Virus record (IMG/VR): IMGVR_UViG_3300044997_001199
Location: 124,001-188,000 of that record
Reading direction: 5' to 3' (one strand)
Length of the DNA stretch: 64,000 nt
A program made the position numbers and the translations under genes. This document shows positions 1 through 64,000 of the stretch, piece after piece (position 1 is the stretch's first letter; each line of letters starts with the position of its first letter). A model generated the notes under the pieces. The model had not been told where the DNA came from. It was given only the letters and a program-made list of their open reading frames with translations, and made no database searches.

Positions 1-66
1 ATCAGTGTTGTTTTCTTGGTGTAACAATTCAGTTAACTTGTTGATGCAGTTTTCGGACAGGGTCAT
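1..66 (-). CDS. 5' end of ErpA/IscA-family Fe-S carrier (runs off window edge)
   Basis: SD AAAGGA then ATG; reads MTLSENCINKLTELLHQENNTD, matching the A-type carrier N-terminal pattern (x-L-S/T-E-x-A/C-x-x-K-I/L-x-E/D-L-L-x-E-E/N-N). Only 22 codons visible. Confidence 0.6.
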   Translation of the reverse strand, partial: MTLSENCINKLTELLHQENNTD

Positions 67-197
67 ATTTCCTTTCTTGGCCAGGCACAGGCCTTGTCAT
101 TTTTAATCAGTTTTGATACTACTAAATGGTAACCGGTTGCAGATTGCTAAGTTTTTTGGTTGTTCTCAAGGCAGTATACTTCCACAAATATTTATAT

Positions 198-755
198 CTA
201 CAACCTTTCGTTGATCACATTCCAATCTATTATTTTCCAAAAACTGTCAATGTACGCTTCTTTGTCCCACTGATATTGCAGTGAATATGCGTGTTCCCAC
301 ATATCTAAAAGTAGCGCAATGTCGGTGCGCACAGCATGATTGGCAATGGTCTTGATATCGCCTGCAGTGGAAAGGTAAACCCATCCTGATCCTTGTAGCT
401 TCATGGCAGTTTCCTTCACTGCATCCTGGAATGCTTCATAGGTCTTGAATTTGGATTCAATCAGTTCCAGCGCCGCGCCGCGCGGTCGGTTGCCTGCACG
501 TGGGGCACGAAACTGTGGAAAAAATCGGTTGTGCAGATAACTGCCTGCACGGTTGAAATCGGCATTGCCTTTACCGGCATTGTATCTTTTTGCATAGCCC
601 TTGGCCAAGTGATTGTAGTGGTAGTCTATGGTTTCTGCACTCATGACCGGAGCCAAGTCCTTCTCCCCGTAAGGCAGAGGTGTGGTTTCCAATTTGGTTG
701 GCCGAGTGGTGGCTTCCAGCAAGTCAAGATCATCGCGTATAGTTCGCTGTACCAT
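198..755 (-). CDS. sod: Fe/Mn superoxide dismutase
   Basis: LPY...L-P-VMSAET..YH; LHN.FF; GSGW; DMWEHAY metal-ligand motifs; start moved to ATG at 755. Confidence 0.93.
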   Translation of the reverse strand: MVQRTIRDDLDLLEATTRPTKLETTPLPYGEKDLAPVMSAETIDYHYNHLAKGYAKRYNAGKGNADFNRAGSYLHNRFFPQFRAPRAGNRPRGAALELIESKFKTYEAFQDAVKETAMKLQGSGWVYLSTAGDIKTIANHAVRTDIALLLDMWEHAYSLQYQWDKEAYIDSFWKIIDWNVINERL

Positions 756-756
756 G

Positions 757-975
757 TCAGTTTCTCCGTACAATGCGTCCTCGTGTAAGGTCGTAGGCAG
801 AAAATTCCATTTCTACTTCGTCTCCTAGCAGTACCTTAATATTGTTCTGTCGCATACGACCACTGAGTGTTGCCAGTGCAATATGCTCGTGACCGTGTAG
901 TTGTACTCTAAACATCGCACTAGGCAACACATCTATGACCCGTCCAGTGGTTTTTAATACATCTTCTTTACCCAA
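757..975 (-). CDS. infA: Translation initiation factor IF-1
   Basis: GRVIDVLPSAMFRVQL...LSGRMRQNNIKVLLGDEVEMEFSAYDLTRGRIV; TTG start at 975 gives the canonical 72 aa. Confidence 0.96.
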   Translation of the reverse strand: MGKEDVLKTTGRVIDVLPSAMFRVQLHGHEHIALATLSGRMRQNNIKVLLGDEVEMEFSAYDLTRGRIVRRN

Positions 976-1300
976 GTGAAAATTCAATCCTCTTTAACCG
1001 ATCCCAACGGAAACTGCGCCATGCATCTTTCTCGCAATCCCATACCACACACACTTCGGGATTGGGAACATGTTCCGTGACAGTATTTACTCGTTTGGCT
1101 CCAAGTATTTCGGAAAGAGTACAAATCATGTGTTTGGCACTGCCATCAGATTTTTCAAATTCAACTGAAACCGCGGTTTCGGTCAACAGTGTGCGCAGCC
1201 AGGTCTTGAAGTCTTCGCGGTCCTGATCCGATGCCCGGCAGTAAAAATTGCCCGGGTCATCGGCCAGTTCTCTCCATGTCTGAGATTGTTCTGAGTTTAT
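968..1300 (-). CDS. WYL_2/DUF2693-like SH3 beta-barrel protein; apparent ATA start
   Basis: V-F-K-DG..K-M-CTL...V-VWD-EK-AWRSFRWDRL pattern; AAGGAG lies 6 nt upstream of ATA at 1300. Confidence 0.6.
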   Translation of the reverse strand: MNSEQSQTWRELADDPGNFYCRASDQDREDFKTWLRTLLTETAVSVEFEKSDGSAKHMICTLSEILGAKRVNTVTEHVPNPEVCVVWDCEKDAWRSFRWDRLKRIEFSLG

Positions 1301-1494
1301 TGCGATCTCCTTGACCACAAAAAGCAGGCCAACTAGCCAGAAACAGCAGTCGGTCCTACTCATTGAAAAATTCAAAATCCATGCAGTTGATTTCAATACG
1401 ATAGTTTATTTTTGGTCAACTGAATTGTCTTGTTTTCTTTTTATGCCTTCGATAGATTTATAAAATACCTATCATAATATGACCAATATAGATT

Positions 1495-1875
1495 TTATCT
1501 TCTCATTTTTGCAGCATCAATAGCCGATTGTTTGTCAAACACTGGTTGTAAACACGATTTGTGAAGTACAGTTACTCCAATACACTCTGTACCGGTATAC
1601 TGCTTGGCCGGTGATGCTGCAGCAGTGCCGCGACCGGTGTCCACACTAGGAATGCGAGGTCCGTTATCACGACGATAAGGACCTGGGTTGCCCGGCAAGC
1701 GCGTGACTGTGTCGGTGCGGACAGTGTTTGGTCTGATATCATACTTGTCTAGCAGTTGCTGCCAGGCGTCGCGATTCTTCCGTGCCTGTGCAGCAGCATC
1801 TGCAGTGCGGTATCGGCGACCGCCACGTTTTTTTCCAGTGGTAGTGAGCCAGGGGCCAACAAGGTGCATGGTCAT
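1495..1875 (-). CDS. Hypothetical phage protein (basic)
   Basis: ORF with SD GAGAG downstream of a sigma70-type promoter. Confidence 0.7.
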   Translation of the reverse strand: MTMHLVGPWLTTTGKKRGGRRYRTADAAAQARKNRDAWQQLLDKYDIRPNTVRTDTVTRLPGNPGPYRRDNGPRIPSVDTGRGTAAASPAKQYTGTECIGVTVLHKSCLQPVFDKQSAIDAAKMRR

Positions 1876-1902
1876 GTGCTATCTCTCGTGGTTGATTTGA
1901 GT

Positions 1903-1931
1903 ATTATACAAGAACCGGGTACAGCAGTCAA
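1903..1931 (-). promoter_or_regulatory. sigma70-type early promoter TTGACT-17-TATAAT
   Basis: Direct reading; 17-nt spacer. Confidence 0.85.
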
Positions 1932-2243
1932 TCACTTGAAGAAAATCATGGCTACTAGAGTCGCTTGCATCACAAAGCCTGCAGCAATGGTGGCGATTTG
2001 CAACAGGTTGCGTCGTACCAGGGACTGTAAAAACAGTGCCACCAGTCCTCCGTAGACCGGGAGCAGCATGTCCAGGGGCGGCATGCGATCACTGAGACCC
2101 GACAACAGAGACATGAGCATGGGCACAGTGCTGGCATGCAGCATGAGCACTGCCAGCCAGCCCAGAGTTTCTGCTGACACCAAATTCAACCCCTGCAGGA
2201 ACCGTTCAAAACCTTGCTTGACATCTATCATTGCTAATATCAT
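1932..2243 (-). CDS. Small multi-pass membrane protein
   Basis: Three hydrophobic segments; GAGGAGG SD before ATG 2243. Confidence 0.7.
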   Translation of the reverse strand: MILAMIDVKQGFERFLQGLNLVSAETLGWLAVLMLHASTVPMLMSLLSGLSDRMPPLDMLLPVYGGLVALFLQSLVRRNLLQIATIAAGFVMQATLVAMIFFK

Positions 2244-2256
2244 TGCTAATCCCTCC

Positions 2257-2796
2257 TCAGGGCTTGTAAAAAATATGATGACCAATCTTGGCCACCCGGG
2301 TTTTGCCCCAGCGTGGGTTCATGTAGTCTGCATGATAATACAGGGCATCTTGCAGGCCAGGCAAGCGCATGCCTTCCATCATGACCATGACCGCTGCATC
2401 GTAACTGTCCTGATACAGCGCAGGATGTTTTTTGCGAGTGACCACGGCGCTTTTACACAACCAAGAAAACTGACAGACCACACGATCGTAGATCATACTC
2501 TTTTGATAGATCACACGACAGGGATCTTTGGGGAAATCCGGGTGTGCCACTCTGTTCATGACCACCTGCGCCACTGCGATTTTGCCTGCAGCAGGTTCGT
2601 CGGCAGCTTCCCAGTAGATGTTGTCGGCCATGCATCGCAGTTGCCGACGTTGTTCTTTTACTGACACGTGAGCAAACTGTGCACGATCATTTTCTTGTGT
2701 GGCTTTGTTGATCCTGTAGTTTACCACCCAGATAGTAGAAAACCCCGCCACTGCCACTGCCACTACAAATCCAAGCATGTACATATATTTTTTCAT
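2257..2796 (-). CDS. SleB/Hydrolase_2 cell wall hydrolase with N-terminal membrane anchor
   Basis: CMADNIYWEAADEP..GKIAVAQVVMNRV..P.FP..C.VIYQ...CQFSW; ALYYHADY..P.W...IGHHIFY. Confidence 0.92.
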   Translation of the reverse strand: MKKYMYMLGFVVAVAVAGFSTIWVVNYRINKATQENDRAQFAHVSVKEQRRQLRCMADNIYWEAADEPAAGKIAVAQVVMNRVAHPDFPKDPCRVIYQKSMIYDRVVCQFSWLCKSAVVTRKKHPALYQDSYDAAVMVMMEGMRLPGLQDALYYHADYMNPRWGKTRVAKIGHHIFYKP

Positions 2797-2925
2797 GTAA
2801 CAACCCTCCGGTTTGCGCCGTGTTTGGCGCCGCGATCGCTTGAAAATATACAAAAGCCTTCGCTGTTTTTGAAACGTCTAGTATATAGCCAGGTGCAACA
2901 GGTAGGTATTAAACCCGGTTATCTG

Positions 2926-3687
2926 TTATTGGTCAAGTCTGCACACCGGAATAGGTTGCATTTTGTGAAGTGTCTGAATTCGTATGCGGCGGTACACTGC
3001 CAGCGCCTGCGCTTCCTGTTCCGAAGCAGGGTCTGTGCCCTGCTCGTCCTGTGACATGGCCAATTCCAGCTCGGCATAGGAGAGGCCTTGCAGTTGATCC
3101 TGATCGGTACGGCCATCATCCCAGAGTCCGTCAGTGGGCGCGGCTGTGATGATGTCCTCCAACACGCCAAGTTCCCGACCCATGTCCCACACTTGGGTTT
3201 TCAAACAATCGCCGATGGGACTGATGTCCACGCCGCCGTCGCCGTATTTGGTAAAGAATCCCACACCAAAATCTTCCACACGATTGCCAGTGCCCACCAC
3301 GATGCCGCCCAGAGTCTGCGCAGACTGGTAGAGAGTGGTCATACGCAACCTCGCGCGACTGTTGGCCAAGGCCAACTCATTGGGACTTTTCCAGAGATTT
3401 GCAAACTGGTCATAGACTGCAGTGAGATCTACGGTGTGCATGGTCACATTGTTAAATTGTTGGGTCAGCCATTGGCCGTGTCGTTGGCTGAGATCATGTA
3501 GCTCGGGTCGCTGATGTATGGGCATGCTGAGAACATGAGTGTCCAGGCCGGTACGAGCACACAGAGTACTGACCACTGAGCTGTCGATGCCGCCCGATAT
3601 GCCTACCACAAGCGTCGAAATCAAATGTGTGTCTGCATAGTCACGGATCCAGGCAGTGATATGTGCGATTCGTTGTTGAGCGTTCAT
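2926..3687 (-). CDS. nadE: NH3-dependent NAD+ synthetase
   Basis: VVGISGGIDSSVV; N..ARLRMTTLY; GTGNRVE; GFFTKYGDGGVD; APTDGLW..RTD. Confidence 0.96.
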   Translation of the reverse strand: MNAQQRIAHITAWIRDYADTHLISTLVVGISGGIDSSVVSTLCARTGLDTHVLSMPIHQRPELHDLSQRHGQWLTQQFNNVTMHTVDLTAVYDQFANLWKSPNELALANSRARLRMTTLYQSAQTLGGIVVGTGNRVEDFGVGFFTKYGDGGVDISPIGDCLKTQVWDMGRELGVLEDIITAAPTDGLWDDGRTDQDQLQGLSYAELELAMSQDEQGTDPASEQEAQALAVYRRIRIQTLHKMQPIPVCRLDQ

Positions 3688-4094
3688 TTGATCTCCGGTG
3701 GCGGCATGGTCGTGAGTTGTTTCCACATCTGTGATTTTTCGATGCATCTTTTTTCCAACTCGCGATAACGTTGTCCCATCTCGCGTAGTTCTTCCCACTC
3801 GGCCTCCATTTGAACATTTGGTGCCAAAATGTTCAACCGTTGTTGTATGCTGTGTAATGTCTCGGTGAGGCTCACCCCATCGATCACAATGTCAGCACCT
3901 TCTCCCGCAAGATTCAATCGATTGTTAGGGGTATTGTTGATTATGCTGATAGTATCTGTAGCTGACCCCACGGGGTTGTTCCAGTCAAAGACAATGTCTT
4001 TGGCACAGTCCAAAAGATTTAGGGTCATGATGTTATCGACCACAGGTTCAGACAGGGTCACGGTGTCACTGATTTTGATTTCTGTAGTTGCCAT
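3684..4094 (-). CDS. Conserved hypothetical phage protein, C-terminal coiled coil
   Basis: ORF with SD AAGGA; stop overlaps nadE start. Confidence 0.7.
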   Translation of the reverse strand: MATTEIKISDTVTLSEPVVDNIMTLNLLDCAKDIVFDWNNPVGSATDTISIINNTPNNRLNLAGEGADIVIDGVSLTETLHSIQQRLNILAPNVQMEAEWEELREMGQRYRELEKRCIEKSQMWKQLTTMPPPEIK

Positions 4095-4240
4095 GTTCCG
4101 TCCTTGTTGTCTGTCCATTCCAGGATGTCACCAGGTTGCCAGTCCAGTTTCTTGCATAGTTCGGGCCCAAGATCCAACAACAATTCGACAGGATTGTCTG
4201 GATCGGTCACTATCTGATGTATGCCGCGATATTCACTCAT
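4058..4240 (-). CDS. AbrB/MazE/SpoVT-like small DNA-binding protein
   Basis: LLLDLGPELCKKLDWQPGDILEW..DG swapped-hairpin pattern. Confidence 0.65.
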   Translation of the reverse strand: MSEYRGIHQIVTDPDNPVELLLDLGPELCKKLDWQPGDILEWTDNKDGTWQLQKSKSVTP

Positions 4241-4907
4241 TTCGGTCGCCCAAGAGTTGCAATAGATTCACAAAAATATTGATAAAATTGATATATAGGC
4301 TCAGTGCAGCGAACCATTGCATGCGACCGATGTCTGCAACGTCGGCTCGCCAAAACAGATCTCTGATGCGATTCATGTCATGGGCTGTGAGTCCCAGGAA
4401 AATCACGATGGTCAGTACATTCAATGTCATCTGCAGTGCAGTGCTGCCCACAAAAATATTGACAATCGAAGCCACTACCAATCCAATGACCCCAGCGAAT
4501 AGGAACGGACCCCAGCCCGAGATATCGCGACGTGTGAAATATCCCCATCCGGCCAAGGCAACAAAACTTACAGTGGTCCCTATCAAGGCCTGTGCGATGG
4601 ATCCTGCGGTATAGACTGCAAAGATCAAACTGAGACTTAGTCCCATGGCTGCCGCAAAGCCAAAATACCAGGCCTTGATGGCAGATTCAGACAACTCAGA
4701 TCCGCGCCAGGCCAGATACAGACTCATGGCCAGAGGAAGGAAAATCAACGCATATCCCAGGATGCCCGAAAACAACAACGGCACCAGGCCCAGCCCCGCA
4801 ATCACTGAGGACGCAAGCAAGGTCGCCAACACGCCAGTGGTCATGCGAGACAGTACTCCCCCTACTGCGGAGTTCAGTTCCGCGGCTGTAGAAACAGTGT
4901 TAGACAT
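4233..4907 (-). CDS. Bax inhibitor-1/YccA family membrane protein
   Basis: Seven TM segments; G.TT.RD.S.WG..LF; D.NRI; ALSLYINFINIFVNLLQLLG. Confidence 0.92.
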   Translation of the reverse strand: MSNTVSTAAELNSAVGGVLSRMTTGVLATLLASSVIAGLGLVPLLFSGILGYALIFLPLAMSLYLAWRGSELSESAIKAWYFGFAAAMGLSLSLIFAVYTAGSIAQALIGTTVSFVALAGWGYFTRRDISGWGPFLFAGVIGLVVASIVNIFVGSTALQMTLNVLTIVIFLGLTAHDMNRIRDLFWRADVADIGRMQWFAALSLYINFINIFVNLLQLLGDRNE

Positions 4908-4931
4908 TGTGCTATCTCCTTTGGAATATGT

Positions 4932-4960
4932 ATGTTACTGCAGCATGCCTGCAAAGTCAA
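4932..4960 (-). promoter_or_regulatory. sigma70-type promoter TTGACT-17-TAACAT
   Basis: Direct reading upstream of the yccA-like gene. Confidence 0.7.
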
Positions 4961-4997
4961 ACAGTTTGTATTATATATTTCTTCGATTTGATGATCA

Positions 4998-5024
4998 CAA
5001 AAATGCGGAACTCGAGTGCCGCAT
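4998..5024 (-). terminator. Rho-independent terminator
   Basis: ATGCGG...CCGCAT hairpin followed by TTTTTGT on minus strand. Confidence 0.65.
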
Positions 5025-5043
5025 ACCGGGCCAAACCGATCAA

Positions 5044-5391
5044 TCAATCGTAGGTAACCGACGGCATGTTGATCGCGCGATCACCGGTACCTGCCAGGTT
5101 AGCTCGCTGCCCTACTCGTTGAAATTCACTGCGGCGTGCGATCTGCAGTTTTTCATTGTACTTGCATGACACAGCATAGGCAGCATCTGCATCCAGATCA
5201 AGATGGCGTAGATAGTCAAGGCTTTCCAACTTGGTCATGGGCTCGGGCAGTTCTACTAGATTGATATTGCTACAGCCGGTCTTGTTGAGAATCTTGATGC
5301 GGCTCACAAGGTCCGTGGCCCAACGTACCTTGGTCACGCCATTGGGATTGGTAGCAGTACCTGCCACAGTGAAAAGTTTTTCGTTGATCAT
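5044..5391 (-). CDS. Hypothetical phage protein
   Basis: ORF with SD GGGAG, followed by terminator. Confidence 0.7.
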   Translation of the reverse strand: MINEKLFTVAGTATNPNGVTKVRWATDLVSRIKILNKTGCSNINLVELPEPMTKLESLDYLRHLDLDADAAYAVSCKYNEKLQIARRSEFQRVGQRANLAGTGDRAINMPSVTYD

Positions 5392-5406
5392 GTTAGTCTC
5401 CAGAAG

Positions 5407-5532
5407 TTATTGGGTCAACCGAGTGACCTGAGTTTTAACCGTCTCGACCGCGCGGTCAAGAATGCCCACGACACCACCGATGCCTACTGCTGATATAACA
5501 ATACCTACCAAAACTCCTACCCAAAAATTCAT
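5407..5532 (-). CDS. 41-aa membrane peptide (below ORF-track cutoff)
   Basis: AAGGAG SD; MNFWVGVLVGIVISAVGIGGVVGILDRAVETVKTQVTRLTQ*. Confidence 0.75.
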   Translation of the reverse strand: MNFWVGVLVGIVISAVGIGGVVGILDRAVETVKTQVTRLTQ

Positions 5533-5739
5533 GATGTCTCCTTGACGATTTTCACACGATTGAGTTGAGCGGTGTCGAGGCGCAGGGACTCGACTGTGCC
5601 GGAGATGCTACTTTACATACTCACCGTTGATACGTTGAGCGTGAGCCGCTGCGGCCCACACTGTGTCTGCGGGACAGACCGCGACGGGCATCTGAGACTT
5701 GGCACGGCGAGCAGTTTTCATGACATAGTTGGCAAGCAT
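5529..5739 (-). pseudogene. Internally deleted gene: N-terminal and C-terminal stumps joined out of frame
   Basis: MLANY...VWAAAAHAQRINGEYVK* followed in another frame by ISGTVESLRLDTAQLNRVKIV; both recall the ends of a ~220-aa phage family (from memory). Confidence 0.5.
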
Positions 5740-5768
5740 GGTCAGACCTTGTCTGGCACGATGATTCG

Positions 5769-5797
5769 ATTATACACAAATTGCAGAGTCTGGTCAA
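5769..5797 (-). promoter_or_regulatory. sigma70-type promoter TTGACC-17-TATAAT
   Basis: Direct reading. Confidence 0.85.
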
Positions 5798-6369
5798 CCG
5801 CGGGTGTCAACCACGAGATACTGGAAATAGGCATAGTGCTGGCTCAGGGTCCAGTCATCAGGATCGACTGCGGTGCCATCGTGAGTCTCGAAACGGGCTG
5901 AGAAAATCTGCGTGTACCTACGGAACGGAAACCACATGTCGGGGGTATGGCCGGCCCATCCCGATTCCTTAAGACGTCGGTGCTTGGCGCGACTCAACGT
6001 CACAGTGGGTGCGTTGAGCGCCTGTGCCACAGAGATCACACCCGACAACAACATGTCACGGATGCGAGCCGCAGGAATCAGGTGCTCAAAATCCACATCA
6101 GCATCGGCGCCGATTTCACGATAATGAGCACCCATGCCGTCTCGCTGGCGGATGCAGTATTCGTGATAACGGTGTAGATAATAGTCGATGTCGTTGCGCA
6201 CTTCTCGCAACAACTGTTGGTCATTGCGTATGGTCCGGTATTCTTCTACCAGGAGATCGAGGTGCCTGGCACAATGACGAGCCACTGTGCGATAGGTGTC
6301 TGCGGTGCGACGAGTGCGTCCATAGACTGGTGCAGAGAAAGTCTTAATGGATGTTTCCAATGTGCTCAT
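5794..6369 (-). CDS. Hypothetical protein with FEH-IP (His-Me/HNH-like) motif
   Basis: DFEHLIPA motif; start at 6369 overlaps end of upstream gene. Confidence 0.65.
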   Translation of the reverse strand: MSTLETSIKTFSAPVYGRTRRTADTYRTVARHCARHLDLLVEEYRTIRNDQQLLREVRNDIDYYLHRYHEYCIRQRDGMGAHYREIGADADVDFEHLIPAARIRDMLLSGVISVAQALNAPTVTLSRAKHRRLKESGWAGHTPDMWFPFRRYTQIFSARFETHDGTAVDPDDWTLSQHYAYFQYLVVDTRG

Positions 6370-6847
6370 TTTTTGCGATCTCACACATATATTCAAAGGA
6401 AGGCACTTCGTGACTCCACCATTGATTATCGCGTTTGGGTCTACCATCATGTTCAAATGGAACCCGAATGGTGTTACCAGCCTTGCGTCGATAGGATTCA
6501 TATGGAAAAACGAAATAGTATTGTTTTTGAGTTAGATTCTCGGTTATCACAGCCAAGATCGTACGGGTATGTCCCTTGATGGATATGTAGGCGCCGAGTT
6601 TGCGTTTGCCAGTTACATACCATTTTTCTAGACTGGTAGCACCGTGTTTGATCTGATGCCCACTTACCAGATCTATTTCTGGAGTATTTTTACTACAACG
6701 ACCAATGCCTGAATGCTTGCTAACACTTAACTCTGCCAACTCACCGATATCGATAAGGCGTTTTTCCTCCAGCAAAGCAATGGCTTTGCTCAATGGCATG
6801 GTCGCGGTCAGTTGGTCTTCAAAAATTACTTCATATAACTTGTTCAT
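6344..6847 (-). CDS. Hypothetical protein, possible PD-(D/E)XK nuclease fold
   Basis: GELAE...PEIDLVSGHQIK arrangement; SD AGGAG. Confidence 0.55.
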   Translation of the reverse strand: MNKLYEVIFEDQLTATMPLSKAIALLEEKRLIDIGELAELSVSKHSGIGRCSKNTPEIDLVSGHQIKHGATSLEKWYVTGKRKLGAYISIKGHTRTILAVITENLTQKQYYFVFPYESYRRKAGNTIRVPFEHDGRPKRDNQWWSHEVPSFEYMCEIAKNEHIGNIH

Positions 6848-6917
6848 AGTTGCTCCTGGATGTCGTAAAACTGTCGAGAACTCAGCCGCCGGATACGATA
6901 TCCTGCTAGCTGTAGTG

Positions 6918-6946
6918 ATTGTATGCAAAAATTACCCTGCGGTCAA
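6918..6946 (-). promoter_or_regulatory. sigma70-type promoter TTGACC-17-TACAAT
   Basis: Direct reading. Confidence 0.8.
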
Positions 6947-6956
6947 CCGGAACTGC

Positions 6957-7097
6957 CTACCAACTGGAATTGTAAAAAACTCGCAGGTCCATGAATAGGT
7001 CTGCACGTGCTTCGCGCACAAAAGCTAAATCCTGATCTCGACGATGTTCGTCCGATGCACTGCCAAAGAAAAATCCCTGGATGTTGAGTGTGGCCAT
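6957..7097 (-). pseudogene. C-terminal remnant of a conserved phage protein
   Basis: MATLNIQGFFFGSASDEHRRDQDLAFVREARADLFMDLRVFYNSSW*; resembles only the last third of the GFFFG...VFYNSSW family (from memory). Confidence 0.5.
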
Positions 7098-7112
7098 CTG
7101 CCCCGTGCTCGA

Positions 7113-7373
7113 TTACTGAGAGTTTTTGGCACTGCGTTTTAGATAGTAGCGCCTGATGTGACGATCGGCCATGTGTGAGTCCAGTGTATTGTACAGCCAA
7201 AAGTCATGGATGTCAAACTTGTTGCAAAAGCTCTGCCCCACCCGTTGTCCTTGCAGGCAATCCCAGATCACGGTCCTGCGCCAGGAATCATAGTCCTGAC
7301 GAGACACACGCCGGGGTTTTTCACGATACAGATTCAAAAGTTGTTCACGAGTCCAGGCCAAGGGGCTGATCAT
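7113..7373 (-). CDS. Hypothetical protein
   Basis: Coupled ORF in tight operon. Confidence 0.65.
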   Translation of the reverse strand: MISPLAWTREQLLNLYREKPRRVSRQDYDSWRRTVIWDCLQGQRVGQSFCNKFDIHDFWLYNTLDSHMADRHIRRYYLKRSAKNSQ

Positions 7374-8053
7374 AGCAGTTCGGGCTCTGTGAGAGACAGA
7401 TAATGCCAGGCTTCCTGGCCCTGGCCAGTGGACTCAATGCAGCAAGTGGCTCGTAGATCTACCTGACCCTGTTGGAAAAATCCTTCGACCAGGCTGCGCA
7501 AAGGATTTACCAGACCAACCGACCACAGCACAGGGCGACAGTCATGATCGGCCCACCAATATTCCATGGTTTCTTGCCGACGACGACTGCGCAGCACACG
7601 ACGCTGTGCAGTGAGAGTACCTGTCAGACCTATGACCACCGAAACATCGTTGTGCGGTGCCATGACCGTGCGCAGTGAATCTCGGATTTCTAAGTGAGCC
7701 TGATCCTCAGCATAGAAATACGGCAGTCGACACAGCATACCGATGTGTCTCTGCTGATAGTGTTGTGTTTCCAACAAGTGATAAAGATCCTGTTGGAAGT
7801 CGGTCAACGGTCGTGAGCCACGCAGGGCTGCCAGGGTGATCTTGCTGATGTAGTATTGACGTATGCATGCGGCCAATTCGCGATCCTCGTGCACCGGCGT
7901 CTGGCTTTCGAGAGCAGTCCAGCGCACTCGATAGTTGGTTCTCACTGCCTGACGCCAGGCGGCCACACTGAGACTCAGCGGATCATCGCTGTAGACCATG
8001 GGAGTTTGGTCTCGGTTGACACCGAGAAAATCCCAAATTGCCTTTTCTATCAC
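7370..8053 (-). CDS. Hypothetical protein
   Basis: Coupled ORF (4-nt overlaps on both sides). Confidence 0.7.
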   Translation of the reverse strand: MIEKAIWDFLGVNRDQTPMVYSDDPLSLSVAAWRQAVRTNYRVRWTALESQTPVHEDRELAACIRQYYISKITLAALRGSRPLTDFQQDLYHLLETQHYQQRHIGMLCRLPYFYAEDQAHLEIRDSLRTVMAPHNDVSVVIGLTGTLTAQRRVLRSRRRQETMEYWWADHDCRPVLWSVGLVNPLRSLVEGFFQQGQVDLRATCCIESTGQGQEAWHYLSLTEPELL

Positions 8054-8244
8054 AGTGTGACCTCGGGAATCTGCAAAGAAACAGCCAATGCTGCGACTGG
8101 ATTGGCGAATTCAGCAGCCCAACACTGATCTTGGTGATTCCAATACCAGTGATAGTCTTGGCCCAGTTGGACTCCGGCACGGTCCAGCCACTGTGACCAG
8201 GTCAAAAAACTCCAGTGAGGCCTTAGCGAAACAACTGTGCTCAT
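8050..8244 (-). CDS. Small Trp-rich hypothetical protein
   Basis: Coupled ORF; W...W-W...W-A-F...A pattern of small phage proteins. Confidence 0.6.
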   Translation of the reverse strand: MSTVVSLRPHWSFLTWSQWLDRAGVQLGQDYHWYWNHQDQCWAAEFANPVAALAVSLQIPEVTL

Positions 8245-8573
8245 AGTGCAGTGTTCCGCAGGCGATCAATCACTGCAGGGTCTCCAGAAACCACGTTCAT
8301 GATCTGATTGAAACGCTGTGCGCGAGTTACAACTTCTTTGATGTCATGTACTTGTACGATGAACTCATCGGTTTCATTGTTGTAGAGATAAAATTGCTCA
8401 CCGTGCTGTTCCACACGCACAGCTATCACGCTGGGCGGTTGACCCTGTTCGATTTCATCCAGCATGCGACTGCGCTTTTGGTTGAACGCACGACACGCAC
8501 GATTGATTGCCCACATCAGATAAAGTGCAGAAATCGCGGTTCCTATCAGCAGTCCTGCAACAAACTCAAACAT
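8241..8573 (-). CDS. Hypothetical protein with N-terminal TM helix
   Basis: SD GAGGAG; hydrophobic N-terminus. Confidence 0.7.
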   Translation of the reverse strand: MFEFVAGLLIGTAISALYLMWAINRACRAFNQKRSRMLDEIEQGQPPSVIAVRVEQHGEQFYLYNNETDEFIVQVHDIKEVVTRAQRFNQIMNVVSGDPAVIDRLRNTAL

Positions 8574-8712
8574 TGTGTGCTCCTCGACGATTATTGAGAT
8601 GACTTCTGCTCGGTAAGACTATTCCTCTCCCAAAAAACGCCATCGGAATCTCCTTTAGGCCAAAGTTCATCAGCGTGTGTATTGTACTGCCAAACAGAGC
8701 CAGTGTCGACCT

Positions 8713-9018
8713 CTACTGGCTCCAGTGGGTTTCGCTGTTGGGATCGCAGCACAAGGGGGTGTTAACGCTCTGTGTGAACTCTGTGCCCGTGATCAGATTA
8801 CGCTTGGTCACATGCTGTTCTATAAAGAGATGATAGTACTGTGAGTACGCCAGTGCTATCCAAGACAAGAGGACAAGTTTCTGTGCAAGGCCGCCCGGCA
8901 CGTAGGGACTGTGACGAACATACCTGTTATGTGCTCTAGTGATCGCTGCCTGTGCCGCAGCCGAGGTCTTGCAGCCTTTTACGATCGCTGTCGATCTCTT
9001 GTCGTATACGTACCACAT
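8713..9018 (-). CDS. Hypothetical phage protein
   Basis: AAGGAG SD before MWYVYDK; C-terminal RNLITG.EF...NTP.CCDP.SET.WS. Confidence 0.7.
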   Translation of the reverse strand: MWYVYDKRSTAIVKGCKTSAAAQAAITRAHNRYVRHSPYVPGGLAQKLVLLSWIALAYSQYYHLFIEQHVTKRNLITGTEFTQSVNTPLCCDPNSETHWSQ

Positions 9019-9048
9019 GGTTCGCTCCTTGCTGTTTGCTGTACTACC

Positions 9049-9077
9049 AGTATATGCGGTGCTGAGTGTTGTGTCAA
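9049..9077 (-). promoter_or_regulatory. sigma70-type promoter TTGACA-17-TATACT
   Basis: Direct reading. Confidence 0.85.
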
Positions 9078-9104
9078 CTAAATATCGGTATACATAAGTA
9101 TCTA

Positions 9105-10286
9105 GTGGAAGTAAATTCATCTACATTTTGTGTTGCTCCATGGTTCCAGGCACGGCACGACAATACCAAACAATGGAGTTGTTGTGCCCTGATTGATTCC
9201 ACGAAAACCAACGGACCAACAAACGCGACCATGTCATGGCCTCAGTATTCGGCCTTGGAATACATGAACAGTGAGTACGTGACCTATGTCAGACAACAGC
9301 TCGGCCAAGGCAATCAATTGCCCGAATGCTCGGCCTGCTGGCGAGCAGAAAGCGCCGGTGAAATCAGTCTAAGGCAACGGTTAAACAATTTAATCACACA
9401 CGGAAAATGGGCTCTGAATCAACCCAACTGGGTTGATCTGTATCTTGGGTTCAAGCAGGACTGGAGTGTTGATTATTGGATCAGTGCAGACCTCAAACCC
9501 AGCAATATCTGTAATTTTGACTGTGTGATGTGCGATCCTGAGGACAGTACTACTGTGGCAAATTCCTGGAACGACCAACGATTGCATCCGGCCGTGATTG
9601 AAAGAACCAGTTCGACTTCTGCAATTGCAATCACTTCAAATTCCAAAGGGTCACGAACAGCATTGATACAAAATGCCATAGATTCTGGTGTGCGATGGTT
9701 GCAAATATTGGGCGGAGAACCATTGATTGACCGAGGTCTACTGAGATTTTTGTCTGCACAGGATTCTGCGATCAAAAAATCATTGCACCTGTTGTTTGTG
9801 ACCAACGGTAGTGTTGACCTTTCGACAGTTCGCGATCAACTGGGACCGTACAAAGGCATTACCTTTGTTGTGAGTCTCGAAGGCGTTGGTCAATGTCAAG
9901 ACTATGTTCGCAGACACAGTCACTGGCTCGACATCGAATCTAATATTTTAAAATATCAAGAGCGGTACAACAATCAAGGACTGTCGATCGCCCATACCCT
10001 ACAGTGTCTCACTGTGTGCCGTGTCGATGAACTGTTTGTCTGGGCGAGATCTCACGATATTTCTGTTGGTGTTTCTGAATTGGTACAACCCGAATTTTTA
10101 TCACTGGCGGTGTTGCCCGAGTCATTGAGAGAAAAAGCTCAACTGGCGCTGGGGAACCGCGCGGGATTTTTACGACAGATAGATTATCGTCCTCATTTGT
10201 TACCACAACTCAAACAATGGATGGATTTTTATGACCCCGATCAGACCTGGCGCGAAATACTGCCTGAATGGTCTCCGTTCCTCTAG
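9105..10286 (+). CDS. Radical SAM protein with N-terminal twitch/SPASM-like Cys cluster
   Basis: CNFDCVMC (CxxxCxxC); LGGEPL; TNGS; S-EGVG; N-terminal FCVAPW...CC...CSACW. Confidence 0.9.
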
Positions 10287-10870
10287 TCTCGCTGTGAAAT
10301 GATTTTATCTGCCAGACCATAGTCAACACTTTGATCTGCTGTCATAAAATTGTCTCGGTCCATGTCATGCTCCAGCACTGTGTATTCTTTCTTGGTATGT
10401 TTGACATAGATCTTAGTCAGCACTTCTTTCCAGCGTTGTAACTCACGATACTGGATTTCTACATCCGTGGCTTGACCCGACGCACCGCCCAACGGTTGAT
10501 GGATCATGTGGCGAGCATTGGGCAGGATGTATCTGTGTCCGGGCTCACCGGCCGCGGCCAACAGAGATCCCATGGACGCTGCCTGGCCCATCACGATGGT
10601 ATGCACTGCAGGTTTGATGAACTGCATGGTGTCGTAGATAGCCATGCCTGCTGTGACTGAACCTCCGGGAGAGTTGATATAAAATGAAATGGCCTTGTCA
10701 GGATTTTCACTTTCCAAAAACAGCAGTTGTGCAGTGACCAGACTGCTGCTGTGGCTATTGACTTCGCCATCCAGGATGATGATACGATCTCTCAGCAGCC
10801 GACTGTAGATATCATAACTGCGTTCACCTTTGCTGGTATTTTCTAAAACCATGGGCACCAGATTGGGCAT
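10283..10870 (-). CDS. clpP: ATP-dependent Clp protease proteolytic subunit
   Basis: [13 protein letters not shown]; YINSPGG; QAASMGS (catalytic Ser); MIHQP (His); DRDNFM (Asp). Confidence 0.98.
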
Positions 10871-10926
10871 AAGGTCTCCGTGTTGAGTAGTTACCATAAG
10901 TATACAATACAGACTTTGAAAACACA

Positions 10927-12468
10927 ATGAGAGATTTGATCAATATCATAGAAAGCGTGGGTCTTGCAAATCGTCGTCCGGGAGATCGCTGGCAGAACTC
11001 ACAGGGCAACGAACTGATTTTTGTGGACTTGGTTTTCCATCCACGTGTGGCTGCATTCAAGAGTCCTCAAGACCTCAACGCTGCCATCGAGGCCGCAGCT
11101 CAATCCAATGGTATCGCTCCCACCGACATAGTTTGGAGCAACACGCCGGGATCAAACCTGGCGTTTGCCCTGGCACATTTTGTAGATTCCAGCAATCAAG
11201 ATTATTACATCGGCAGATACTTCCGCCAGATCAGCCCCAATGCCACAGAAAATCGTTTTCCCAATGATTTGCCTGGTGGGTATCGTTTGCAAAAGAGCTC
11301 GGCGGTCAAGGAACGTACAGGATACAAGCCCACAGATATCTTGACACAGTTGGACGACCTATCTCCGCAGGACATACTTGATCAGGTACGACAAAAATTT
11401 GGTGACCGCAGTGTCGAAGTCCAGATCATGGAAACATTTATGTCTGCAGATCGATTTCCCATCGTAGTTCCCGGTCAGGGTGTCAATTTTGCGGCCTTTA
11501 CCAACTATTTCTGCGAATTGCTACAGCCCATGGCTTTGGTCATGGGCAAGCCGGTGCAGGGAAATGCCGGCGACGCCGAAACCAAATTCCTTACACGGGG
11601 TGGGTATGGTGATTGCACCATTGGTTTTTCAGCCGGACAAACCTCTGGGTTGGTTGACAGCGTACTGACCAACTCATCCGGACAAAGCATCGGCATCAGC
11701 AGCAAAGCCAAAAGTGGAGCCAAAGCATCGGCGGTCAATCTTCAAAACAAAGTCGCCGAGATGACCAGAGATGCTGCCGGGCAGAAAATATTGGATCAAT
11801 ACCCCGACGCAGTGACCACAATACAAACCATTGCTCGCGACGGCTATATCAATGCACCCCTGAACCTTGCTGTGTTATTTGATATCATCACGGCGCAGGA
11901 AAAACAGCAGATCCTGTCTCTCCGCGGCCAATCGCCCGGGCAAGGTCTCGATCAGCTCACGCCAACGCTGAAAAAAATCTATCAGAGCAGGATCAGTGCC
12001 GACAGCAATCGCCGGGTACCGTTCTATCACATGCTGGCTGCCGTGGCACATCAAGTGGCCGACCATGTTAACCAACGCACTGACTTTGGTCCAGCGGCTT
12101 CGGCAATATTGAATCACGGAGCCTTTGTGCAGATCTATACCCGGGCGCAGCAACAGGGTGACAACATTGTTTTGAATGAATTCGAAGTACAGTATCCCAG
12201 CACTGCGATCACTCAGGTACTGCTACGTGCCGACAAAACCTACTACAGCACTGGTAACAAAGGTAATTTTACGTTCCAGATTTTGAAAAACGGCGCCCAA
12301 CCTTCAGGCACAGAAACAGATACGTCGGCAGTGGATACCAAACCCGACGTGGATCTTGATCTGATCGATCAAGCACCGCGTCTGACCGGCCCGGGCGCTC
12401 GTGCGGCGCGAACCCAGGCCGCACCGCGCATGACCTCTGCAGTGCTAGGGCGCGAGCGTCGGCGGTGA
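10927..12468 (+). CDS. Large hypothetical protein, probable virion/internal protein
   Basis: 513-aa ORF; [10 protein letters not shown] leader; TAAGTA late-type box upstream. Confidence 0.7.
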
Positions 12469-13584
12469 CCCGCAATTTTTTCTGGGTATCACAGAAACAT
12501 CGACGCGATCCAACCGATCCAACTGATCAGCGGTAAATTTCTGCCGCACCCGGATATTGAGCTTGGACCGGGCCCACCCCTGTACTGTGATCAGGCCGGG
12601 GTTGGAAATTTCTACCAGACCGCCTGCATAACGATCTAAGGAACCCGCGGCCACGGGATTCAATTGAGCACTGGCATAGCAGCCGTCATGCACCGTGGTA
12701 CCGCTGGCATCTTTGAGCTGAATCCGGATCACAGGAAGCGTGTCTAATAGATGCTGTTTAATCAAATACCATCGTGATTGGTCTCGATAGATCCCTTCGA
12801 CGATGTTGCGATTGCGATAGTCATGTGTGACTCTGGCATAGAACGTGTTGTCGCTGCAGGACACCGAATAATGTGCACACGAGTCTCGTACACCGATCTG
12901 CGAAGTCTGTGCAAAGGCTTCACCGAGACTGCTGAGATATTGCCGATGCCAGACCACATCGAATTCTACCCACATGGTCGGTTGTCGCTGATTGTCCAGC
13001 CAGAACGATGCTCGAGTGTTCTGGATGTCAAACGCGCGTTTGGGAAAATTACGCAGCACTGATTCCAACAGAGCATCACCACTGCGCTGTTCCTCCTGCA
13101 ACGAGCGCAGACTCTGGGCGATCTGTTGACCGTCGATAGTACCGCCGTTGCGACTGTCGCCGAACAGGCCATCGGCCAAGGTGCTGCGCTGTACCCAGAC
13201 TTGATATCGTATGATCACTTGTCCATTGTCCTGGGTCTCGCGGGCGAGTTCGCGGAATCGGCTCACGTATCCGCTGCTGTAATTGACCACAATGTTCCTG
13301 GCCACCTCGCGATTGATCACTTCGCTCTGACTCAGGACCAGACTGCCAATGGCTTCGTTCACTGCCAGTTTGAAGGCCTGGTCTCGAGCCTCGGATTCAG
13401 ACCACCCCGAACCTTGCACCGTGACTTCGTACACCGGGTCTTTGCGATTCTGTTCGTAGATCCAGCGTCCCACGGTGAGTACCACCGTGGCCGGACCGGG
13501 AAAGAACATTTTAAGTAGATCCGATGCCTGAGCAGCGCCAGAGGCCAGGACGAATGCCGCAACGACGAGCCAGCGCATGATCAA
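12445..13584 (-). CDS. Exported protein, LPP20/FlgT N-terminal-like domain
   Basis: Signal peptide; V.V.G.G...EARDQAFK.AV.EAIGS.V.S motif. Confidence 0.6.
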   Translation of the reverse strand: MIMRWLVVAAFVLASGAAQASDLLKMFFPGPATVVLTVGRWIYEQNRKDPVYEVTVQGSGWSESEARDQAFKLAVNEAIGSLVLSQSEVINREVARNIVVNYSSGYVSRFRELARETQDNGQVIIRYQVWVQRSTLADGLFGDSRNGGTIDGQQIAQSLRSLQEEQRSGDALLESVLRNFPKRAFDIQNTRASFWLDNQRQPTMWVEFDVVWHRQYLSSLGEAFAQTSQIGVRDSCAHYSVSCSDNTFYARVTHDYRNRNIVEGIYRDQSRWYLIKQHLLDTLPVIRIQLKDASGTTVHDGCYASAQLNPVAAGSLDRYAGGLVEISNPGLITVQGWARSKLNIRVRQKFTADQLDRLDRVDVSVIPRKNCGSPPTLAP

Positions 13585-14243
13585 CGCATCTGCCGACGCA
13601 GGAGTTCACTGATGTCTTGGTCTTTCTGGCTCCACCGGTACACCGCGACATACTGCGCACCGTTTTGACGCACGTCGTCACTGATCTTGCGCACACCGGT
13701 CAGATGACCACGCGCAGTGATAGAAGTCACGGTGTTGACCAAGGTGTTTTCCACACGGTCGGCGATGCGGCGACTGGTGTTGCTCTGCCCATTGTCTTCG
13801 GTAGATCCGCCGGCAGCAGGAACATCCTGTTCGACATCCCGGGCATTGAATGCCAGTGTGCCCTCGGTGTTGTTGAATCGGTTCAGTGTGTTGTCACGTG
13901 CTCGATCCAGCGTACGAGCAATCACTCGAATACGACGTTCAGTGGTCACTGACTGGCCATGCACAAACTTGACCAACTTGTCCATGGCATCGGCTTCGGC
14001 CAAAACTGTGTGATTGCCTTTCCAAGTGGGCGCAGTGCCTGTGACTTCGATGCGATCCAGAGATCCTAACAGGTTGTAATGGATACTAATGCCTTCGTCG
14101 CGGAAATCAGTACTGATACGAGTGTCAGTCACTGCGGTTTCGGCCGTGGCCGGAGGTGTCAGGCCACGGGTTTCTTTGGTAGAACTACAGGCGGAAACCG
14201 CAGCCAAGGCAGCGACAGCCAGAGCCAAACGAGTGTGATTCAT
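13581..14243 (-). CDS. Lipoprotein (LPP20-like)
   Basis: Lipobox LAAVSAC; AEADAMDKLVKFVHG..V. Confidence 0.7.
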   Translation of the reverse strand: MNHTRLALAVAALAAVSACSSTKETRGLTPPATAETAVTDTRISTDFRDEGISIHYNLLGSLDRIEVTGTAPTWKGNHTVLAEADAMDKLVKFVHGQSVTTERRIRVIARTLDRARDNTLNRFNNTEGTLAFNARDVEQDVPAAGGSTEDNGQSNTSRRIADRVENTLVNTVTSITARGHLTGVRKISDDVRQNGAQYVAVYRWSQKDQDISELLRRQMR

Positions 14244-14283
14244 GGTGATCTCCACAGTGGGGTTAAAAAAATTCTGTTTGTGT

Positions 14284-14312
14284 ATAGTACACAAACAGGA
14301 TCCGGCTGTCAA
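14284..14312 (-). promoter_or_regulatory. sigma70-type promoter TTGACA-17-TACTAT
   Basis: Direct reading. Confidence 0.8.
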
Positions 14313-14318
14313 CCTTGG

Positions 14319-14540
14319 TCAGACTGCCACGGCCTGTTTGATGGCCGAGCCAAACGCACGAGCTGCTGTGATCTGTGCGCGGATCAGCTCACATCCTGCG
14401 GCATTGATGTTTTCGGCTGCGGTGCGTACACGTTCGTCGGTGATAAGACCAGCAAAGGTCTTGTTGTTTTTTTCCACAGCATCGATCACTGTGTTGACAT
14501 CAAACATCTTGGTAATATCAAACTTGGTATAATCAACCAT
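14319..14540 (-). CDS. Small amphipathic helical protein, phasin-like
   Basis: 73 aa, Ala-rich helical; strong SD; phasin resemblance is inference. Confidence 0.55.
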   Translation of the reverse strand: MVDYTKFDITKMFDVNTVIDAVEKNNKTFAGLITDERVRTAAENINAAGCELIRAQITAARAFGSAIKQAVAV

Positions 14541-14626
14541 TTCAGTCTCCTTAAAATTAAGCGAGGTTCACTACAACGAGACCTGCCCCATGCAGCATCT
14601 CATGCTGTCAGTGTAACAGTATTTAT
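14541..14626 (-). promoter_or_regulatory. Conserved leader copy A: late promoter + bulged-G hairpin + ROSE-like anti-SD
   Basis: ATAAATA..GAGAT-G-CTGC atggg GCAG-GTCTC..CTCGCTTAA tttt AAGGAG..ATG. Confidence 0.75.
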
Positions 14627-14648
14627 TGTGCAATGCAACAAATTAGAT

Positions 14649-15434
14649 TTATTTTGGAGAAATCAAATCTGCGGACTGTGTCCAAGTCACGATTTCCCAA
14701 CGACCGTCCCAGTGTTCTACCAAGGCAGTCATTGACTCAACCCAGTCGCCGTCGTTCATGTAGATTACACCATCAATTTCTTTGATTTCTGCGTTGTGTA
14801 TGTGCCCACAGATCACGCCGTCAAACCCTCGCTTTTTACAGTAGCCGGCAAGATTCTTTTCAAACTGAAAAATAAAATCTATAGATTTTTTAACTCGTGT
14901 TTTGAGATATTTGCTTAAACTCCAGTAACCCAGTCCTAGTCTGCGTCTAAGAGCATTGAATCTACTGTTTAAGTCTAGCACAAAATCATACATCTTGTCA
15001 CCTAAAAAGGACAACCACGGGGCTAAACGAGTGATTCCGTCAAAAAGATCTCCATGAGTGACCAGATAATGTTTTCCGTCTAAACCAATGTGCTCGGTCT
15101 GATTGAAAACTTCAATCATACCAAAACCAATACCGTATGGAATCAATGGGCGAAGAAACTCATCGTGATTGCCTGCTACATACACAACGCGGGTTCCACG
15201 CTTGGCATGTCCCATTATACGTCTTACAACATTGGTATGGCTTTGTTTCCAGCGCCACTTGTTTTGTTGAATTTTCCACGCATCAATGATGTCACCAACA
15301 AGATAAAGTGTTTCACAGGTATTATGTTTGAGAAAATTATTTAACTGCTCTGCTCTGCAGTCGCGGGTTCCAAGATGTACATCACTGATGAATATGGCGC
15401 GATAGGTGGTCACTAGGTATTTAACCCGGCGCAT
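14649..15434 (-). CDS. LpxH/YbbF-like metallophosphoesterase (UDP-2,3-diacylglucosamine hydrolase family)
   Basis: ISDVHLG; LVGDIID; AGNHDEFL; THGD; CGHIH; NDGDWVES. Confidence 0.88.
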   Translation of the reverse strand: MRRVKYLVTTYRAIFISDVHLGTRDCRAEQLNNFLKHNTCETLYLVGDIIDAWKIQQNKWRWKQSHTNVVRRIMGHAKRGTRVVYVAGNHDEFLRPLIPYGIGFGMIEVFNQTEHIGLDGKHYLVTHGDLFDGITRLAPWLSFLGDKMYDFVLDLNSRFNALRRRLGLGYWSLSKYLKTRVKKSIDFIFQFEKNLAGYCKKRGFDGVICGHIHNAEIKEIDGVIYMNDGDWVESMTALVEHWDGRWEIVTWTQSADLISPK

Positions 15435-15445
15435 TGTCCTGTTCT

Positions 15446-16216
15446 CTATGCACAATAACGTTCCAACGCAGCGTCGGTCTTGGTCATGTCTGCGCAGGTC
15501 CAGGTCTGGTAACTGTGTTTGAGATGCGGTGGCATGGGTATTTCTTTCACTGGAACACCAAAACTGTTGGCCACTTGACGGAAACTCAGCGTGGTACCGG
15601 TGCCAATGTTGAAAATACCACTTTCTGGTACGGCAAAAAATCGTTGATGACAGCGAACCACTTCTTCCACAGGCACAAAATCGCGCTGATAGGCATGGCT
15701 ATTTTCAAACACCGTGACCTCGCCGTGTTGCTCTGCCTGCAGGCGGAACTGTGTGAACGGACTGGCCTGCGACCCTTTGTGCTCTTCGCCGGACCCATAC
15801 ACATTGAAATATCGGAATCCTTGTACATGGATGTTGGGTGCAGGATCGCATTCGATGTGCCGCTCCACGATGTATTTGGTCCATGCATAGGGAGTGCGTG
15901 GATCGGGCGGAGCAGTTTCTGAAAAATTGGTCCCCGGTCCATACACACTGGCCGATGATGCCCATTGGAGATTTACACCATGCTTGCGACACTGATTGTA
16001 TAACCACAGTGTGAAATCCACATTCTGTCGCATGATCTGTTCCACATCAGCAAAGGTAGTGCTGGAAATGGCACCCACATGTATGACCCAATCCAGACCG
16101 GCCACTGTGGGCAAGGGTTCTCCCCATTCAAAGGTCGACACGTCGTGGCTCGAGCTCAATGCAGCGACAAGATGCGAGCCTATGAATCCTCGATGACCGG
16201 TAACCAAGATTTTCAC
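15446..16216 (-). CDS. NAD-dependent epimerase, HldD/RfaD (ADP-heptose 6-epimerase)-like
   Basis: TGHRGFIGS; HVGAISST; ASSASVYG; YAWTK; RYFNVYG..EEHKG.QAS; RDFV. Confidence 0.85.
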   Translation of the reverse strand: MKILVTGHRGFIGSHLVAALSSSHDVSTFEWGEPLPTVAGLDWVIHVGAISSTTFADVEQIMRQNVDFTLWLYNQCRKHGVNLQWASSASVYGPGTNFSETAPPDPRTPYAWTKYIVERHIECDPAPNIHVQGFRYFNVYGSGEEHKGSQASPFTQFRLQAEQHGEVTVFENSHAYQRDFVPVEEVVRCHQRFFAVPESGIFNIGTGTTLSFRQVANSFGVPVKEIPMPPHLKHSYQTWTCADMTKTDAALERYCA

Positions 16217-17244
16217 GATGTCACTGCCTCCCGTAAGTTAGACACAAAACCATCACGTGCGAGATTTTTGCCCTTGGCTTCGCACTGGATGTCGAATTCA
16301 TCGCTGAACGTGCCGGCCCAGGCATTCACGGCGTGATTCCAATAGAAATCTGAATGAGCTCGGAGTTTCTGCTTGTGGAATCCTCGCTCCAGCAGCCCGG
16401 CAAGATCAGGGCGGGTGTGGATATCATGCCCCACCAATAGGTCTTCTCGACTAACGCTATAGTGAACTACAGGGCGAACACCACGCCAAGACTCAATGAC
16501 GTGCTGCGTCCTAGGGTCTTTGGGCTCAATATATTCGCCGGTGCGCACCCAATGGTGATGAATGTCCAACACAAGGGCCACATGATCAGCCACAAGCAAA
16601 GTAAGGTCCAGACCATTTGAAATTTCGTCGTTCTCAATGGTGATTAGATTCCGGGCCTCGGGGCTGAGACGCCCCAGAGTACGAAGGAATTTGTCAGGCC
16701 CACCTTTGCCCGACAAATGCACATTGATCTTGAATCCTGAATCATGCCACGCGGCACCATAACCCATCCAGCGCGCCATGTCTGCATGATATTCAAATTC
16801 ATCAATGCTTCTATTTACAATATCGTCGTTCTCTGATGCAAGAACACAGAACTGTCCAGGATGGAAACTCAGTCTCACGCCCAGTTCACGCGCACGGTCG
16901 CCAATGGGTTGGAATATGGTCTCAAGGTGGTGCTGAATGTCGGCCTGCTGCCACCAGTCCTGCCAGGACGCCTCGGTGTAGCCCTGCAACATTTCAGACC
17001 CAAGACGCACCATGCGGAATTCTGGCTGCAGTGAGCCCACACATTCTACCATGCGCAGAGCTGCTGCGGCATTGTGATTCATGATGTCCCACTGGCGTTG
17101 CTCGGCTAGATCTGCATGCTCGCGCAGCCAACGCATGGTAGTGGAGCGACCATTGAGTTCACGATTGGCGGCATTGACCTTCATGCCGCCACATTCAGCA
17201 GGATCTTCCAACCACTTGCAACAAAACCCAAAACGTCCTGTCAT
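16213..17244 (-). CDS. uvsE: UV damage endonuclease
   Basis: GFCCK; RLSFHPGQF.VLAS; INVH; LITIENDE; VLDIHHHW; P.VHYS; AHSD; CEAKGK. Confidence 0.93.
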   Translation of the reverse strand: MTGRFGFCCKWLEDPAECGGMKVNAANRELNGRSTTMRWLREHADLAEQRQWDIMNHNAAAALRMVECVGSLQPEFRMVRLGSEMLQGYTEASWQDWWQQADIQHHLETIFQPIGDRARELGVRLSFHPGQFCVLASENDDIVNRSIDEFEYHADMARWMGYGAAWHDSGFKINVHLSGKGGPDKFLRTLGRLSPEARNLITIENDEISNGLDLTLLVADHVALVLDIHHHWVRTGEYIEPKDPRTQHVIESWRGVRPVVHYSVSREDLLVGHDIHTRPDLAGLLERGFHKQKLRAHSDFYWNHAVNAWAGTFSDEFDIQCEAKGKNLARDGFVSNLREAVTS

Positions 17245-17489
17245 TGACTACCCCATCGAAGTTGAAACCATACCGCATGTTCCTGTTCGCAAAACCAAAC
17301 CAATTTTTTCATAGAACCATCTACCAAGTCAAACGTTTCAACATAGGGTATGTTGTTGTTGAACAGCCAAACAAAGGCCGGTACGGAAATGCCGGTTATT
17401 TCCACACTGTGGCGATAGTCATCTGCATTATATATGCACTGTAGTTGGCGTCTATGCTTCACGCGGCACTGTCTTTGGTCAGAGCACAC
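17241..17489 (-). CDS. Small hypothetical protein (start uncertain)
   Basis: C-terminal ...F-EQEHAVWFQLRW motif typical of small phage proteins; stop overlaps uvsE start. Confidence 0.5.
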   Translation of the reverse strand: MCSDQRQCRVKHRRQLQCIYNADDYRHSVEITGISVPAFVWLFNNNIPYVETFDLVDGSMKKLVWFCEQEHAVWFQLRWGSQ

Positions 17490-17920
17490 ACGGTTTGAGA
17501 ATGTTCCTATGCCAAGCGTACTGACTCGTGTTGCATGAGTTTATTGGCTTCCTGTCGCATGGCCTGCACCCCAGATTCAGCAATGTCACGGATGCTAGCA
17601 CGAGGCAACGTGCGAACACGGTCTCCCATACCTCAATGAGATTGAGCCGGACGTTGAGTTCAGACTGCGGCATCTCACGACCATCGGGCGGCTTCACTGC
17701 GCCGGCCTCTGCCAGAGCCTGGCAGATAGCATCTTCGGCCACACGGCCAGCAGCAATCATGGCAGCATAGTTTGGATCAATACAGTGCCTGCGACTCTGC
17801 CCCACCCGGGTAGCACATGACCAGGTGTGTGCCTTGGGGAAATGAGTCAAGCAGTTCTTGGTCATATTCATTGACAGGTACATATCTGCGTCCTCTCTTG
17901 CGATAAAACGTTTCTTTCAT
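17459..17920 (-). pseudogene. Conserved phage gene with two frameshifts and a nonsense codon
   Basis: MKETFY...CYPGG | QSRRHCIDPNYAAMIAAGRVAEDAI...EVW | DRVRTLPRASIRDIAESGVQAMRQEANKLMQHESVRLA*EHSQTVCALTKD across three frames. Confidence 0.7.
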
Positions 17921-18615
17921 GCTAGATCTCGCAACAGTTGCCAGGTGTGGCGCCAGTCTCTGACAGCATAACACTGGCCGCGTGCCTGGTCAACGATGGC
18001 GTCAGCCAAGGGTCGATCGTTGCCCATGGCATCTATGCGATCGCCAAAAAACGCTACGTCGTCGGAGATCCAGCGCAAGACCTGTGACTTGTCGGTTCCG
18101 CGGCGGAAGATGTCGATAGAGATTTCGCCGCCCACCACGGCGTGTACGTCGGGCCAGCCGCGATTGATTTCCTGTGCAATGACAGCACGCTCACCGTGCA
18201 ATTGATCCCAACGATAGTAGTGGTCTCGATCCCAGGCCGTGGCACGACGTCCTACCACGCTGAAATTCAGCATGCCTGTGCGCTGTTCAAAGTGTAGGCC
18301 AGTACGGTGTCGATAGCCGCTGACACGTAAACGATTTTCTAGCCACGACCTGAGATCTCGGGGACACTGCCATTCGCTCTGGTGCACCAGTTGTCCCGCA
18401 CGATACACTGCATTGCCCGAACAGTTGAAACTGGTGTCCACGGTGTTCATGACCGCCTGGCCCAGCTGTTCCAGGGTCTTGCTATAGTCGCTGCCAGTGA
18501 CCAGACTCACGGTGTGTGCTCGACAAAACTCTCGAAACCAACCGCCAAATGCAGTGTCAATCACACCACGGCTGGGAGTAAGTGTGCCGTCAACATCAAA
18601 TAGATAGTGTGTCAT
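17917..18615 (-). CDS. Eukaryote-type phosphomannomutase (HAD IIB)
   Basis: LFDVDGTLTPSR; VTGSD; EQRTGMLNFSVVGR; GGEISIDIF; FFGD....GND. Confidence 0.88.
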   Translation of the reverse strand: MTHYLFDVDGTLTPSRGVIDTAFGGWFREFCRAHTVSLVTGSDYSKTLEQLGQAVMNTVDTSFNCSGNAVYRAGQLVHQSEWQCPRDLRSWLENRLRVSGYRHRTGLHFEQRTGMLNFSVVGRRATAWDRDHYYRWDQLHGERAVIAQEINRGWPDVHAVVGGEISIDIFRRGTDKSQVLRWISDDVAFFGDRIDAMGNDRPLADAIVDQARGQCYAVRDWRHTWQLLRDLA

Positions 18616-18638
18616 TGGTATCATTAATTCTTAGATAA

Positions 18639-18776
18639 CAATCTTTTTCCCTTTTATTTTACAGCGAAAAAACATTCAGGTCAATGGTTTGTTTTCAACC
18701 ATTTGTAATCTATGGTCAACAAAATGCCAACCGTCACTTGAAAGAAATAGGTTACAAGACTTACAACGATATATGA
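18639..18776 (+). pseudogene. Remnant of a GT10-like (SEKT/TEK motif) gene
   Basis: LFYSEKTFRSMVCFQPFVIYGQQNANRHLKEIGYKTY* aligns by eye with HLTEKTLRPIACGKPFLLAATPYSLRYLRSYGFLTF in 22226..23557. Confidence 0.65.
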
Positions 18777-18857
18777 ATTACAAACAGAACTGATTAAAGA
18801 TCTAAAAGAAAAACCAAAACAAAACAATCAGAGCCCGATATTAGGATTCGAATATTT

Positions 18858-18931
18858 TGGTAGGCCCGAAGGGTAACGCTCCCTCTTCTACGGTTTAAAA
18901 GACCGTTGCTTCACTTTAAAGCTTCAAGCCC
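18858..18931 (-). tRNA. trnK: tRNA-Lys(UUU), non-canonical D and T loops, encoded CCA
   Basis: GGGCTTG-AA-GCTT TAAAGTG AAGC-A-ACGGT CTTTTAA ACCGT-AGAA-GAGGG AGCGTTA CCCTT-CGGGCCT-A-CCA folds as a cloverleaf. Confidence 0.88.
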
Positions 18932-18943
18932 ATCAAACATCGA

Positions 18944-19021
18944 TCAGGCCAAGGTCCAGTATGCCACGATGGCTATTACATAGATTACTACTGCATAAAC
19001 AATCTGTCTAGCGATATTCAT
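18944..19021 (-). CDS. 25-aa hydrophobic peptide
   Basis: GGAG SD, own promoter; MNIARQIVYAVVIYVIAIVAYWTLA*. Confidence 0.6.
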   Translation of the reverse strand: MNIARQIVYAVVIYVIAIVAYWTLA

Positions 19022-19044
19022 TGTTCACTCCTACCTGTGTTGCT

Positions 19045-19073
19045 ATTGTATGGCAGGTAGAATTTGCAGTCAA
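19045..19073 (-). promoter_or_regulatory. sigma70-type promoter TTGACT-17-TACAAT driving peptide + tRNA-Lys
   Basis: Direct reading. Confidence 0.8.
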
Positions 19074-19089
19074 CTATTTCTAGACACAG

Positions 19090-19299
19090 TCATGTAAACC
19101 GCAAAGCGAATACCGTGGCGTCTTGACTGGTCTTGAAGTAAAACACTGTGCGGTCATAGTAGTAAACCGGATACCACTGACCTGCGAAAACTCCCAGGTT
19201 TTGTGCAAGCCATTGTTCTTGATGGTATGTGCCCATGTCAGACTCTTTGAGGTTTACAGTGACACTGTAGGGCCAACGTTCTTTATTCAGGGTTTTCAT
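19090..19299 (-). CDS. Small hypothetical protein
   Basis: ...FYFKTSQDATVFALRF motif of small phage proteins. Confidence 0.65.
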   Translation of the reverse strand: MKTLNKERWPYSVTVNLKESDMGTYHQEQWLAQNLGVFAGQWYPVYYYDRTVFYFKTSQDATVFALRFT

Positions 19300-19570
19300 G
19301 TCTACCTCATAGCGAATAACACACGTTGCTTTTCGTCACGCACACGCCATACGTCATAACGAAGTAACTATGATTGCTCTGTTTGACATATACTATATGT
19401 TCAAGCGTTGGCAAGATCAAGGTTGGGAAATGTCAACTGCTCGCGATGAAAAGACTGGCAAGTATGCCACGGGCCTTGACCAAGAACGACCACTCCGTTA
19501 CGTTAAAGGCTTAATTTATAGCTCTCACAGAGCCGTTGACAATTTTGTTAACGGCTGTGACAGTTAGTGG

Positions 19571-20488
19571 TTAACCTTGTCGGTGCAGATCCAGGGTCAC
19601 ACAGTGGAAACCACCACCCAGGGTGCGGCTGTGTCGCAGTTCCATAGGAATGACATCAAGACCCTGCGCCTGTATCTGTTGTATCAAGTCGATCTGCATG
19701 TGATCCACGATCACAGTGTTGGGATCCACGGTGAGAGTGTTCATGCCGATCCATTTTGATGCATAGGGATATTGGTAAAAATCACGGGGCACACAGTCTT
19801 CCACCCAGATTTTGTCCCAGGATTTCAATACAGGAGGCAAGTTGTGTTCTGTGACTCTCGATGCATTGAGCAAGACCAGTCCTTCACGCAACGGACAGAT
19901 GGTCGAATCTATGTGTACCCCTGCATAGAAATCGCAGAGGTGTATGCGTATCTGTGGAAACTGTTCGCAAAGCCAATGATAGGCGGCCATGTTGCCGCTA
20001 GCACTGCGCAAAAACAACCAATGATCATTGAGACGACACACATTGGCTGCATCCAAGATCATACCTTGATCTCTGGGCATGATCCGAGTGCTGATCCCGG
20101 GTTGTGTCAAGAAGTCAAGACTCTGTATTTCCTGATCCCGACAAGGGTACATCATGGCAGTATCGACCACGACATCGCCTGCTATGATCACCCGGTCCCG
20201 TGGACAGTAGTTGTACATGCCCTGTGTGATCACAAAGTCTTTGTAGGCCGGACGTAGGACTTCGACGCCGGCATCAGTCAGCACAGCGATCAAGCGTTCG
20301 AGATCCTCCTCGGCTTCCATCTGAATCCACTCGGGTACCGGTCCAGACGGCGGCGGCGTCTGGGTCCAGGAAGTTTTGCTGGACTCCTGTGCAAACATCG
20401 GATCCTCTGCGGGCCAGTTGGCCCCCGAGGCTGATCCTACCACCACGGTGCGCAGGCGGTCCCATTCATTGTGGCTGTGTATTTTCAT
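19571..20488 (-). CDS. Amidinotransferase (glycine / inosamine-phosphate amidinotransferase family)
   Basis: HSHNEWD.L..VVVG; YNYCPRD; DAAN; HIDS; N.L.VDP; LGGGFHCVTLD. Confidence 0.92.
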   Translation of the reverse strand: MKIHSHNEWDRLRTVVVGSASGANWPAEDPMFAQESSKTSWTQTPPPSGPVPEWIQMEAEEDLERLIAVLTDAGVEVLRPAYKDFVITQGMYNYCPRDRVIIAGDVVVDTAMMYPCRDQEIQSLDFLTQPGISTRIMPRDQGMILDAANVCRLNDHWLFLRSASGNMAAYHWLCEQFPQIRIHLCDFYAGVHIDSTICPLREGLVLLNASRVTEHNLPPVLKSWDKIWVEDCVPRDFYQYPYASKWIGMNTLTVDPNTVIVDHMQIDLIQQIQAQGLDVIPMELRHSRTLGGGFHCVTLDLHRQG

Positions 20489-21018
20489 TGTATGCCGGTA
20501 ATCTGTAGAGTGTATCGATCGGTCTGACCCACATTGGCAGCAAGATGAGGCACTGTGTTTTGCCAGACCACGGTATCGCCGGCCTGCCATTTGGTATAGG
20601 GGTGACCGTCGATTTCAAAATAATGACCGCTGGCCCAGGGTTCCAGGAAAATCACGGCTCGCCATATACGATCGGGGTCTGTGATGCCATGTATGTCGCG
20701 GAATCGTGCATAGGTGTCGCTGTGTGCGGGCAGCACTGTGCCTGGGCACATGCGATATACGGACCAGGAAAAACACTGCCAGTCAAACTGCTGCTGTACG
20801 GCTGGCATCCATTCGGGCTGACTCTGACGCATGTCATACATGTCGCCTGTGAATCGAGTCTGGGTATAACCCAGACTTCGCCACAATTTAACCGATTCGG
20901 AATCATTGAATGGCTCGTTGCAGTAAGGCAGATCGCGATGATCTGTCCAGACCAACTCAGTGTGGGTGTAGTACCATTTAGGCACGACGAGTGTTACCGT
21001 AGTGTACCACCTTGACAT
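20485..21018 (-). CDS. 2OG-Fe(II) dioxygenase
   Basis: PAHSD (HxD), distal H in PHLAAN, RYTLQITG. Confidence 0.8.
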   Translation of the reverse strand: MSRWYTTVTLVVPKWYYTHTELVWTDHRDLPYCNEPFNDSESVKLWRSLGYTQTRFTGDMYDMRQSQPEWMPAVQQQFDWQCFSWSVYRMCPGTVLPAHSDTYARFRDIHGITDPDRIWRAVIFLEPWASGHYFEIDGHPYTKWQAGDTVVWQNTVPHLAANVGQTDRYTLQITGIQ

Positions 21019-22222
21019 TGGGCAGATCCAACGACAAACGGCGCCACGGGTCCACTATCACGGACTCTGCAGGAATGTCACAGTAGGGATTGGTGTCGTC
21101 TTGCTCACCGGTGTATTCATAGGTAATCTTACGGTTGTGCGCCCATAGTATCACAGCTGGCTCCCTGAGATCAGAGACCACGTCAGTGGGGTCATCGGCC
21201 ATGGGGTCCAGATACACCACAGCATGGCCTAGCTCTCTTACATAGTGACCCACCAGAGTAGAATAACTGCCAATACAGTATTCCACGTCGGGCTTGTAGG
21301 CCTTGCCGTGGATCACGATGGGTACATTACCCATGCGATTGGCATCGGCCTGATCTACCAAGAACTTGGCCAGATTGCGTGCCTGGATTTCGCGAGCGTG
21401 CATGATGGTGTCAAACAGGTCATAGCCGATGTCATACTCCTGCGCCAGCCAACGCAGAGCAATGTTGTCACGTGGATGGCAAGCGCCGGCATCGCCCATG
21501 CCTGCGGTCATGTATTTGGGACCCATGATGCGCATGGTTGAATTGGCCAGGGCGTCGGTGACCACGTCCACATTGATGTTTCCAATGCGCAGTGCAAAAT
21601 CCTGGATCATGTTGGCCAGACCTACTTTGGCTGAGATAAAGGTGTTGTAGAAAATCTTGATGGCTTCGCATTCGTCCCAGGTACCTGTGACATAGCGCGG
21701 ATCATTGACCATGAGTGCACGATAGATATCAATCAGATCTTGCATCTCGGCAGGGTCGCCGGATTCCGATCCGATCATGACCATTTCAGGATTGATCATG
21801 TCCCATTTTACCGAACCCATGGCAATGAGATAGGGATTGTAAAGGAACTGATGTTGTGGATCCAGCAAGGTAGCAAAATGGCGTCGCGTGGTTCCCGGCA
21901 GCACAGTGGAAATCAAGACCACTCGCTTGGGCAATGTGGCATAACGATTGACATTGTTCAGGGCCGCCTTCACTGCATCGTGTCCAAAGTCACGAGGTTC
22001 CATGTGGCTGCTGGGCACTGATCCGTCGTATCCTTCCTCGTGCGGAGTGGGAACTGCAATGAAAATCCAATCGCTGTCGCGCACGGTTTCTTCGATGCCG
22101 CAGACTTTTACTAGGTCGCTGGACCTCGGGTAAATATCATATCCACGCACAGTGTACTTTTCTGCAAATACCTCGGCACAATCCATGCCCAACTTGCCCA
22201 ACCCAATAAAACCAATGTTCAT
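20978..22222 (-). CDS. ugd: UDP-glucose/GDP-mannose dehydrogenase family
   Basis: GFIGLGKLG; IAVPTP; ISTVLPGT; EAIK.FYNTFIS.K; GACHPRD; G.AYKPD. Confidence 0.92.
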   Translation of the reverse strand: MNIGFIGLGKLGMDCAEVFAEKYTVRGYDIYPRSSDLVKVCGIEETVRDSDWIFIAVPTPHEEGYDGSVPSSHMEPRDFGHDAVKAALNNVNRYATLPKRVVLISTVLPGTTRRHFATLLDPQHQFLYNPYLIAMGSVKWDMINPEMVMIGSESGDPAEMQDLIDIYRALMVNDPRYVTGTWDECEAIKIFYNTFISAKVGLANMIQDFALRIGNINVDVVTDALANSTMRIMGPKYMTAGMGDAGACHPRDNIALRWLAQEYDIGYDLFDTIMHAREIQARNLAKFLVDQADANRMGNVPIVIHGKAYKPDVEYCIGSYSTLVGHYVRELGHAVVYLDPMADDPTDVVSDLREPAVILWAHNRKITYEYTGEQDDTNPYCDIPAESVIVDPWRRLSLDLPNVKVVHYGNTRRA

Positions 22223-22225
22223 CTG

Positions 22226-23557
22226 ATGAATATTCCGTTAGAAAGATTGTATCATTATGTCAGCGATATTGCTGGTCCTGATGTAATAATTTATCGTTGG
22301 TCCTCTCACGGATCAAAAATTCTCTACGATCTCAGAGCACTGACCGATATCCTGTCGGGATCTCAACTTCAGTTCTATAGTTCCGATTTGGTCCAACATG
22401 TCGCGATTATAGCACATGATCAGGAACCATTGGATCTTTTGTACTATGATCGACAACATATTTGCGAACACTTTGCCAGGATTTTCGGGCTGGATCCACA
22501 GACGCTGCTGCAGGATGGATCAACCGCCGACATAAAAGACATCGTGTACCTGCACTTGCGATCCGTACTACATCCCAGTGTTCACCGACCCATTTTGTTG
22601 CATTCAGAAGTCGGCGGCCGCCAACTCAAGATCTATCAGCAGCTGGGCTACATACCGGCCTACTGGTGGTGTCATGCCGTGTTGGCCAGAGATTGGTTTA
22701 GATATGCTCAGTGCGATCCACAGTTAAAGCACCGTCCGGCACAATGGCACAAAGATTTTTTAATCTACTGTAGATCCTGGACCGGAACCAGAAAATATCG
22801 CCTAGCATTTTTTGAGATGTTGGCCGATGAACAATTGTCGGACTACTGCCAGGCATCACTGGCCTCACATGATCAAGGATTTCACTATCTCGACATTGGT
22901 GTTCGCGACCCTGATCTAGCAGTGCAAAGAACCGATCTGGACCAGATATTCCGATCGTCTGGGATGGGTCCCGCGGCCAGTGCAGACTACGACAATCAGG
23001 ACTATGCTGCTGCAGCACTGGAAATAGTTTTAGAAACAGTGTTTGACGATGATCGCCAACATCTTACCGAAAAAACCCTGCGTCCCATTGCCTGCGGCAA
23101 ACCATTTTTGCTGGCTGCCACTCCCTATAGCTTGCGATATCTACGCAGTTATGGTTTTCTGACCTTTGCACCATTGATCGACGAAAGCTATGATGAGATC
23201 ACTGATACCAAACAACGTCTCCGGGCCTTGGTCAAAGAAATGCGACGCATTGCCAATTTATCAAGACAACAAAAACAGATCTTGTACCAAGAACTACATC
23301 AACGCGCACAGATCAATCAAAAACATTTTTTTTCTGAGGATTTTTATCAGCAAGTGACTCAAGAACTCAGTTGCAATGTCAAGACTGCCGTGGAACAATC
23401 GAGATCACAAGTGTCGCTGGCCTGGATCGAACAACGTCTGCGCGTGGCCAATCGGTGGAACGACCTTGGACTCTCAGAATGCCAGTCTCTCTATGCCTGG
23501 ACGGTGGCCAACATACAAGTTTCGAGATCAGGAACAGATACCAACCCATCCCATTGA
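22226..23557 (+). CDS. GT10-like putative glycosyltransferase
   Basis: EIVLETVF....HLTEKTLRPI..GKPF resembles the GT10 E-N/T-S...Y-x-TEK motif. Confidence 0.55.
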   Translation: MNIPLERLYHYVSDIAGPDVIIYRWSSHGSKILYDLRALTDILSGSQLQFYSSDLVQHVAIIAHDQEPLDLLYYDRQHICEHFARIFGLDPQTLLQDGSTADIKDIVYLHLRSVLHPSVHRPILLHSEVGGRQLKIYQQLGYIPAYWWCHAVLARDWFRYAQCDPQLKHRPAQWHKDFLIYCRSWTGTRKYRLAFFEMLADEQLSDYCQASLASHDQGFHYLDIGVRDPDLAVQRTDLDQIFRSSGMGPAASADYDNQDYAAAALEIVLETVFDDDRQHLTEKTLRPIACGKPFLLAATPYSLRYLRSYGFLTFAPLIDESYDEITDTKQRLRALVKEMRRIANLSRQQKQILYQELHQRAQINQKHFFSEDFYQQVTQELSCNVKTAVEQSRSQVSLAWIEQRLRVANRWNDLGLSECQSLYAWTVANIQVSRSGTDTNPSH

Positions 23558-23880
23558 CTGTTTTGGTTGGACTCTGTAGATTGTTGGTTGATACGTTGTA
23601 ACAATATTTCATAAAAACTGTCAACTTCTCCGTTCCATCGTCCGGCCAAGGATTCAATGGCACCACGGCAATAGTCCCAGTTGCCCTGACGATATTGTGT
23701 CATGAGATTGTGATGCAGATCGCGATAGGTGTCCAAGGTAACAAATTCTGTCAGCGGCACGTATTCTACCACACACCATGCTGTGGATCGGTGACCTTTT
23801 TTGTCTACAAAAGTGTCGAGTTCGAGCAAGGTATAACTGTCGGGTAATTGTGGTATTAGGTGCCCAAATATAATGTGCAT
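23491..23880 (-). CDS. Hypothetical protein resembling the C-terminal tail of class III adenylate cyclases
   Basis: LELDTF..K.G; YRQGNWD.C...I; Y..L.QRI; WDG. Confidence 0.5.
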   Translation of the reverse strand: MHIIFGHLIPQLPDSYTLLELDTFVDKKGHRSTAWCVVEYVPLTEFVTLDTYRDLHHNLMTQYRQGNWDYCRGAIESLAGRWNGEVDSFYEILLQRINQQSTESNQNSQWDGLVSVPDLETCMLATVQA

Positions 23881-23904
23881 GCGTTTTCCTTTTAAATAAG
23901 TGTT

Positions 23905-24696
23905 ATGCCACTTGCATTTGATTTGATTTCTGATTTACACGTTGAAACATGGTCCAAGATATTTAATTGGACTGGTCAGGCCACCAGTCCATTTTGTGTG
24001 GTAGTTGGAGATGTGGCGCAGGACCGCAATGTTTTGATAAAAACGTTAACACACCTTGGCAGTTGTTATCAAGCAGTTTTTTACATCGATGGCAATGACG
24101 AGCATCGTGACTATTACGACAATCTCAGTTCCAGTTACAATGACCTAGCCGCAAAACTCAAACCCGTACCCAATCTGGTGTATCTACAGAACAACGTAGT
24201 GGTAATCGAGGGAGTGGCCATCCTGGGTACCAACGGTTGGTGGGCCTTTAATTTTGATCTCAGTGTCGATTCGGGGTCGTCCGTAGAACTTTGGCAGGAC
24301 GAAACCGGACACGATCTTGCAGCTTCTCAATATATTTCGGCCATGGCCCAGAACGATGCCAACTATCTTGTTCGCAGCGTCAAGCGTTTGCAAAAACGCT
24401 ATGATGTCCGTCACATCGTGGTAGCTACACATACTGTGCCGGCGACGCAATTGCTTGCCCACGACATCGAGTTGAAATCAACTCCCAAACTCAACTGCAT
24501 GGGCAATCGATATCTCGAAGAAGCACTGGACTGCGATACCGAAAAAAAAATACATACCTGGTGCTTTGGACACTATCACAGACCGATAGATCAGATCTAT
24601 CGACAAATACGGTTTGTTAACAACTGTCGCGGAAAAGAGAAAACCGACTATGCCACGTCGGTTTTCTATCCCAAACGGATCGTGGTAGAAAACTAA
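23905..24696 (+). CDS. Calcineurin-like metallophosphoesterase
   Basis: ISDLH; VVGD; GNDEH; THTVP; WCFGHYH. Confidence 0.88.
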   Translation: MPLAFDLISDLHVETWSKIFNWTGQATSPFCVVVGDVAQDRNVLIKTLTHLGSCYQAVFYIDGNDEHRDYYDNLSSSYNDLAAKLKPVPNLVYLQNNVVVIEGVAILGTNGWWAFNFDLSVDSGSSVELWQDETGHDLAASQYISAMAQNDANYLVRSVKRLQKRYDVRHIVVATHTVPATQLLAHDIELKSTPKLNCMGNRYLEEALDCDTEKKIHTWCFGHYHRPIDQIYRQIRFVNNCRGKEKTDYATSVFYPKRIVVEN

Positions 24697-24998
24697 TCAG
24701 TGGATTCGGGTTCCAGTTTGATCTGCAAAGGGTAGCTCTGTTCTCTGGCACTGAGCGTGACTTCGATGCCTTTTTGTTCGGCAATCTCATAGGGCAACAC
24801 CGCGACCACGGCTGATCCAGACTCGTGAATGTCCAGAGTGATTTCTTTGGCTAGATTCACACTGTAATCAAAGTACTCTACTAGCGATTCAATCACAAAC
24901 TCCATGCTAGTGGCATTGTCATTGAGATAAATTACCCGATACATGGGGGGTTCAGTGACTTTTTCGTTGATACGAGTGCGGAATTCAATCTGTGACAT
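24693..24998 (-). CDS. clpS: ClpS adaptor
   Basis: EPPMYRVIYLND..TSMEFV...L...F; DIHESG.AVV; EIAEQK; YPL. Confidence 0.92.
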   Translation of the reverse strand: MSQIEFRTRINEKVTEPPMYRVIYLNDNATSMEFVIESLVEYFDYSVNLAKEITLDIHESGSAVVAVLPYEIAEQKGIEVTLSAREQSYPLQIKLEPESTD

Positions 24999-25014
24999 TT
25001 TATAATCCTTGTAT

Positions 25015-25045
25015 ATACAGTGGCGGACACTGTCCGCCACTGTAT
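25015..25045. repeat. Perfect 14-bp inverted repeat with 3-nt loop
   Basis: ATACAGTGGCGGAC-ACT-GTCCGCCACTGTAT. Confidence 0.9.
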
Positions 25046-25059
25046 TTAACAAAACACTG

Positions 25060-25497
25060 TCAAGAAGTGTAGGTAATTGCGATGCTCTTGGGTTTGGCCG
25101 ACTCAGGAACCAGGCGTTCCAATTGGATGGTCAAGATACCATCTCGGACCACCGCGGCCTTGATTTCAACATGGTCTGCCAGCATGAAACAACGAGAAAA
25201 CTTGCGAGTCGATATTCCCTTGTGCAAATATTCAACTCCGACCGATTCGGTTTTCTTTTCACCGGTCACTGTGAGTTCACCGTTGTGGAATGTGACATCA
25301 ATTTCGCCTTGACTGAATCCGGCCGCGGCCAGGCGGATTTCATAGGTTTCCTCTCCGGTCTTGACCACATCGTGCGGTGGATAGTTGCCAACCTGAGATG
25401 AATGCTCAAACTGGTCTAGGATACGGTCAAACAAACGATCCACGCCCACGGTGTGACGATAGAAAGGGGTCAAGTCTAATGCAGTAAGTTTTGTCAT
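25060..25497 (-). CDS. ibpA: Small heat shock protein Hsp20 (IbpA-like)
   Basis: VGVDRLFD; NYPPHDV; I.LA.AGF; L.VTG; YLHKGISTR.F.R.F.L; DGIL.I.L; P..I.I. Confidence 0.95.
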   Translation of the reverse strand: MTKLTALDLTPFYRHTVGVDRLFDRILDQFEHSSQVGNYPPHDVVKTGEETYEIRLAAAGFSQGEIDVTFHNGELTVTGEKKTESVGVEYLHKGISTRKFSRCFMLADHVEIKAAVVRDGILTIQLERLVPESAKPKSIAITYTS

Positions 25498-25565
25498 GAT
25501 AATCTCCTTTTAAGCAAGTATGACAACAGTAGACCCGGAAATCGGCATCTACTAGGATATTTATA
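25498..25565 (-). promoter_or_regulatory. Conserved leader copy B (hsp20)
   Basis: TATAAATA..TAGTAGAT-G-CCG atttc CGG-GTCTACTG..CTTGCTTAAAAGGAG..ATG. Confidence 0.8.
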
Positions 25566-27423
25566 CTACTTCCGTGAAGTCACTGTCAACCACAGTTTGC
25601 TCAGCAGCACCGCGTTGGCGTGCTTCGTGCAGTGCTGTGAGTTTTCCAGCGAGTTCTGTGAGTGCGGTTTTCATGGCTTCCACATCGTCTCCCTTGCCTG
25701 CGTTTTCGCAGTCAGTAAGCACCTGGAGGATTTCTGCATGTTGTTTGGACGTGAGATCACTTTCCAGTTCCTTGAGATCTGCTCTTGCCGAATGTGTCAT
25801 GCTGTCGATCTGATTGCGAGTTTCAATTAGCTCTCTCTGGCGGCGATCCACGTCAGCATTGGCCTCGGCGTCCTGCACCATCTTCTGGATCTCCTCCTCA
25901 GAGAGGCCCGAGTTGGCTCGGATGGTGATATTGTTCTTCTTGCCGGTGGCCCGGTCTTGAGCTGACACATGCATGATACCATTGGTATCGATATCCAGTG
26001 TGACTTCGATCTGTGGTATGCCGCGGCGCGCAGGTGCGATGCCTTCGAGATTGAACTCTCCTAACAATTTGTTGTATTGGAATAGTTCACGTTCGCCCTG
26101 CGCTACCTTGATGGTCACTGCGGGCTGATTGTCCTCGGCTGTGCTGAAAGTTTGACTGTGCTTGGCAGGAATAGTAGTGTTCTTGTTGATCAGCTTGGTA
26201 AACACTCCTCCCTGTGTTTCAATACCCAGACTCAGCGGAATCACGTCCAGCAGCAGCACATCTGTGCGATCGCCACTCAGCACTGCGCCCTGAATCGCAG
26301 CACCCACGGCCACTGCTTCGTCGGGGTTGACGTCCTTGCGCGGATCCCGACCGAAAAACGTCCGGACTGCCTCTTGCACCTTGGGCATGCGCGTCTGGCC
26401 ACCCACCAGTATCACATCGCTGATATCAGCAACAGCAATACCTGCATCTTTTACGGCCTGACGGCAGGGTTCGATAGAACGCTGGATAAGGTCCTCGACC
26501 ATGCCCTCAAACCGCGCACGAGTGATCTTTACCACCAGGTGCTTGGGGCCGGTCTGATCCATGGCGATATAGGGTTCGTTGACTTCGACCTGGGAACCAC
26601 TGCTCAGTTCGATTTTGGCACGTTCGGCTGCGGCCTTGATGCGCTGCAGAGCAATAGCATCTTTGGTAAGATCAATACCGGTTTGGTCGCGGAACTCGTT
26701 GCAGAGGAAGTCGATCAGGCGTTGGTCGAAGTCCTCACCGCCCAGGAATGTATCGCCATTGGTGGACAGAACTTCAAACTGATATTCGCCGTCGACGTCT
26801 GCGATCTCGATGATCGAGACGTCGAAGGTGCCGCCGCCGAGGTCATAGACGGCGATCTTGCGATCTCGCTGTTCGTTTTTGTCAAGTCCAAATGCCAAGG
26901 CTGCTGCAGTGGGCTCGTTGATGATGCGACGCACTTCTAGTCCAGCGATGCGGCCAGCGTCTTTGGTGGCCTGACGCTGCGCGTCGTTGAAGTAGGCCGG
27001 CACAGTGATCACGGCCTCGGTCACGGCATGTCCCAGATAATCCTCGGCAGCTTTCTTCATCTTACGTAACACTTCGGCCGAAATCTGCGGAGGGGCCTTG
27101 TTGTCGCCATTGACTGCGATCCATGCATCGCCGTTGTCGGCCCTCACAATATCGTAGGGCAGAGAGTTGATATCTCGTTGTACGGCCTTTTCTTCGAATC
27201 TTCGTCCGATCAGACGCTTGGCTGCATACACTGTGTTCTTGGGATTGGTAACAGCCTGGCGTTTAGCAGGTGCACCGACCAAGATTTCATCCGCGGTATA
27301 GGCCACAACAGAAGGAGTGGTTCTGGCTCCTTCGGCATTTTCGATAACTCTCGGGTTTCCATTTTCGATCACAGCCACGCAGGAATTGGTGGTGCCAAGA
27401 TCGATACCAATGATTTTGCTCAT
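25561..27423 (-). CDS. dnaK: Chaperone DnaK (Hsp70)
   Basis: [15 protein letters not shown]; [20 protein letters not shown]; [10 protein letters not shown]; LVGGQTRMP; full length. Confidence 0.99.
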
Positions 27424-27492
27424 AGTGTTCTCCTTGGTTAAGCAAGAATAAGTCGAGATCCCCGGAATGGGCAATCTCTAGTGCTATTTATA
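27424..27492 (-). promoter_or_regulatory. Conserved leader copy C (dnaK)
   Basis: TATAAATA..GAGATT-G-CCC attcc GGG-GATCTC..CTTGCTTAA cc AAGGAG..ATG. Confidence 0.8.
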
Positions 27493-27517
27493 GACAAAAT
27501 CTCAAATCAAGTCAAGC

Positions 27518-27742
27518 TCAATACAGGGTTTTAGGCAATTCTTGGCTAGCCAAATATCTACGCCAACGAGATTTGGCCGCGGATTTTTTGCGTTTTCTCA
27601 CCGAAGTGGGTTTTTCGTAGAACTCATATTTCCTGAGATCCATGAGTATGCCCGAAGTCTGGACCTTTTTTTTGAATTTACGCAGTGCTTTTTCAACGTT
27701 TCCGTCGTTGACAAACACTCTGCGACCATTTAATTCACTCAT
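27518..27742 (-). CDS. rpsU: 30S ribosomal protein bS21
   Basis: V.V.DGNVEKALRKFKKKV..SGIL.DLR..EFYEKPTSVRKRKK.AA..R. Confidence 0.93.
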   Translation of the reverse strand: MSELNGRRVFVNDGNVEKALRKFKKKVQTSGILMDLRKYEFYEKPTSVRKRKKSAAKSRWRRYLASQELPKTLY

Positions 27743-28943
27743 TTACTTTTTTTAACTCCTTGGGTTCATACACCATGTCGGCGTCAATAACGACTTCGGT
27801 AATACCTTGCCGCACGTATTCTCGCAGTCGATACATGTGCGGTATTAGCACTCGCTCGAGTTCTCCGTGCAAGCCACGTGCTCCTGTTTTGTTTTTCATG
27901 GCATGCTCTACCACGAGATCCAGTGCCGCGGATGTGAATTCTAACTTGATCTGGTCTTGGTCAAACAGCCATTGATACTGTTCTATATAGTTATTTTTGA
28001 TGTTGAGCAGTATGGCCAAAAGATCCTGTTTGGTTAGTTCTCTCAAAGACACCCAGGTGGGGAATCTGCCTACAAATTCGGGGATCATGCCAAACTTTAC
28101 AATGTCATCAGGAGTGGTACTGTCAAGATACACACTGGGATCCTGTTCCACTGGAACGCTGAATCCAATACTGGTTCCCTTGATTCGAGATTTCACGAGA
28201 TTTTCGATGCCTACAAACGCACCGCCGGCGATAAACAAGATATCAGTGGTGTCGATTTCCACGGTGTCGTTCTGAGGATTCTTGCGACCCCCGTGAGGTA
28301 CGATTCTGCACTTGGTACCCTCCACCAATTTGAGAAGGCTTTGCTGTACACCCTCACCTGACACATCGCGAGTGATACTGATATTCTCCCCTCTGCGGGC
28401 TATTTTGTCTATTTCGTCAATAAAAACGATTCCGGTCTGGCAGCGCTCGATGTCATAATCGGCTGCTGCGTACAACCGCGAAATCACGCTTTCTACGTCA
28501 TCGCCTACATAACCGGCTTCGGTCAGACTGGTGGCATCTGCGATCACAAAAGGCACACCCAGGTACCGAGCCACTGTGCGCGCCAGCAGGGTTTTGCCCG
28601 ATCCCGTGGGTCCCAGCATCAGTATGTTGACTTTTTCAATTTCCGTGTTTTTTTCTTGATTGCGTATGCGCTTGTAGTGATTGGCAATGGCCACACTGAG
28701 AACGATTTTTGCGTCTTGCTGACCAATCACATACTGGTCGAGAAACTGTTTGATCTCCATTGGGTCCACATGCGATTCAATCATGGTCTGGCCCTGGGCT
28801 TGGTTAGATAACAGCAGTGTGTCACACAGAGTCACGCACTCGTTGCATATGGCAACCTTGTCTCCCACAATGAGTTTTCCGACTGCGTCCTTGTGCTTGC
28901 CACAAAAACTACAGTCGTTGGGTGTGAGATCAGTATCTGTCAT
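27735..28943 (-). CDS. clpX: ATP-dependent Clp protease ATPase ClpX
   Basis: CSFCGK...ICNECV Zn domain; GPTGSGKT; GYVG; DEIDK; [10 protein letters not shown]; IGF loop; GARGL. Confidence 0.98.
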
Positions 28944-30421
28944 TGATTGTGCTTGCCAAGTCGATTGGAAATTTGTTCGGTTTCCGCTGCAGTGAGGAAG
29001 TCAGGATCATACTGACCCTGTTCCAACTGTTGGATAAGATGGTCGATATAGGCATCGTTGTATGTATAACTATCGGCGATCTGCTTGCTGATTTCGATCC
29101 AGTCGTTTTCATTGTATCGATAGAGAACGTGCGGGATCCGATCGGTACGTATCCATAGATCGCCCTTGACTGCATGTTCGGGGAATCGGTTTCCGAATCC
29201 AGTGCCAAGAGTCGGTTCCGGCAAGTCATCAGTGACCAGCGACATCCATGGCAGTTGATCGATTAGACCTTGTTCATATCGATGGCGTTGGTCCTTGAGA
29301 GTTCTTCCGGGATTGGCCTGTTTCCAGAGACGCATGGCTTCTTTGACTTTGTTGTCGTGGTGACCGAACTCGTCGTCGGCAGACTCAGCATCGTCCAGTA
29401 AACGATCCATTGGGTGTTCGTGCTCCACAATAACCAATGTTTCCTGGGTCTGGTTCTCTGTGTCCGCCGTGGTCTCAGGAACATAGACTATCGGGCCCAC
29501 TGGATCAACTCCGGGTACATGATGTTTCCATTCTTTTTGGAGGTAATCATGCGTGACTGTTTGTTCGATCGATGAATCTTGAGCAGTTTCTTGTGGGCTC
29601 GGGTCTGCAGACTCTGCTAGGTCCGACACAGCGGCGTCGAGAGACTGCGATTGAGTCAGTTGTCGTTCACGTTCCCATCCATGGCTTTCGGTGAACGCCA
29701 ACAACATCATTATGGCCAGGGGATCAAATACCATAACCAAGACTATGATCACCCATCGCACTGCTTTTTCCAGGACATTCACTTCAGGGTTGTCACCATA
29801 GACCAGAGCAGCAATATATTTGATTGGGCCGACTTCGGCTTCTACTTTTCTCAATTCACTGGCTATGGGAGCACGCTGTTCATTGAGGTCAGCGATTATC
29901 GACTGTGCCTGGGCAATTTCTCGTTGCAGTCTTACACGCTCGGCTTGTTGTTGTCTGCGTATCTGCACTGCACGTTCTGCACCGCGATCATCATTGCTGC
30001 GACTCAGACGTTCGTTGACCTGGCTGTCCATCTGTTGAACAGAGGTCTTGGCCGCAGCAATGTTATCCTGTTGGGTGCGTATTTTTTCGTCAATCAGATC
30101 GACCTGGGCAGCAACGTCGCCGGTGGGTACTGCCTGGTCCAGATGTGCCTTTGACAAAAATCCAAAAATACCCATGGATGTTATGATCATGAGTAGGATC
30201 ACTGCTGGTACTAGATAGGCTTTCATGGTCCATCGCACACGATGCCAGTACTCATGTAGCCAGACCGTGATTGCGAGTTTGGCTATTTCTAAAATGGTGC
30301 CCATGACCGCTATGGGCACTGTGGCCGCGGCAAATATAGCCGTGAGACCGGCTATGGAGTAAAAGGCTGCGATACCGCTGAGGCTCAGGGCCACGGCCAG
30401 GACAATATATGTTAGAAACAT
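28940..30421 (-). CDS. Membrane-anchored coiled-coil protein
   Basis: Three N-terminal TMs, long coiled coil, EVGPIKYIA, further TM, acidic tail. Confidence 0.75.
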   Translation of the reverse strand: MFLTYIVLAVALSLSGIAAFYSIAGLTAIFAAATVPIAVMGTILEIAKLAITVWLHEYWHRVRWTMKAYLVPAVILLMIITSMGIFGFLSKAHLDQAVPTGDVAAQVDLIDEKIRTQQDNIAAAKTSVQQMDSQVNERLSRSNDDRGAERAVQIRRQQQAERVRLQREIAQAQSIIADLNEQRAPIASELRKVEAEVGPIKYIAALVYGDNPEVNVLEKAVRWVIIVLVMVFDPLAIMMLLAFTESHGWERERQLTQSQSLDAAVSDLAESADPSPQETAQDSSIEQTVTHDYLQKEWKHHVPGVDPVGPIVYVPETTADTENQTQETLVIVEHEHPMDRLLDDAESADDEFGHHDNKVKEAMRLWKQANPGRTLKDQRHRYEQGLIDQLPWMSLVTDDLPEPTLGTGFGNRFPEHAVKGDLWIRTDRIPHVLYRYNENDWIEISKQIADSYTYNDAYIDHLIQQLEQGQYDPDFLTAAETEQISNRLGKHNQ

Positions 30422-30782
30422 AGTACTCTATTTATTGCTCGTCCTTGAGCATCCATGTTTCAATCTCTGCTGTTCAGTACCCAACCCAACTGCCATGGAT
30501 CTTGGACAATGTTGTCTGTGACAGGTCCTTCGGTCACGTAGCTTGATATCTGGGAATCTGGTGTATTGTCGATCTTTTCTATTGAGTCTGTGCCCGAGCA
30601 ATACTAATCAATATAGTCGCCTTCGAGCCTTATGTCGTATACAATACCACCCGCATAGTGCCAGGAACACGATCAACGCCGATTACAGTTATAGCAGGAA
30701 ATACAGATCAGTGCAACCGTTGGCTGTGTGTGGTTGACTGTTTTGTGTCTGAGTCAGTTGACTCAGCGTTCATACCGTGGAT

Positions 30783-32201
30783 TCACAGTTTTTCCTCCGC
30801 ATCGAACCCACGGAATCTAACAAACCGAGGGAATCGGAGACTGCAGGTACCATCTTGATTTTGCGTGACTGCATCGGCCTGGATCTCGACCACATGTCCT
30901 TGCAATGTAGCTCGGTTGTTCCAGTAGGCATCGCGGTCCTGATCGGTCAATCCCGAACCCACATTTACCCGGATCTGTTTTTCGGCATCCTGCCCCTCGC
31001 AGATCATGGCACCCAGACGTCCTACATTGCGACCCGTGCCTTCTTCAAATCCCACAATGGTCAGGTCCACGGTGATAGTGGGCTTCCACTTCATCCAGAA
31101 ACTGCTGCGACGACATTCATACGGCGCATGAAGATCTTTGATCATGATGCCCTCGTAGCCCTGTGCCACTGCATCCGCAGCGAATCGGTGCATGATGTCG
31201 CGTCCCTGGGAAGTGTCAAGATTCACAGTGATACCGGGCATGACACGCAGGCAAGTGGTTTGTGCTTCAATAACAGTGCGGGCCCGGTCTAACATGCCCA
31301 CGCGCCGGTACTGCTGTGCGTTCCAATGCCCGCGTTCAAAGTCGTCCAATGGAATTATGTCAAAGATATGGTAGACCATGCCCGTGGTCTTGGCATCTTT
31401 CTTGCGACGCGCCTGGCGCATCAGGGTCTGGAAACTTTCGCCCACGATCTCGCCGTCTAAAACAAATCGTCCGCCACTGGTGTGCGCCTGTTGAAAGTAA
31501 CGACGATTGTCGGCAATGGCATCAGCGATTTGCGGAAAATTGGTCAATTCCTTGCCATTGCGACTATACAGTGTGACCCCCAGCCCGTTGACCACGGACA
31601 GCACACGCACACCATCCAGTTTGCATTCCAGACGTTTTTCTCCCTGCATCTTGGCCGGGTGATCTGTGGAATCCTGTGCGAGCTGGCAGGAAAACACCGG
31701 TATGCGCCAGTCTGTCTTGCCCAGGACCTTGTTGAGAGTTTTGTCCGAAATTCCGCAGCGGAGATCCTTGATCAGCACTCGCCGGGCCAGGCTATTCCAC
31801 TCTACGGAATCAAACTGCATCATGACTTCTTCGATCGCAGTGCGAGCCTGATTGCCAGTTACTCCGCGTGTGCGAAGATTCTCACACAAGGCCCAGAACC
31901 GTGGCCATGAATTGGGCCGATCTGTTAGATCGTGAGATTCTGGAACCTGTTGCACATGATACACAAAAAAGGGATTGTAGGCAAGATAACAATTGAACAA
32001 AAAACATTGTGCATTGGCACTGCCCAATTTAGAGGCCATGAGAGCCTTTTCAATCACACGCTCTTTGTGGATTCTGCTGTCGCTTGACTCAAGATCACGA
32101 ATCCAGTCTGCGGCCAATTTGATTCCTTCGAATTCTGACTGACCAAAGTCAATGTCTCGCATGTACTTAACCCCAGAAAGATACCGTAATAGTTGGAACA
32201 T
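30783..32201 (-). CDS. lig: ATP-dependent DNA ligase
   Basis: ECKLDGVR (motif I); LDGEI; FDII; EGIMIK; WMKWK; VNVGSG; LRFPRF. Start 32201 or 32162. Confidence 0.96.
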   Translation of the reverse strand: MFQLLRYLSGVKYMRDIDFGQSEFEGIKLAADWIRDLESSDSRIHKERVIEKALMASKLGSANAQCFLFNCYLAYNPFFVYHVQQVPESHDLTDRPNSWPRFWALCENLRTRGVTGNQARTAIEEVMMQFDSVEWNSLARRVLIKDLRCGISDKTLNKVLGKTDWRIPVFSCQLAQDSTDHPAKMQGEKRLECKLDGVRVLSVVNGLGVTLYSRNGKELTNFPQIADAIADNRRYFQQAHTSGGRFVLDGEIVGESFQTLMRQARRKKDAKTTGMVYHIFDIIPLDDFERGHWNAQQYRRVGMLDRARTVIEAQTTCLRVMPGITVNLDTSQGRDIMHRFAADAVAQGYEGIMIKDLHAPYECRRSSFWMKWKPTITVDLTIVGFEEGTGRNVGRLGAMICEGQDAEKQIRVNVGSGLTDQDRDAYWNNRATLQGHVVEIQADAVTQNQDGTCSLRFPRFVRFRGFDAEEKL

Positions 32202-32208
32202 TTGCCCA

Positions 32209-32506
32209 GCCCTCCTTTGTGACTACTATTCAAACCCTTCAGCAACTCGGGGTCTGTCACTCCTCCTTTCGTACACTGTCAGAAAGAATCGACAAACACC
32301 GTGGGGAGGTAAATGCACTACCCGTCTTGGATACATCAAACAAAAACGTATCGGGTACTTTGTACTCAAGCATTATATTTAGAGTCTTCTTACTCACAGC
32401 ATCGAACGATGCACGGCCCGCTGGAGTGCGAGAGTATTGCTTTCACCACACCTTAATTTCTTCAGGCATCATGTTGTCCGTCTCAACGCCCTCCTTTGTG
32501 ACTACT
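32209..32506. repeat. 19-bp direct repeats containing a strong SD, flanking a 260-bp non-coding segment
   Basis: GCCCTCCTTTGTGACTACT at 32209-32227 and 32488-32506. Confidence 0.9.
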
Positions 32507-32556
32507 GTTAAGGTTGTTTAACTGTCAAGAAATTTTACACTGCGGTGAATTTCTGG

Positions 32557-33423
32557 TCAACTGAGATTCTGGCGACGCAGATTGGCCTGCACTATGGTTC
32601 GTGCCTCGGCCACTGTGTGAGAAGCGTCGGCAAGATTGGCCCGAGGCGGCGGAGTGGTAGGCTGGTCAGGCACTTCGTTGAATCTATTGAGGTCCAGCGA
32701 GTCGATACTGTCCTCATTGCGACCTTCGATCAAACAGCCCTGTGTGGCCTGGCCTGTAAATGTTGAGGTGGCAATACTTTGCAGATATTCGCCACTCTGA
32801 CCTGCTTCGGTGTTTTGTCCATATCGGTCCAGAGACAGTACAAAACTGGTCACTGCGGCCTGCGACGGAGTCGGGATGTCTGCAAAATCAATTTCGGCAG
32901 TGGCCTGGTTGGTTGGTTCATACACCAAGGCATGAAAATTCATGATTTCCCAGTATTGGTCCAGAGTGGTCATCTGTTGTGCAGGTATGGCCGCTGCGGT
33001 AGACATGACCTGAGATTCAGCGGCCGCGACCAGAGCCAACAATGCATCGTTATAGGACGCATAGGTTCCAGCGGCCGGCTGATCCGACGGGATCACTATG
33101 GCAAGGGATGGCATGGTCTGCGTGTACACACCATTGACCACATTCAACATGGTGTTGTAGATCAATGACAACGATTCTAGATTGCCATTGGCGATGTTGG
33201 TCTGTATCAGCTGATTGACTGTGGGAAAGTAATCATTGTGCGGATCGCCCGCGGTGGTGCCAAAAAAATCAGTGATCAAAAATGTACCATTGGGTCCTTT
33301 GCCGTTGGCAAAATCATTTTGCCCAGGTGGGTTAGCAGTGCCAAAAAACGAAGAAGTATTTGCTGACACAGGCTGATTTAGATCATTGATCAGAGGCAAT
33401 CCTACCAAAGTACGAACAGTCAT
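32557..33423 (-). CDS. Probable virion (baseplate/tail) protein
   Basis: Coupled to upstream gene, downstream of PAAR; Ala/Thr/Asn-rich. Confidence 0.6.
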   Translation of the reverse strand: MTVRTLVGLPLINDLNQPVSANTSSFFGTANPPGQNDFANGKGPNGTFLITDFFGTTAGDPHNDYFPTVNQLIQTNIANGNLESLSLIYNTMLNVVNGVYTQTMPSLAIVIPSDQPAAGTYASYNDALLALVAAAESQVMSTAAAIPAQQMTTLDQYWEIMNFHALVYEPTNQATAEIDFADIPTPSQAAVTSFVLSLDRYGQNTEAGQSGEYLQSIATSTFTGQATQGCLIEGRNEDSIDSLDLNRFNEVPDQPTTPPPRANLADASHTVAEARTIVQANLRRQNLS

Positions 33424-34601
33424 TGCAGCACCCTCGCAAGCTCGGGCAGAGTGATTTTCCCGATCGACGACAGCTGACCAAATGCAATCTGCAGGGCCTG
33501 ATTGGCACGGGCCTGGTCAGGCGGAATGATCTTGGCTAGTTGATCACAGCCCGATGGTATGAATTCTGCGCCCGATGGTATGAATTCTGCGCCCGATGGT
33601 ATGAATTCTGCGCCCGATGGTATGAATGCTGCGTCAGGAAATACCAGAGGAAACACCAGATCTAGATCGGAGTTGATAGTGCCATCAAGATTGTAGATAA
33701 GCACCGCACCAACCGGTGACGGAAATGTCAGGCTGGCAAAACTCTGCGGAAATGTTTTGACTGGGTTCAGTAGATCGGCCAGACTATCGAGATTGGGCGT
33801 GGTCACTTCTAATATTTCCAATGCATCCTGCAGATTGGCACCGGTGATGTCTGTCAGTGCATTGAAAATATCTTTTTCAGTCTGGGCTGGAACAGTCTGG
33901 GCACCATCTGTGCCGTCGATCTCCAGATCAACTTCAACTCCGTTTTCGTCCAAGGCACGTTCTATGGCCGGAGTCAGTCCGCCGGCTATACGTACGATCT
34001 GCGTCAATACACTGGAGGGAAAACCAATGGTATTTGGTTGTATGGGGTCGATTGCTTGACCTAGATTGCCAAGATCTTGACCAAATGCATCCAGCGCCAG
34101 ATTGATGCTAGACAGTGCTCCAGTCACAAGATCGTCCATGTTGGTAAAAGTAGGTCCAAGATATTCATTGGCATTGACCGCACTTTCGATCACTTTGTTT
34201 GTGACATTGATATATCCGTCGGCTGCAGCAAAGGCCTGCACGAATTTGTTGAGATCACTGACATAGAATTCTCCCAGCCGTCTGAGCTCAATGGTGGCAA
34301 ACAAAGGTCTAGGGCCAGTCACCGGAGACGCCGTCAAGACATCTTCAGGTATGCTGTTCGCCAAAACAGGATGCGTGGAACTTCCTATGCTGCGCATGGC
34401 ATCAATGGTTGAATTGGCCACTCTCAGTGAAACATTGCCGATGGCCGAGGTCACTGCGTCCATCAGTGGACTTATCAAGGTAGACGACTGATAGGTAGTC
34501 AGTTGTGTGGAAAATGCCGCGTTGATAGCCACAGCACCTCCCTGATACCATCCAGGTGCGGCATTGAGCTGCAACGGAGACATTGTGGTTTGATAGTTCA
34601 T
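33420..34601 (-). CDS. Probable virion (baseplate/tail) protein with IPSGAEF repeats
   Basis: Coupled to PAAR gene; structural-protein composition. Confidence 0.6.
   Translation of the reverse strand: MNYQTTMSPLQLNAAPGWYQGGAVAINAAFSTQLTTYQSSTLISPLMDAVTSAIGNVSLRVANSTIDAMRSIGSSTHPVLANSIPEDVLTASPVTGPRPLFATIELRRLGEFYVSDLNKFVQAFAAADGYINVTNKVIESAVNANEYLGPTFTNMDDLVTGALSSINLALDAFGQDLGNLGQAIDPIQPNTIGFPSSVLTQIVRIAGGLTPAIERALDENGVEVDLEIDGTDGAQTVPAQTEKDIFNALTDITGANLQDALEILEVTTPNLDSLADLLNPVKTFPQSFASLTFPSPVGAVLIYNLDGTINSDLDLVFPLVFPDAAFIPSGAEFIPSGAEFIPSGAEFIPSGCDQLAKIIPPDQARANQALQIAFGQLSSIGKITLPELARVLQ
33550..33633. repeat. In-frame 21-bp tandem repeat x4
   Basis: CCCGATGGTATGAATTCTGCG x3 plus one copy with one mismatch; encodes (A)EFIPSG repeats. 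Confidence 0.95.
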
Positions 34602-34888
34602 GTCAGTCTAACATTGTTGCTGCCGCCAGCACGCGGATGACCGCAAGTGTCCGAGTCTGCACCGGTGCGTATAACCGGCCGACCACCGGCCCGCACAGTG
34701 GCGCTGCCGCCACGAGTTTTGGCACTGCAATGTTTGGCACACCCGGAGCGACCACAGCAGGGGTGCGGAGTGACCGTCTGTGCAGGTATCACTATGGGTC
34801 TACCGTTGACCCGCACCGAAGGCACACCCGATGTTACCACTCCACCTGCTGTGTTGGGGTCCCCCCGGCGCTGACAACGATATGGCAT
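34598..34888 (-). CDS. PAAR-repeat spike tip protein (T4 gp5.4-like)
   Basis: RRGD....GG; V.VNGRPI; TPHPC; V.AGGRPV.R.G.D.D.CGH. Confidence 0.9.
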   Translation of the reverse strand: MPYRCQRRGDPNTAGGVVTSGVPSVRVNGRPIVIPAQTVTPHPCCGRSGCAKHCSAKTRGGSATVRAGGRPVIRTGADSDTCGHPRAGGSNNVRLT

Positions 34889-34889
34889 G

Positions 34890-35207
34890 TTATTCCATTA
34901 CAATTTTCTTTACTGAAATCTGTATTCCAGTGGTGGCTTCGATGTAACGACCACGTACCGATCCATCGGTTGCGGCATACATTGTCACATTAGAAATATT
35001 TATTTGCGTGACTGACTCTGTATCAGCCGTGAGCATGGCAGGCACCAATCCCAGTAGTATACGACTGCCCTGCGGACCGGGTGCGATCGATACCGGATTG
35101 GTTACTGTGATCCATTCGTGATCCACGGCAGTGACTTTGCCCACCAGTTCTTCACCGCTGGTAAGTTTGAATGTGTATACTTCGTCGGGTTTGACTGACA
35201 GATTCAT
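34890..35207 (-). CDS. Sm-like fold phage protein
   Basis: TFKL.SGEELVGKV...ITV.NPV pattern. Confidence 0.6.
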   Translation of the reverse strand: MNLSVKPDEVYTFKLTSGEELVGKVTAVDHEWITVTNPVSIAPGPQGSRILLGLVPAMLTADTESVTQINISNVTMYAATDGSVRGRYIEATTGIQISVKKIVME

Positions 35208-35440
35208 TGGGTTCCTTGATCGAAAAGTTTTTTGAGTTCAGTGAATCCACCCACATAGGTGCCATCCAAGAAAATTTGCGGCACCGTGCGTGCTGTGGGC
35301 ACTGATTCCAGCAGTTGTTCGCGTGACCATCCTCGGCCGATTTGTCGTTCTTCGTACTCAATGTTACTGAGTCGTAACAGTTGTTTGGCTTGGTTGCAGT
35401 ACGGACAAGCAGGTTTGCTCCAGATTATAGCAGCAGCCAT
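35204..35440 (-). CDS. grx: Glutaredoxin
   Basis: CPYC; RTVPQIFL...YVGGF.EL. Confidence 0.95.
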   Translation of the reverse strand: MAAAIIWSKPACPYCNQAKQLLRLSNIEYEERQIGRGWSREQLLESVPTARTVPQIFLDGTYVGGFTELKKLFDQGTQ

Positions 35441-35448
35441 GATTACTC

Positions 35449-36549
35449 TCAAACGTTGGGCAAGGCGTCATAGTCAATGGTGTCAGACATGACTCCTATA
35501 ACATAGTTAGTTGACTCTGACTCCTGGAGCGCAGTTTGTTTCTTGTGAGTTTCCACGTGTTTGTTGAACCACGGTATGGGCGTTGACCGTGGTGCTGGTT
35601 CGTGATACTTGATTCCGATTTCTTTCAGCGCCAGAGAAGCAGTGTAATCAACAAAATCTTTGAGGATTGCAGCGTTGAGACCAATCACCGGTCCTTTGCT
35701 GAACAGATAGTCGGCCCAGACCTTTTCTTCGCGTATCACATCCAAATACATTTGATATACCTCGGATTCACACTCAACTCGTGCCTGAGCGAATCGAGGA
35801 TCTTCCTTAACTGTTTGATTGATTATCCAGGCAGTCCAGTCTCGATGCAGTATTTCATCCTGCAGGATGAGACTGATGATATTGCCATTGCCGATGAAAA
35901 TACGATTTTCTACCATGGCCAGACTGGTAGCAAATGATACCATGAAGCGGAATGCTTCTAGCCCATACGAAGCATTAAGAGCCAACCATATGGCCCGGAT
36001 ATGTTCTTTTTCTGTGACTGGTTCACCGACCTCGCGGCGGCAGTTGATGACGTGCAGTCGGTCATAGTATTCACCGATGTTTGATGCCATGTTGACGATC
36101 TCTGCGGTGTCATGGATGGTATTGAACACATCCCTGGGCACATTGTAGATGTTGCGGATGATGTGGCTGTAGCTACGACTGTGAATATTGGTTTCAAAAA
36201 ATGTCCAATTGTAGACCAAACTTTCCAGTTCGGGAAGGCTCACAACCGGAGTGAAGATCTGGCTGGGTCCGCGACCTTGCAGACTGTCCAGTGCGGTCTG
36301 ACGCAGGAGGTTGGAAGTAAAGATGTGTCGAACTGTGTCAGATGCATCCTTGAAATCTTGCCCGTCCTTGGTCAGAGAAATTTCCTCGGGTACCCAAAAG
36401 AATCCTCGTGCTTCCTGTTCAAACTTTTGCAGTTTATTGTACTTAACTTCTTCGACCCGCTGGATGGTTACTGGACCCTCCGGATCCAAGAACATCTTCC
36501 GATTTAGATAGTCAGTGCGTGTTTTTAAATTGTATTGTTGTTGGCTCAT
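35449..36549 (-). CDS. nrdB: Ribonucleotide reductase class Ia beta subunit
   Basis: FFWVPEE; QTALDS; ETNIHSRSY (radical Tyr); LEAFRF; DEILH; C-terminal QE.E..NY. Confidence 0.97.
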   Translation of the reverse strand: MSQQQYNLKTRTDYLNRKMFLDPEGPVTIQRVEEVKYNKLQKFEQEARGFFWVPEEISLTKDGQDFKDASDTVRHIFTSNLLRQTALDSLQGRGPSQIFTPVVSLPELESLVYNWTFFETNIHSRSYSHIIRNIYNVPRDVFNTIHDTAEIVNMASNIGEYYDRLHVINCRREVGEPVTEKEHIRAIWLALNASYGLEAFRFMVSFATSLAMVENRIFIGNGNIISLILQDEILHRDWTAWIINQTVKEDPRFAQARVECESEVYQMYLDVIREEKVWADYLFSKGPVIGLNAAILKDFVDYTASLALKEIGIKYHEPAPRSTPIPWFNKHVETHKKQTALQESESTNYVIGVMSDTIDYDALPNV

Positions 36550-38867
36550 AATTTACAGGATTCGCATCCTTCCTCGTCGATATATTCGTTTGATACCGGC
36601 AGCAACGATACGTCATTGTCTGCGGCCTTGGCACCTTGTTTGTTAACTAGACTGTAATAAAACGTCTTGAGACCCCAGCGATGTGCCTGCATGAGATTGC
36701 TAGCGATCAAGGTCGTGGGCACTTTTCTTTCAGAAAACCAAGCCGGGTTGTAAAATGTATTGGTCGAAATCGATTGGTCCACGTAGGCAGCAAGCACCGC
36801 AGCAGTTTTGATATACCCGATACAATCTGTTTGTTCCCACATCAGTTGATAGCGATTTTTTAGCTTGTGATACTCAGGAACCACCTGGGTAAATGATCCT
36901 GCCTTACTTTCCTTGGTAGAAATCAGGCTCATGGGCAGTTCGATACCGTTGGTGCTATTGATTACCACTGATGATGACTCCACTGGAGCAATGGCCATCA
37001 AAGTGGCATTTCTCACTCCGTGTTGCTTCATCAGATCGCGCAAGGGTTCCCAATCCAACTCAGGTGCAAAATCGGTCAATTCGTTGACCGCTTTGGCTCG
37101 TAGTTCCCAGGGGAATTTGCCTTGCCCGTAGCGAGTGCGATCGCTGTGCCGGCAAGCGCCGCGTTCCCGGGCCAATTCCACTGTGGACTCAGTGAGATAG
37201 TATGCCTGATGCTCCATCCAGGTCTTGACCTCTTGAAGGGCATCACTTTCGCCGTAGCGCAGGTTTCGCTTGGCATGCCAGTAGGCCAAGTTGGTTATGC
37301 CGATGCCCAGCGGCTGGATTTCTTCGTTGCTGAGCTTGCTCTGAATGCTGAGAAAATCTTGATAATCTAAAATATTGCACAGACTGCGCTGTAGTATACG
37401 ACAGGCCCGACGCATGTCTTCGGGGTTGCGAAATGCTCCCCAATTGATAGAGCCCAATGTACACAGGGCGATACGGCCTTCGGGGTCGTCCAGTCGTTTG
37501 AACGGCCGGGTGGGCAGCAGGATTTCGCAGCAGAGGTTGCTCTGATAAATGGTGTGGTATCCCGGATCAAACGGTCCTTGATTCATGACATTGTCAATGA
37601 ATACCAGATAGATACGTCCAGTGTCAGTGCGTTCTTTGAGTATGCCGCCCTTGAAAACTTCCTCTGCACTCATGACCTTTTTTCTCAATTCTGGCCTGCG
37701 TTCGTATTGTTGATAGAGTTCTTCAAACAACACAGTGTCGCGATAGAATGCTTCGTAGAGATCAGGTACTTCGTTGGGATCAAAGAATGTGATGTTTCCG
37801 CGATTGCGAAATCTACGCCAGAACATGGCATTGAGTACCACTCCATAGTCCATGTGCCGCACACGGGTCTCCTCGGTTCCCTGGTTGTTCTTCAACACAA
37901 TGAGATCATCAAACTGATAGTGCCAGATTGGGTAGAACACCGTGGCCGATGCATTACGGATACCGCCCTGGCTACAACTGCGTAGATCGCCGAACCATTT
38001 CTTTAAAAATGGAATCATGCCAGTGTGCATGATTTCGCCGCCGCGAATGGGTGCGCCCAGTGGACGCAGGCGACCAATTTCCAGACCAATGCCAGCACGT
38101 TTGCTAGCATACTTGGCCATCATCTCGCCGCTGGCAAATATACTGTCAAGATCGTCGTCGCTGCGGATGAGCACACACGAACTGAACTGCTTGGTGGGGG
38201 TGCCCAGGCCGGCCAACACCGGGGTAGCAAGAGTAAACAGCCCATCACTGGCACAGTTATAGTATTCCTTGATGTATCGCATGCGCGACGAATTGGGTTC
38301 TTCTCGGTGAAACACTGTTGCTGCAGCGATCATGTATCTGACTTGAGGAGTCTCGTAGATTTCTTTGGTGGCTCGATTGCGCACCAGATATTTTTCTATC
38401 AACTGCTCGATAGCAGCGTATGAGTACTGCTCGTCCTTGCTGTGATCAATCATGGTGTCCATGCGATCCCAGTCGTCTTCGTTGTACCATTCCACCAGGT
38501 CGGGAGTATAGAAACCCACTGCGATGTTGCGTTTTACGATTTCGTAGAGACGAGTCGGAGCATAGGTGCCATAGACATCTTTGCGCAGCATGGAAACTCT
38601 CTGTTTGCCTGCTACATATTGATAATTGGTATGTCCAACATCGGGATTGGCTTCCACATCAATAAGATCCACGATGGCTCGTAGCGTGATTCCGTCGATT
38701 TCGCGTGTAGAAATGCCATCATAGAAGTGCAACTGTGCCTTGATTTCGATCATTGACTGACTGACATCTGCTGTTCCTGCACAGACCTTGGCAATCTGTG
38801 CCTGCCACTTTTCCAGTGCCAAGGGTTCACGTTGCCCGCTGCGTTTGACAACAGTTATGTTTTTCAT
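36546..38867 (-). CDS. nrdA: Ribonucleotide reductase class Ia alpha subunit
   Basis: ATP-cone VVKRSG; TPVLAG; FSSC; SNLCCEI; AP.ESSS; KTFYY; C-terminal CESC. Confidence 0.98.
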   Translation of the reverse strand: MKNITVVKRSGQREPLALEKWQAQIAKVCAGTADVSQSMIEIKAQLHFYDGISTREIDGITLRAIVDLIDVEANPDVGHTNYQYVAGKQRVSMLRKDVYGTYAPTRLYEIVKRNIAVGFYTPDLVEWYNEDDWDRMDTMIDHSKDEQYSYAAIEQLIEKYLVRNRATKEIYETPQVRYMIAAATVFHREEPNSSRMRYIKEYYNCASDGLFTLATPVLAGLGTPTKQFSSCVLIRSDDDLDSIFASGEMMAKYASKRAGIGLEIGRLRPLGAPIRGGEIMHTGMIPFLKKWFGDLRSCSQGGIRNASATVFYPIWHYQFDDLIVLKNNQGTEETRVRHMDYGVVLNAMFWRRFRNRGNITFFDPNEVPDLYEAFYRDTVLFEELYQQYERRPELRKKVMSAEEVFKGGILKERTDTGRIYLVFIDNVMNQGPFDPGYHTIYQSNLCCEILLPTRPFKRLDDPEGRIALCTLGSINWGAFRNPEDMRRACRILQRSLCNILDYQDFLSIQSKLSNEEIQPLGIGITNLAYWHAKRNLRYGESDALQEVKTWMEHQAYYLTESTVELARERGACRHSDRTRYGQGKFPWELRAKAVNELTDFAPELDWEPLRDLMKQHGVRNATLMAIAPVESSSVVINSTNGIELPMSLISTKESKAGSFTQVVPEYHKLKNRYQLMWEQTDCIGYIKTAAVLAAYVDQSISTNTFYNPAWFSERKVPTTLIASNLMQAHRWGLKTFYYSLVNKQGAKAADNDVSLLPVSNEYIDEEGCESCKL

Positions 38868-38874
38868 TTTTTCC

Positions 38875-39300
38875 TTAGGTAATGCGTTTGACAATATCTT
38901 GTTGGGTGACACTGCGTTTAGTGGTCGGACGATCTGGGCAGATATTTACGATGGTATCTGCTTCCCAATTAAGTGCATATTTTTCTTTATGCAGCAGGAC
39001 TAAATTGTCCGCACCCACTTCAACCAATTTCGCATCCACGATGTCATTTCTTTCTAACATTGCTAGAGTATACATGATTCCCAAGCCTCTAGCAACATTG
39101 CAATATATGTTGTCCTGCAATAGTTGCCAGGGATTTGGCCATTCCCGCCGATCGTCCCAGTGTAGGTAGTAGGTGGTCCACGGGGCCCGGAACCACCAGT
39201 GATTCACACGGGCGAGACAGGATTCTAACTCAAGATCTAAGACCGTGGCACGTAGTTGTGCCCAGTCCGTGAGTCTGGACGTGAAATCAGTGTGCCACAT
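38875..39300 (-). CDS. Hypothetical protein, possible transglutaminase-like Cys motif
   Basis: WP.PWQLL..N.YC.VARG. Confidence 0.6.
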   Translation of the reverse strand: MWHTDFTSRLTDWAQLRATVLDLELESCLARVNHWWFRAPWTTYYLHWDDRREWPNPWQLLQDNIYCNVARGLGIMYTLAMLERNDIVDAKLVEVGADNLVLLHKEKYALNWEADTIVNICPDRPTTKRSVTQQDIVKRIT

Positions 39301-41108
39301 CAGGCCAGATGGTTTAAACTGTAGTAGATAATACCACTGGTTCCAGTCGACGATGCACTGTAGAAAACTGTTGTCACATTTCCTGCGATCGGATCATATG
39401 ATTCAGAAACTGATAGTTGTACCTGTGGGTCCAAATTCTCAACATAATCGTCGCTGTAGGTTGCCACCGCCAGAGAACTGTCATCTGCACTGCCGCCCAC
39501 TGATGTGAGTGTTCCGGTGCGTACGCAGCCTAGCTCTCCAATGGTTCGAGTTATGGTATAATCCATACGGAAAGCCAGGAACCCACCATTGGCCACTGAT
39601 CTGTCCAATGATACTGCAAACAGTGTCTGATCCGTGGCTCCATCTGTTATTGTTGCTTGCTGTCCGGATTCTCGTACATAGGACCCCATCTGTATGTACT
39701 GCCCGCCCGATGTAACGATGCTGGTAGGAATCGTCACATCAAACAGATAGATCCTGGGGTATCCTGGACTTATCTGTGTTTGTGCGACTGTGCGCTGGAA
39801 AGTGTCGCCCAGGCTGATGTTGTCATTGGCATTGATAGAGATTATCGGTGTGGCAGGATTGGCATTGCCAAAGAAATGGTTGCCCACATCGTAAAATGTG
39901 TTGTAGGCCGTGGCATTGAACGAACAATTTTCAATAATCACGCCTTCCTCATAGATGTTGTCAAAAATGTTTTGTACGATCCGGAATCCAGTGGGGCCGC
40001 CGTTGACCGGAGCCGCGTCACCCAGCACTATGCCCTGGTATAGAGTATCAAACTGACCGTTGCTCACTGTGACACCGTGTGTGGCCTGATCGGTGTTGAT
40101 CGCATAAGTGACTCCGACAAATCGACACTTGTCAAGAATGACCTGTCGGCAAGTACGAGCAGATGTGCTCGAAAAACGCACCGCAGCTAGATCTTCGGTA
40201 GCAGTGCCAAGCGATGACTGATCCAGCGGGCCTTGAAAATCCACACTGTCCAGATAAATCTGATCGATCTGTTCCAGCAAACATATGTTATGAGAAACCG
40301 ACGAGTCGTTTCCACTGGTCGCAGTGCGCAGTGCCATGCTAGAAATTTCCACATTGGTAGGATAAGTGGCACCGGCCAGACCGATGTTGACCCCGGTCTG
40401 TTGTTTGCTGTCTGTGGTGCGAACCACATATTCCGGCAATGAAACCGGCGACCAGTACTCTGTATCGTTGAGCAAGATTCCAGTGGCCGGGACCGGCGAC
40501 GTGCTACGATAATAGTTGTCCAGCTCGTCAGCTACCAGCACACCTCCTGCGTAGGCAGTGTTGGCAGCCCAAAGAACGACTTCAAAACTGATGATAGAAC
40601 TGCTAGCGCCTTCGCCGTAGAGTTTGGCATAGGGCGGAATCAACAGAGTATTGGAAATCTTGTAGGTTCCGGCCGGAAAAAACAAACTGCGACGAATCTG
40701 AGTGTTGGATTGCACACAGTATAACTGGAACAGTGCGCGATTAATGGCTGCGGTGTCATCTGTAGCCCCATCGCCGCGCGCACCAAAATCGGTCACGATG
40801 GCATAACTATCCAGCCGACTCTGTAGACTCTGGCTGATTGGCGTGCCCGGGGTGGGTCCAGTTTGCGCTGTGTACCCTGCTGCATCGCCTCGGTAGGTAT
40901 AGGCCGTGGTAAATGCCAACAGGTCAGAAAATTCCGTGAGAATTTCGGTATTTCCGACCACCGGGGCACCTTCGGCCAGAGTACCGTTGCCGATGTAGAG
41001 ACGGCGCTGATCCACAGCCCAGCCAAGCTCTGCGCCGGCCAACGGTTGTGGAAGGTCTTCCTCTAGACCTTTGCGTTGGGTGATTCTACTTACTTGTACT
41101 ATTGCCAC
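39300..41108 (-). CDS. Tailspike/baseplate protein with pectate-lyase-3-like beta-helix
   Basis: N-terminal R.TQRKG...LA.AELGW..D.RRLYIGNG; VTDFGARGDG.TDDTAAINRA; LFFPAGTYKI. Confidence 0.8.
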   Translation of the reverse strand: MAIVQVSRITQRKGLEEDLPQPLAGAELGWAVDQRRLYIGNGTLAEGAPVVGNTEILTEFSDLLAFTTAYTYRGDAAGYTAQTGPTPGTPISQSLQSRLDSYAIVTDFGARGDGATDDTAAINRALFQLYCVQSNTQIRRSLFFPAGTYKISNTLLIPPYAKLYGEGASSSIISFEVVLWAANTAYAGGVLVADELDNYYRSTSPVPATGILLNDTEYWSPVSLPEYVVRTTDSKQQTGVNIGLAGATYPTNVEISSMALRTATSGNDSSVSHNICLLEQIDQIYLDSVDFQGPLDQSSLGTATEDLAAVRFSSTSARTCRQVILDKCRFVGVTYAINTDQATHGVTVSNGQFDTLYQGIVLGDAAPVNGGPTGFRIVQNIFDNIYEEGVIIENCSFNATAYNTFYDVGNHFFGNANPATPIISINANDNISLGDTFQRTVAQTQISPGYPRIYLFDVTIPTSIVTSGGQYIQMGSYVRESGQQATITDGATDQTLFAVSLDRSVANGGFLAFRMDYTITRTIGELGCVRTGTLTSVGGSADDSSLAVATYSDDYVENLDPQVQLSVSESYDPIAGNVTTVFYSASSTGTSGIIYYSLNHLA

Positions 41109-41127
41109 AATGGTGTTCCTTGAACGA

Positions 41128-41844
41128 TCACATATTTAGTATGTAGTATTGTTCGACTCTTTTCCACCAGGCCCGAGTCCAGTGTTGAAATTCGGCACCT
41201 TCAATTACCCACTGCTGATACTGAGGCGGGGTGCTGTAAACTCCTGATTGAGTTTCTGTGGGCTTTACACACATCAGGATCACTCCGCGTTGTATGTGTG
41301 TGCCATGGATTTCGTTGTGCGCTTCGGCATAGGCCGCCAGTTGCAGTTTGTAATCGTCGATCCATTCCTCGCGCTTGGGACGATTGCTTTGTTTAAAATC
41401 CATGATGGCCGGTGTGCCTTGGTGCAGACCCACGCAATCAGTGGTACCTGCGTAAACCCGAGGAAAATACAAAGGAACTTCTATGCCCCAATATTCTGTG
41501 ACTTGACTGAGTCCGTGTTCTATCACGGTCTGTGCCATGTCGTGGCTGGGCCACGAAAACGGATTTGGTCCTCGCTCTTTCATGGCACCGTTGCGAACAT
41601 AGTGCTCGAGATAGGTGTGCATGCGAGTGCCGCGATTGGCTGCTTCTGTGGTTATGGCCTGTGCCTGTGCATGACCCACGCGATCGCGCCAGGCTTGCAA
41701 GGCTTGGCGTTTTTTCTCGGGTTGTGTGCGATCAAGAATGGTAGTGACCGAGGGCAATCGATCGCCAGTGGGAGTAGCGTATAGGCGCTGCCCGTTGACT
41801 GTTTCTCGAGTTAGTGCCTGATAATCAAATTTTGTGGCGATCAA
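41128..41844 (-). CDS. PD-(D/E)XK exonuclease
   Basis: LPSVTTIL; RGTRMH; EVPL; AGTTDCVG; IMDFKQS; QLAAYA; TTG start. Confidence 0.9.
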   Translation of the reverse strand: MIATKFDYQALTRETVNGQRLYATPTGDRLPSVTTILDRTQPEKKRQALQAWRDRVGHAQAQAITTEAANRGTRMHTYLEHYVRNGAMKERGPNPFSWPSHDMAQTVIEHGLSQVTEYWGIEVPLYFPRVYAGTTDCVGLHQGTPAIMDFKQSNRPKREEWIDDYKLQLAAYAEAHNEIHGTHIQRGVILMCVKPTETQSGVYSTPPQYQQWVIEGAEFQHWTRAWWKRVEQYYILNM

Positions 41845-42167
41845 ACGGAAAAACTTTCTCCACAGCCACATCTGGCACTTTCATTGGGGTTAATAAACTC
41901 AAACCCTTCATTTAATCCCTTTTTAGTCCAGTCCATGGTCAGGCCCTGGAGGTACACCAGGCTTTTACCATCGGCCCAGACTGAAACTCCATGACTTTCA
42001 TAATGAAAATGGTCACAGGTGGTGGGTGAGTGGTCCACATACTCCAGAGTGTATGCCAGGCCAGAGCAGCCAGTGGTTCTTACTCCAACCAAGATACCTA
42101 GACCTTTACCTCTTTTATCCAGGGATTCTCTGACCTTTGCAGCGGCTGTTTCAGTTAAAGAAATCAT
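41841..42167 (-). CDS. iscA: Fe-S cluster assembly protein IscA
   Basis: GVRTTGCSGLAY; F.F.NPN...RCGCGESF. Confidence 0.96.
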   Translation of the reverse strand: MISLTETAAAKVRESLDKRGKGLGILVGVRTTGCSGLAYTLEYVDHSPTTCDHFHYESHGVSVWADGKSLVYLQGLTMDWTKKGLNEGFEFINPNESARCGCGESFSV

Positions 42168-42541
42168 TAATGTTTTTTTCGATAATCGGTTATAGCAGCT
42201 CGGATCGCGTCTTCGGCAAGAATCGAGCAATGTATTTTAACTGGAGGGAGTGCAAGATGTTCGGCGATTTCAGTATTCTTGATAGTTGCTGCTTGGTCCA
42301 GAGTCTTACCTTTGACCCACTCCGTAACGAGTGATGAACTTGCGATAGCCGAGCCGCAGCCATAGGTCTTGAATTTCGCATCAGTGATTACTCCATCCTC
42401 TACTTTGATCTGCAGTTTCATGACATCGCCGCAGGCCGGCGCACCTACCATGCCGGTTCCTACTCCTGCTTCGTCCGTGTCAAACGTGCCCACGTTTCGG
42501 GGATTCTCATAATGATCAATGACTTTTTCTGAATATGCCAT
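42167..42541 (-). CDS. iscU: Fe-S scaffold IscU
   Basis: MAYSEKVIDHYENPRNVG; APACGDVM; YGCGSAIASSS; LPPVKIHC. Confidence 0.98.
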   Translation of the reverse strand: MAYSEKVIDHYENPRNVGTFDTDEAGVGTGMVGAPACGDVMKLQIKVEDGVITDAKFKTYGCGSAIASSSLVTEWVKGKTLDQAATIKNTEIAEHLALPPVKIHCSILAEDAIRAAITDYRKKH

Positions 42542-42559
42542 CGTATTCTCCTATACCAA

Positions 42560-42588
42560 ATAGTAAACAACTTGTCATGAGTTGTCAA
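42560..42588 (-). promoter_or_regulatory. sigma70-type promoter TTGACA-17-TACTAT for iscU-iscA, overlapped by an inverted repeat
   Basis: ACAACT-N7-AGTTGT at 42567-42585 covers spacer and -35. Confidence 0.75.
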
Positions 42589-42667
42589 GGGGATTTGAGC
42601 ATGGATATTTATGATGCCCATGCTCTGTGTGTTGAGCATCAAAACCCGACTCGGAATCGTGTTTGTT

Positions 42668-42778
42668 TTATTTTTGCCAGAGCGTCTTGAGACGATCAGT
42701 CCAGGGCCTGGCCCAGGGAGGTTGTGGCCAATGCCATCCTGCAACGATACCAACGATCAACCAAAATAACCACGACAT
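42668..42778 (-). CDS. 36-aa membrane peptide
   Basis: AGGAG SD; MSWLFWLIVGIVAGWHWPQPPWARPWTDRLKTLWQK*. Confidence 0.65.
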   Translation of the reverse strand: MSWLFWLIVGIVAGWHWPQPPWARPWTDRLKTLWQK

Positions 42779-42779
42779 A

Positions 42780-43124
42780 TCAATCTCCTTTTTTAGAGGC
42801 CCGCTTGGCCATGCGTGACACAATATCCCGGGCCTTGTCCACCGGCATTTTGACATCGGTGGATTCGCCGCCTTTGAATACCACGACTCCTGACGCAGGA
42901 TTCAACGGTTCCAACACATTGCTGAGAGGTGGCCGAGATATCATGTCACCAAGATTCGAGGCAGTGACGTTGATACCCAGCTGCCGAGCCATGTTTATAA
43001 ACGCTATCTGACTTATGTGTTTTTTGGTTGCAGTATCTTGGGCACGCCCTGCCAAAAATTCAACCAGACCCAGTAACTTGGCCGTTTCGGGATCCATGCC
43101 GAAATCGACTTCCAGTATGAGCAT
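42780..43124 (-). CDS. Probable head-associated protein
   Basis: MLILEV leader; late operon. Confidence 0.6.
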   Translation of the reverse strand: MLILEVDFGMDPETAKLLGLVEFLAGRAQDTATKKHISQIAFINMARQLGINVTASNLGDMISRPPLSNVLEPLNPASGVVVFKGGESTDVKMPVDKARDIVSRMAKRASKKGD

Positions 43125-43126
43125 GT

Positions 43127-44239
43127 TTATCTGCGAGCTCGACCCAGCGTGCCTTTGGTGCCCATGGACTTTCCGTCAGCAGGCTCTTCCGTGTCCAGAT
43201 CAGTGTCCACAGCAAGGTCCATGCTGTTGTCAGGAGGCATGGACATGTTGGTGTTGCCGGCGTCCATGGCTGCGTCCAAGGTCGGCGTCGCTGGCTGTTG
43301 TCCTGTGACAATCCCCAAGGCCACTTCCAACTGTTGTTTGGCAGCCTGTAGGTTTTTTACTAGACCAGTCAGTGCCGCAGTGGCATCGGTATTGAATTGA
43401 TTGGCCTGATCCATGCCGGTTTGGTTACGTATAGAATCTACCAAGGCCGGTAATTCTTTGAACTGCATCTCAGTGGTGTCCTCCAGCATGCCTTGCATCT
43501 TGTCTACCATGTCCTGAGCGGCCAGCACTACCTGTGCTTGCTGCACTTCGCTTTCGTTGAGAGTGCGATAGGCACTGCGCAGGCGGTTTTCTTGTTGCAT
43601 CAACGCAGCACTGACCACGAGTTTTTGTTCGTCGGGGCTGAGGGTTTGACCACTCTGGCTCTTCTTGAGCGCAGCAGCCAATTTGGGATCCTTGACGTTG
43701 ACCGCAGGCTTGGCAGCAGCAGGCTTGGCCGCGGCCGAACCTGATGATTGGGCAGAGGTAGCCGCACCTGTGGTAGGTACCATTTCTTCACGGATTTCTT
43801 GTTGCATCAACGCAGCACTGACCACGAGTTTTTGTTCGTCGGGGCTGAGGGTTTGACCACTCTGGCTCTTCTTGAGCGCAGCAGCCAATTTGGGATCCTT
43901 GACGTTGACCGCAGGCTTGGCAGCAGCAGGCTTGGCTGCGGCCGAACCTGATGATTGGGCAGAGGTAGCCGCACCTGTGGTAGGTACCATTTCTTCACGG
44001 ACTCGACTGGCCAACGCAGTTTCCATCACTACCAACTTGAGATATGCCGGGTCCTGCTCACGAAAATGATGAATCACAGTTTGTTTGTGTTCTTGCATGA
44101 GACCCCGCACGCGATCTAACATCTGGCAGGCCTGGCGCAGCGTCAGCTGGTCAAATGCGATACGAGTCCCAAAGTGATTTTCAAATACCTTGGTAGCATG
44201 GCACACTGGATCAGACGCAGCGAGTTCTTGCAGTTTCAT
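43127..44239 (-). CDS. Probable prohead core/scaffolding protein with 69-aa internal duplication
   Basis: MKLQEL leader; coiled-coil, Ala/Gln-rich; L-x-E sites. Confidence 0.6.
   Translation of the reverse strand: MKLQELAASDPVCHATKVFENHFGTRIAFDQLTLRQACQMLDRVRGLMQEHKQTVIHHFREQDPAYLKLVVMETALASRVREEMVPTTGAATSAQSSGSAAAKPAAAKPAVNVKDPKLAAALKKSQSGQTLSPDEQKLVVSAALMQQEIREEMVPTTGAATSAQSSGSAAAKPAAAKPAVNVKDPKLAAALKKSQSGQTLSPDEQKLVVSAALMQQENRLRSAYRTLNESEVQQAQVVLAAQDMVDKMQGMLEDTTEMQFKELPALVDSIRNQTGMDQANQFNTDATAALTGLVKNLQAAKQQLEVALGIVTGQQPATPTLDAAMDAGNTNMSMPPDNSMDLAVDTDLDTEEPADGKSMGTKGTLGRARR
43588..44001. repeat. 207-bp tandem duplication (206/207 identical)
   Basis: Units 43588-43794 and 43795-44001; single difference C43730/T43937. 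Confidence 0.95.
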
Positions 44240-44687
44240 TTTGGAATCCTCTAAGTTGTAAGTATTTAGTCAGTGAGATACATTTTTCTAACTGGTTGTT
44301 GATCTGTGCACGATAAAGATTTTTGGCCTGCAGTTTGGTCAGTACTCGATCGCGAAACTGCGGTTGTGAGCTGTGCAGTGCCAATTTTTTTCTTGCTTCG
44401 CAGTCTTGTTCAACAGTCGAATGTTGCTGATCCAGCATGGCGATGCTAGCGGCAAGATCGTGCCGTTGGAGATTTTTGGCCACGCACCAACTCAGTGCCA
44501 CTCGGCGATCGCTGAAATCGCCGAGCACATTGCTCATCGCCAACACACGACAACCATGTTTGGTAGGCCGCAGGGTGAATTTACCAAACGCTATCACGTC
44601 ACGGCCGTCACCGGGCACTATGATCTGACCAAGATATCGGTTCAGTTCGCGCTCGGCCCAGTGCTGTATTCGAGAATCTACATTCAT
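44211..44687 (-). CDS. Hypothetical late protein
   Basis: Coupled ORF. Confidence 0.65.
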   Translation of the reverse strand: MNVDSRIQHWAERELNRYLGQIIVPGDGRDVIAFGKFTLRPTKHGCRVLAMSNVLGDFSDRRVALSWCVAKNLQRHDLAASIAMLDQQHSTVEQDCEARKKLALHSSQPQFRDRVLTKLQAKNLYRAQINNQLEKCISLTKYLQLRGFQNETARTRCV

Positions 44688-44950
44688 AGAGTCCTGACGT
44701 ACTGACTTGTCAACCAACCAATCACTGCCAGCAATACGCCGATGAGGCTGACCCCCCAGCCTATGAGTTGACTGTTGTGCTTTTCGGACATCGAGGTCAC
44801 CATGTCAGCCACTTCCTTGACCAGGCGCTCCATGCTCGTGAGTTTTTCCTCCACGGTTTCCAGTTTGAGTTCCAGCATCTTGTAACGCTCGGCACAAAGT
44901 TCCACGTGTGCTTCAAGGCTCTTTTTTTCTATGTCGCGAGTATCGCTCAT
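44684..44950 (-). CDS. Coiled coil + C-terminal TM protein (XhlA/holin-like topology)
   Basis: LELKLETVEEKLTSME heptads; GWGVSLIGVLLAVIGWL. Confidence 0.6.
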   Translation of the reverse strand: MSDTRDIEKKSLEAHVELCAERYKMLELKLETVEEKLTSMERLVKEVADMVTSMSEKHNSQLIGWGVSLIGVLLAVIGWLTSQYVRTL

Positions 44951-44951
44951 G

Positions 44952-45374
44952 TCAAATCTCCGTTAACGTATTTACCGATTGGAACCAAATATTGCGGTCA
45001 GGATCCTGGATCGACACAACAGATTTTACCCCGGGCGATTCGTCCAGGTTAGTGATCATAGGAATACCCTCGCAGTCGCGATATAGATCTTCCAATTCTG
45101 AGCCACCAAACACTCCGTCATTTTCAACAGTAAATTCAAAACACCAGTGAGTGTCAATCTTGACCGGCACAGAAATGTCCTGCGGTTGGCATCTCAATCC
45201 GATGATTTGCAGCAAGGTTTCCCAGTTGCGCTGTTGATTTCGACTGCGATTCCAAGACTGCTGACCATCCACTAGGTTTCCGTTTCGATCACGGAATGGA
45301 ATCTGCGCGACACGGTAGTGGCCAATCACGCCTGTGGCTGCACAGTCAAACAGAGTTTTGCATCGAAATCGCAT
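44952..45374 (-). CDS. Hypothetical late protein
   Basis: ATG 7 nt after TAAATA box. Confidence 0.65.
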   Translation of the reverse strand: MRFRCKTLFDCAATGVIGHYRVAQIPFRDRNGNLVDGQQSWNRSRNQQRNWETLLQIIGLRCQPQDISVPVKIDTHWCFEFTVENDGVFGGSELEDLYRDCEGIPMITNLDESPGVKSVVSIQDPDRNIWFQSVNTLTEI

Positions 45375-45392
45375 GGCAAGATATTTAACGGC

Positions 45393-45423
45393 AAACAAAA
45401 ACCCCGGATTTTTATATCCGGGG
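45393..45423 (-). terminator. Strong rho-independent terminator
   Basis: CCCCGGAT-N6-ATCCGGGG then TTTTTGTTT on minus strand. Confidence 0.85.
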
Positions 45424-45447
45424 TCATTGTGCAACTGCTGACAACTA

Positions 45448-45846
45448 TTACGATGTGGCTAACTTGAAACCAACACTGGCAGCCGAATCCAGTTGGAAGC
45501 CAGTGTAAGTCACATTGGCAGCCGACAGCAGAGTTGCGGCGTTGGCATATGCGCCGGCAGGGTAGATGCCCAGCGACAAGCGTGTTCCGTCGACTTGATA
45601 GAAAGCCAGGGTCGAAGTCTGTTGCACTGCTTGCAGAACGGCAGCAACGTAACCGTTGGCCGAACCGATCACACCCTGTTGTGTGGCCATGGTAGCATTA
45701 GCGGTAAGCGAGAAGAAGTCTAGCTTGGGACCGGCCATGTTGACCGGAGTACCGGCAGTGGCCGTGGTAGGAGCGATATGACCGTTTTGTACGTCGATCG
45801 CAAATACTGGTTGTGCATCACCATTTACACGAGTTAATGAAGCCAT
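45448..45846 (-). CDS. Probable abundant virion structural protein
   Basis: Own TAAATA promoter, AAGGAG SD, own terminator; Ala/Thr/Gly-rich. Confidence 0.7.
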   Translation of the reverse strand: MASLTRVNGDAQPVFAIDVQNGHIAPTTATAGTPVNMAGPKLDFFSLTANATMATQQGVIGSANGYVAAVLQAVQQTSTLAFYQVDGTRLSLGIYPAGAYANAATLLSAANVTYTGFQLDSAASVGFKLATS

Positions 45847-45914
45847 TTTGTTTCTCCTTGATATATGGGGATTGACCCCTACTGTTATTTAGCGCCCGGA
45901 CCAAAAATCAAAAC

Positions 45915-47792
45915 CTAGGGATTGTTTCTTGCACGGTTCTTGGCTGTGAAATCAAATCGGTTGACGGCCTTGGCATAGCCCGCAGGTGTGCTCATGACCC
46001 AGCCTTCGTTGCCCGGACTCTGCTGATCCAGTTGTTCAAGCACTTGCATTTTGAGATCGTGCAACATCAAAAACAGTGCAAATGCCGCGATCATGCCGTC
46101 GGTGTTGGTCGTGGGCGACCGTAGATATTCCACAATGTTTTTGAATTTGCGTTCCGTGACACGTGTAGGCAACCATTGCAAAAAGCCCGACAGCAGATCG
46201 TTGAAGTTTCCGGTTCCGATCCGATGATTGATGTAGTCAACGCATAGTCTTGCCAGATCCGTGAGTTGCTGCCGTCTCATCTCCACCGGATTGAACAAGG
46301 TATCAATGGCTGTGCCGTGTTGTCGCAGAGTCTGGCCGATGCGCTGTACCAATTTGCTGTCCACGCCCACGTTCTTGGCACGTATGGGCTCCAGTAACAA
46401 CAGTCCCGGTACCTCATTGAATTTCACTCTGGCTATAGGCTGTTTGGGTTCACCCTGATCGGCATACATGCTGTGCATGGCTATGCCTGTTGTGCTATCG
46501 CCGATGCGTTGTCCCAGGGCAGATCTGGCTGGTATGCGATATTCCACGGTGTTGGGCTGAAACACATAGTTACCGGCCTGCAGCAGCGGCGTAGAAGTAT
46601 ACAATAGGTCGCCCTTGACATAACCACGGAAGTTGCTGGGGAGGCTTTGTTCCAACAAGGGGAACAGACTGGCGTACAATGCCATGAGTTCCCGGCGTTC
46701 GCCCGATCGCTGTTGTTGTATGCGAACCATCATGGCCGGCGAAGTGGCCAGACCATCGTAACCGCGAGCTTCAAATCCCGAACCATCGGTCAGCACAAAC
46801 TCACCGGTGGCCGGTTTGCGTCCAAATATCACTGCTGGTTTTCCGTCCCACTTGACCGTGGTAGTGGCTGCGGGATCGTCGACCACGTCGTGGATGATCG
46901 CCAAGGCCTGCTCGACTCCGGCTGAGGCTCGGCGGAACACCAGGTCTTCGAGGTGCTCAATGCCCTTGGCACGACCGCCCACACCGGGTTCGATTTCTTC
47001 CAATATCGCGGTGTCTTCAACCAAGGCCTGCATGCCTTGGTTGACAATGCGATCTCGCAGTCGCGCAATGAAGCTGACATCTGTTTCCTGCACTTGTTCA
47101 TCAAAGGGTATGCCTTCGCGTGCAGCATAGTCGCGAAAATCACGTAGTTTTTCTTCGCGACGAGGATCAGCGGCCAGTGCACGCACGATGCGCTCCACTG
47201 ACGCAAGATCTTCGGCGGCTGCTTGACTGTGCAGCAATCGCTTGGCGATTTCTGCAGGATCATCAGTGATCACACGTTCAGTGGCACGGTCAACCAGACC
47301 GTGCGTGACACTGATCTTGTATCCCAGAGACCTAGCCACACTGCTCAACAGCACGTTGCGAGTCGCGCCCTTGTAGGCCGACCCAGGATCCGCACGCATC
47401 ATGAACTTGGAGTAAGTGGGTTTGGGCACAAACATGAAATCGGTCTGCACATAGCCGCGGCGTGGCTCGCCACCAATGGGTGTGAGGAAATGCACTGCGG
47501 TGCCTGACCGCCGGACCCACTCGCGAGGATCTTGCCCTTGCTGACGAGCCCACTGTCCAAGTTGTTCAGCAAAGGTATTTTTGTCCACAGCTGTGCTGTC
47601 TACCGCAAGATCCAGATCGCCCGATGTAGGGCGAAGCCCAGTTGACCCTAGCATGTTGTTTTCTAGTTCAAGACCAGTGATAGATTCCAGCCAACGCACT
47701 GTGGACACGACATCGGCCAGGGCAATGCGCTGAGTGCGAGGTTGCCCTTTGGCATCTTTGAATACGTTGCCACCTTCGGCCAGCTGCATCAA
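45915..47792 (-). CDS. Two-domain protein: Pol-beta-like nucleotidyltransferase + DUF6267/KxDG ligase-like domain
   Basis: LGSTGLRPTSGDLDLAVD...VQTDFMF; then GIEHLEDL...TVKWDG.PAVIFG...KGDLLY...EGWV...K.V.R. Confidence 0.7.
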   Translation of the reverse strand: MMQLAEGGNVFKDAKGQPRTQRIALADVVSTVRWLESITGLELENNMLGSTGLRPTSGDLDLAVDSTAVDKNTFAEQLGQWARQQGQDPREWVRRSGTAVHFLTPIGGEPRRGYVQTDFMFVPKPTYSKFMMRADPGSAYKGATRNVLLSSVARSLGYKISVTHGLVDRATERVITDDPAEIAKRLLHSQAAAEDLASVERIVRALAADPRREEKLRDFRDYAAREGIPFDEQVQETDVSFIARLRDRIVNQGMQALVEDTAILEEIEPGVGGRAKGIEHLEDLVFRRASAGVEQALAIIHDVVDDPAATTTVKWDGKPAVIFGRKPATGEFVLTDGSGFEARGYDGLATSPAMMVRIQQQRSGERRELMALYASLFPLLEQSLPSNFRGYVKGDLLYTSTPLLQAGNYVFQPNTVEYRIPARSALGQRIGDSTTGIAMHSMYADQGEPKQPIARVKFNEVPGLLLLEPIRAKNVGVDSKLVQRIGQTLRQHGTAIDTLFNPVEMRRQQLTDLARLCVDYINHRIGTGNFNDLLSGFLQWLPTRVTERKFKNIVEYLRSPTTNTDGMIAAFALFLMLHDLKMQVLEQLDQQSPGNEGWVMSTPAGYAKAVNRFDFTAKNRARNNP

Positions 47793-48517
47793 ATCTTGCC
47801 CTGTCTACGCAACGTGGCAATAATCTGTGCGTTTTTGGGGTCAGCCGGATCCAACATTTCTCCTCCTATGGAAATCTGACCACCGGACTGTACTGTGACC
47901 CGAGGAGCTCCAGCCCGTTGGCGGCGCGGAGGCGACTGAAATGTTGCTAGGCTAGCTATGGTATAAAGTTTTTCTGCAGTGGTTTGCCACAAGCGAGAAA
48001 GTTTGGCCTGCTGAGCGTTTGAAGGTTCTGTGGCCACTGTGGCCAGTATGGTACCCATCGCGGTTTCCAGTTCTCGAACTGCATCAAGAGCTACTTTTGC
48101 TCCTTTGCCGCCATAGGCCTGAGGGTCGACCAATTTTGAAATTTCTCGGTAATCTTGTAATTCATCGTTGGACATCTTGTTCAGCGTGGAATTAAGTTGT
48201 GACACCAGGACACGCTTCAGTTGATCTCGAGGTATGTCCTTGACGCTGGTCACTCCGCGAGAACTGTAGGCTTGTGTCATGGCCTGTTGTATGGCCTGGC
48301 TCCACCCTGCATTGAGACTCTGTGCTATCTGATTGACCAGGGGCGCACTGGCTTGTGCGGCCCGACTTTGGGGATCAATGGCGAATCCCGGTGCATTTGA
48401 AGGTTGCGTGATACCTGCGGTACCGGCCTTCTGCGCCAGACGATTGACCGCACCTTGAAGGAACGATGATTGTGCACCTGGGTTGGTAAAGACATTGACA
48501 ATTTCATTGATCAGCAT
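47789..48517 (-). CDS. Probable internal head protein
   Basis: MLINEI leader; Gln/Ala-rich. Confidence 0.55.
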   Translation of the reverse strand: MLINEIVNVFTNPGAQSSFLQGAVNRLAQKAGTAGITQPSNAPGFAIDPQSRAAQASAPLVNQIAQSLNAGWSQAIQQAMTQAYSSRGVTSVKDIPRDQLKRVLVSQLNSTLNKMSNDELQDYREISKLVDPQAYGGKGAKVALDAVRELETAMGTILATVATEPSNAQQAKLSRLWQTTAEKLYTIASLATFQSPPRRQRAGAPRVTVQSGGQISIGGEMLDPADPKNAQIIATLRRQGKI

Positions 48518-48752
48518 GCACTCTCCTCACTGATCTGATGAATTTGCCTGGTTCTTTCATGCGCATGGCATTGAGAAGTTTGCGAGTGAGAATTTCTGCC
48601 TGCTCGGGAGAATATTCAGACTCGATCTGTTCGATCAAGCGTATGGCAGCATCAATGAGATTGTTGGCTCGGCTTTCGATCAAAAGCCGGCGGTCACGCT
48701 CGACGTAGAGGCTGTCCAGTTCTTCTAGTATGCTGCGAGTCTTTTTTTGCAT
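48504..48752 (-). CDS. Conserved hypothetical protein (MQKKTRSILEEL...)
   Basis: TAAATA box upstream; intact 82 aa. Confidence 0.75.
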   Translation of the reverse strand: MQKKTRSILEELDSLYVERDRRLLIESRANNLIDAAIRLIEQIESEYSPEQAEILTRKLLNAMRMKEPGKFIRSVRRVHADQ

Positions 48753-48826
48753 GTGATAGATCTTGGTGTATTATTTAGCGGCATGGCTTTTTCAATAAAT
48801 ATCTACTAGATGAGCAAGGATCACCA

Positions 48827-50275
48827 ATGACCAGTCAGATCAACCCCAACAACATCGATGGTAATTATCCTGTGGCCGGTGTGTCAAACAACACCCAGGG
48901 CATGCGCGACAACTTTACCAACACCCGTACCAACTTTCAGTATGCGGCCAACGAGATTACCGAACTGCGACAAAAGACTGTGTTGAAAACAGCCATCACT
49001 GGTAGCACGCTGGACAACAACATGAATGACAACCTACTGTATGCCGTACAGTTGAAGGATGTCAGTTATACCCAGATCACGGTGGCCACTACCGCAGGCA
49101 CAGTCAATCTAGATTATGCTGCTGGCATGTATCAACAGGTCAATACCACAGGATCCATCAGTCTGGCCTTTGCCGGCTGGCCTGTGGCCGGAACCGTTGG
49201 CACCCTGACAGTGAGCATCAGCATTACCGACACTGCATTCACAGTGACCTTGCCTGCTGCTGTGAGTCAGGGACTGCTGGGGCTCGAAGGTGTGACTCCC
49301 GGCGGCGCTGGGGTCACCAACACCATTACTTTTGGCCAGATTGGCAATTTTGTATTTGAATTTGTCACTGCCGATGCCGGAGAAACCATAACAATCGTCG
49401 ATCAATCGCGACCGCGCACAGTGTATACCTCGCCCATAGCAATCACATCTGAAGCCGTGAGCACGTCCACTGCGACCGGTGCTCTCACCGTGGACGGCGG
49501 AGTGGGCGTGTCGGGCGACCTCTATGTGGGCGGCGACATCGTAGGAAACATCGTGGTCACTGGTATCAGTCTCACTGGCACGGTCACAGGCGGCAACGTG
49601 ATTTCTCAAGGGGTCGTGACTGCAACTGGAAACATTTTGGGCGGCAACATGATTTCTCTAGGCACTGTGACTGCTGCTGGCAATGTCACTGCCACTGGTC
49701 TGCGAGCACAGACTCTGAGTCTCACCGGCAACATACTGTCGGCTGCCAATGTCACTGGCAATGTCAACGGTGGCAATCTACGCACCGATGGCCTGATGTC
49801 CGTGGCTGGCAATGTCACTGGTGGCAATCTCCGCACCGCAGGATTGGTCACTGCCACGGGCAATGTCACTGGTGGCAACATGATCACCACCGGATTGATC
49901 TCAGCTGCCGATGCCATCACTTCGTCGGGTGCCACCGCAGGAGTGGGCTACAGAACCGGTGCTGGCGGCACAGTGTCACAGTCAACTTCCAAGAGCACCG
50001 CAGTCACGCTCAACCGTGTCTGCGGCGAAATCACCATGAATGGTGCACAGTTGAACGGCGACAGCACAGTGAGTTTCACGCTCAACAATACTGCCGTGGC
50101 CAACACCGATGTGATCATAGTCAATCAAGTGGGCGGCGGCAACATTGGCGAATATGCATTCAATGGCAGCTGCGGCGCCGGCAGCGCAGAAATTTCAGTG
50201 CATAACATGACCGATGTCAATCGGTCCGATGCCATCGTGTTGAGATTCGTCGTAGTCAAGGCCGCGATCAATTGA
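48827..50275 (+). CDS. Tail fibre-like virion protein with GNVTGGNL repeats
   Basis: N-terminal MTSQINPNNIDG.YPVAG..N.TQG.RDNF..I/TRTNF; degenerate G-N-V-T-G-G-N repeats; late promoter. Confidence 0.75.
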   Translation: MTSQINPNNIDGNYPVAGVSNNTQGMRDNFTNTRTNFQYAANEITELRQKTVLKTAITGSTLDNNMNDNLLYAVQLKDVSYTQITVATTAGTVNLDYAAGMYQQVNTTGSISLAFAGWPVAGTVGTLTVSISITDTAFTVTLPAAVSQGLLGLEGVTPGGAGVTNTITFGQIGNFVFEFVTADAGETITIVDQSRPRTVYTSPIAITSEAVSTSTATGALTVDGGVGVSGDLYVGGDIVGNIVVTGISLTGTVTGGNVISQGVVTATGNILGGNMISLGTVTAAGNVTATGLRAQTLSLTGNILSAANVTGNVNGGNLRTDGLMSVAGNVTGGNLRTAGLVTATGNVTGGNMITTGLISAADAITSSGATAGVGYRTGAGGTVSQSTSKSTAVTLNRVCGEITMNGAQLNGDSTVSFTLNNTAVANTDVIIVNQVGGGNIGEYAFNGSCGAGSAEISVHNMTDVNRSDAIVLRFVVVKAAIN

Positions 50276-50297
50276 TCGCGCCACTAATGTTGTATAG

Positions 50298-50447
50298 CCA
50301 ATAGCCGCAGATGACACGGATAAAACCTCCTCCGCCCAGTGGGAACGAGCTGCAGGAACTCCGGCCTGGGAACAACCTGCCCGTGTCACAGCAGATATAC
50401 AAAGCGCCAAGCTAAAACAGTTACTGGGACAAATAAAACAATCATGA
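50298..50447 (+). pseudogene. 3' stump of a second replicative helicase gene
   Basis: ...PARVTADIQSAKLKQLLGQIKQS* vs resident helicase end PKITAEVQSNKLKQLLNQIKS*. Confidence 0.85.
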
Positions 50448-51097
50448 ATTTGATCTGTTTTCCACACTACACCTGTGGCGGCCTGTTGTGCGATGTGCTC
50501 AATGAAACCTGGAGCGATATTGCACCCAATGGTGGGATCGACTCCATACATCACAGCCTGGGCAAAATCGGAGATGACGACACAGTTTTGACCAACTATG
50601 ATCCGCAACAGCTGATCGATGGTTTGAAAAATCTACAGTGCAGTGACCATACTTGGATAGGCACACACTGCTGGCCCGGCAAACTGGATTTTGGCCTGTT
50701 TGATCAAGTCATTGCGGTCACAACTACCACATTCCGCAGCAAACTTTATCGTTGGGTCAGAGCATATCATCATTATTATCATGACTCAGAACCCTGGACA
50801 CAGACCCGGGCACAGGCCCGCATTGACAAAGAAAGAGAAACTGCCAAAAACTATGTCATAGCATTTGAACCGGTCAGTCATGCCTGTGTGACCAACATAG
50901 AGTTTGCAGAAATAGTGGACACCACAACTCAGTTCCGTAAACTGGTGGGCCAACATCCTGTTGACCAGCATGTTGCTCGATGGCAAAATATCAACAGTTT
51001 TTTATACCGTCCTGATCTATGGACCAGTACAGCAGCACAGCGTTTTTACGAAGCAGAGTTAGAAATCAATCTGCGGCAACACTATGTCTACCAATAA
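50444..51097 (+). CDS. Hypothetical protein, sulfotransferase-like N-terminal loop
   Basis: LICFPHYTCGGLLCDVL; similar opening in 58736..59611. Confidence 0.55.
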   Translation: MNLICFPHYTCGGLLCDVLNETWSDIAPNGGIDSIHHSLGKIGDDDTVLTNYDPQQLIDGLKNLQCSDHTWIGTHCWPGKLDFGLFDQVIAVTTTTFRSKLYRWVRAYHHYYHDSEPWTQTRAQARIDKERETAKNYVIAFEPVSHACVTNIEFAEIVDTTTQFRKLVGQHPVDQHVARWQNINSFLYRPDLWTSTAAQRFYEAELEINLRQHYVYQ

Positions 51098-51779
51098 AAT
51101 TTTTTGTTTCGGAGACGGGTATGCACACGGTCACATTTGGCCAGAATGGCCACAAATTTTACAGGCCTTGTTGCCCTATCATGACATAGTGACACACTCC
51201 GGAGTAGGAGCCGGCAATGAATTCCTGATAGATCGTCTGTTGACTTCACCCTGTGCCAACAGCACCGTGATTTTTCAATGGGCAAAATCACAAAGATTTG
51301 ACAAGCTCATACAAGATCAACCCTGGAAAGATCTAGCACTGCAAGACCCTGTGTATTTTTTCAACTTTGAAGAATCCCCGTCGGGCACCTGGTGGTTGTC
51401 CAGTGGCACACAAAATCGCAAAATCCGGGAATACCATGATTTTTTTGTACAGGACCAGCAGGCCAATCTGCGCACACACAATCAAAAAATACTGCTGGAA
51501 AATTATCTACAAAATCAACGTTGCCGTTATTGGTTTACCAGCACCCTGGAACAGGAAATATTCTCTAGAAAACATGCGTTGCGAGGTCCAGAAATCCAGC
51601 CCAGTCCTATATCTCATTTTTATTTTGTAGTAGACTGCATAAAGCCTGCTTTAGATCTGAGATTTGAACCAGGCAGACAACAAAAATTACAAACTCTGTT
51701 GCAAAACACTGTTTGGACACCCTTCGACCCAGATAGACAGTCAATTTGGCAAAAGATCTGCACACAGATTGGCCAGTGA
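51084..51779 (+). CDS. SGNH-hydrolase-like protein lacking block I Ser
   Basis: FCFGDGYAHG...WPQIL...GVGAGN. Confidence 0.55.
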   Translation: MSTNKIFCFGDGYAHGHIWPEWPQILQALLPYHDIVTHSGVGAGNEFLIDRLLTSPCANSTVIFQWAKSQRFDKLIQDQPWKDLALQDPVYFFNFEESPSGTWWLSSGTQNRKIREYHDFFVQDQQANLRTHNQKILLENYLQNQRCRYWFTSTLEQEIFSRKHALRGPEIQPSPISHFYFVVDCIKPALDLRFEPGRQQKLQTLLQNTVWTPFDPDRQSIWQKICTQIGQ

Positions 51780-51823
51780 TAGCAAGTCATTGTCCATAAA
51801 TAATAAAAAGGTACTAACCTAAC

Positions 51824-51946
51824 ATGCAGAAAAAGACTCGCAGTCTACTTGAAGAACTTGATGCCATGTACGTCCATCGCGACCGGCGCCATGTGATCGA
51901 AAGCCGCGCAGCCAATCTATTGCTATACAGTTACGTTGATGGTTAG
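51824..51946 (+). pseudogene. 5' stump of a paralog of 48504..48752
   Basis: MQKKTRSLLEELDAMYVHRDRRHVIESRAANL then unrelated LLYSYVDG*; own TAAATA box at ~51796. Confidence 0.88.
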
Positions 51947-51994
51947 CAAAATACCATCCGGCACGGTCAATACAAAAATATTTTTTATCTTTCA

Positions 51995-53380
51995 TTACGA
52001 TTTAATTTGATTCAATAGTTGTTTGAGTTTGTTTGACTGTACTTCTGCTGTGATCTTGGGCGTATCTTTGGCAGTTTCTTGCATGGTGCTACGTGCCTTG
52101 ATCGACTCCATTATGGCCGATGCAGGATTTCTGGCGTGGCCTTCTTGTGCTTCCTCGCCGAGATCAGTGATACGCATGGTTTCGACGTTGTATTCTAGAT
52201 CGATCTTCTGGCCCACGCCGGTCGAGCTGCGCGATTTCATGCACTGAATCTGATAGCGGCCACGCTCGCGCATGGCACGACTGGTAAAGATACCAAACAC
52301 ATTGTCTGCGGTGTTGATCTTGCTGATACCGCCCGAAATATGACTGTGGTCAAACTCAATCTCTTCCACCGCAGATCGATTCAATTGACTGGCAGTCACA
52401 AACAACACATTGAGTTCTTTGGCCAGATTTCTCAGTTCTTCACTTACATACTTGTCTTTGACAAATAGGTCATTGGGCGATACCTTGGCTGACACCGGCA
52501 TCAAGAGATCCAGATAGTCAACCATGACAAAGTCCACACGGATACCTGTCTGTATCTGCAGCTCCTTGAGATAACTGCGGATATCATTTACTGTGCTTTG
52601 TGCAGACAAGGCCTTGACTCGATATTGCCCGGCTTTTTTGGCTACCAGTCGAACTTTGAGTTCTGTGGTATCGATATCTTTGCGAATATCTTTGGTTGAC
52701 ATATTAGTCAGCATGGCATCGGTTCTCAGTGCACACAGTTCTTCGCTGAGTTCCAAACTTACATACACCCCCGACAGGCCCTGCTGCAACCAATTCAATG
52801 CCAGGTTCAGCATTACCAGGCTTTTGCCCGATCCTGACCCACCTGCAAAGATATTAAGTTCTCCGCGGCTGAATCCACCATAGAGTAACCGGTCCAGTGT
52901 AGACCATCCTGTGCTGACCTGACCACCAGAATTGAAATATCGATTGATACGATCTCGGGGATCGGCCCAGTAGTCTGTGCCCATGTCCCGCGTGAGGCTG
53001 ATTTGCACTGCATCTTTGATCAGTTTTTCTACCGGGTCATATTCACCTTTTTCTAGCAGGTCCGCTGATTTGAGAATGGCTCGTTCCAGTTCCTGTCTAC
53101 GTGTAAATGATTCAAACTCAGTGAGAAACCAATCAAAATGTCCTTCATTCAGATCGGGTATAGATTCTAATTTCGTACCAGTGGCTGCCGTGATCTGAGC
53201 GCGGTCAGGCATAGTGCGGAATTCGTCGCTGTGCCGTTGAATGAATCTAGCGGTATCGCGAAGGCTACGATCAAAATTGTCCGGATTGAAGATGTTTTGT
53301 ACGCGCACGTAACTCTGTGCATCCTCTAGCATCATCTCCAAAAACAATCGCTGAACATCAACTCCGTAATCTTTGAGCAA
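51995..53380 (-). CDS. Replicative DNA helicase (DnaB/T4 gp41-like)
   Basis: GGSGSGKS; SLELSE; VDYLDL; TASQLNRS; SGGISK..TAD; TTG start. Confidence 0.95.
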   Translation of the reverse strand: MLKDYGVDVQRLFLEMMLEDAQSYVRVQNIFNPDNFDRSLRDTARFIQRHSDEFRTMPDRAQITAATGTKLESIPDLNEGHFDWFLTEFESFTRRQELERAILKSADLLEKGEYDPVEKLIKDAVQISLTRDMGTDYWADPRDRINRYFNSGGQVSTGWSTLDRLLYGGFSRGELNIFAGGSGSGKSLVMLNLALNWLQQGLSGVYVSLELSEELCALRTDAMLTNMSTKDIRKDIDTTELKVRLVAKKAGQYRVKALSAQSTVNDIRSYLKELQIQTGIRVDFVMVDYLDLLMPVSAKVSPNDLFVKDKYVSEELRNLAKELNVLFVTASQLNRSAVEEIEFDHSHISGGISKINTADNVFGIFTSRAMRERGRYQIQCMKSRSSTGVGQKIDLEYNVETMRITDLGEEAQEGHARNPASAIMESIKARSTMQETAKDTPKITAEVQSNKLKQLLNQIKS

Positions 53381-54359
53381 GCTGGCGCCTCCGTAGTTCA
53401 ATTTTGATCCGGCTGGTTTCCCGGGCCTGCATTATAGTTAGCACAGTGGCCAACTGGCCCCAACGAACCACTGCATCATTGACATCCTTGACATCGCTGG
53501 GCCAGTCAGGCATTGATACTGCCCATCCCAGTTCTATGGCCCGATCCACCAGGCGCAGGCCGGCTTCGTCCTGGTCTGGCACCACAGTGATCGCACGGTC
53601 CAGACTGCGGATCAATCGTGCCTGTGTGTCGGAAATATCAGCATGAAGCACTGCTAGCCCCGACACGCTCAAGGCATCAAACACACCCTCGGTCACGATC
53701 ACATGTTTCCAGGTCGGGCGTTGTAGGTCTGTGCCAAACACATAACCAGGCTGGATGTCGTGGATGTACTTGGGTGTGCGGTCGTCCAACATGCGCGAAC
53801 TGTAACCCACTATGACATTGTCATAGGTAAATGGCACTATGACCTGGGGACGGGTCCAATGCACACCGTCGTTTTTCTTCACGTAACCAAACCGGACAGT
53901 CATGAGCGGATAATCCGCGGGCACTGCACGGCGTCTTGCATAGTGCCACTCTGCTTCGTGCTCGGGTGTCAGCAGCTCGGCACCAGGAGGCAAATCGCGT
54001 TCCTCAAAACGGATGCTTTGCGACTCGTTGGCTGTGCGTTGCCGATCGTCCAGGATGCCCTGGACATCCCGATGTCGCAGACTTTCCAGATTGGCGCGTT
54101 CAATTTCTTCCTGCGGTACTCCCAACCATGACAGCAGCCGACGAGACTTGAAACTTAGTGTCCGACCTTGTATAAAGTTAGCGGTATATCCACAATTGAA
54201 ACAATGATACCCCCACCCCCGATCGGACACCTTGATTCCACCGCGGCTGCGCCGATCAGCCGAAGTGCCGTTGTGCACACAACAAGGAGCATCAAAACTG
54301 ATCCAACCGCTGGCCGAGGCCTTGCGGCGCGCAGGAACATAGGTTAGAATATCTAACAT
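53358..54359 (-). CDS. DNA primase (T4 gp61-like)
   Basis: CCVHN...YHCFNCG Zn finger; VTEGVFDA; PDQDEAG; KDVND (TOPRIM). Confidence 0.93.
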   Translation of the reverse strand: MLDILTYVPARRKASASGWISFDAPCCVHNGTSADRRSRGGIKVSDRGWGYHCFNCGYTANFIQGRTLSFKSRRLLSWLGVPQEEIERANLESLRHRDVQGILDDRQRTANESQSIRFEERDLPPGAELLTPEHEAEWHYARRRAVPADYPLMTVRFGYVKKNDGVHWTRPQVIVPFTYDNVIVGYSSRMLDDRTPKYIHDIQPGYVFGTDLQRPTWKHVIVTEGVFDALSVSGLAVLHADISDTQARLIRSLDRAITVVPDQDEAGLRLVDRAIELGWAVSMPDWPSDVKDVNDAVVRWGQLATVLTIMQARETSRIKIELRRRQLAQRLRS

Positions 54360-54390
54360 GTCCATATTGTAACAGAACTCAAATCAACGA

Positions 54391-55461
54391 TCAACGGTAT
54401 TGGAGATTGGTAATCGTGCCGTTGTCGATGTAGACTGTGGCCGTTTGTGTGCCTTGAAACTGTATGGGAGTGTAGCCCGATCCACCATCCGTGATAGTGA
54501 TAGTGCTCACAGCGCCGTCGCTGCCGATGGTGGCTCGAGCACGAGCACCTGCCCCGTTGCCTAGAATCTGTACCCTGGGATTGGCCACATAATTTTGTCC
54601 AAGATTGCCCAGAGCAATGGAGGTCACCGCACCGGCTGTGGTCGTGGCCGTGGCCGTGGCTCCAGACCCAATGGAATTGTTGAATGCTGCTCGAATCAAG
54701 GGATGGAATCCCTGTATGTTAAAATATTGTGTGCTGGTCTCTGCAAAGTATTCAAAACTTTCAGTAATGTCGTACCAAACAGATTCACAGTTTTCTGCGC
54801 CTTGAAATTTCACAGTACCGGTAAATGTGTCAAGATCCATCTTTACGGTGGTCAGACTCTGATGACTGGTATCTATGTAACTGCTGTAGAATTCTGTGAG
54901 TTGAGTGGTATTGACCGGGGGTGGATAGTTGGCCCAGTCTGGCCAGTTGGTGGGGCCGGGCTGCAGTTGTTGAGCCTTGTCATAGATAGTGGGAATTGTC
55001 AAGACCGCGCTGGGCACAAACTCGGGCAACACACTGTCCACGATGTCGCAGTAGCCTCGGGCCTGTGAATTGGCATTGACATACACTGCCTGCACATAGT
55101 TGCCGCTGGTTCGTTCAACACTGTAACTGGCCGGCTGAGCAGTGATTTCAATGGTGTCGGCGGTATCCAGTACTACCTTGACACGCCCAGTGGGTGCATT
55201 GAGTATTTCCATGGGCTTTTCTATCAAGAGGCGATCGCCGTTTTGGCTCAGTAAACGGAACACAAAAGAACTGCCGGTAATATTCACTGGCTTCTGATCT
55301 TGATTGATGAACTCAAACAACAACACATTGTCTACACCTTTGTTTACAGTCAAATATTTTGCGTACACCGGGTCATACCTCGCAGTAAAGTATCCACCGC
55401 TGGTGTCGATCAATAATACTCGAACAATTTGTTGGTATAAGTAAGCAGTGGTAGAATACAT
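54391..55461 (-). CDS. Probable virion/baseplate protein
   Basis: Late promoter; BppU-like N-half; Gly/Thr-rich I.I...G..Y..P.V.I.G.G.GA.A.A C-terminal motif. Confidence 0.6.
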   Translation of the reverse strand: MYSTTAYLYQQIVRVLLIDTSGGYFTARYDPVYAKYLTVNKGVDNVLLFEFINQDQKPVNITGSSFVFRLLSQNGDRLLIEKPMEILNAPTGRVKVVLDTADTIEITAQPASYSVERTSGNYVQAVYVNANSQARGYCDIVDSVLPEFVPSAVLTIPTIYDKAQQLQPGPTNWPDWANYPPPVNTTQLTEFYSSYIDTSHQSLTTVKMDLDTFTGTVKFQGAENCESVWYDITESFEYFAETSTQYFNIQGFHPLIRAAFNNSIGSGATATATTTAGAVTSIALGNLGQNYVANPRVQILGNGAGARARATIGSDGAVSTITITDGGSGYTPIQFQGTQTATVYIDNGTITNLQYR

Positions 55462-55481
55462 AGGAACCTCAACAGATATTT

Positions 55482-55859
55482 ATGAGCAACACAGTGTTTG
55501 ATAAGCTAGCGGAAAAGTATCCATTTATCTCACTGTGCGTCTACGCCAATGTTGAGTATGTGGGTGTGATACAGAATCGAGACGATGCTGTGACCACGAT
55601 CTATGACTACGGTTCAGTGATCACAGCCCAAGACAAATTGGATTTCCTGGAACTGGCTGCAGTATGGTGGTGGGATTCCAATAGATCCATACCCATAAAC
55701 ATTTTTCTCAAGGGAGAATGGGATCGTTTTCGATTTACTCTCCGAACATTTAGCAACAAGGATCTTGCTATAGTCCATGGACCTGTGTGCAGCCTGGCTG
55801 ATATTTCTCGCAAAAAGTCCAAACGCAAATCAATCATGCTGGTCCGTAGAATTGAGTAG
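55482..55859 (+). CDS. Conserved hypothetical protein
   Basis: 125-aa ORF, divergent from upstream gene. Confidence 0.7.
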   Translation: MSNTVFDKLAEKYPFISLCVYANVEYVGVIQNRDDAVTTIYDYGSVITAQDKLDFLELAAVWWWDSNRSIPINIFLKGEWDRFRFTLRTFSNKDLAIVHGPVCSLADISRKKSKRKSIMLVRRIE

Positions 55860-56408
55860 ATTCATGTGAAGAGCGACCAACATGCTGTAACTGACCGCAT
55901 GAGACTTTTTGAATACAAACCCGCGGCTATCGTCGCCATTCCATACTTCAGCAAACACCTGGGGCCACGGTTGTCCTTGTAGATATGCCTTGCCGGGACG
56001 TATCACACTGATAAATGCAGCCATACGTTCAATGGAATCGGGGCGCATCTGGTCCAGAAGTTTGGTGTAGTTTCCGATGTGCACTAACTTTTCGGCCCAG
56101 ACCGGGTCGGTCCAGAGTCGTGACCACGGCGGTATGCGTGTGAGCAATTGTTCATAGTGGTCTGTGTCACGTATCAGTTGGTAGACCGACATGTTGAGCA
56201 AATCAATTTTGAAGTAGCCTCGTTGATCGGCAGTTTCATAATCTATAGACGCACACCCCGACACTGGGTCTCGGGGAATACCAGTGACATAGATGCCCGA
56301 ATTATGACGACAAGCGTCACCGAATCGGGTTTGTCGAGCCGGTATGTGTTTGATGAGTTTGAGAATTGCAGTGCGATCTGCAAGGTCAATGTCTATGTCA
56401 GCACTCAT
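55830..56408 (-). CDS. Minimal DnaE (Pol III alpha)-like protein
   Basis: ADIDID; RHNSGIYV; GYFKIDLL; IRPG; FKKSHA.SY in only 192 aa. Confidence 0.8.
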   Translation of the reverse strand: MSADIDIDLADRTAILKLIKHIPARQTRFGDACRHNSGIYVTGIPRDPVSGCASIDYETADQRGYFKIDLLNMSVYQLIRDTDHYEQLLTRIPPWSRLWTDPVWAEKLVHIGNYTKLLDQMRPDSIERMAAFISVIRPGKAYLQGQPWPQVFAEVWNGDDSRGFVFKKSHAVSYSMLVALHMNLLNSTDQHD

Positions 56409-56442
56409 GTTGGTCTTTTGTCAAAGAAACAGAATACCAATG

Positions 56443-57600
56443 TCATTGGCGTACAAAATTTGCAAGAATCTGATCGAATCTGATCACAGCTTGATAATCG
56501 CATTCGCAGGTCAAAAAGTTTAGTTTGTTTTGCTGAGTCATACATCGATACTGCTCACTGTCAAACACCTCCGGATTGTTGTGTAGCCAGGCAACTGCAT
56601 GACTGAGTTGTTGATAGCGCACGTCGTGGTCTAGTATACCGTCAAATTTCTGCATTTCTTCAGGTAGCAAATTCCATGCAGTGTAAAAACCAATTTCATT
56701 GTATAAACGATTTATATTTGCCCCGGCCACTGGCAGTGGTAGAGTTTCGGCATAAAAACATTTTAATGCCTTTTCTGTGATCGATAATTCATTGTTTTGC
56801 CAGCTTGTTTCGGGAAATATTACACAGGCATGTTGAAAATACAAGGGCAAATGAAAATGACCCGGAGGTATTTTTCCAAAGCGATCGTCGATGCCCACAG
56901 AAACGGACTGGTCGTAGTAGGTGTTGGCGAAATCCTCGATCAATGAATGTGAGTATTTCTGATTGACCCATGTTCGGAATTTGGTATCTTCCGATGATTC
57001 CCAACAAGATTCTCCTATTTCACATATCTGCTCGGTCACACTGTTTTTTATAGTGATATCTAAATTCAACTGTGCTAGGTAATCCATAAACAATTGTCGC
57101 ACAGTGCGATTGGCACCATTGATATAGAACAAAGAATTTGTCTTTTCATCTGTGCGTTGTTTACACAAATCATAGTATTGTGGATAGAAATGTCTGGTCC
57201 AGTAGTCTCTGCAGGTCATTATTTCGTCAGGAAACCAGATGACTTTGTTTTTGATTTCAACCTCGTCAGACAGATAACTGTTGGCAATTAAAAATACATT
57301 GTTATGTTGTAGTAGATATTTTAGTGCCGGGCTGGACACGCTAAGTGGTTCACCTCTGTTACAGATCAATACGATATCATACTGTTGTATTTGCGCGTCC
57401 GTGATCGATAGTGTTTTACTGTTTTTTTCGAATAAAACGCTGAGATTGTAATCTTCTTTATTGAACTTAAATGCTGTGTCAGTTAAAAATGTATATTGAT
57501 TGTTATTCTTGTAGCTTGCCCGAGATTGCTCATAGGCGTTCCATGCATCAAATAACTGGATTCCGATTGACGGTCGAGGATTATTAATAAGAATTTTCAC
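56443..57600 (-). CDS. GT10-like putative glycosyltransferase
   Basis: VIFPETS....SITEK..K.F....P.P.AG....LYNEIGF. Confidence 0.5.
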   Translation of the reverse strand: MKILINNPRPSIGIQLFDAWNAYEQSRASYKNNNQYTFLTDTAFKFNKEDYNLSVLFEKNSKTLSITDAQIQQYDIVLICNRGEPLSVSSPALKYLLQHNNVFLIANSYLSDEVEIKNKVIWFPDEIMTCRDYWTRHFYPQYYDLCKQRTDEKTNSLFYINGANRTVRQLFMDYLAQLNLDITIKNSVTEQICEIGESCWESSEDTKFRTWVNQKYSHSLIEDFANTYYDQSVSVGIDDRFGKIPPGHFHLPLYFQHACVIFPETSWQNNELSITEKALKCFYAETLPLPVAGANINRLYNEIGFYTAWNLLPEEMQKFDGILDHDVRYQQLSHAVAWLHNNPEVFDSEQYRCMTQQNKLNFLTCECDYQAVIRFDQILANFVRQ

Positions 57601-57601
57601 G

Positions 57602-58300
57602 TTACCATCCTGCTTTTTCTAGTAGGTCTTTGATTCTCTCTTGGTCGGATAGATAGTCGTGAAACTTTTTTTTCCAACTGTCCGATTCGATATAGGGCCA
57701 TATCATGGCAAGTTGATCTGCTGTTAAATTTTCCAGAAACTGCTGACCTGACTTGCAGTTGTATATCACCCAGGGTGAAATACGACCCGAAACCACAGCA
57801 TGACACAGTGTATGAACATTTCCGTATCGCAGGCAATGCTCGGCAGCGGCCTGATTTCGTTCGGCCCAATCAATGGCCCATTCCAGTGTACGTGCTAGTG
57901 CCTCCTCAGCAGATTCTTGTCGCAGATGCGTGACTAGATATTCTGTATATGCTGTATCGCTGGCCCAGCGATCGACTTTTTTGTTGTTCTTTAATAGCCA
58001 GGTCAGAAATTGTGCAGGAGCCACAGCGCGGGTATCCACACAATATCGACCCCATTTCACAAATGCTCGATAATACGGCGAATCCGCGAAATCGTCAAAG
58101 GTCCTTAGGCGATTAGATCCCTGTGACATCTGATAAAACTGCAAAAAGGCCTGGAACCCCAGCTGTACCCCGCGCTCGCCTTGTTCATGCCGCCGCCGCT
58201 TGGGCTCACACATGTGCACTGCCAGGCTGTTTTCTCGAGAGAATTCTTTACGACAATGATCACAACGAAATTTAATCGCTGTTTCCATGTTTTTTAACAT
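57602..58300 (-). CDS. Conserved protein with N-terminal zinc finger
   Basis: CDHCRKEFSRENSLAVHMC. Confidence 0.7.
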   Translation of the reverse strand: MLKNMETAIKFRCDHCRKEFSRENSLAVHMCEPKRRRHEQGERGVQLGFQAFLQFYQMSQGSNRLRTFDDFADSPYYRAFVKWGRYCVDTRAVAPAQFLTWLLKNNKKVDRWASDTAYTEYLVTHLRQESAEEALARTLEWAIDWAERNQAAAEHCLRYGNVHTLCHAVVSGRISPWVIYNCKSGQQFLENLTADQLAMIWPYIESDSWKKKFHDYLSDQERIKDLLEKAGW

Positions 58301-58769
58301 AGTCGTTGATTTCCTGTTGTGTCACGATTTCATTCAGCAGATCAATTTCATCATCGCGACGATTGGGAAACAGTTCGCGCAGTTGTTTCCGCTTGGCAGA
58401 ATCGGTGCGGTCTCGTTTTTTTGGTGCAATCCAGGAGTGACGATGGACGCCCAGGTTTGGGCTGACCGAAGTGGCCATGAGCCACTGAAGTTTTTTGTGC
58501 CGTGCTGTGTTGACTGCAAAAAAATGTTGATTCAATCTTTCGTTAGTGGCAATCACATAGAATTCCTGTAACTCTCGGGAACCCTCGACGGAGCTGCCCC
58601 AGCGTATCATGAGATATGGAGAAAACTTTTGACGTTCTTCATCACTAAGGCTGTCATAGAAACCACGATCTTTGAGATCAAGACAGCGCATTTCGTTGCC
58701 AATGTTGAGTTTATCGCTCGTCGGCTCACGTGGTTTTACAACGGAACTGCTTGTATTTTTTCTAGCCAT
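58272..58769 (-). CDS. Clamp loader small subunit (T4 gp62-like); start uncertain
   Basis: FSPYLMIRW; NERLN.HF; KLQW; WIAPKK; replication-module context. Confidence 0.65.
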   Translation of the reverse strand: MARKNTSSSVVKPREPTSDKLNIGNEMRCLDLKDRGFYDSLSDEERQKFSPYLMIRWGSSVEGSRELQEFYVIATNERLNQHFFAVNTARHKKLQWLMATSVSPNLGVHRHSWIAPKKRDRTDSAKRKQLRELFPNRRDDEIDLLNEIVTQQEINDYVKKHGNSD

Positions 58770-59611
58770 TGCTTATGATAACATTCTATAAAGTCTTTGT
58801 CAAAATCATGCAGATCAATCCACTGATACAGAGATCGCATGGTATCTAGACATCGGTCAGCATTCAACAAACATTCTGCATCAAATTCAAACACTTCTCG
58901 ATTTGTGCACACCTGGTCCAGATGCTGTTTTTCATTCTGTCGGTAACACCTGTCTGCGGCAGGATGCATGATATATCGAAATATATCACCGTGCCTCACA
59001 AATAACAGTTCTTTTTGTATGTTTGGATCTAGGTTACTAAACTCTTGCCAAGTGGTAGGGGCTGACATCGGCCAACTGGGATCGCGAACCGTTTGCCAAA
59101 ATACATCGAATTCTTGCTGATTGTGTCTTACTCCCCGAAACTCAAGGAATTGATCTGTATTGACAAATCTGACCACCCGGGCTTGATGCCAGACTCTTAG
59201 CGCAGCCTCTAGATGACCAGCATCATGAAAGTCCATGAACCAAACCAGAGTAGATCTAGACAGCTCGTGCATGCATTCGATCCAAGGCCAATATTGAGCT
59301 GTGTGTGGTCTTAGTCTTACATAGGTGTGCTCTTTTATCCCGGTTAGATTGACGGTGCCAAGGTGTAGGTCTTGCCAGCGACCATGTTCAGCTGCCAACC
59401 TTGTGAGCACTAGATTTTGTTTTTGTTGGGGCGTTAGATCATTAAAAAACTGTTGCCTTGCTAGAGAGTCATCCTGTAGCACTGCTCGTGCACTCACTGC
59501 TAGACAATTGATCACAAACTTGCCACCTGCTCCCCAGGGATACACCACAAACACAGCATGTGTGTTATCAAAGTTTATGCCGAGTCGGGGCCAATCTGAA
59601 TAAACTACCAT
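58736..59611 (-). CDS. Hypothetical protein, sulfotransferase-like N-terminal loop
   Basis: VFVVYPWGAGGKFVINCL; VRDPSWP motif. Confidence 0.55.
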   Translation of the reverse strand: MVVYSDWPRLGINFDNTHAVFVVYPWGAGGKFVINCLAVSARAVLQDDSLARQQFFNDLTPQQKQNLVLTRLAAEHGRWQDLHLGTVNLTGIKEHTYVRLRPHTAQYWPWIECMHELSRSTLVWFMDFHDAGHLEAALRVWHQARVVRFVNTDQFLEFRGVRHNQQEFDVFWQTVRDPSWPMSAPTTWQEFSNLDPNIQKELLFVRHGDIFRYIMHPAADRCYRQNEKQHLDQVCTNREVFEFDAECLLNADRCLDTMRSLYQWIDLHDFDKDFIECYHKQWLEKIQAVPL

Positions 59612-60105
59612 GCTTTACGATAGTCTACAATTTCACAGGTGCGAGAAATATCTTTTACAAAGTAGATACATTCGGGGTTAAAGTGGTTGGTAATGGGCAC
59701 TGCCAGCAGTTGACCATTTTTGAGTTTGGGCGCGTACCAATTTACTTCGTGATACACATCCACTATCTCAATGTCTAAGAAACTGGGGCGAAATGAAGTC
59801 AGCGGGTTAAACTGAAATACGTTGAAGCCACGATCATTGATCGAGGTCAATGGCAGTGCTTCAAGGTCCCCCACATCGGCGTCGCCGATCAAGACCTGCC
59901 AATCCATGGGCATACGTACTACGGCTTCGCCTATTCTGAGAACCAATGCAGGTGCATTGAAACTCTCGAGAAAGATCAGAGGTATGAAATAATAGTCAGG
60001 TTCTGTGGGATTGGAATTGTCCAGGATCGCAAATCGCATGTCATCGATTTCATCCGGCAAGTGATCTAAATCGTAAAACTGATTTTCTAGTGTCAATATT
60101 CGCAT
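59605..60105 (-). CDS. Conserved hypothetical protein (possible Hint-like beta fold)
   Basis: All-beta pattern; adjacent to uvsW. Confidence 0.65.
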   Translation of the reverse strand: MRILTLENQFYDLDHLPDEIDDMRFAILDNSNPTEPDYYFIPLIFLESFNAPALVLRIGEAVVRMPMDWQVLIGDADVGDLEALPLTSINDRGFNVFQFNPLTSFRPSFLDIEIVDVYHEVNWYAPKLKNGQLLAVPITNHFNPECIYFVKDISRTCEIVDYRKAW

Positions 60106-60147
60106 GTTGTTATTTTACAAGAACGTTGCCGATAACACAACAGTAGG

Positions 60148-61605
60148 TCATCTCCATTCTAGCCTTTCCTGTGAAAATGGATATTGTGCGTCGCGATAGT
60201 AGGCCTTGCGCTTGGTCAAATGTCGTTTGGCGAACCTACACGTGGAGGTTATATCCCAGATCTCCACGTGGTCCTTGTCTTCGGCTTTTCGAATACCGCG
60301 GCCAATCGACTGAATAACTCGGACAAAACTCTTGCCAGGCTCCACGAGCACAAGATTAAAAATACGAGGAATATTGATACCAACAGCAGCAACCCCATAT
60401 GTAGCGACGATAATTTTGTCGCTAGCCTCTGAAACTTCGTCATAGTGATCTCGTCTTTCGGCTGATTTTGTAGACCCTGATATGAATACTGCGTTCGGTA
60501 ATTTACTTACCAGAGCTTCGCCGGCGGCGATTCGATCTACCAAGATCAGGGTATTGCCTGTGTTCTTGACCTTGTTGACCAAATCAGCAATGGCGTCGAG
60601 TCGGCCGGGTTCTTCGAGCAGATACTTGAGTTCGCTTTGATAGTTGGAAAATTCAACGGAATCCACCAGTTGCACGACATTGACATGACACTGTGCCAAC
60701 ACTCCGCGACCCTGCAGTTCGGCAGCGGCCAACCTGGACACCACTGGCCCCAGACTTACCAACAATGACTGACTCTCAAATGCTTCTTTGGGTATGGTGC
60801 CTGTGAGTCCCCAACGCATGGGCACTTGACTCATCACCCCGGTGAGCAGGCTTTTGAGCGCGTCGGCCTTGGCCATGTGCACTTCGTCCACGATCACACA
60901 GATCACGTTTTCTAAAAATTCTTGTATGGTAATAAGTGCAGTCTGATTGCGTGTGTTTTTCAGCAACACATTGAGACTCTGCCAGGTGCAGATGGTATGT
61001 TGATGTCCAAACTCTTTGCGGTCACCAAAAAACACTCCTACGTCAAGGCCAAGATTACGATAATCTACCTCGGTCTGCGTGACCAGACTTTTGTTAGGAA
61101 CGATCACGATGCTACGTCCGTACTGCCCTGCGGCATCACTTAGCGCAGCGGTCATGATGGTTTTGCCTGCACCTGTGGCCACTTCCTGCACACACTGCGG
61201 GTTAGCCAGAAAGTTGTTGATGATTTCAATCTGATAATCGCGTAGTAATATGGCCTGACCTGCGGCAGGGTGTCCCTTGGGCCATGTCCGGTCTTGGTAT
61301 GTGGTTTCAACTACTGAGTTAAATTCAAAAGTAGTGCGGTAGTTTCGTTGGTCGTCTAGTTCTATGTCGTACCCATCCTCTTCCAATATGGGCAGTATGT
61401 CGGGCAAGAGATTTACGTAGGTACTGCCGCCCAATTGAAAATAGGCTACCTTGCCATCCCAGCGTCCTAACCGCACTGCGGGCAAATAGCGGGCATATGG
61501 CACATCATATTTGAATCGATTGACCAACCGACGACGCGTATCAAGGTCCAGACCTTCTAATTTGATGTTGACTTCGTCGCGGATAATCAGTTGAGCTTTT
61601 TTCAT
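60148..61605 (-). CDS. uvsW: SF2 DNA helicase, UvsW-like
   Basis: LRDYQ; ATGAGKT; VDEVH; GLTGT; ATYG.AAVGINIP; QSIGRGIR. Confidence 0.92.
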   Translation of the reverse strand: MKKAQLIIRDEVNIKLEGLDLDTRRRLVNRFKYDVPYARYLPAVRLGRWDGKVAYFQLGGSTYVNLLPDILPILEEDGYDIELDDQRNYRTTFEFNSVVETTYQDRTWPKGHPAAGQAILLRDYQIEIINNFLANPQCVQEVATGAGKTIMTAALSDAAGQYGRSIVIVPNKSLVTQTEVDYRNLGLDVGVFFGDRKEFGHQHTICTWQSLNVLLKNTRNQTALITIQEFLENVICVIVDEVHMAKADALKSLLTGVMSQVPMRWGLTGTIPKEAFESQSLLVSLGPVVSRLAAAELQGRGVLAQCHVNVVQLVDSVEFSNYQSELKYLLEEPGRLDAIADLVNKVKNTGNTLILVDRIAAGEALVSKLPNAVFISGSTKSAERRDHYDEVSEASDKIIVATYGVAAVGINIPRIFNLVLVEPGKSFVRVIQSIGRGIRKAEDKDHVEIWDITSTCRFAKRHLTKRKAYYRDAQYPFSQERLEWR

Positions 61606-61631
61606 GTACTGAAGCTTAACATGATTTCCTT

Positions 61632-62516
61632 TTAGGCACGATCAATTTGGATTGTTTTAAGACACTGGTGTTGAGAAATCTGCCGGAATATCTCATCTTG
61701 TTCTGCAGATTGATCAAGTTTAGCTATAGTAATTCCACCTAGACTGAGACGTTTGGTGGGTTTTTCATATCCCAGCTTGGCGAAAAACTCCCTATGTTGA
61801 GCAAAATACTTCCAGATTCTTTGTTCAACCTCGGAATGCTGTTGAAAAGACTGGTCAGTGAATCTCACCGTAAAATCAAAACAATAATGACGCTGAGGAA
61901 CAAAAGCATCTTCGCTTATCCATTGGTCGTCGTCGTGCCAGAGGTCGTATAAGTTTTTTCCAATTTCACAGTAATTTAATCTAAGATCTCCCCATTCTTC
62001 GTGTAAAGAAAAATGCTGATAATCCTCTGGCAGCAGTTCATCGCGATAGGGTTTGTGTTTCCAGGTGGCTACAAATCTTGGAATCCCCCCCAGCGTTTCA
62101 TACCGATGTATCCAGATGTTAAGGTCTCCCAAGGCTACTTGTACCGGCACAGGGGCATTACGAAAAAATTCATTGTTGTCTTGCTGATCATACAATCCAT
62201 GATACCGTTCAAAGATATGGTGCAGGTAATTAAGGTCATCTCGGCTGAGAGTTTCACCTATGTCGCGGTCTATGATATCGGGCGAATAATCTCGGATTGT
62301 CGCCACGAGATGTTTTAAATGCTGGATTGTTTCTTTGTGACCATAACGACCGTGCGGAAAATTGTAAAATCTTAAGGAATCATCCCATGGTTGCCCGGCA
62401 TCAATAAAATATTGGAGATGTTTGAGCCAACGGTCGGCGATGCCAATGGGCAGAAGATCAAACCGTAAATCATAATTATCTATTCCGTTGGTAAGCGTGA
62501 TAAGTACCTGAGTCAT
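61632..62516 (-). CDS. Conserved hypothetical protein
   Basis: 294-aa ORF; YCEIGK.L.DL..D.D motif. Confidence 0.7.
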   Translation of the reverse strand: MTQVLITLTNGIDNYDLRFDLLPIGIADRWLKHLQYFIDAGQPWDDSLRFYNFPHGRYGHKETIQHLKHLVATIRDYSPDIIDRDIGETLSRDDLNYLHHIFERYHGLYDQQDNNEFFRNAPVPVQVALGDLNIWIHRYETLGGIPRFVATWKHKPYRDELLPEDYQHFSLHEEWGDLRLNYCEIGKNLYDLWHDDDQWISEDAFVPQRHYCFDFTVRFTDQSFQQHSEVEQRIWKYFAQHREFFAKLGYEKPTKRLSLGGITIAKLDQSAEQDEIFRQISQHQCLKTIQIDRA

Positions 62517-63111
62517 GCATACCTCTTTTGTTCAACTAAATTTGTCAGGATCATGGTGTAATGAATGGCCCACTCTCCGGGTTCGGGGCAATGAAACTAT
62601 TTATTTTGACGGTAGTGTGATAGACAATATCAGTATCGAGTTTTCAATGCCGTTGAATGCTCTGAACACGTTGGAAATTGAACATTACGGAAAGTCCTTC
62701 GGCGAAAACGGACGTTGGGATACGCTGGTCGAGGATGGTCAAATCACGCAGGACCGCGCTGTAAAAATCAATCACATCTGCCTGGACGAGGTAGATCTCA
62801 TCGATTACCTATTTAAAAACTTTCCCATGAAAGTTGGTCAAGAAACCATTAGTACCGATTACATGGGCCACAACGGCGTCATTTCGATTGCATTTGAGTC
62901 TCCGGTGTACAATTGGATTATTAAAACTTTCGTGGCCCCAAAAGAAAGAAACAAACCCACTTTTGATCTGGTAGTAGAAACCAGCTTTGGCAACCTGTTT
63001 GATTATTCGCAGGACCTATTAGAGATAGAAGAAATTGAAAACATTCTGATCCAAAATGCACATCTCATTGATAAACCTTCCGCGATTCGAAATACACCGG
63101 CCGCCTCTTAG
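62515..63111 (+). CDS. Hypothetical protein
   Basis: TAAGTA 8 nt upstream of ATG; coupled to downstream radical SAM. Confidence 0.65.
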   Translation: MHTSFVQLNLSGSWCNEWPTLRVRGNETIYFDGSVIDNISIEFSMPLNALNTLEIEHYGKSFGENGRWDTLVEDGQITQDRAVKINHICLDEVDLIDYLFKNFPMKVGQETISTDYMGHNGVISIAFESPVYNWIIKTFVAPKERNKPTFDLVVETSFGNLFDYSQDLLEIEEIENILIQNAHLIDKPSAIRNTPAAS

Positions 63112-64000
63112 TCTCGCAATACTCAGCGAGATATGTAATCAAGAACAGGTCAAATACCGATGCCTAGATTTCAGTTTGGTTATATGGCAGGAATTGCCTC
63201 AAGATTTTGAAAAGATCGATACTTTTTGTATTACCGGAGAAATTGACCCCGAGTGCCTCGACCGTTTGGTTAGGCTAATTGACGCTACTGTCAGCAATAT
63301 TTTGGCACAAACCCCTGACACCATCTTTTCATTGAGTCTTTTAAGCACGTGGAGTTGCCATATCTGTGAATTGTTCTGCAGCAGCGTAAAACGTCAAAGC
63401 CAGTGCGAAGTGCTGCTGGGCGGTCAAGGGTTGGCGTCGGAATCTTGGGTACAAAAACAAGTGTCTGAAAAAAAAGCGGACCATTTTCTCATCGGCGAAG
63501 GTGAGATTACTTTTCGTCGATTCCTACAGGGTGCAAGGTCTGGACCCGGTATCAACAACTTTGATTTCCAACAAGTGGATGACCTTGACCAACACTGTGT
63601 GATACCCGACTACCGGGGTCTACCGCTTGAACAATACCCCTACTTGACTAGCCGTCCCGATTTGTTTATCACTGCCAGCCGCGGCTGTGTTCGTAATTGC
63701 GGCTACTGTGATATCGGGTACCTATGGAAAAAATATCGATATCGTAGCGCACAACACGTGGCCGAGGAGATGATAACTCAATACCAAAGGCATGGAATAC
63801 GTGACTTTTTTTTCACCGACAGTCTAATCAATGGTAGCATGAAGATGCTCAACGAACTTTGCGACAAGCTGATAGATTACCAAAGTAGAAATCCCATGGC
63901 TGATTTCAAATGGCGTGGGCAATATATTTTTCGCCCACGTGCCACAGTCACAGAGCAACACATAGAGAAGATGGCTGCAGCCGGGGTAACCTATCTAATT
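63056..64000 (+). CDS. B12-binding-domain radical SAM protein (partial, runs off window)
   Basis: My translation: MHISLINLP...PPLSLAIL...LLGGQG...IGEGE...ITASRGCVRNCGYCDI...FFFTDSLING. Confidence 0.88.
   Translation, partial: MHISLINLPRFEIHRPPLSLAILSEICNQEQVKYRCLDFSLVIWQELPQDFEKIDTFCITGEIDPECLDRLVRLIDATVSNILAQTPDTIFSLSLLSTWSCHICELFCSSVKRQSQCEVLLGGQGLASESWVQKQVSEKKADHFLIGEGEITFRRFLQGARSGPGINNFDFQQVDDLDQHCVIPDYRGLPLEQYPYLTSRPDLFITASRGCVRNCGYCDIGYLWKKYRYRSAQHVAEEMITQYQRHGIRDFFFTDSLINGSMKMLNELCDKLIDYQSRNPMADFKWRGQYIFRPRATVTEQHIEKMAAAGVTYLI

Follow-up and report, generated by a model that had tools for sequence, protein, structure and literature searches.

Phage-encoded tRNAs and their role against tRNA-targeting defences are known. 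The closest described case is the phage T5 tRNA-LysUUU, which suppresses the PARIS system (PMC11464382; bioRxiv 10.1101/2025.02.04.636281). According to those papers, the PARIS nuclease AriB cuts E. coli tRNA-Lys after C40 in U36AAUC|A41, T5 tRNA-Lys escapes through U39>A and A41>C, and U16>C also impairs cleavage. Thus, as reported there, T5 resistance maps to point changes at positions 39, 41 and 16. A second line of work (eLife, PMC10264068) describes phage tRNAs that evade anticodon nucleases through changes in the anticodon loop; the D-loop, T-loop and elbow are not mentioned in that paper. Functional tRNAs that depart from the invariant core are also known, namely tRNA-Sec, tRNA-Pyl and type II mitochondrial tRNAs (review of 2020, PMC7609411). 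They have small D-loops, short variable loops, and missing G18G19 or T-Psi-C, and they serve one special amino acid or an organelle and have dedicated partners. That review does not mention phages or viruses.

In this study, we analyzed a tRNA-LysUUU gene in a window of 64,000 nucleotides, which corresponds to bases 124001-188000 of the 215,330-bp IMG/VR virus record IMGVR_UViG_3300044997_001199 (about 61% complete according to CheckV). Like the T5 tRNA, it is a phage-encoded tRNA-LysUUU. It shares the letters U36AAACC41, which the AriB preprint gives for the PARIS-resistant T5 tRNA-Lys, and it lacks U16 and U17, which that preprint implicates in AriB binding. However, its core is rewired, and resistance could only be inferred from these letters. 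In contrast to the phage tRNAs of the eLife study, its anticodon loop is canonical and the changes are in the core and elbow, although the idea that phage tRNAs differ from host tRNAs so as to escape host tRNA-targeting factors is common to both. Canonical bacterial tRNA-LysUUU shares the 7/4/5/5 cloverleaf, the CUUUUAA anticodon loop, A73 and CCA. However, the five cellular tRNA-LysUUU examples that we examined have U8, A14, G18G19, a 5-nt variable loop with G46 and U47, and GGUUCRA. Unlike tRNA-Sec, tRNA-Pyl and the mitochondrial tRNAs, the group to which the gene belongs serves ordinary amino acids, and keeps 7/5 acceptor/T helices and two connector bases.

The preliminary description of this gene, made from the sequence alone, had reported an intact cloverleaf with encoded CCA and a canonical anticodon loop, A8, the unusual D- and T-loops, three G-U pairs in the acceptor stem, and a sigma70 promoter shared with a 25-aa hydrophobic peptide. 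This observation holds, and every literal statement in it is correct. Two refinements apply. The D-loop still has G19 and the T-loop still has C56, so only one G of the GG and only T54 and Psi55 of the T-Psi-C motif are replaced. Moreover, the variable loop has only 4 nt, without G46 and U47. The positions of the features are summarized in Table 1.

Table 1. Features of the tRNA locus (window coordinates)
Feature	Position	Strand	Description and evidence
tRNA-Lys(UUU) gene	18858..18931	-	71-nt body plus encoded CCA (18858-18860); Rfam RF00005, 41.8 bits, model positions 1-71; called by ARAGORN with the relaxed -ps setting as tRNA-Lys(ttt) at c[142858,142931] of the record
Anticodon	18897..18899	-	UUU (positions 34-36) in a canonical 7-nt loop CUUUUAA; sequence and Rfam alignment
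Core module	18908..18924	-	A8, A9, D-stem GCUU/AAGC, D-loop UAAAGUG (U14, A15, A16, A18, G19, U20, G21); A8 kept in 119 of 120 distinct Lys members found without constraining the D arm
Variable loop	18886..18889	-	AGAA (A44, G45, A46, A48; no position 47); in 46 Lys members found without constraining the variable loop, G45 and A46 invariant and A48 kept in at least 90%; GAA fixed by the search pattern in the 219 class members
T-loop	18874..18880	-	AGCGUUA (A54, G55, C56, G57, U58, U59, A60); same loop in 24 distinct class members with Lys, Trp, Pro and Asn anticodons; C56 invariant in 46 of 46 members found without constraining the T arm
Promoter-like site	19045..19073	-	Sigma-70-like TTGACT-17 nt-TACAAT, 114 nt upstream of the tRNA 5' end; consensus scan, 10 of 12 matches; function inferred
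25-codon ORF	18944..19021	-	Hydrophobic peptide MNIARQIVYAVVIYVIAIVAYWTLA, preceded by GGAG, ending 12 nt before the tRNA; no PHROG family match; not conserved next to homologous tRNAs; putative coding sequence

The remaining parts of the RNA are acceptor strands GGGCUUG / CGGGCCU with G1.U72, U5.G68 and U6.G67, A26, anticodon stem ACGGU / ACCGU, T-stem GAGGG / CCCUU, which begins with G49.U65, and discriminator A73. Thus, of the canonical core bases U8, A14, G18, G19, T54, Psi55, C56 and A58, only G19 and C56 are kept, and A8, U14, A18, A54, G55 and U58 replace the others. The Rfam tRNA model matches the gene end to end, above the gathering score of 29 (E 1.8e-5 over the whole window). In contrast, ARAGORN at default settings finds no tRNA in the window.

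The DNA occurs in several lake-water metagenomes, and contigs from other samples cover the tRNA region with 0 differences. Therefore, the sequence is not an assembly error. We looked for expression in public sequencing runs. Seven runs hold the locus; all are lake-water DNA and none is RNA. Four of these runs showed only identical contigs without micro-diversity, and gave no information on selection or transcripts. The record has 15 further tRNAs in two arrays, near 45 kb and 198-202 kb, and all of them have U8, GG and GTTCRA. The tRNA under study is the only tRNA-Lys in the record and stands alone more than 55 kb from either array. Its neighbours are auxiliary genes: a PMM-like hydrolase, UvdE, sugar-nucleotide enzymes and small ORFs without family matches. 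The region has 3 promoter-like sites against 1.9 +/- 1.5 in shuffled sequences, so the count alone is not significant. No terminator-like site was found. Co-transcription of the 25-codon ORF and the tRNA is plausible but inferred. The possibility that this ORF is a lysine attenuator was rejected, because it has no Lys codon.

We then tested whether the gene has relatives. Megablast of 2 kb against isolate phages found nothing, and blastn of 4 kb matched only the tRNA itself, in Synechococcus phage BUCT-ZZ01, where it is unannotated and lies under a "hypothetical protein" CDS. A pattern taken from the two D arms plus the Lys anticodon loop found 60 viral contigs. A pattern anchored on the anticodon loop, variable loop and T arm, in which the D arm was left free, gave at least 119 hits. 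Together, these provided at least 120 distinct tRNA-LysUUU sequences. With hundreds of homologues in viral contigs, the gene is far more than a chance resemblance. In an alignment of 46 distinct members, 99.4% of cloverleaf cells are standard pairs and 14 of 21 pairs show changes on both sides. None of 500 shuffles reached the observed covariation, and sliding the partners destroyed it. Blastn of 6.5 kb around the tRNA against all fetched loci matched only 18838-18946, that is the tRNA and at most about 20 nt beside it. Thus, only the tRNA itself is conserved, the flanks are unrelated, and this comparison showed no conserved partner gene or leader peptide.

Next, three further scans were performed with a scaffold pattern in which the anticodon was free. 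After the scans were combined and filtered for good stems, 219 distinct cloverleaves were obtained. The scaffold comprises A8 and A9 with U14, D-stem GCWU/AWGY, D-loop UAA(N)RGUG, a 4-nt variable loop NGAA, T-loop NNCNNUA with C56, and 18:55 as G:U or A:G/C. The tRNA in the window matches every element. The near-invariant, A-rich module of the core can be written as A8, A9; G10, C11, W12, U13; U14, A15, A16, (N17), R18, G19, U20, G21; A22, W23, G24, Y25; and N44, G45, A46, A48. It should be mentioned that our search patterns fixed parts of the scaffold, and the invariance of those parts is partly by construction. G19 and C56 never vary, however, even where the search did not fix them. The minimum-energy fold pairs U14.G21 and A15-U20 and extends the D-stem to 6 bp, like tRNA-Sec, which has a 6-bp D-stem with a 4-nt loop. 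Because these four bases almost never vary, there is no covariation to distinguish this fold from a swapped 8:14 tertiary pair.

The elbow is rewired but not lost. In the 219 class members, 18:55 is G:U in 133, A:G in 69, G:C in 7, A:C in 5 and A:U in 5. On a tree built without these columns (the trees rest on 63 columns), positions 18 and 55 change together in about 8 of 10 phylogenetically independent pairs and in opposite directions in about 0 (sign test, median p 0.008). Positions 54 and 58 also co-vary and have the highest mutual information after the stem pairs: A:U in 77, G:G in 61, canonical U:A in 52 and C:A in 12. The tRNA in the window is of the A18:G55, A54:U58 type. Watson-Crick kissing between the D-loop and T-loop was rejected, because in our reading the G54/G58 variants do not support it. 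The deviations are therefore conserved and co-varying instead of random, a criterion that had been set beforehand against a pseudo-tRNA.

The scaffold is not specific to lysine. The distinct members carry the anticodons Lys UUU (at least 90), His GUG (60), Lys CUU (34), Trp CCA (19), Thr UGU (4), Asn GUU (4), Met CAU (3), Pro UGG (2), Ile GAU (1), Val UAC (1) and Gln UUG (1); class II tRNAs and 8-nt T-loops are excluded from this spectrum by the patterns. Lys, His and Trp make up 93% of distinct members. A73 is present in 123 of 124 Lys members, encoded G-1 in 60 of 60 and C73 in 59 of 60 His members, and C1:G72 and A73 in both Pro members. These match the bacterial identity sets in PMC9976931, in which the Lys set is U34, U35, U36 and A73; the tRNA in the window has both the anticodon and A73. 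G73 is present in 17 of 19 Trp and 4 of 4 Asn members, U1:A72 and G73 in the single Gln member, and G1:C72 in Thr members; these are also bacterial identity marks of the respective synthetases. This is strong indirect evidence that these RNAs are charged and used. Isoacceptors whose synthetases read the core or the D-loop are absent, for example Arg, which needs A20. We infer that this reflects a compatibility constraint.

Class members lie in phage tRNA arrays. The median distance to the next tRNA is 12 nt, and 270 of 284 members lie less than 500 nt from another tRNA; the copy in the window is solitary, unlike 97% of relatives. A second tRNA with the same anticodon was called in the ~10-kb locus examined in only 8 of 119 UUU cases. 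In isolates, Pseudomonas phage ventosus carries an unannotated Pro UGG member, Xanthomonas phage X1 carries an unannotated Lys UUU member, and Curtobacterium phage Yappy carries an annotated tRNA-Lys(ctt). Xanthomonas phage BUDD and a 595-kb uncultured phage gave BLAST matches only, unannotated in BUDD and in a record without annotation in the latter. In cellular genomes, the Lys pattern occurs in 2 contigs among 185,579 species genomes, and both are roughly 10-kb MAG contigs with phage-like mixed tRNA arrays. The general pattern was found in 0 of 800 other sampled genomes, which is a limited sample. In five cellular genomes, 0 of 49 top-scoring tRNAs have A8:U14, and their tRNA-LysUUU genes are canonical.

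Taking these results together, we propose, with reasonable but not full confidence, that this is a working, phage-encoded elongator tRNA-LysUUU that belongs to a large structural class of phage tRNAs not found in the cellular genomes searched. What the analysis establishes is an intact, selected tRNA with lysine identity marks, which is the only tRNA-Lys in the part of the phage genome examined; transcription, processing, charging, decoding and any advantage of the alternative core are inferred from sequence. In this view, the tRNA would be transcribed from its own sigma-70-like promoter, probably together with the short upstream ORF, and RNase P and 3' trimming would release it down to the encoded CCA. 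The host class II LysRS, which reads only the anticodon and A73, would charge it, since no class II LysRS-type domain, CCA-adding enzyme, T4 Rnl1 or RtcB gene was found in the 215-kb record. The Rnl1 control gave no signal in any control genome, so that negative is weak, and because the record is only about 61% complete, a second tRNA-Lys or a dedicated enzyme could lie in the missing part. The tRNA would then decode AAA/AAG; AAA accounts for 62% of Lys codons in the long ORFs of the phage. The L-shape would be kept by a different set of contacts, in which G19:C56 is retained, 18:55 is A:G instead of G:Psi, 54:58 is A:U instead of T:A, and 8:14 is A:U instead of U:A.

Why such a core exists can only be inferred. 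s4U8, Gm18, m7G46, acp3U47, m5U54 and Psi55 have no substrate base here, and there are no host-specific core identity elements. We consider it most likely that the tRNA is thereby independent of host-specific maturation and a poor substrate for host factors, tRNA nucleases included, that read the canonical core or D-loop. It would then work in many hosts, and this would explain the spread of the class across phages of cyanobacteria, Proteobacteria and Actinobacteria. However, escape from tRNA nucleases as the origin of the core is possible but unproven, and the core could be a neutral lineage signature. If the scaffold were generally advantageous, more isoacceptors would be expected to use it, and the predominance of Lys, His and Trp is unexplained. 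A bolder form of this idea, which is tentative, is that phages maintain and exchange a distinct tRNA architecture that cells do not use, as a portable, host-independent decoder that needs no host core modifications and is not recognised by tRNA-directed immune nucleases and other host factors that read the canonical core.

The preliminary description had inferred a nuclease-resistant replacement or decoy tRNA, because tRNA-LysUUU is the target of PrrC and AriB and a phage tRNA-Lys rescues PARIS. This interpretation is partly supported: the tRNA is intact and selected with rewired contacts, but the argument specific to PrrC and PARIS is weakened. Among the alternatives, a dedicated anti-defence tRNA that, as the T5 tRNA-Lys does, would replace host tRNA-LysUUU when PrrC-like or PARIS-like nucleases destroy it survives best, although we consider it unlikely. 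Lys UUU is the commonest anticodon on the scaffold, Thr UGU and Asn GUU, the other AriB targets, also occur on it, and the gene has its own promoter-like site away from the tRNA arrays. Moreover, with A39, C41, A16 and no position 17, this copy would probably escape that particular enzyme, as judged from sequence alone for a phage whose host and host defences are unknown. However, UAAACC occurs in only 4 of 90 distinct LysUUU members, positions 39-41 vary freely within the family, T5 escapes through point changes in a canonical tRNA, and the scaffold serves ten other anticodons. Therefore, a PrrC/PARIS-specific explanation cannot account for it, and nuclease evasion remains a live hypothesis for the class that is not specific to lysine. 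The absence of tRNA repair genes from the record says little.

Less likely still is an ordinary codon-supply tRNA whose odd core is a neutral, inherited signature of one successful phage tRNA lineage that spread horizontally. The AAA preference, the location of members in ordinary tRNA arrays, and the D-arm and variable-loop module shared almost letter for letter across isoacceptors, which fits common descent, are in its favour. However, U8 and A14 are near-invariant in cellular tRNAs, and replacing several invariant contacts together is unlikely to be neutral. The repeated, coordinated 18:55 switches show active selection on the alternative elbow, and the module persists across phages of four bacterial phyla.

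A non-ribosomal aminoacyl donor, like the staphylococcal cell-wall tRNA-Gly species that lack T-Psi-C, or an uncharged decoy that soaks up a nuclease, is very unlikely. T54 and Psi55 are lost, G18 is changed, 1:72 is a weak G.U pair and the T-stem begins with G.U. However, the G19:C56 face on which the ribosome and RNase P stack is invariant, the groups keep the identity marks of their synthetases, members are usually the only copy of their anticodon called in the loci examined, and many members have fully canonical T-loops (UUCGAUA in 37 distinct members) on the same D-arm module. No aminoacyl-transferase gene is evident nearby. A decaying pseudo-tRNA, suggested by the rejection by default ARAGORN and by an Rfam score below the 60-77 bits of cellular tRNAs, is contradicted by four intact stems, by deviations that are identical or co-varying in hundreds of relatives, and by conservation that stops exactly at the tRNA borders.

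U8, A14, G18 and T54-Psi55 are among the most conserved nucleotides in biology. A natural set of hundreds of tRNAs that replaces them in a coordinated, co-varying way and still carries correct identity marks is a ready-made experiment on what the tRNA core is for. If the alternative core resists tRNA-directed defences or makes the tRNA independent of host modification enzymes, this is a new counter-defence principle, distinct from the anticodon-loop and anticodon-stem changes known so far, and the class might also give synthetic biology compact, orthogonal-looking scaffolds. We found no description of the class in searches for its motifs, for A8-U14 in a tRNA sense, or for phage tRNAs with altered elbow, D-loop or T-loop, although most subscription journals were outside these searches and earlier description cannot be excluded.

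ARAGORN at default settings finds only 11 of 106 members of the A18:G55 subtype, and several isolate genomes leave class members unannotated or place a "hypothetical protein" over them. Phage tRNA inventories are therefore incomplete. A tRNA-Glu-like element with a similar T arm is present in Stenotrophomonas phage BUCTxx99; its D arm could not be parsed confidently and it was left out of the class counts. In other viral tRNAs, A8:U14 also occurs with canonical elbows.

We examined the first acceptor pair of the tRNA in its relatives. In alignment A1, which contains 46 members of the class, the pair formed by positions 1 and 72 is G.U, A:U or U:A in 43 members (G.U in 36), G:C in only 2 and U.G in one. 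Across all 90 Lys(UUU) class members collected, G:C occurs in 15. A weak 1:72 pair is unusual for elongator tRNAs. The coordinates of these positions and of the other features described in this section are summarized in the table.

Features observed in and around the tRNA locus, elsewhere in the virus record and in isolate phages
Feature	Sequence	Coordinates	Strand
Run of auxiliary genes surrounding the tRNA	Window	14649-22222	-
Second promoter-like site	Window	18656-18684	-
Position 72 of the tRNA	Window	18861	
Position 1 of the tRNA	Window	18931	
DnaK/Hsp70 homologue	Window	25561-27474	-
Permuted tmRNA	L367 (locus of the same virus record, outside the window)	1232-1620 (about 48.1-48.5 kb of the record)	-
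Degenerate tRNA-like copy	L014 (locus of the same virus record, outside the window)	1501-1562 (record 200580-200641)	
Class member, Pro(UGG)	L080 (Pseudomonas phage ventosus)	1496-1566	
Class member, Lys(UUU)	L366 (Xanthomonas phage X1)	about 1494-1567	
Class member, Lys(UUU)	L017 (Synechococcus phage BUCT-ZZ01)	4005-4078	

The tRNA is surrounded by a run of auxiliary genes: a metallophosphatase, an NAD-dependent epimerase, the UV-damage endonuclease UvdE, a PMM-like hydrolase, a weak arginine-deiminase-like hit, an Asp/Asn hydroxylase-like gene and a UDP-glucose/GDP-mannose dehydrogenase-like gene. Between the tRNA and the PMM-like gene, and just after a 7-bp hairpin, there is a second promoter-like site, TTGACC-17-TAAAAT, which has 10 of 12 matches. 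In addition, the window encodes a full-length DnaK/Hsp70 homologue (phrog_22485, 897 bits). This homologue is about 66% identical to DnaK coding sequences in records labelled Pseudomonas, Salmonella and Acinetobacter, and similar genes occur in uncultured phages of 480-735 kb.

Outside the window, the same virus record encodes a permuted (two-piece) tmRNA. The Rfam beta_tmRNA model scores 121.9 bits (cut-off 84) and the tmRNA_permuted model scores 123.1 bits. The tag given by ARAGORN is ANDDVYAEDLRLAA. This result hints at a betaproteobacterial host. The record also contains a degenerate tRNA-like copy, which resembles the tRNA-Arg(UCU) of the phage. The anticodon loop of this copy is CUUAAAA, its acceptor strands do not pair, and Rfam matches only model positions 6-65 (41.5 bits). 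It is probably a pseudo-tRNA.

Among the viral loci L017-L361, the combination of A8 with U14 also occurs in phage tRNAs that keep the canonical G18G19 and GGTTCRA (for example, Gly UCC, Thr, Asp and Ala). Thus, the swapped 8:14 pair is broader than the class defined here. Furthermore, class members are unannotated in isolate records. These are a Pro(UGG) member in Pseudomonas phage ventosus, a Lys(UUU) member in Xanthomonas phage X1 and a Lys(UUU) member in Synechococcus phage BUCT-ZZ01, the last of which lies under a coding sequence annotated as a "hypothetical protein". ARAGORN at default settings finds 11 of 106 members of the A18:G55 type. In contrast, it finds 126 of 167 members of the G18:U55 type.

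What the first reader, a model, noticed from the sequence alone, without database searches (positions are those of the whole stretch)
19571..23557. Amidinotransferase + 2OG-Fe oxygenase + Ugd + GT10-like cluster: a candidate guanidino-sugar pathway
Three overlapping genes (ugd, dioxygenase, amidinotransferase with intact Cys-His-Asp motifs) form an operon that is back-to-back with a GT10-like gene; PMM, an HldD-like epimerase and an LpxH-like hydrolase lie within 5 kb. This amidinotransferase family transfers amidino groups from Arg to glycine or aminocyclitols. Inference: synthesis of an amidinated or hydroxylated uronic-acid glycan for virion glycosylation, host LPS remodelling or DNA hypermodification.
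Basis: inference. Interest (0 to 1): 0.65.

Follow-up and report, generated by a model that had tools for sequence, protein, structure and literature searches.

The report
Phage amidinotransferase sugar-tailoring gene module
A lake-water jumbo phage carries a tightly packed four-gene set (glycosyltransferase, sugar dehydrogenase, small iron oxygenase, arginine-dependent amidinotransferase) that recurs in many uncultured phages and probably makes an unusual guanidino-decorated sugar whose target is unknown.

Summary
The four genes exist at the stated coordinates and all look functional. They are a StrB1-like amidinotransferase (true start 20488, Cys/His/Asp residues intact), a 177-aa 2OG/Fe oxygenase (HxD...H plus Arg), a divergent UDP-glucose-dehydrogenase-like enzyme (catalytic Cys kept), and a 443-aa GT-B fold glycosyltransferase with no Pfam match.

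The set is not a chance neighbourhood. Of 57 related phage loci with enough flanking DNA, 47 carry all four genes in the same order. The oxygenase-amidinotransferase pair recurs in a second phage lineage, in 70 of 80 loci, among glycosyltransferases, a short DegT-like protein, a carbamoyltransferase and sometimes a Ugd homologue. Bdellovibrionota-labelled contigs hold the same partners.

PMM, the HldD-like epimerase and the LpxH-like hydrolase are present in the window but are not syntenic in relatives.

Best reading (about 0.5): a nucleotide-sugar tailoring and transfer module that makes an amidinated (guanidino), hydroxylated, uronic-type sugar. The target is unresolved. DNA hypermodification is the weakest option: no hydroxymethylase or DpdA was found, and the transferase family is acidic. 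No enzyme activity has been shown. The families are abundant and uncharacterised, so I rate this a new variant of a known kind.

The parts
19571..20488 (-). StrB1-like L-arginine amidinotransferase, 305 aa (P0124). The ORF stays open upstream to 20590, but Met35 is the conserved start.
   Evidence: PDB 1bwd StrB1 at E 3.3e-61; SxtG, HsvA and AGAT at about 1e-24 to 1e-25. D98 (PRD), D146 (DAAN), H192 and D194 (HID), S244 and C296 (FHC) align with the AGAT/StrB1 catalytic and Arg-binding residues, and most are invariant in alignment A3. Homologues are 303-307 aa.
20485..21018 (-). Small 2-oxoglutarate/Fe(II) oxygenase, 177 aa (P0002). Its stop overlaps the amidinotransferase start (ATGA).
   Evidence: PF05118 at 26.1 bits against a cut-off of 22.6. 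H99, D101, H158 and R168 are invariant in 31 homologues. The AF2 model has pLDDT 94 and a double-stranded beta-helix fold. Best structural matches are PiuC, prolyl hydroxylases, AsqJ and AspH at Z 11-13.
20978..22222 (-). Divergent NDP-sugar 6-dehydrogenase (Ugd-like), 414 aa (P0003). Its 3' end overlaps the oxygenase ORF by 41 nt.
   Evidence: PF00984 at 1.7e-14 and PF03721 at 2.1e-12. phrog_9148 at 1.7e-84. TIGR03026 scores 124.7 bits, below its cut-off of 189.8. The nearest solved proteins are UDP-glucose 6-dehydrogenases (3vtf, 2.5e-18); GDP-mannose DH scores 2e-10. It has an N-terminal GxGxxG and the catalytic Cys in GACHPRD, aligned to GSCFPKD.
22226..23557 (+). GT-B fold glycosyltransferase-like protein, 443 aa (P0004), with a C-terminal helical extension.
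   Evidence: No family-library match. The AF2 model has pLDDT 88. VIA-align: T4 beta-glucosyltransferase 1c3j Z 12.5, POGLUT1 10.5, H. pylori alpha1,3-FucT 10.4, T4 AGT 9.8, then many GT4 enzymes at Z 8-10. E266, E270, T281, E282, K283 and R286 are invariant in 37 homologues. More than 2213 homologous clusters exist, all from uncultured phage contigs.
22220..22228 (.). Head-to-head junction. The start codons of the dehydrogenase gene (22222-22220, minus strand) and the GT gene (22226-22228) are 3 nt apart, so there is no intergenic promoter space.
   Evidence: The sequence reads CAT ctg ATG. Gaps of 1-3 nt occur in most relatives (coordinates).
16213..17244 (-). UvdE-type UV-damage endonuclease. 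It is a frequent neighbour of the module but variably placed, and probably not part of the pathway.
   Evidence: PF03851 at 1.6e-28. It lies within the fetched flanks in 45 of 64 related loci, on either side and at variable distance.
14649..18624 (-). LpxH-like metallophosphoesterase (14649-15455), HldD-like SDR epimerase (15446-16216) and PMM (17917-18624). These are window-specific neighbours, not conserved with the module.
   Evidence: Family hits. PMM is present near the module in 0 of 64 related loci, HldD-like in 2 and LpxH-like in 2. An SDR epimerase homologous to the HldD-like gene does accompany the pair in 12 of 80 loci of the second phage lineage.

Best explanation
The four genes form a conserved nucleotide-sugar tailoring and transfer module of a lake-water jumbo myovirus.

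Proposed steps (all inferred):
1. The Ugd-like enzyme oxidises C6 of an NDP-hexose to the uronic acid.
2. An amino group on the sugar accepts an amidino group. The amine is probably installed by the phage's SDR and short DegT-like pair, encoded about 75 kb away, as in relatives where those genes are adjacent. The StrB1-like amidinotransferase takes the amidino group from L-arginine through a covalent Cys296 intermediate, giving a guanidino sugar and ornithine.
3. The translationally coupled 2OG/Fe oxygenase hydroxylates that substrate or its product.
4. The divergently encoded GT-B protein transfers the finished sugar to an acceptor.

The acceptor is unknown. A surface glycoconjugate (a virion fibre or the host envelope) is more likely than DNA.

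Shown here: gene integrity, catalytic residues, folds, and conserved linkage. Inferred: substrates, order of steps, product and target.
For: **Enzyme assignments**
- StrB1 at E 3.3e-61 with all catalytic and Arg-binding residues kept.
- Oxygenase facial triad plus Arg invariant, with a beta-helix fold at pLDDT 94.
- Ugd-like catalytic Cys and Rossmann motif.
- GT-B fold.

**Linkage within the jumbo-phage lineage**
- 47 of 57 related loci keep GT | Ugd-Oxy-AmT, and 6 more keep GT | Oxy-AmT.
- The Oxy stop overlaps the AmT start.

**Independent recurrences of the partnership**
- In a second phage lineage (Synechococcus phage S-SCSM2R type), Oxy sits directly upstream of AmT in 70 of 80 loci.
- That lineage's loci also carry a short DegT-like protein (74 loci), 3-4 glycosyltransferase paralogues (71), a NolO-like carbamoyltransferase (27), a Ugd homologue (11) and an SDR epimerase (12).
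- Bdellovibrionota-labelled contig L110 has a P4-like gene divergent from AmT-Ugd-SDR-short DegT-GT2-GT2. L077 has short DegT, P4-like and AmT inside a 171-kb bacterial contig.

**Other support**
- The window's own genome holds the short DegT-like gene (42% identical) next to an SDR at G000 67.8-69.3 kb.
- A 788-aa uncultured-phage protein named as a UDPG/GDP-Man dehydrogenase matches the P4 model at E 7.5e-13, which suggests a natural Ugd plus P4-like fusion.
- Ugd homologues in phages Bellamy and HTVC008M sit in sugar-decorating clusters with NadE-like, carbamoyltransferase, methyltransferase and GT genes.
Against: - No activity, substrate or product is known for any of the four families, and all close homologues are hypothetical proteins.
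- The amidinotransferase acceptor cannot be read from the sequence.
- Bacterial homologues at 35-40% identity mostly sit next to NRPS-like or SbnA/SbnB-like genes, which are amino-acid contexts.
- Ugd is missing from 6-9 related loci and the oxygenase from 3, so not every step is obligatory.
- The short DegT-like protein is only about 195-246 aa and may not be a working aminotransferase.
- In the window's genome the DegT/SDR genes are 75 kb away from the module.
- The Ugd-like protein scores below NCBIfam cut-offs, and its C-terminal domain is not detected by Pfam.
Confidence: 0.5

Rival explanations
1. Virion or host protein modification. The oxygenase hydroxylates a protein residue, as prolyl, lysyl and aspartyl hydroxylases do. 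The GT-B protein O-glycosylates it with glucuronic acid from the Ugd-like enzyme. The amidinotransferase converts a lysine or ornithine side chain, or the attached sugar amine, to a guanidine. The likely client is a fibre protein.
For: - The oxygenase's best structural matches are protein hydroxylases: PHD-type prolyl hydroxylases, the EF-Tu P4H, AspH and a viral collagen P4H, at Z 11-12.4.
- Ranks 2 and 3 for the GT are the protein O-glucosyltransferases POGLUT1 and POGLUT2.
- In 44 of 62 related loci the operon continues downstream of AmT with a 421-aa coiled-coil and beta-rich fibre-like protein. An Atlas lead links it to PTL_trimer at 0.91.
- The S-SCSM2R paper found a different amidinotransferase and a prolyl-hydroxylase-like protein in purified virions (PMC12801897).
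Against: - The fibre-like gene is absent from the window's 215-kb record, although the module is kept.
- Structural matches of small 2OG oxygenases and GT-B proteins do not discriminate. Small-molecule enzymes such as AsqJ, SnoK, PolD, PasI and EvdO2 score about as well.
- No pentein amidinotransferase is known to act on proteins (own knowledge).
Confidence: 0.17
2. Free small-molecule synthesis. The module makes a soluble guanidino metabolite rather than a glycan on a macromolecule. Candidates are a hydroxylated guanidino acid or an aminocyclitol/aminoglycoside-like glycoside. It could also simply rewire arginine, ornithine and 2-oxoglutarate metabolism as an auxiliary metabolic function.
For: - The nearest characterised enzyme, StrB1, works on a free aminocyclitol phosphate in streptomycin synthesis.
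- Bacterial homologues lie in NRPS-like and diaminopropionate (SbnA/SbnB-like) contexts.
- The S-SCSM2R authors filed the gene under antibiotic synthesis.
Against: - The phage versions are consistently flanked by glycosyltransferases and nucleotide-sugar enzymes, not by NRPS or cyclitol genes.
- No inositol dehydrogenase or kinase partner was seen.
- A pure metabolic role does not explain the conserved GT-B partner.
Confidence: 0.15
3. DNA hypermodification. The GT-B protein glycosylates a modified base in phage DNA, as the T4 glucosyltransferases do, and the sugar is further oxidised and amidinated.
For: - The best structural match of the GT model is T4 beta-glucosyltransferase (Z 12.5, 270 residues, rmsd 4.0), about 2 Z units above the next rows. 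T4 alpha-glucosyltransferase scores 9.8.
- The module lies among DNA-metabolism genes (UvdE, ligase, RNR, helicase, primase).
Against: - The 215-kb record has ThyX but no ThyA-family hydroxymethylase, no TGT/DpdA and no QueC. The record is only about 61% complete.
- The GT family is acidic, with median pI 5.85 over 120 members.
- In the second phage lineage and in the Bdellovibrionota-labelled contigs the partners are GT2-type and LPS-type transferases.
Confidence: 0.1

Closest known systems
StrB1, L-arginine:inosamine-phosphate amidinotransferase of Streptomyces griseus (PDB 1bwd)
   Same: It is the best match by far (E 3.3e-61, against about 1e-25 for AGAT, SxtG and HsvA). Both are compact (305 versus 348 aa) and lack the extra AGAT segments. 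The Cys, His and Asp residues and the Ser that binds the arginine carboxylate are kept.
   Different: The phage enzyme is about 40 aa shorter, with deletions around residues 85-90 and 122-139. It has no streptomycin-type partners (no inositol dehydrogenase, kinase or phosphatase set) and is always paired with a small 2OG oxygenase. Its acceptor is unknown.
Oxygenase-amidinotransferase pair of Synechococcus phage S-SCSM2R (ORF308/ORF309, PQ898602)
   Same: Same two families in the same order with overlapping genes: 30% and 35% identity. They are embedded in glycosyltransferase-rich DNA.
   Different: It comes from a T4-like cyanophage lineage. It has no homologue of the 443-aa GT-B protein and sits with a short DegT-like protein, a radical SAM enzyme and GT2/GT25-type enzymes. 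The published annotation calls it an antibiotic-synthesis gene, without tests.
T4 beta-glucosyltransferase and GT10 alpha1,3-fucosyltransferases (GT-B, inverting)
   Same: Two-Rossmann-domain GT-B fold (Z 12.5 and 10.4). An invariant acidic...TEK...R motif resembles the GT10 nucleotide-binding motif (motif from own knowledge).
   Different: There is no sequence-level family match and the motif spacing differs by two residues. The protein is acidic and has a roughly 110-residue C-terminal helical extension. No hydroxymethyl-base pathway was found in the genome.
UDP-glucose 6-dehydrogenase (Ugd) and the Ugd-centred sugar clusters of phages Bellamy and HTVC008M
   Same: Same family, about 71% DNA identity over 460 nt to the Bellamy gene. 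It sits in phage sugar-decorating clusters.
   Different: The partners there are NadE-like, carbamoyltransferase and methyltransferase genes instead of oxygenase plus amidinotransferase. Substrate specificity is untested, and the protein scores below NCBIfam equivalog cut-offs.
Bacterial amino-uronic acid O-antigen pathways (for example the Pseudomonas aeruginosa WbpA/B/E/D/G route to acetamidino-mannuronic acid; own knowledge)
   Same: The logic matches: NDP-sugar 6-dehydrogenase, keto-sugar formation, transamination, nitrogen-rich decoration, then transfer by a GT.
   Different: The nitrogen decoration there is an acetamidino group made by a PP-loop amidotransferase. It is not a guanidino group from a pentein amidinotransferase, and no 2OG oxygenase is involved.

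Membership tests
Pentein-fold amidinotransferases (AGAT/StrB1 family) | Significant full-length sequence similarity to characterised members | tested here: met
   StrB1 at E 3.3e-61 over residues 4-305; SxtG, HsvA and AGAT at 1e-24 to 1e-25. Pfam PF02274 matches only weakly (20 bits against a cut-off of 22.8).
Pentein-fold amidinotransferases (AGAT/StrB1 family) | Catalytic Cys-His-Asp plus the substrate-guanidino-binding Asp residues | tested here: met
   C296, H192, D194, D98 and D146 align with the StrB1/AGAT residues. C296, H192, D194 and D98 are invariant and D146 is conserved in at least 90% of 23 phage homologues.
Pentein-fold amidinotransferases (AGAT/StrB1 family) | Arginine as donor and a defined amine acceptor | not testable with these tools
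   The carboxylate-binding Ser (S244) is kept, which fits an Arg donor. The acceptor cannot be inferred.
2OG/Fe(II)-dependent oxygenases | HxD/E...H iron triad and a basic residue for the 2OG C5 carboxylate on a double-stranded beta-helix | tested here: met
   H99, D101, H158 and R168 are invariant. The fold has pLDDT 94, with Z 11-13 to many 2OG oxygenases. PF05118 scores 26.1 bits against a cut-off of 22.6.
UDP-glucose/GDP-mannose dehydrogenase family | N-terminal NAD domain, central domain with catalytic Cys, C-terminal nucleotide-sugar domain | tested here: inconclusive
   The N-terminal and central domains and the catalytic Cys are present. The C-terminal domain is not detected by Pfam, although residues 300-346 align with the C-terminal domain of 3vtf. 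TIGR03026 scores 124.7 bits, below its cut-off of 189.8.
CAZy GT10 fucosyltransferases | Match to the family profile (PF00852) and the FxxxFENSxxxxYxTEK motif | tested here: not met
   No Pfam hit at E 0.01. The motif is only similar (E270...T281-E282-K283, two residues longer). The Atlas feature score to GT10 clusters is 0.79, below the lead threshold. The fold matches H. pylori FucT at Z 10.4 but no better than other GT-B families.
GT-B fold glycosyltransferases | Two facing Rossmann-like domains | tested here: met
   AF2 model with pLDDT 88 and pTM 0.87. 31 solved chains score Z of at least 8, and nearly all of those listed are GT-B enzymes. All Foldseek hits are GT-B.
T4-type DNA glucosyltransferase systems | A pathway for a hydroxymethylated base in the same genome | tested here: not met
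   No PF00303-family protein and ThyX only. The record is about 61% complete, so absence is not proven.

The most novel reading that the evidence does not exclude
This would be a previously unknown sugar modification. A guanidino group is placed on a nucleotide-activated amino-uronic sugar by a pentein amidinotransferase, with a dedicated 2OG hydroxylase and a new GT-B family. The module would be used by a globally abundant lineage of freshwater and marine phages to decorate virion fibres, the host envelope or, least likely, their DNA. It would be the first guanidino-glycan outside aminoglycoside-type natural products.
Probability: 0.3. Interest if true: 0.8.

Novelty: new variant of a known kind. 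Interest (0 to 1): 0.6.

Why it matters
All four protein families are very abundant in aquatic viromes: more than 7500, 4000 and 2200 clusters at 90% identity for the amidinotransferase, oxygenase and transferase. None has a known function. Amidinotransferases are otherwise known from creatine, toxin and aminoglycoside chemistry, not from glycan decoration.

Showing what this module makes would:
- annotate thousands of phage genes;
- possibly add a positively charged guanidino sugar to the known repertoire of glycan modifications;
- give a handle on how large aquatic phages alter their own surface or their host's surface;
- supply a compact, arginine-driven guanidinylation enzyme of possible use in glyco-engineering.

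Tried and rejected
**Ideas rejected**
- PMM, HldD-like and LpxH-like genes as pathway members. Synteny does not support it.
- A 7-deazaguanine link, suggested by a FolE gene and by distant amidinotransferases in Campylobacter phages. No TGT/DpdA or QueC is present, and the single weak QueC hit is the NadE PP-loop. The Campylobacter-phage papers give no function.
- A hydroxymethyl-base pathway. No ThyA family member was found.
- Bacterial neighbourhoods of 35-40% homologues as a guide to the acceptor. The contexts are mixed (NRPS-like, SbnA/SbnB-like) and lack the oxygenase.

**Searches that returned nothing or were not run**
- Sequence searches of solved structures with the GT, the oxygenase and the two extra operon proteins of relatives gave nothing.
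- PHROGs gave nothing for the GT, the oxygenase, P0244 or P0245.
- Promoter and terminator scans were no better than shuffled sequence.
- The fold search 'atlas' library was unavailable.
- The careful tree search did not finish, so only the quick tree is reported.
- The large representative search and read laying were not used.

Full report
**What is there.** The window is bases 124001-188000 of a 215-kb IMG/VR virus record, estimated 61% complete. The stretch is found in lake-water metagenomes. The record's B-family DNA polymerase is 42-49% identical to those of Sinorhizobium phage Phosso, Agrobacterium phage Atu_ph07, GAP32, CBB and XbC2. It is therefore an uncultured freshwater relative of that jumbo myovirus group.

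**The amidinotransferase.** ORF 19571-20590(-) matches StrB1, the L-arginine:inosamine-phosphate amidinotransferase (1bwd), at E 4.8e-61. SxtG, HsvA and glycine amidinotransferase score only about 1e-25.
- The residues aligned with the AGAT/StrB1 catalytic Cys, His and Asp, the two guanidino-binding Asp and the carboxylate-binding Ser are all present: C296, H192, D194, D98, D146 and S244 in the 305-aa numbering. They are invariant or nearly so in 23 phage homologues.
- Homologues are 303-307 aa and start at the ORF's Met35. The gene is therefore 19571-20488, and its ATG overlaps the stop of the upstream gene.

**The oxygenase.** ORF 20485-21018(-) scores just above the Pfam cut-off for the Asp/Asn beta-hydroxylase family.
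- H99, D101, H158 and R168 are invariant in 31 homologues.
- The AlphaFold model (pLDDT 94) is a minimal double-stranded beta-helix.
- Its structural neighbours are prolyl hydroxylases, PiuC, AsqJ, AspH and sugar- or nucleoside-antibiotic oxygenases, all at Z 10-13. They do not single out a substrate class.

**The dehydrogenase.** ORF 20978-22222(-) has the N-terminal Rossmann motif, the central domain and the catalytic Cys of the UDP-glucose/GDP-mannose dehydrogenase family.
- It is nearest to UDP-glucose 6-dehydrogenases.
- It is divergent: it scores below NCBIfam cut-offs, and Pfam does not recognise its C-terminal domain.

**The transferase.** ORF 22226-23557(+) matches no family library and no solved structure by sequence.
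- Its model (pLDDT 88) is a GT-B glycosyltransferase fold with a helical C-terminal extension.
- The best structural match is T4 beta-glucosyltransferase (Z 12.5). POGLUT1/2, a GT10 fucosyltransferase, T4 alpha-glucosyltransferase and many GT4 enzymes follow at Z 8-10.5.
- An invariant E...TEK...R motif resembles the GT10 nucleotide-binding motif. However, the Pfam GT10 profile does not match and the spacing differs, so 'GT10-like' is only a resemblance.
- Its start codon is 3 nt from the dehydrogenase start codon on the other strand.

**Is the grouping real?** Yes.
- A scan of IMG/VR with the amidinotransferase gave 62 loci at 50-66% identity. Two more came from contigs that encode GT homologues.
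- Of 57 loci with at least 3.4 kb upstream, 47 have GT | Ugd-Oxy-AmT in the window's order. Six have GT | Oxy-AmT, two have Ugd-AmT, one has GT | Ugd-AmT and one has none.
- The oxygenase stop overlaps the amidinotransferase start throughout.
- PMM is near the module in 0 of 64 loci, and the HldD-like and LpxH-like genes in 2 each. These are local neighbours only. UvdE is often within a few kb but on either side.
- On the GT side the conserved neighbours are proteostasis genes: a metallophosphoesterase, ClpS-like, Hsp20, DnaK and ClpX.
- In most relatives the operon continues past the amidinotransferase with a 245-aa protein (37 loci) and a 421-aa fibre-like protein (44 loci). Neither has a family match. 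The window's genome lacks both and has a tRNA-like element, small ORFs and PMM there instead.

**Independent recurrences.**
- Synechococcus phage S-SCSM2R has the same oxygenase-amidinotransferase pair, at 30% and 35% identity, inside a glycosyltransferase cluster.
- Eighty IMG/VR loci of that type show the oxygenase directly upstream in 70. They also show a short DegT-like protein in 74, a multi-copy 278-aa glycosyltransferase in 71, a NolO-like carbamoyltransferase in 27, a radical SAM enzyme in 24, GT2 in 13, an SDR epimerase in 12 and a homologue of the window's Ugd-like gene in 11.
- A scan of prokaryote genomes found mostly 35-40% homologues in NRPS-like or SbnA/SbnB-like contexts, without the oxygenase.
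- Several Bdellovibrionota-labelled contigs repeat the phage partnership. L110 has a P4-like gene divergent from AmT-Ugd-SDR-short DegT-GT2-GT2. L077, a 171-kb contig with PurM and PilZ genes, has short DegT, P4-like and AmT. L114 and L121 have the oxygenase directly upstream.
- In a quick ML tree the jumbo-phage clade and the cyanophage-type clade are each well supported. They are not sisters, and the latter sits beside Bdellovibrionota rows (the careful search did not finish and the root is unknown).
- The window's own genome carries the short DegT-like gene (42% identical) next to an SDR at 67.8-69.3 kb, and a full-length DegT plus SDR at its end.
- A BFVD protein of 788 aa, named as a UDPG/GDP-Man dehydrogenase, matches the GT model at E 7.5e-13. 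An Atlas cluster of 705-aa epimerase proteins matches it at TM 0.58. These suggest natural fusions of P4-like domains with nucleotide-sugar enzymes. I could not fetch those sequences to verify this.

**Mechanism.** The amidinotransferase is repeatedly linked to glycosyltransferases, a sugar-aminotransferase-like protein, SDR enzymes and a sugar 6-dehydrogenase. That makes a nucleotide-sugar pathway the best-supported reading. An amino sugar (amino-uronic where Ugd is present) would be amidinated from arginine to a guanidino sugar, hydroxylated by the coupled oxygenase, and transferred by the GT-B protein. Every chemical step is inference.

**The target is open.**
- Protein (fibre) glycosylation is favoured by the fibre-like gene in the operon of relatives and by the protein-hydroxylase and POGLUT structural neighbours.
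- A free metabolite is favoured by the StrB1 precedent and by the bacterial contexts.
- DNA modification rests only on the T4 glucosyltransferase fold match and the DNA-metabolism surroundings. Against it: no ThyA-type hydroxymethylase, DpdA or QueC in the record, the acidic pI of the GT family, and the LPS-type partners elsewhere.

**Known versus new.** Phage amidinotransferase genes have been noted before: in Campylobacter phages CP220 and CPt10 beside radical SAM genes, and in S-SCSM2R as an 'antibiotic synthesis gene'. Neither report includes functional work. Pelagiphage and cyanophage sugar genes are generally ascribed to host O-chain modification. I found no description of the conserved GT | Ugd-Oxy-AmT module, or of the Oxy-AmT pair as a unit, in the searched library. 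The families are large: more than 7556, 4055 and 2213 clusters. I rate it a new variant of a known kind (a sugar-tailoring cluster) with an unusual and untested chemistry.

**Limits.** All homologues are from metagenomes, and no cultured host or phage is available. The record is incomplete. Counts of loci include near-duplicates: 45 distinct amidinotransferase DNA sequences among the 57 loci. Structural matches show fold, not function.

Noticed in passing
window 18861-18931 (-): Rfam finds a tRNA (41.8 bits against a gathering score of 29) in the roughly 950-bp gap between PMM and the amidinotransferase. ARAGORN calls no tRNA anywhere in the window.
   Followed up: partly
window 22220-22228: The divergent dehydrogenase and GT genes have start codons only 3 nt apart, and 1-3 nt apart in most relatives. 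Each gene's promoter and ribosome-binding site must therefore lie inside the other gene.
   Followed up: partly
window 23905-30421 and 10283-10927: The window holds a run of host-like proteostasis genes: a metallophosphoesterase, a ClpS-like adaptor (24693-25052), Hsp20 (25060-25497), DnaK (25561-27474), ClpX (27735-28943) and, further off, ClpP (10283-10927).
   Followed up: partly
window 2926-3798 (-): An NAD synthase (NadE) family gene. In phages Bellamy and HTVC008M a NadE-like gene sits directly beside the Ugd homologue, together with a carbamoyltransferase and a methyltransferase.
   Followed up: no
G000:C1 57391-69328 (outside the window): A second sugar-related region of the same genome. 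It holds two weak paralogues of the 443-aa GT (57.4 and 58.4-59.4 kb), a radical-SAM-like gene, GTP cyclohydrolase I, the short DegT-like gene (67809-68375) and an SDR (68378-69328). An oxygenase paralogue lies at 98.3-98.6 kb.
   Followed up: partly
L005:7923-9927 and 36-43 other related loci: In most relatives the operon continues after the amidinotransferase with a 245-aa protein (Rossmann/methyltransferase-like by eye, no family hit) and a 421-aa coiled-coil plus beta-rich fibre-like protein. Both are missing from the window's genome.
   Followed up: partly
L003, L004, L005, L006, L022: Relatives carry striking auxiliary genes near the module: a CHASE2-guanylate/adenylate cyclase, curli CsgG/CsgF, a phosphate-selective porin and PstS-like binding protein, a fatty-acid desaturase, a class 3 lipase and a D-Ala-D-Ala carboxypeptidase.
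   Followed up: no
L069-L073: Contigs binned into Legionella, Bacteroidetes, Haliscomenobacter and Terrimicrobiaceae MAGs carry the phage-type module at 56-60% identity. They group inside the jumbo-phage clade in the tree. They are probably phage contigs mis-binned into MAGs, or possibly a hint at hosts.
   Followed up: partly
L075 and 32 other bacterial loci; L079: Bacterial StrB1-like amidinotransferases are followed in 33 loci by a roughly 1400-aa adenylation-PCP-hexapeptide-transferase protein. In about 16 loci they are preceded by an SbnA/SbnB-like pair. This suggests uncharacterised guanidino-amino-acid natural products.
   Followed up: no
window 15446-16216 (-): The HldD-like SDR is only 256 aa and matches the heptose-epimerase profile from position 66 onward. 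It seems to lack part of the N-terminal nucleotide-binding region. It corresponds to the middle of a 715-position PHROG profile (phrog_540) that represents much longer phage proteins.
   Followed up: no

Follow-up and report, generated by a model that had tools for sequence, protein, structure and literature searches.

Cellular family-X DNA polymerases (PolX) carry an 8-kDa dRP-lyase and an HhH DNA-binding subdomain, both of which are absent from ASFV Pol X. The C-terminal fingers subdomain closes on the nascent base pair and sets PolX apart from other Pol-beta nucleotidyltransferases. ASFV Pol X (174 aa) is a minimal family-X enzyme that consists of palm and fingers only, and it is functionally paired with another virus-encoded protein, the ASFV DNA ligase. 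In bacteria, multidomain break repair is represented by LigD, which joins a polymerase, a phosphoesterase and a ligase, combines nucleotide addition and end processing with ligation, and works with Ku. ASFV is the sole viral family-X example named in a 2022 review of phage DNA polymerases (PMC8775771). Polymerase and ligase are found on a single chain in PgVPolX of Phaeocystis globosa virus, a fusion of PolX and an NAD+ ligase that fills gaps and seals nicks in BER (PMC5537341). In jumbo phages and bacteria the Pol-beta nucleotidyltransferase RlaP (PF10127) is genomically coupled to ATP-dependent RNA ligases (Rnl1/Rnl2) for repair and adds 1-2 nucleotides ahead of ligation (PMC7824862; bioRxiv 10.64898/2025.12.29.696909). 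The family DUF6267 (PF19782) is listed in Pfam as one of unknown function, and a literature search for 'DUF6267' found no papers.

A single open frame at 45915-47792 on the minus strand of the window (the whole stretch of 64,000 nucleotides analysed) is a giant-phage fusion gene that combines a PolX-like module with DUF6267, as the ORF list and the translation show. The ATG at 47789 is the likely start; it shares one base with the stop codon (TGA) of the upstream ORF (TGATG). An alternative TTG start at 47792 would give 625 aa, and the residue numbering used here follows that 625-aa version. The database protein P0002 is identical (624 aa). A megablast of the fusion gene against 50,697 phage records gave no match. 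In the verified translation every motif that the first-pass annotation had quoted for the two halves was found in its place.

45915..47789, minus strand: PolX-like/DUF6267 fusion gene, 624 aa, with the stop codon at 45915-45917
47088..47783, minus strand: N domain, residues 4-235, palm and fingers (AF2 model and fold searches)
47775..47783, minus strand: L4-A5-E6, a [LIVM]xE site just before the invariant GGNVFK of the N domain (family alignment)
47610..47648, minus strand: GS-x8-DLD, GSTGLRPTSGDLD, residues 49-61, G49 to D61 (translation and conservation)
47439..47441, minus strand: D118 in VQTDF, putative third catalytic carboxylate (conservation; strand 114-122 of the model)
46962..47087, minus strand: inter-domain linker, residues 236-277, low-pLDDT helix and coil in the model
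45936..46961, minus strand: C domain, residues 278-619, DUF6267 (Pfam PF19782, AF2, Foldseek, VIA)
46842..46853, minus strand: motif I, KWDG, residues 314-317, with invariant K, D and G (59/59)
46020..46358, minus strand: all-helical insert of ~110 aa, residues 479-591 (model helices 210-322)
45969..46007, minus strand: motif IV, EGWV, residues 596-599, and motif V, K608, followed by R612 (conservation)

How close is the amino-terminal half to a family-X polymerase? Sequence models are silent: Pfam and PHROG gave no match on the N-half, the Pfam palm model DNA_pol_B_palm (PF14792) matched nothing in the genome even at E 10, and searches of PDB sequences with either domain, by phmmer and by profile hmmsearch, returned noise only, with no PolX match. 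The PolX and ligase assignments therefore rest on predicted structure and motifs. The AF2 model of the N domain has a pLDDT of 90.2. In a Foldseek search of the PDB it had 159 matches at E<1e-3, the best 50 being all PolX, and the top 10 of a VIA-wide search were likewise all PolX (Z 7.4-10.5, nine at 8.3 or above, over ~160-178 residues). Residues 13-200 of the model align to residues 140-335 of Pol beta, that is, to palm and fingers (Z 10.5), and the alignment to the ASFV PolX chain (5hr9) covers 157 of its 176 residues at Z 9.1. The predicted palm superposes on that of PolX and the fingers subdomain is present. Searches of BFVD and the Atlas tie the domain to giant-virus and bacterial PolX clusters, and some structurally related Atlas clusters carry PF14792/PF14791.

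The catalytic residues are strongly conserved in 61 diverse sequences (G49 in 60, D59 in 59, D61 in 60 and D118 in 59). The GS of GSTGLRPTSGDLD is predicted to be the triphosphate-binding Gly-Ser, and its DLD would supply the first two catalytic carboxylates. The Pol-beta superfamily signature and third Asp reported in the first-pass annotation are thus borne out by conservation of the motifs and by the fold in AF2, Foldseek and VIA. That annotation had left the N-half a generic Pol-beta nucleotidyltransferase, with CCA-adding enzymes, CD-NTases and MNT toxins as candidate relatives. The superfamily stands and can be refined to a minimal family-X polymerase with palm and fingers. The three candidates were set aside as palm-only matches of lower Z; TUTases, CD-NTases, MenT and CCA enzymes match the palm alone (residues 24-130, Z at most 7). 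The domain begins ~45 residues ahead of the GS motif, and Pol beta alignments begin at residue 140; the 8-kDa dRP-lyase and HhH subdomains are lacking. On the predicted structure, the N-half is a minimal family-X DNA polymerase core like ASFV Pol X. It differs from the latter in its extra conserved N-terminal segment (EGGNVFK) and in its C-terminal helical segment of ~35 additional residues.

The carboxyl-terminal half matches Pfam PF19782 with 99 bits (gathering threshold 27 bits; E 4.8e-28) over profile positions 4-371 of 376, and its AF2 model has a pLDDT of 94.3. ATP-dependent DNA ligases rank first in Foldseek searches of the PDB and Swiss-Prot, and the best 50 matches are almost exclusively ligases and capping enzymes. 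The TM-scores are low (~0.24) because of a helical insert. The top 32 of the VIA-wide search all have the covalent nucleotidyltransferase fold (RNA ligases, DNA ligases, capping enzymes and the snurportin cap-binding domain). Here RNA ligases lead, with NgrRnl at Z 8.0, Trl1 at 7.2, REL1 and T4 Rnl1 both at 6.9, and Rnl2 within 6.7-8.0. DNA ligases follow at Z 6-6.8, so that the RNA-ligase margin is at most 1.2 Z; the ASFV ligase scores 6.3 and the M. tuberculosis LigD ligase domain 5.3. RNA_ligase PF09414 does not match the gene. In an Atlas feature search it was the sole named family, with a score of 0.77 that is to be taken as a lead only. The model DNA_ligase_A_M (PF01068), searched in the phage's own genome, matches only a canonical ligase at 30783-32201 and not the fusion ORF.

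Conservation follows the ligase motifs, which were matched to their counterparts by inspection, without superposed coordinates. In 59 diverse sequences K314, D316 and G317 of motif I and E596, G597 and V599 of motif IV are invariant (59/59), and K314 is the predicted nucleotidyl-accepting lysine. Motif Ia is FGR (R325, 57/59), motif III is KGDL at 393-396 (KGDLLY; D395, 57/59), K608 of motif V is found in 57/59 and R612 in 58/59; IEHLED lies at 278-283. The helical insert is situated between the motif III/IIIa region and motif IV and holds an invariant K581. The model stops 15 residues past motif V, with no OB domain and no motif VI; to our knowledge, all characterised DNA ligases have both. 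The insert is a candidate nucleic-acid-binding module in place of the missing OB domain. A KxDG ligase-like C-half with motifs I, III, IV and V, as in DUF6267, had been noted before, and the Pfam match, the fold and the conservation agree with it. Judged by the model, DUF6267 is a covalent nucleotidyltransferase (adenylyltransferase) domain of the ligase type that lacks an OB domain. Beyond the Pfam entry, the family is here assigned a ligase-type fold and linked to a PolX-like module for which Pfam has no model. Predicted structures and fold searches of the separate halves give a Pol-beta-type N fold and a ligase-type C fold, and folds and motifs support the proposed two-enzyme fusion of a Pol-beta-superfamily nucleotidyltransferase with a lysine-nucleotidylating ligase-like domain.

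Comparison with the known systems shows both kinship and distance. As in ASFV, a polymerase is paired with a ligase, but here on one polypeptide or in adjacent genes and in a virus of a bacterial host, with a sequence identity of only ~13%; the ligase is DUF6267, without the OB or the N-terminal DNA-binding domain. PgVPolX is a direct architectural precedent, a viral single chain of Pol-beta-like core and ligase. Its ligase, however, is homologous to NAD+-dependent LigA, whereas DUF6267 is ATP-ligase-like, and it has dRP/AP-lyase activity, whereas the phage protein has no 8-kDa lyase domain. The PgVPolX fusion and the phage PolX-DUF6267 fusion arose independently. The RlaP/Rnl pairs resemble the phage protein in that the DUF6267 fold is nearest RNA ligases by VIA, but the N domain is PolX-like with fingers and without a PF10127 match, and DUF6267 has no PF09414 match. 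The end processing of LigD is paralleled by HAD/NT5C or PD-(D/E)XK domains in some relatives of the phage protein; the LigD polymerase is of the archaeo-eukaryotic primase type, not PolX, and its ligase has an OB domain.

The family is large, with ~1,350 clusters at 50% identity that match the two-domain query. Domain order was followed in 147 representatives at 50% identity: N-C in 52, C-N in 7, C alone in 48, N alone in 38 and a split N in 2. Where N or C stands alone, the partner gene was adjacent wherever checked. The two modules are functionally linked, being fused in either order or encoded by adjacent genes in ~1,300 clusters at 50% identity. Over more than 120 clusters, on contigs of up to 356 kb, the fusion protein is 60-84% identical. 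Additional fusion partners in relatives are a HAD/NT5C phosphatase and a PD-(D/E)XK nuclease, which fit end processing. A HIGH-motif nucleotidyltransferase (CTP_transf_like, PPAT/NMNAT-like) is recurrently fused or adjacent, often as a third partner. Polyvalent-type proteins that combine the N domain with ART-PolyVal, Tad3 and DUF5661 also exist (a crAss cargo 2 match is sub-threshold), and amidoligase domains are present in some relatives. The family showed no association with an AP endonuclease, a dRP-lyase domain or a polynucleotide kinase. DUF6267 is found by tblastn in ~200 cultured cyanophage records. In the four T4-like cyanophages examined DUF6267 is present and a canonical DNA ligase was not found, which suggests that DUF6267 can serve on DNA. 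For cyanophage S-CAM9, the upstream neighbour of DUF6267 was considered as a divergent N domain and dropped, BLASTP and HMM searches being negative.

The sequences that precede the two domains carry a further motif. The first-pass annotation had pointed to L-x-E sites ahead of both; these are found here and are conserved across the family, although the counts come from related sequences and hence are not independent. Of the N-domain copies, 281/290 at an N terminus and 38/38 at an internal position have [LIVM]xEGG; [LI]xE occurs within 214/221 N-C linkers, and [LIVM]xE lies at most 14 residues from the start of the C domain in 41/47 proteins of the C-only or C-N type. The residue after [LIVM]xE is usually G, A or S. 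In the present protein the linker has a conserved helix, FIARLRDRIVNQGM, plus LVE and ILEE sites (ILEE at residues 263-266, positions 46995-47006). Both boundaries, read as LAE/GG and ILEE/I, lie in low-pLDDT segments of the models and presumably are exposed, although the presence of the motif is no proof of cleavage.

The gene had also been placed in a head-gene region. The window yielded no head genes, and the flanks consist of DNA replication and repair genes. The identified neighbours are RNR, PD-(D/E)XK exonuclease, DnaB, primase, helicase, ATP-dependent DNA ligase and UvdE. The source genome is partial (215 kb, 61% complete), and the phage has 14 tRNAs and a tmRNA. A role of the fusion protein as the replicative DNA ligase of this phage was discarded, since the canonical ATP-dependent ligase at 30783-32201 exists. 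Three further loci are relevant:

47789..48517, minus strand: upstream ORF, 242 aa, translationally coupled to the fusion gene (ORF list)
43127..45434, minus strand: downstream small ORFs of the same cluster (BLASTP, PHROG, PA5oct annotation)
G000 89656-90801: HIGH-motif nucleotidyltransferase, separately encoded

The upstream ORF has no Pfam or PHROG match and is predicted to be poorly structured (Atlas model, pLDDT 0.47); a counterpart of 256 aa is conserved in a 348-kb relative. It was considered as a HIGH-motif nucleotidyltransferase partner or a recognisable enzyme, for which neither the searches nor the model gave support. Among the downstream ORFs, 44952-45434 is a homologue of PA5oct EST35_0234 (BLASTP E 8e-5), and 43127-44239 is a homologue of PA5oct EST35_0237 (BLASTP E 3e-14) with a weak PHROG match to 'virion structural protein'. 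EST35_0234 and EST35_0237 were both detected in virions according to the PA5oct annotation. Despite its non-head flanks, the gene lies in a local cluster that shares synteny with one in PA5oct, whose products, the N-domain homologue among them, mass spectrometry has detected in virions.

What might such an enzyme do? Observed are the folds, conserved catalytic residues and linkage by fusion or adjacency; from these we infer the enzymatic activities, the substrate and the pathway. To a bifunctional strand-break repair enzyme that combines gap filling and nick sealing, with DNA as the more likely substrate, we give an even chance. With D59, D61 and D118 and two metal ions, the N domain would extend the 3'-OH at a gap by one or a few nucleotides; the C domain would self-nucleotidylate on K314, pass the NMP to the 5'-phosphate and seal the resulting nick, with the helical insert standing in for the OB domain of classical DNA ligases. 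On DNA, the setting might be short-patch repair that follows incision or excision, with the UvdE and PD-(D/E)XK exonuclease of the phage itself as example agents, or mending after host nuclease attack. RNA or an RNA/DNA hybrid would be the alternative substrates. The HIGH-motif nucleotidyltransferase at G000 89656-90801 may belong to the same functional set, as in many relatives.

Recognition of the N-half as a PolX with palm and fingers shifts the likeliest substrate toward templated gap filling, and DNA is slightly favoured over RNA. The first-pass annotation had proposed an RNA-end repair machine; an architecture for end or break repair is upheld, whereas the substrate is not pinned to RNA, DNA repair being at least as likely as that of tRNA. 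In the RNA version, which was the core of that annotation, the PolX-like domain would restore lost 3' nucleotides and DUF6267 would rejoin tRNA halves as an RNA ligase, a functional analogue of the jumbo-phage RlaP and Rnl pairs that counters host anticodon nucleases. We consider this rather unlikely, even though several of its arguments are also points against DNA: the ligase domain lacks an OB domain and has a helical appendage, as in RNA ligases, and RNA ligases top the VIA matches; the canonical ligase makes a second DNA ligase not obviously needed; and the 14 tRNAs and the tmRNA are compatible with RNA repair. The PF09414 lead from the Atlas points the same way, HAD-type phosphatase fusions would suit 3'-end healing, and there is a precedent in Pol-beta nucleotidyltransferases beside RNA ligases that add 1-2 nucleotides to damaged RNA (PMC7824862; bioRxiv 10.64898/2025.12.29.696909). 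However, the N domain is not RlaP (PF10127 has no match at E 10, nor in the Pfam scan of the protein) and is far nearer templated DNA polymerases with palm and fingers than any RNA-specific nucleotidyltransferase. No polynucleotide kinase or 2H/cyclic phosphodiesterase is fused to the family, none was seen in Pfam/PHROG scans of the neighbouring ORFs examined, the neighbours are DNA enzymes, and the T4-like cyanophages with DUF6267 are without a canonical DNA ligase. A role outside nucleic acids, where the protein together with the HIGH-motif enzyme would make or modify a nucleotide-derived small molecule (NAD+/ADPr-related counter-defence) or NMPylate a protein, appears very improbable. The recurrent CTP_transf_like partner, the Tad3, ART-PolyVal or amidoligase domains of some relatives, and the proposal that Pol-beta nucleotidyltransferases of polyvalent proteins act on proteins (PMC5512222) would agree with it, but PolX-type fingers and a full ligase motif set (Ia, III, IV, V) belong to enzymes that act on polynucleotides, and the CD-NTase, MenT and KNT matches stop at the palm. 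The NMPylating effector suggested earlier is disfavoured on these grounds.

Gap filling and nick sealing could also be combined, on DNA or on RNA, with a packaged protein that is injected with the phage DNA and acts before phage gene expression. Packaging in the capsid, with the protein whole or cut at [LIVM]xE by a T4-type (S77) prohead protease, is in our judgement unlikely, the evidence being circumstantial. The conserved [LIVM]xE before both domains, in low-confidence model segments, speaks for it, as does the occurrence of the N domain in polyvalent-type proteins. In PA5oct, the homologue of the N domain (hhalign probability 99%) bears the annotation 'structural protein, ESI-MS/MS', as do the homologues there of the two neighbouring window ORFs (PMC7318152). 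Phages that carry the family encode S77 proteases. Yet EGGNVFK is conserved well past the needs of a cleavage site, so a structural or catalytic role is probable, and cyanophage DUF6267 proteins begin at the domain itself, with no leader. The PA5oct virion protein is only a distant homologue, of the N domain; its gene lies ~69 kb from the protease gene, the gene here has replication and repair genes around it, and the highly sensitive PA5oct mass spectrometry listed 93 proteins, 'virion-unrelated enzymes' included. A search of the 215-kb partial genome for the T4 gp21 (S77 protease) and gp23-type capsid families was negative; PA5oct, S-CAM9 and Atu_ph07 were its positive controls, and the S77 protease was found in all three. 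Proteomics of MIJ3 identified four major proteins only. A bolder proposal is a capsid-borne 'first-aid kit', cut at [LIVM]xE and injected for repair, with DUF6267 at the same time the missing ligase of T4-like cyanophages; this we hold to be quite unlikely. Its modules may be PolX-like, ligase-like and sometimes a HIGH-motif nucleotidyltransferase, a phosphatase or ART, on one or a few polypeptides, and before phage genes are expressed they may repair DNA that is nicked, gapped or UV-damaged (or RNA that has been cleaved).

The PolX-DUF6267 pairing is spread widely among phages, and we found no experimental study of it. The analysis points to a large phage clade of minimal PolX enzymes that is undetected by any Pfam model. 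DUF6267 gains a concrete and testable candidate function, which would be that of a ligase without an OB domain. As a reagent, an enzyme that fills and seals gaps on one polypeptide, with its new ligase architecture, would also attract interest. That repair enzymes are injected is an idea open to direct testing, given the conserved LxE boundaries and the homologue detected in virions. In the abundant marine T4-like cyanophages, DUF6267 may explain how Okazaki fragments are sealed or UV damage is repaired.

The gene is a single long open reading frame on the minus strand (window 45915-47792), of 625 codons counted from a TTG, the frame used here for residue numbers. Translation almost certainly starts from an ATG at 47789 that shares a base with the TGA stop of an upstream 242-aa open reading frame (TGATG); an identical database protein has 624 aa. 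All motifs quoted in the first-pass annotation are present in the translation. Pfam recognises DUF6267 alone, in the C-half (residues 278-619, E 4.8e-28), and the PHROGs match is to a family without annotation. The N-half has no Pfam match, and PDB sequences searched with either half, as single sequences and as profiles, gave none. The source, an IMG/VR viral record of 215 kb, is estimated to be 61% complete and thus comes from a jumbo phage of some 350 kb; near-full-length relatives are on contigs of 340-356 kb. Outside the window, 14 tRNA genes lie in two clusters (G000:C1:45066-48492 and 198608-202584), and there is also a tmRNA gene with the tag peptide ANDDVYAEDLRLAA.

What are the two halves? 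AlphaFold2 models were built on alignments of 59-61 diverse homologues. With the N-domain model (pLDDT 90.2), a Foldseek search of the PDB yields 159 chains at E<1e-3; family-X polymerases (Thermus PolX, Pol lambda, Pol beta) take every one of the first 50 places. VIA, an independent fold search, places PolX in the first ten positions (Pol beta 140-335, Z 10.5; TdT, 10.1; ASFV Pol X, 9.1 over 157 of the 176 residues of its chain), with 156-178 aligned residues each across model positions 1-234 and a common core at 13-200. A clear drop follows, to TUTases, CD-NTases, MenT, PAP and CCA enzymes (Z <=7.0, ~80-100 residues, palm only). Together, the PolX-first matches and this drop argue that the N-half, as modelled, is a minimal PolX, consisting of palm and fingers without the 8-kDa and HhH domains, as is also the case in ASFV Pol X. 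The earlier assignment to the Pol-beta superfamily is thus borne out by the AlphaFold2/Foldseek fold but was too broad, as VIA points specifically to PolX. In BFVD and the ESM Atlas, phage proteins without an assigned function connect to clusters named ‘DNA polymerase family X’ from giant viruses and bacteria. G49 and D61 (60/61 each) and D59 and D118 (59/61 each) are conserved, and the segments S-x-Y-K-G-x-x-R, G-Y-K-I-S-x-x-H-G-L and D-P-x-x-I-A-x-x-L-L-G resemble, by eye, the PolX YFTGS/helix-N, KGxxLxEyGL and (S/T)ExxIFxxLG motifs.

The C-domain model (pLDDT 94.3) leads to ligases. Foldseek gives ATP-dependent DNA ligases as the top 50 in the PDB and, except for two RNA-editing ligases and the uncharacterised MJ0414, as the top 30 in Swiss-Prot; probabilities reach 0.99, yet TM is ~0.24. 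The top 32 VIA matches all have the covalent nucleotidyltransferase fold, the snurportin cap-binding domain among them. RNA ligases lead (NgrRnl 8.0, Trl1 7.2, REL1 and T4 Rnl1 6.9, Rnl2 6.7), with DNA ligases at Z 6.0-6.8 and capping enzymes at ~5. The nucleotidyltransferase core is broken by an all-helical insert of ~110 residues (model 210-322); beyond it come the motif IV/V hairpin and, at the end of the chain, a short helix, and the model lacks an OB domain. K314, D316 and G317 of motif I and E596, G597 and V599 of motif IV are invariant in 59 DUF6267 sequences, as are D336, Y418, H440 and K581; R325 (motif Ia), D395 (motif III) and K608/R612 (motif V) are almost invariant. The ligase-like character proposed from motifs I, III, IV and V therefore holds at the level of both fold and conservation. 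Ligase fold, conserved motifs, helical insert and missing OB domain together indicate that DUF6267 is, on the predicted structure, a ligase-type enzyme of new architecture. The modelled fold would be compatible with either DNA or RNA as substrate.

An exhaustive phmmer search yields 1,347 representatives at 50% identity (E up to 1e-3). Among the 147 best, HMMs of the two halves find the order N-C in 52, C alone in 48, N alone in 38, C-N in seven and an interrupted N domain in two. Where stand-alone genes were examined, the adjacent gene is the partner module: the DUF6267 gene starts 3 bp downstream of a 229-aa N gene, and elsewhere a 376-aa DUF6267 gene begins within a 248-aa N gene. Being fused in either order or adjacent, the modules constitute a conserved functional pair, regardless of order or fusion. 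Relatives also carry fusions to NT5C/HAD phosphatase, DUF2608, amidoligase, DUF5661, Tad3, ART-PolyVal, PD-(D/E)XK and Cu/Zn SOD, with crAss-cargo-2 as a sub-threshold match. In the ESM Atlas, one viral cluster (65 members) combines DUF6267 with a Cu/Zn superoxide dismutase domain in a fusion, and a cluster labelled archaeal joins the PolX-like domain to a PD-(D/E)XK nuclease. Interrupted N-domain genes occur in some database relatives (P0127-P0129, P0282 and P0287): an intein (Pfam PF14890) is present in three, and in two representatives the N domain matches its HMM as two separate segments, consistent with a conserved catalytic gene being a target for inteins or insertions.

A third partner, a HIGH-motif nucleotidyltransferase (HIGH-NTase; ~194 aa, Pfam CTP_transf_like, weakly PPAT/NMNAT-like), is added before or after the pair in many longer relatives. 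In this genome it is a separate gene outside the window (G000:C1:89656-90801, minus strand; 3656-4801 of the record piece L019) encoding 381 aa, and its product is a homologue (E 2.9e-34) of the third domain that ~26 relatives have fused to the pair. In four of four T4-like cyanophages examined, the DUF6267 gene is downstream of gp41 and MazG, with the HIGH-NTase gene immediately after it.

DUF6267 and HIGH-NTase loci in cyanophages
L002 3983-6306, S-CAM9
L016 3483-5747, P-TIM40
L017 3480-5236, S-RSM4
L018 3480-5242, MED4-213

No N domain is present in the 8-9-kb loci around DUF6267 in these phages, and no PF01068 or PF01653 DNA ligase was found in their whole genomes. DUF6267 may be the ‘missing’ ligase of T4-like cyanophages.

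The gene had been placed in a head-gene region, a label that does not hold up: its identified neighbours are mostly replication, repair and nucleotide enzymes, with the canonical DNA ligase and UvdE lying at a greater distance.

Genes of the window
16213-17244, minus, UvdE UV-damage endonuclease (Pfam PF03851, E 1.6e-28; PHROG ‘endonuclease’)
20978-22222, minus, UDP-glucose dehydrogenase-like auxiliary sugar-nucleotide enzyme (phrog_9148, E 1.7e-84)
30783-32201, minus, canonical ATP-dependent DNA ligase (PF01068, E 1.8e-22; phrog_114, E 3.6e-91)
35449-38912, minus, RNR small and large subunits
39300-41108, minus, pectate-lyase/tailspike-like protein, 602 aa (PF12708, E 1.6e-16)
41128-41871, minus, PD-(D/E)XK exonuclease
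43127-44239, minus, matches PA5oct EST35_0237 (E 3e-14)
44952-45434, minus, matches PA5oct EST35_0234 (E 8e-5)
48504-48752, minus, matches PA5oct EST35_0225 (E 2e-18)
51995-53401, minus, DnaB
53358-54365, minus, primase
60148-61605, minus, helicase

A 348-kb relative keeps the order DnaB, fusion, exonuclease, pectate-lyase-like protein and RNR. The position of the pectate-lyase-like gene between exonuclease and RNR in both phages is an odd place for a tail-spike-like protein. In the relative, the fusion-gene cluster is also separated from the exonuclease by genes for NifU_N and Fe-S biosynthesis (IscA-like) proteins (L006/L007 12854-13566), and a radical-SAM gene is upstream of DnaB.

The best-supported mechanism is that of a bifunctional gap-filling and nick-sealing enzyme: the PolX core would extend the 3'-OH at a gap, and DUF6267 would self-adenylylate at K314, activate the 5'-phosphate and close the nick. 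Is the substrate DNA or RNA? DNA is the reading we favour, with middling confidence, because PolX is a templated, duplex-binding polymerase fold; because there are two viral precedents, ASFV and PgVPolX, in which PolX and a ligase act together in base-excision repair; because the gene lies amid DNA enzymes in a phage with UvdE and an exonuclease; and because no other DNA ligase was found in the four DUF6267 cyanophages. PgVPolX is itself a PolX-ligase fusion (PMC5537341). Together, UvdE, exonuclease, PolX-ligase and DNA ligase might provide the phage with a complete excision repair pathway initiated by UVDE.

RNA repair by the pair is a less probable but serious rival. The DUF6267 ligase lacks an OB domain and is closest to RNA ligases by VIA, and the phage already carries a canonical DNA ligase, so that DUF6267 would be its second ligase-type enzyme. 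RlaP pairs of a Pol-beta nucleotidyltransferase with an RNA ligase, an established jumbo-phage theme, provide a precedent (PMC7824862; bioRxiv 10.64898/2025.12.29.696909), but the N domain here is not an RlaP. A non-polynucleotide role is unlikely.

The L-x-E sites noticed before both domains prove to be family-wide. [LIVM]xE-GG marks the N-domain start in 281 of 290 N-terminal copies and in all 38 internal ones, which are preceded by unrelated sequence. [LIVM]xE is present in 214/221 N-C linkers and, usually followed by G/A/S, no more than 14 residues from the H-x-E-D at which the C domain begins, in 41 of 47 C-only or C-N proteins. T4 S77-type prohead proteases cut after (L/I)xE. Might the enzymes be packaged in the virion and released by proteolysis, whichever their substrate? 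Both sites are in low-confidence parts of the models, and phages carrying the family encode S77 (T4 gp21-type) proteases. Against cleavage at these sites, the conserved block runs well past the Glu (EGGNVFK), the counts are not independent because the sequences are homologous, cyanophage DUF6267 proteins have no leader, and neither protease nor gp23 is detectable in this partial (61%) genome. Packaging with proteolytic release seems doubtful. Small open reading frames around the gene (window 43127-48752, minus strand) are syntenic with PA5oct EST35_0225-0237, the N domain matching EST35_0231 (hhalign probability 99%), and the annotation ‘structural protein, ESI-MS/MS’ is attached to 10 of the 15 PA5oct products, 0231, 0234 and 0237 among them. 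As the PA5oct authors point out, that mass spectrometry was very sensitive, with virion-unrelated enzymes among the 93 detected proteins (PMC7318152). The cluster may represent a conserved virion-associated, possibly ejected, protein set amid replication genes.

Viral PolX and ligase, as a kind, are already known. No description of the PolX-like/DUF6267 variant was found in the literature searched, and a review from 2022 on phage polymerases names no family-X enzyme from a phage (PMC8775771). What is new here is a phage-wide family of predicted PolX cores that lacks a Pfam model, is coupled to an OB-less, putative ligase (DUF6267) and to a HIGH-NTase, and has conserved LxE boundaries.
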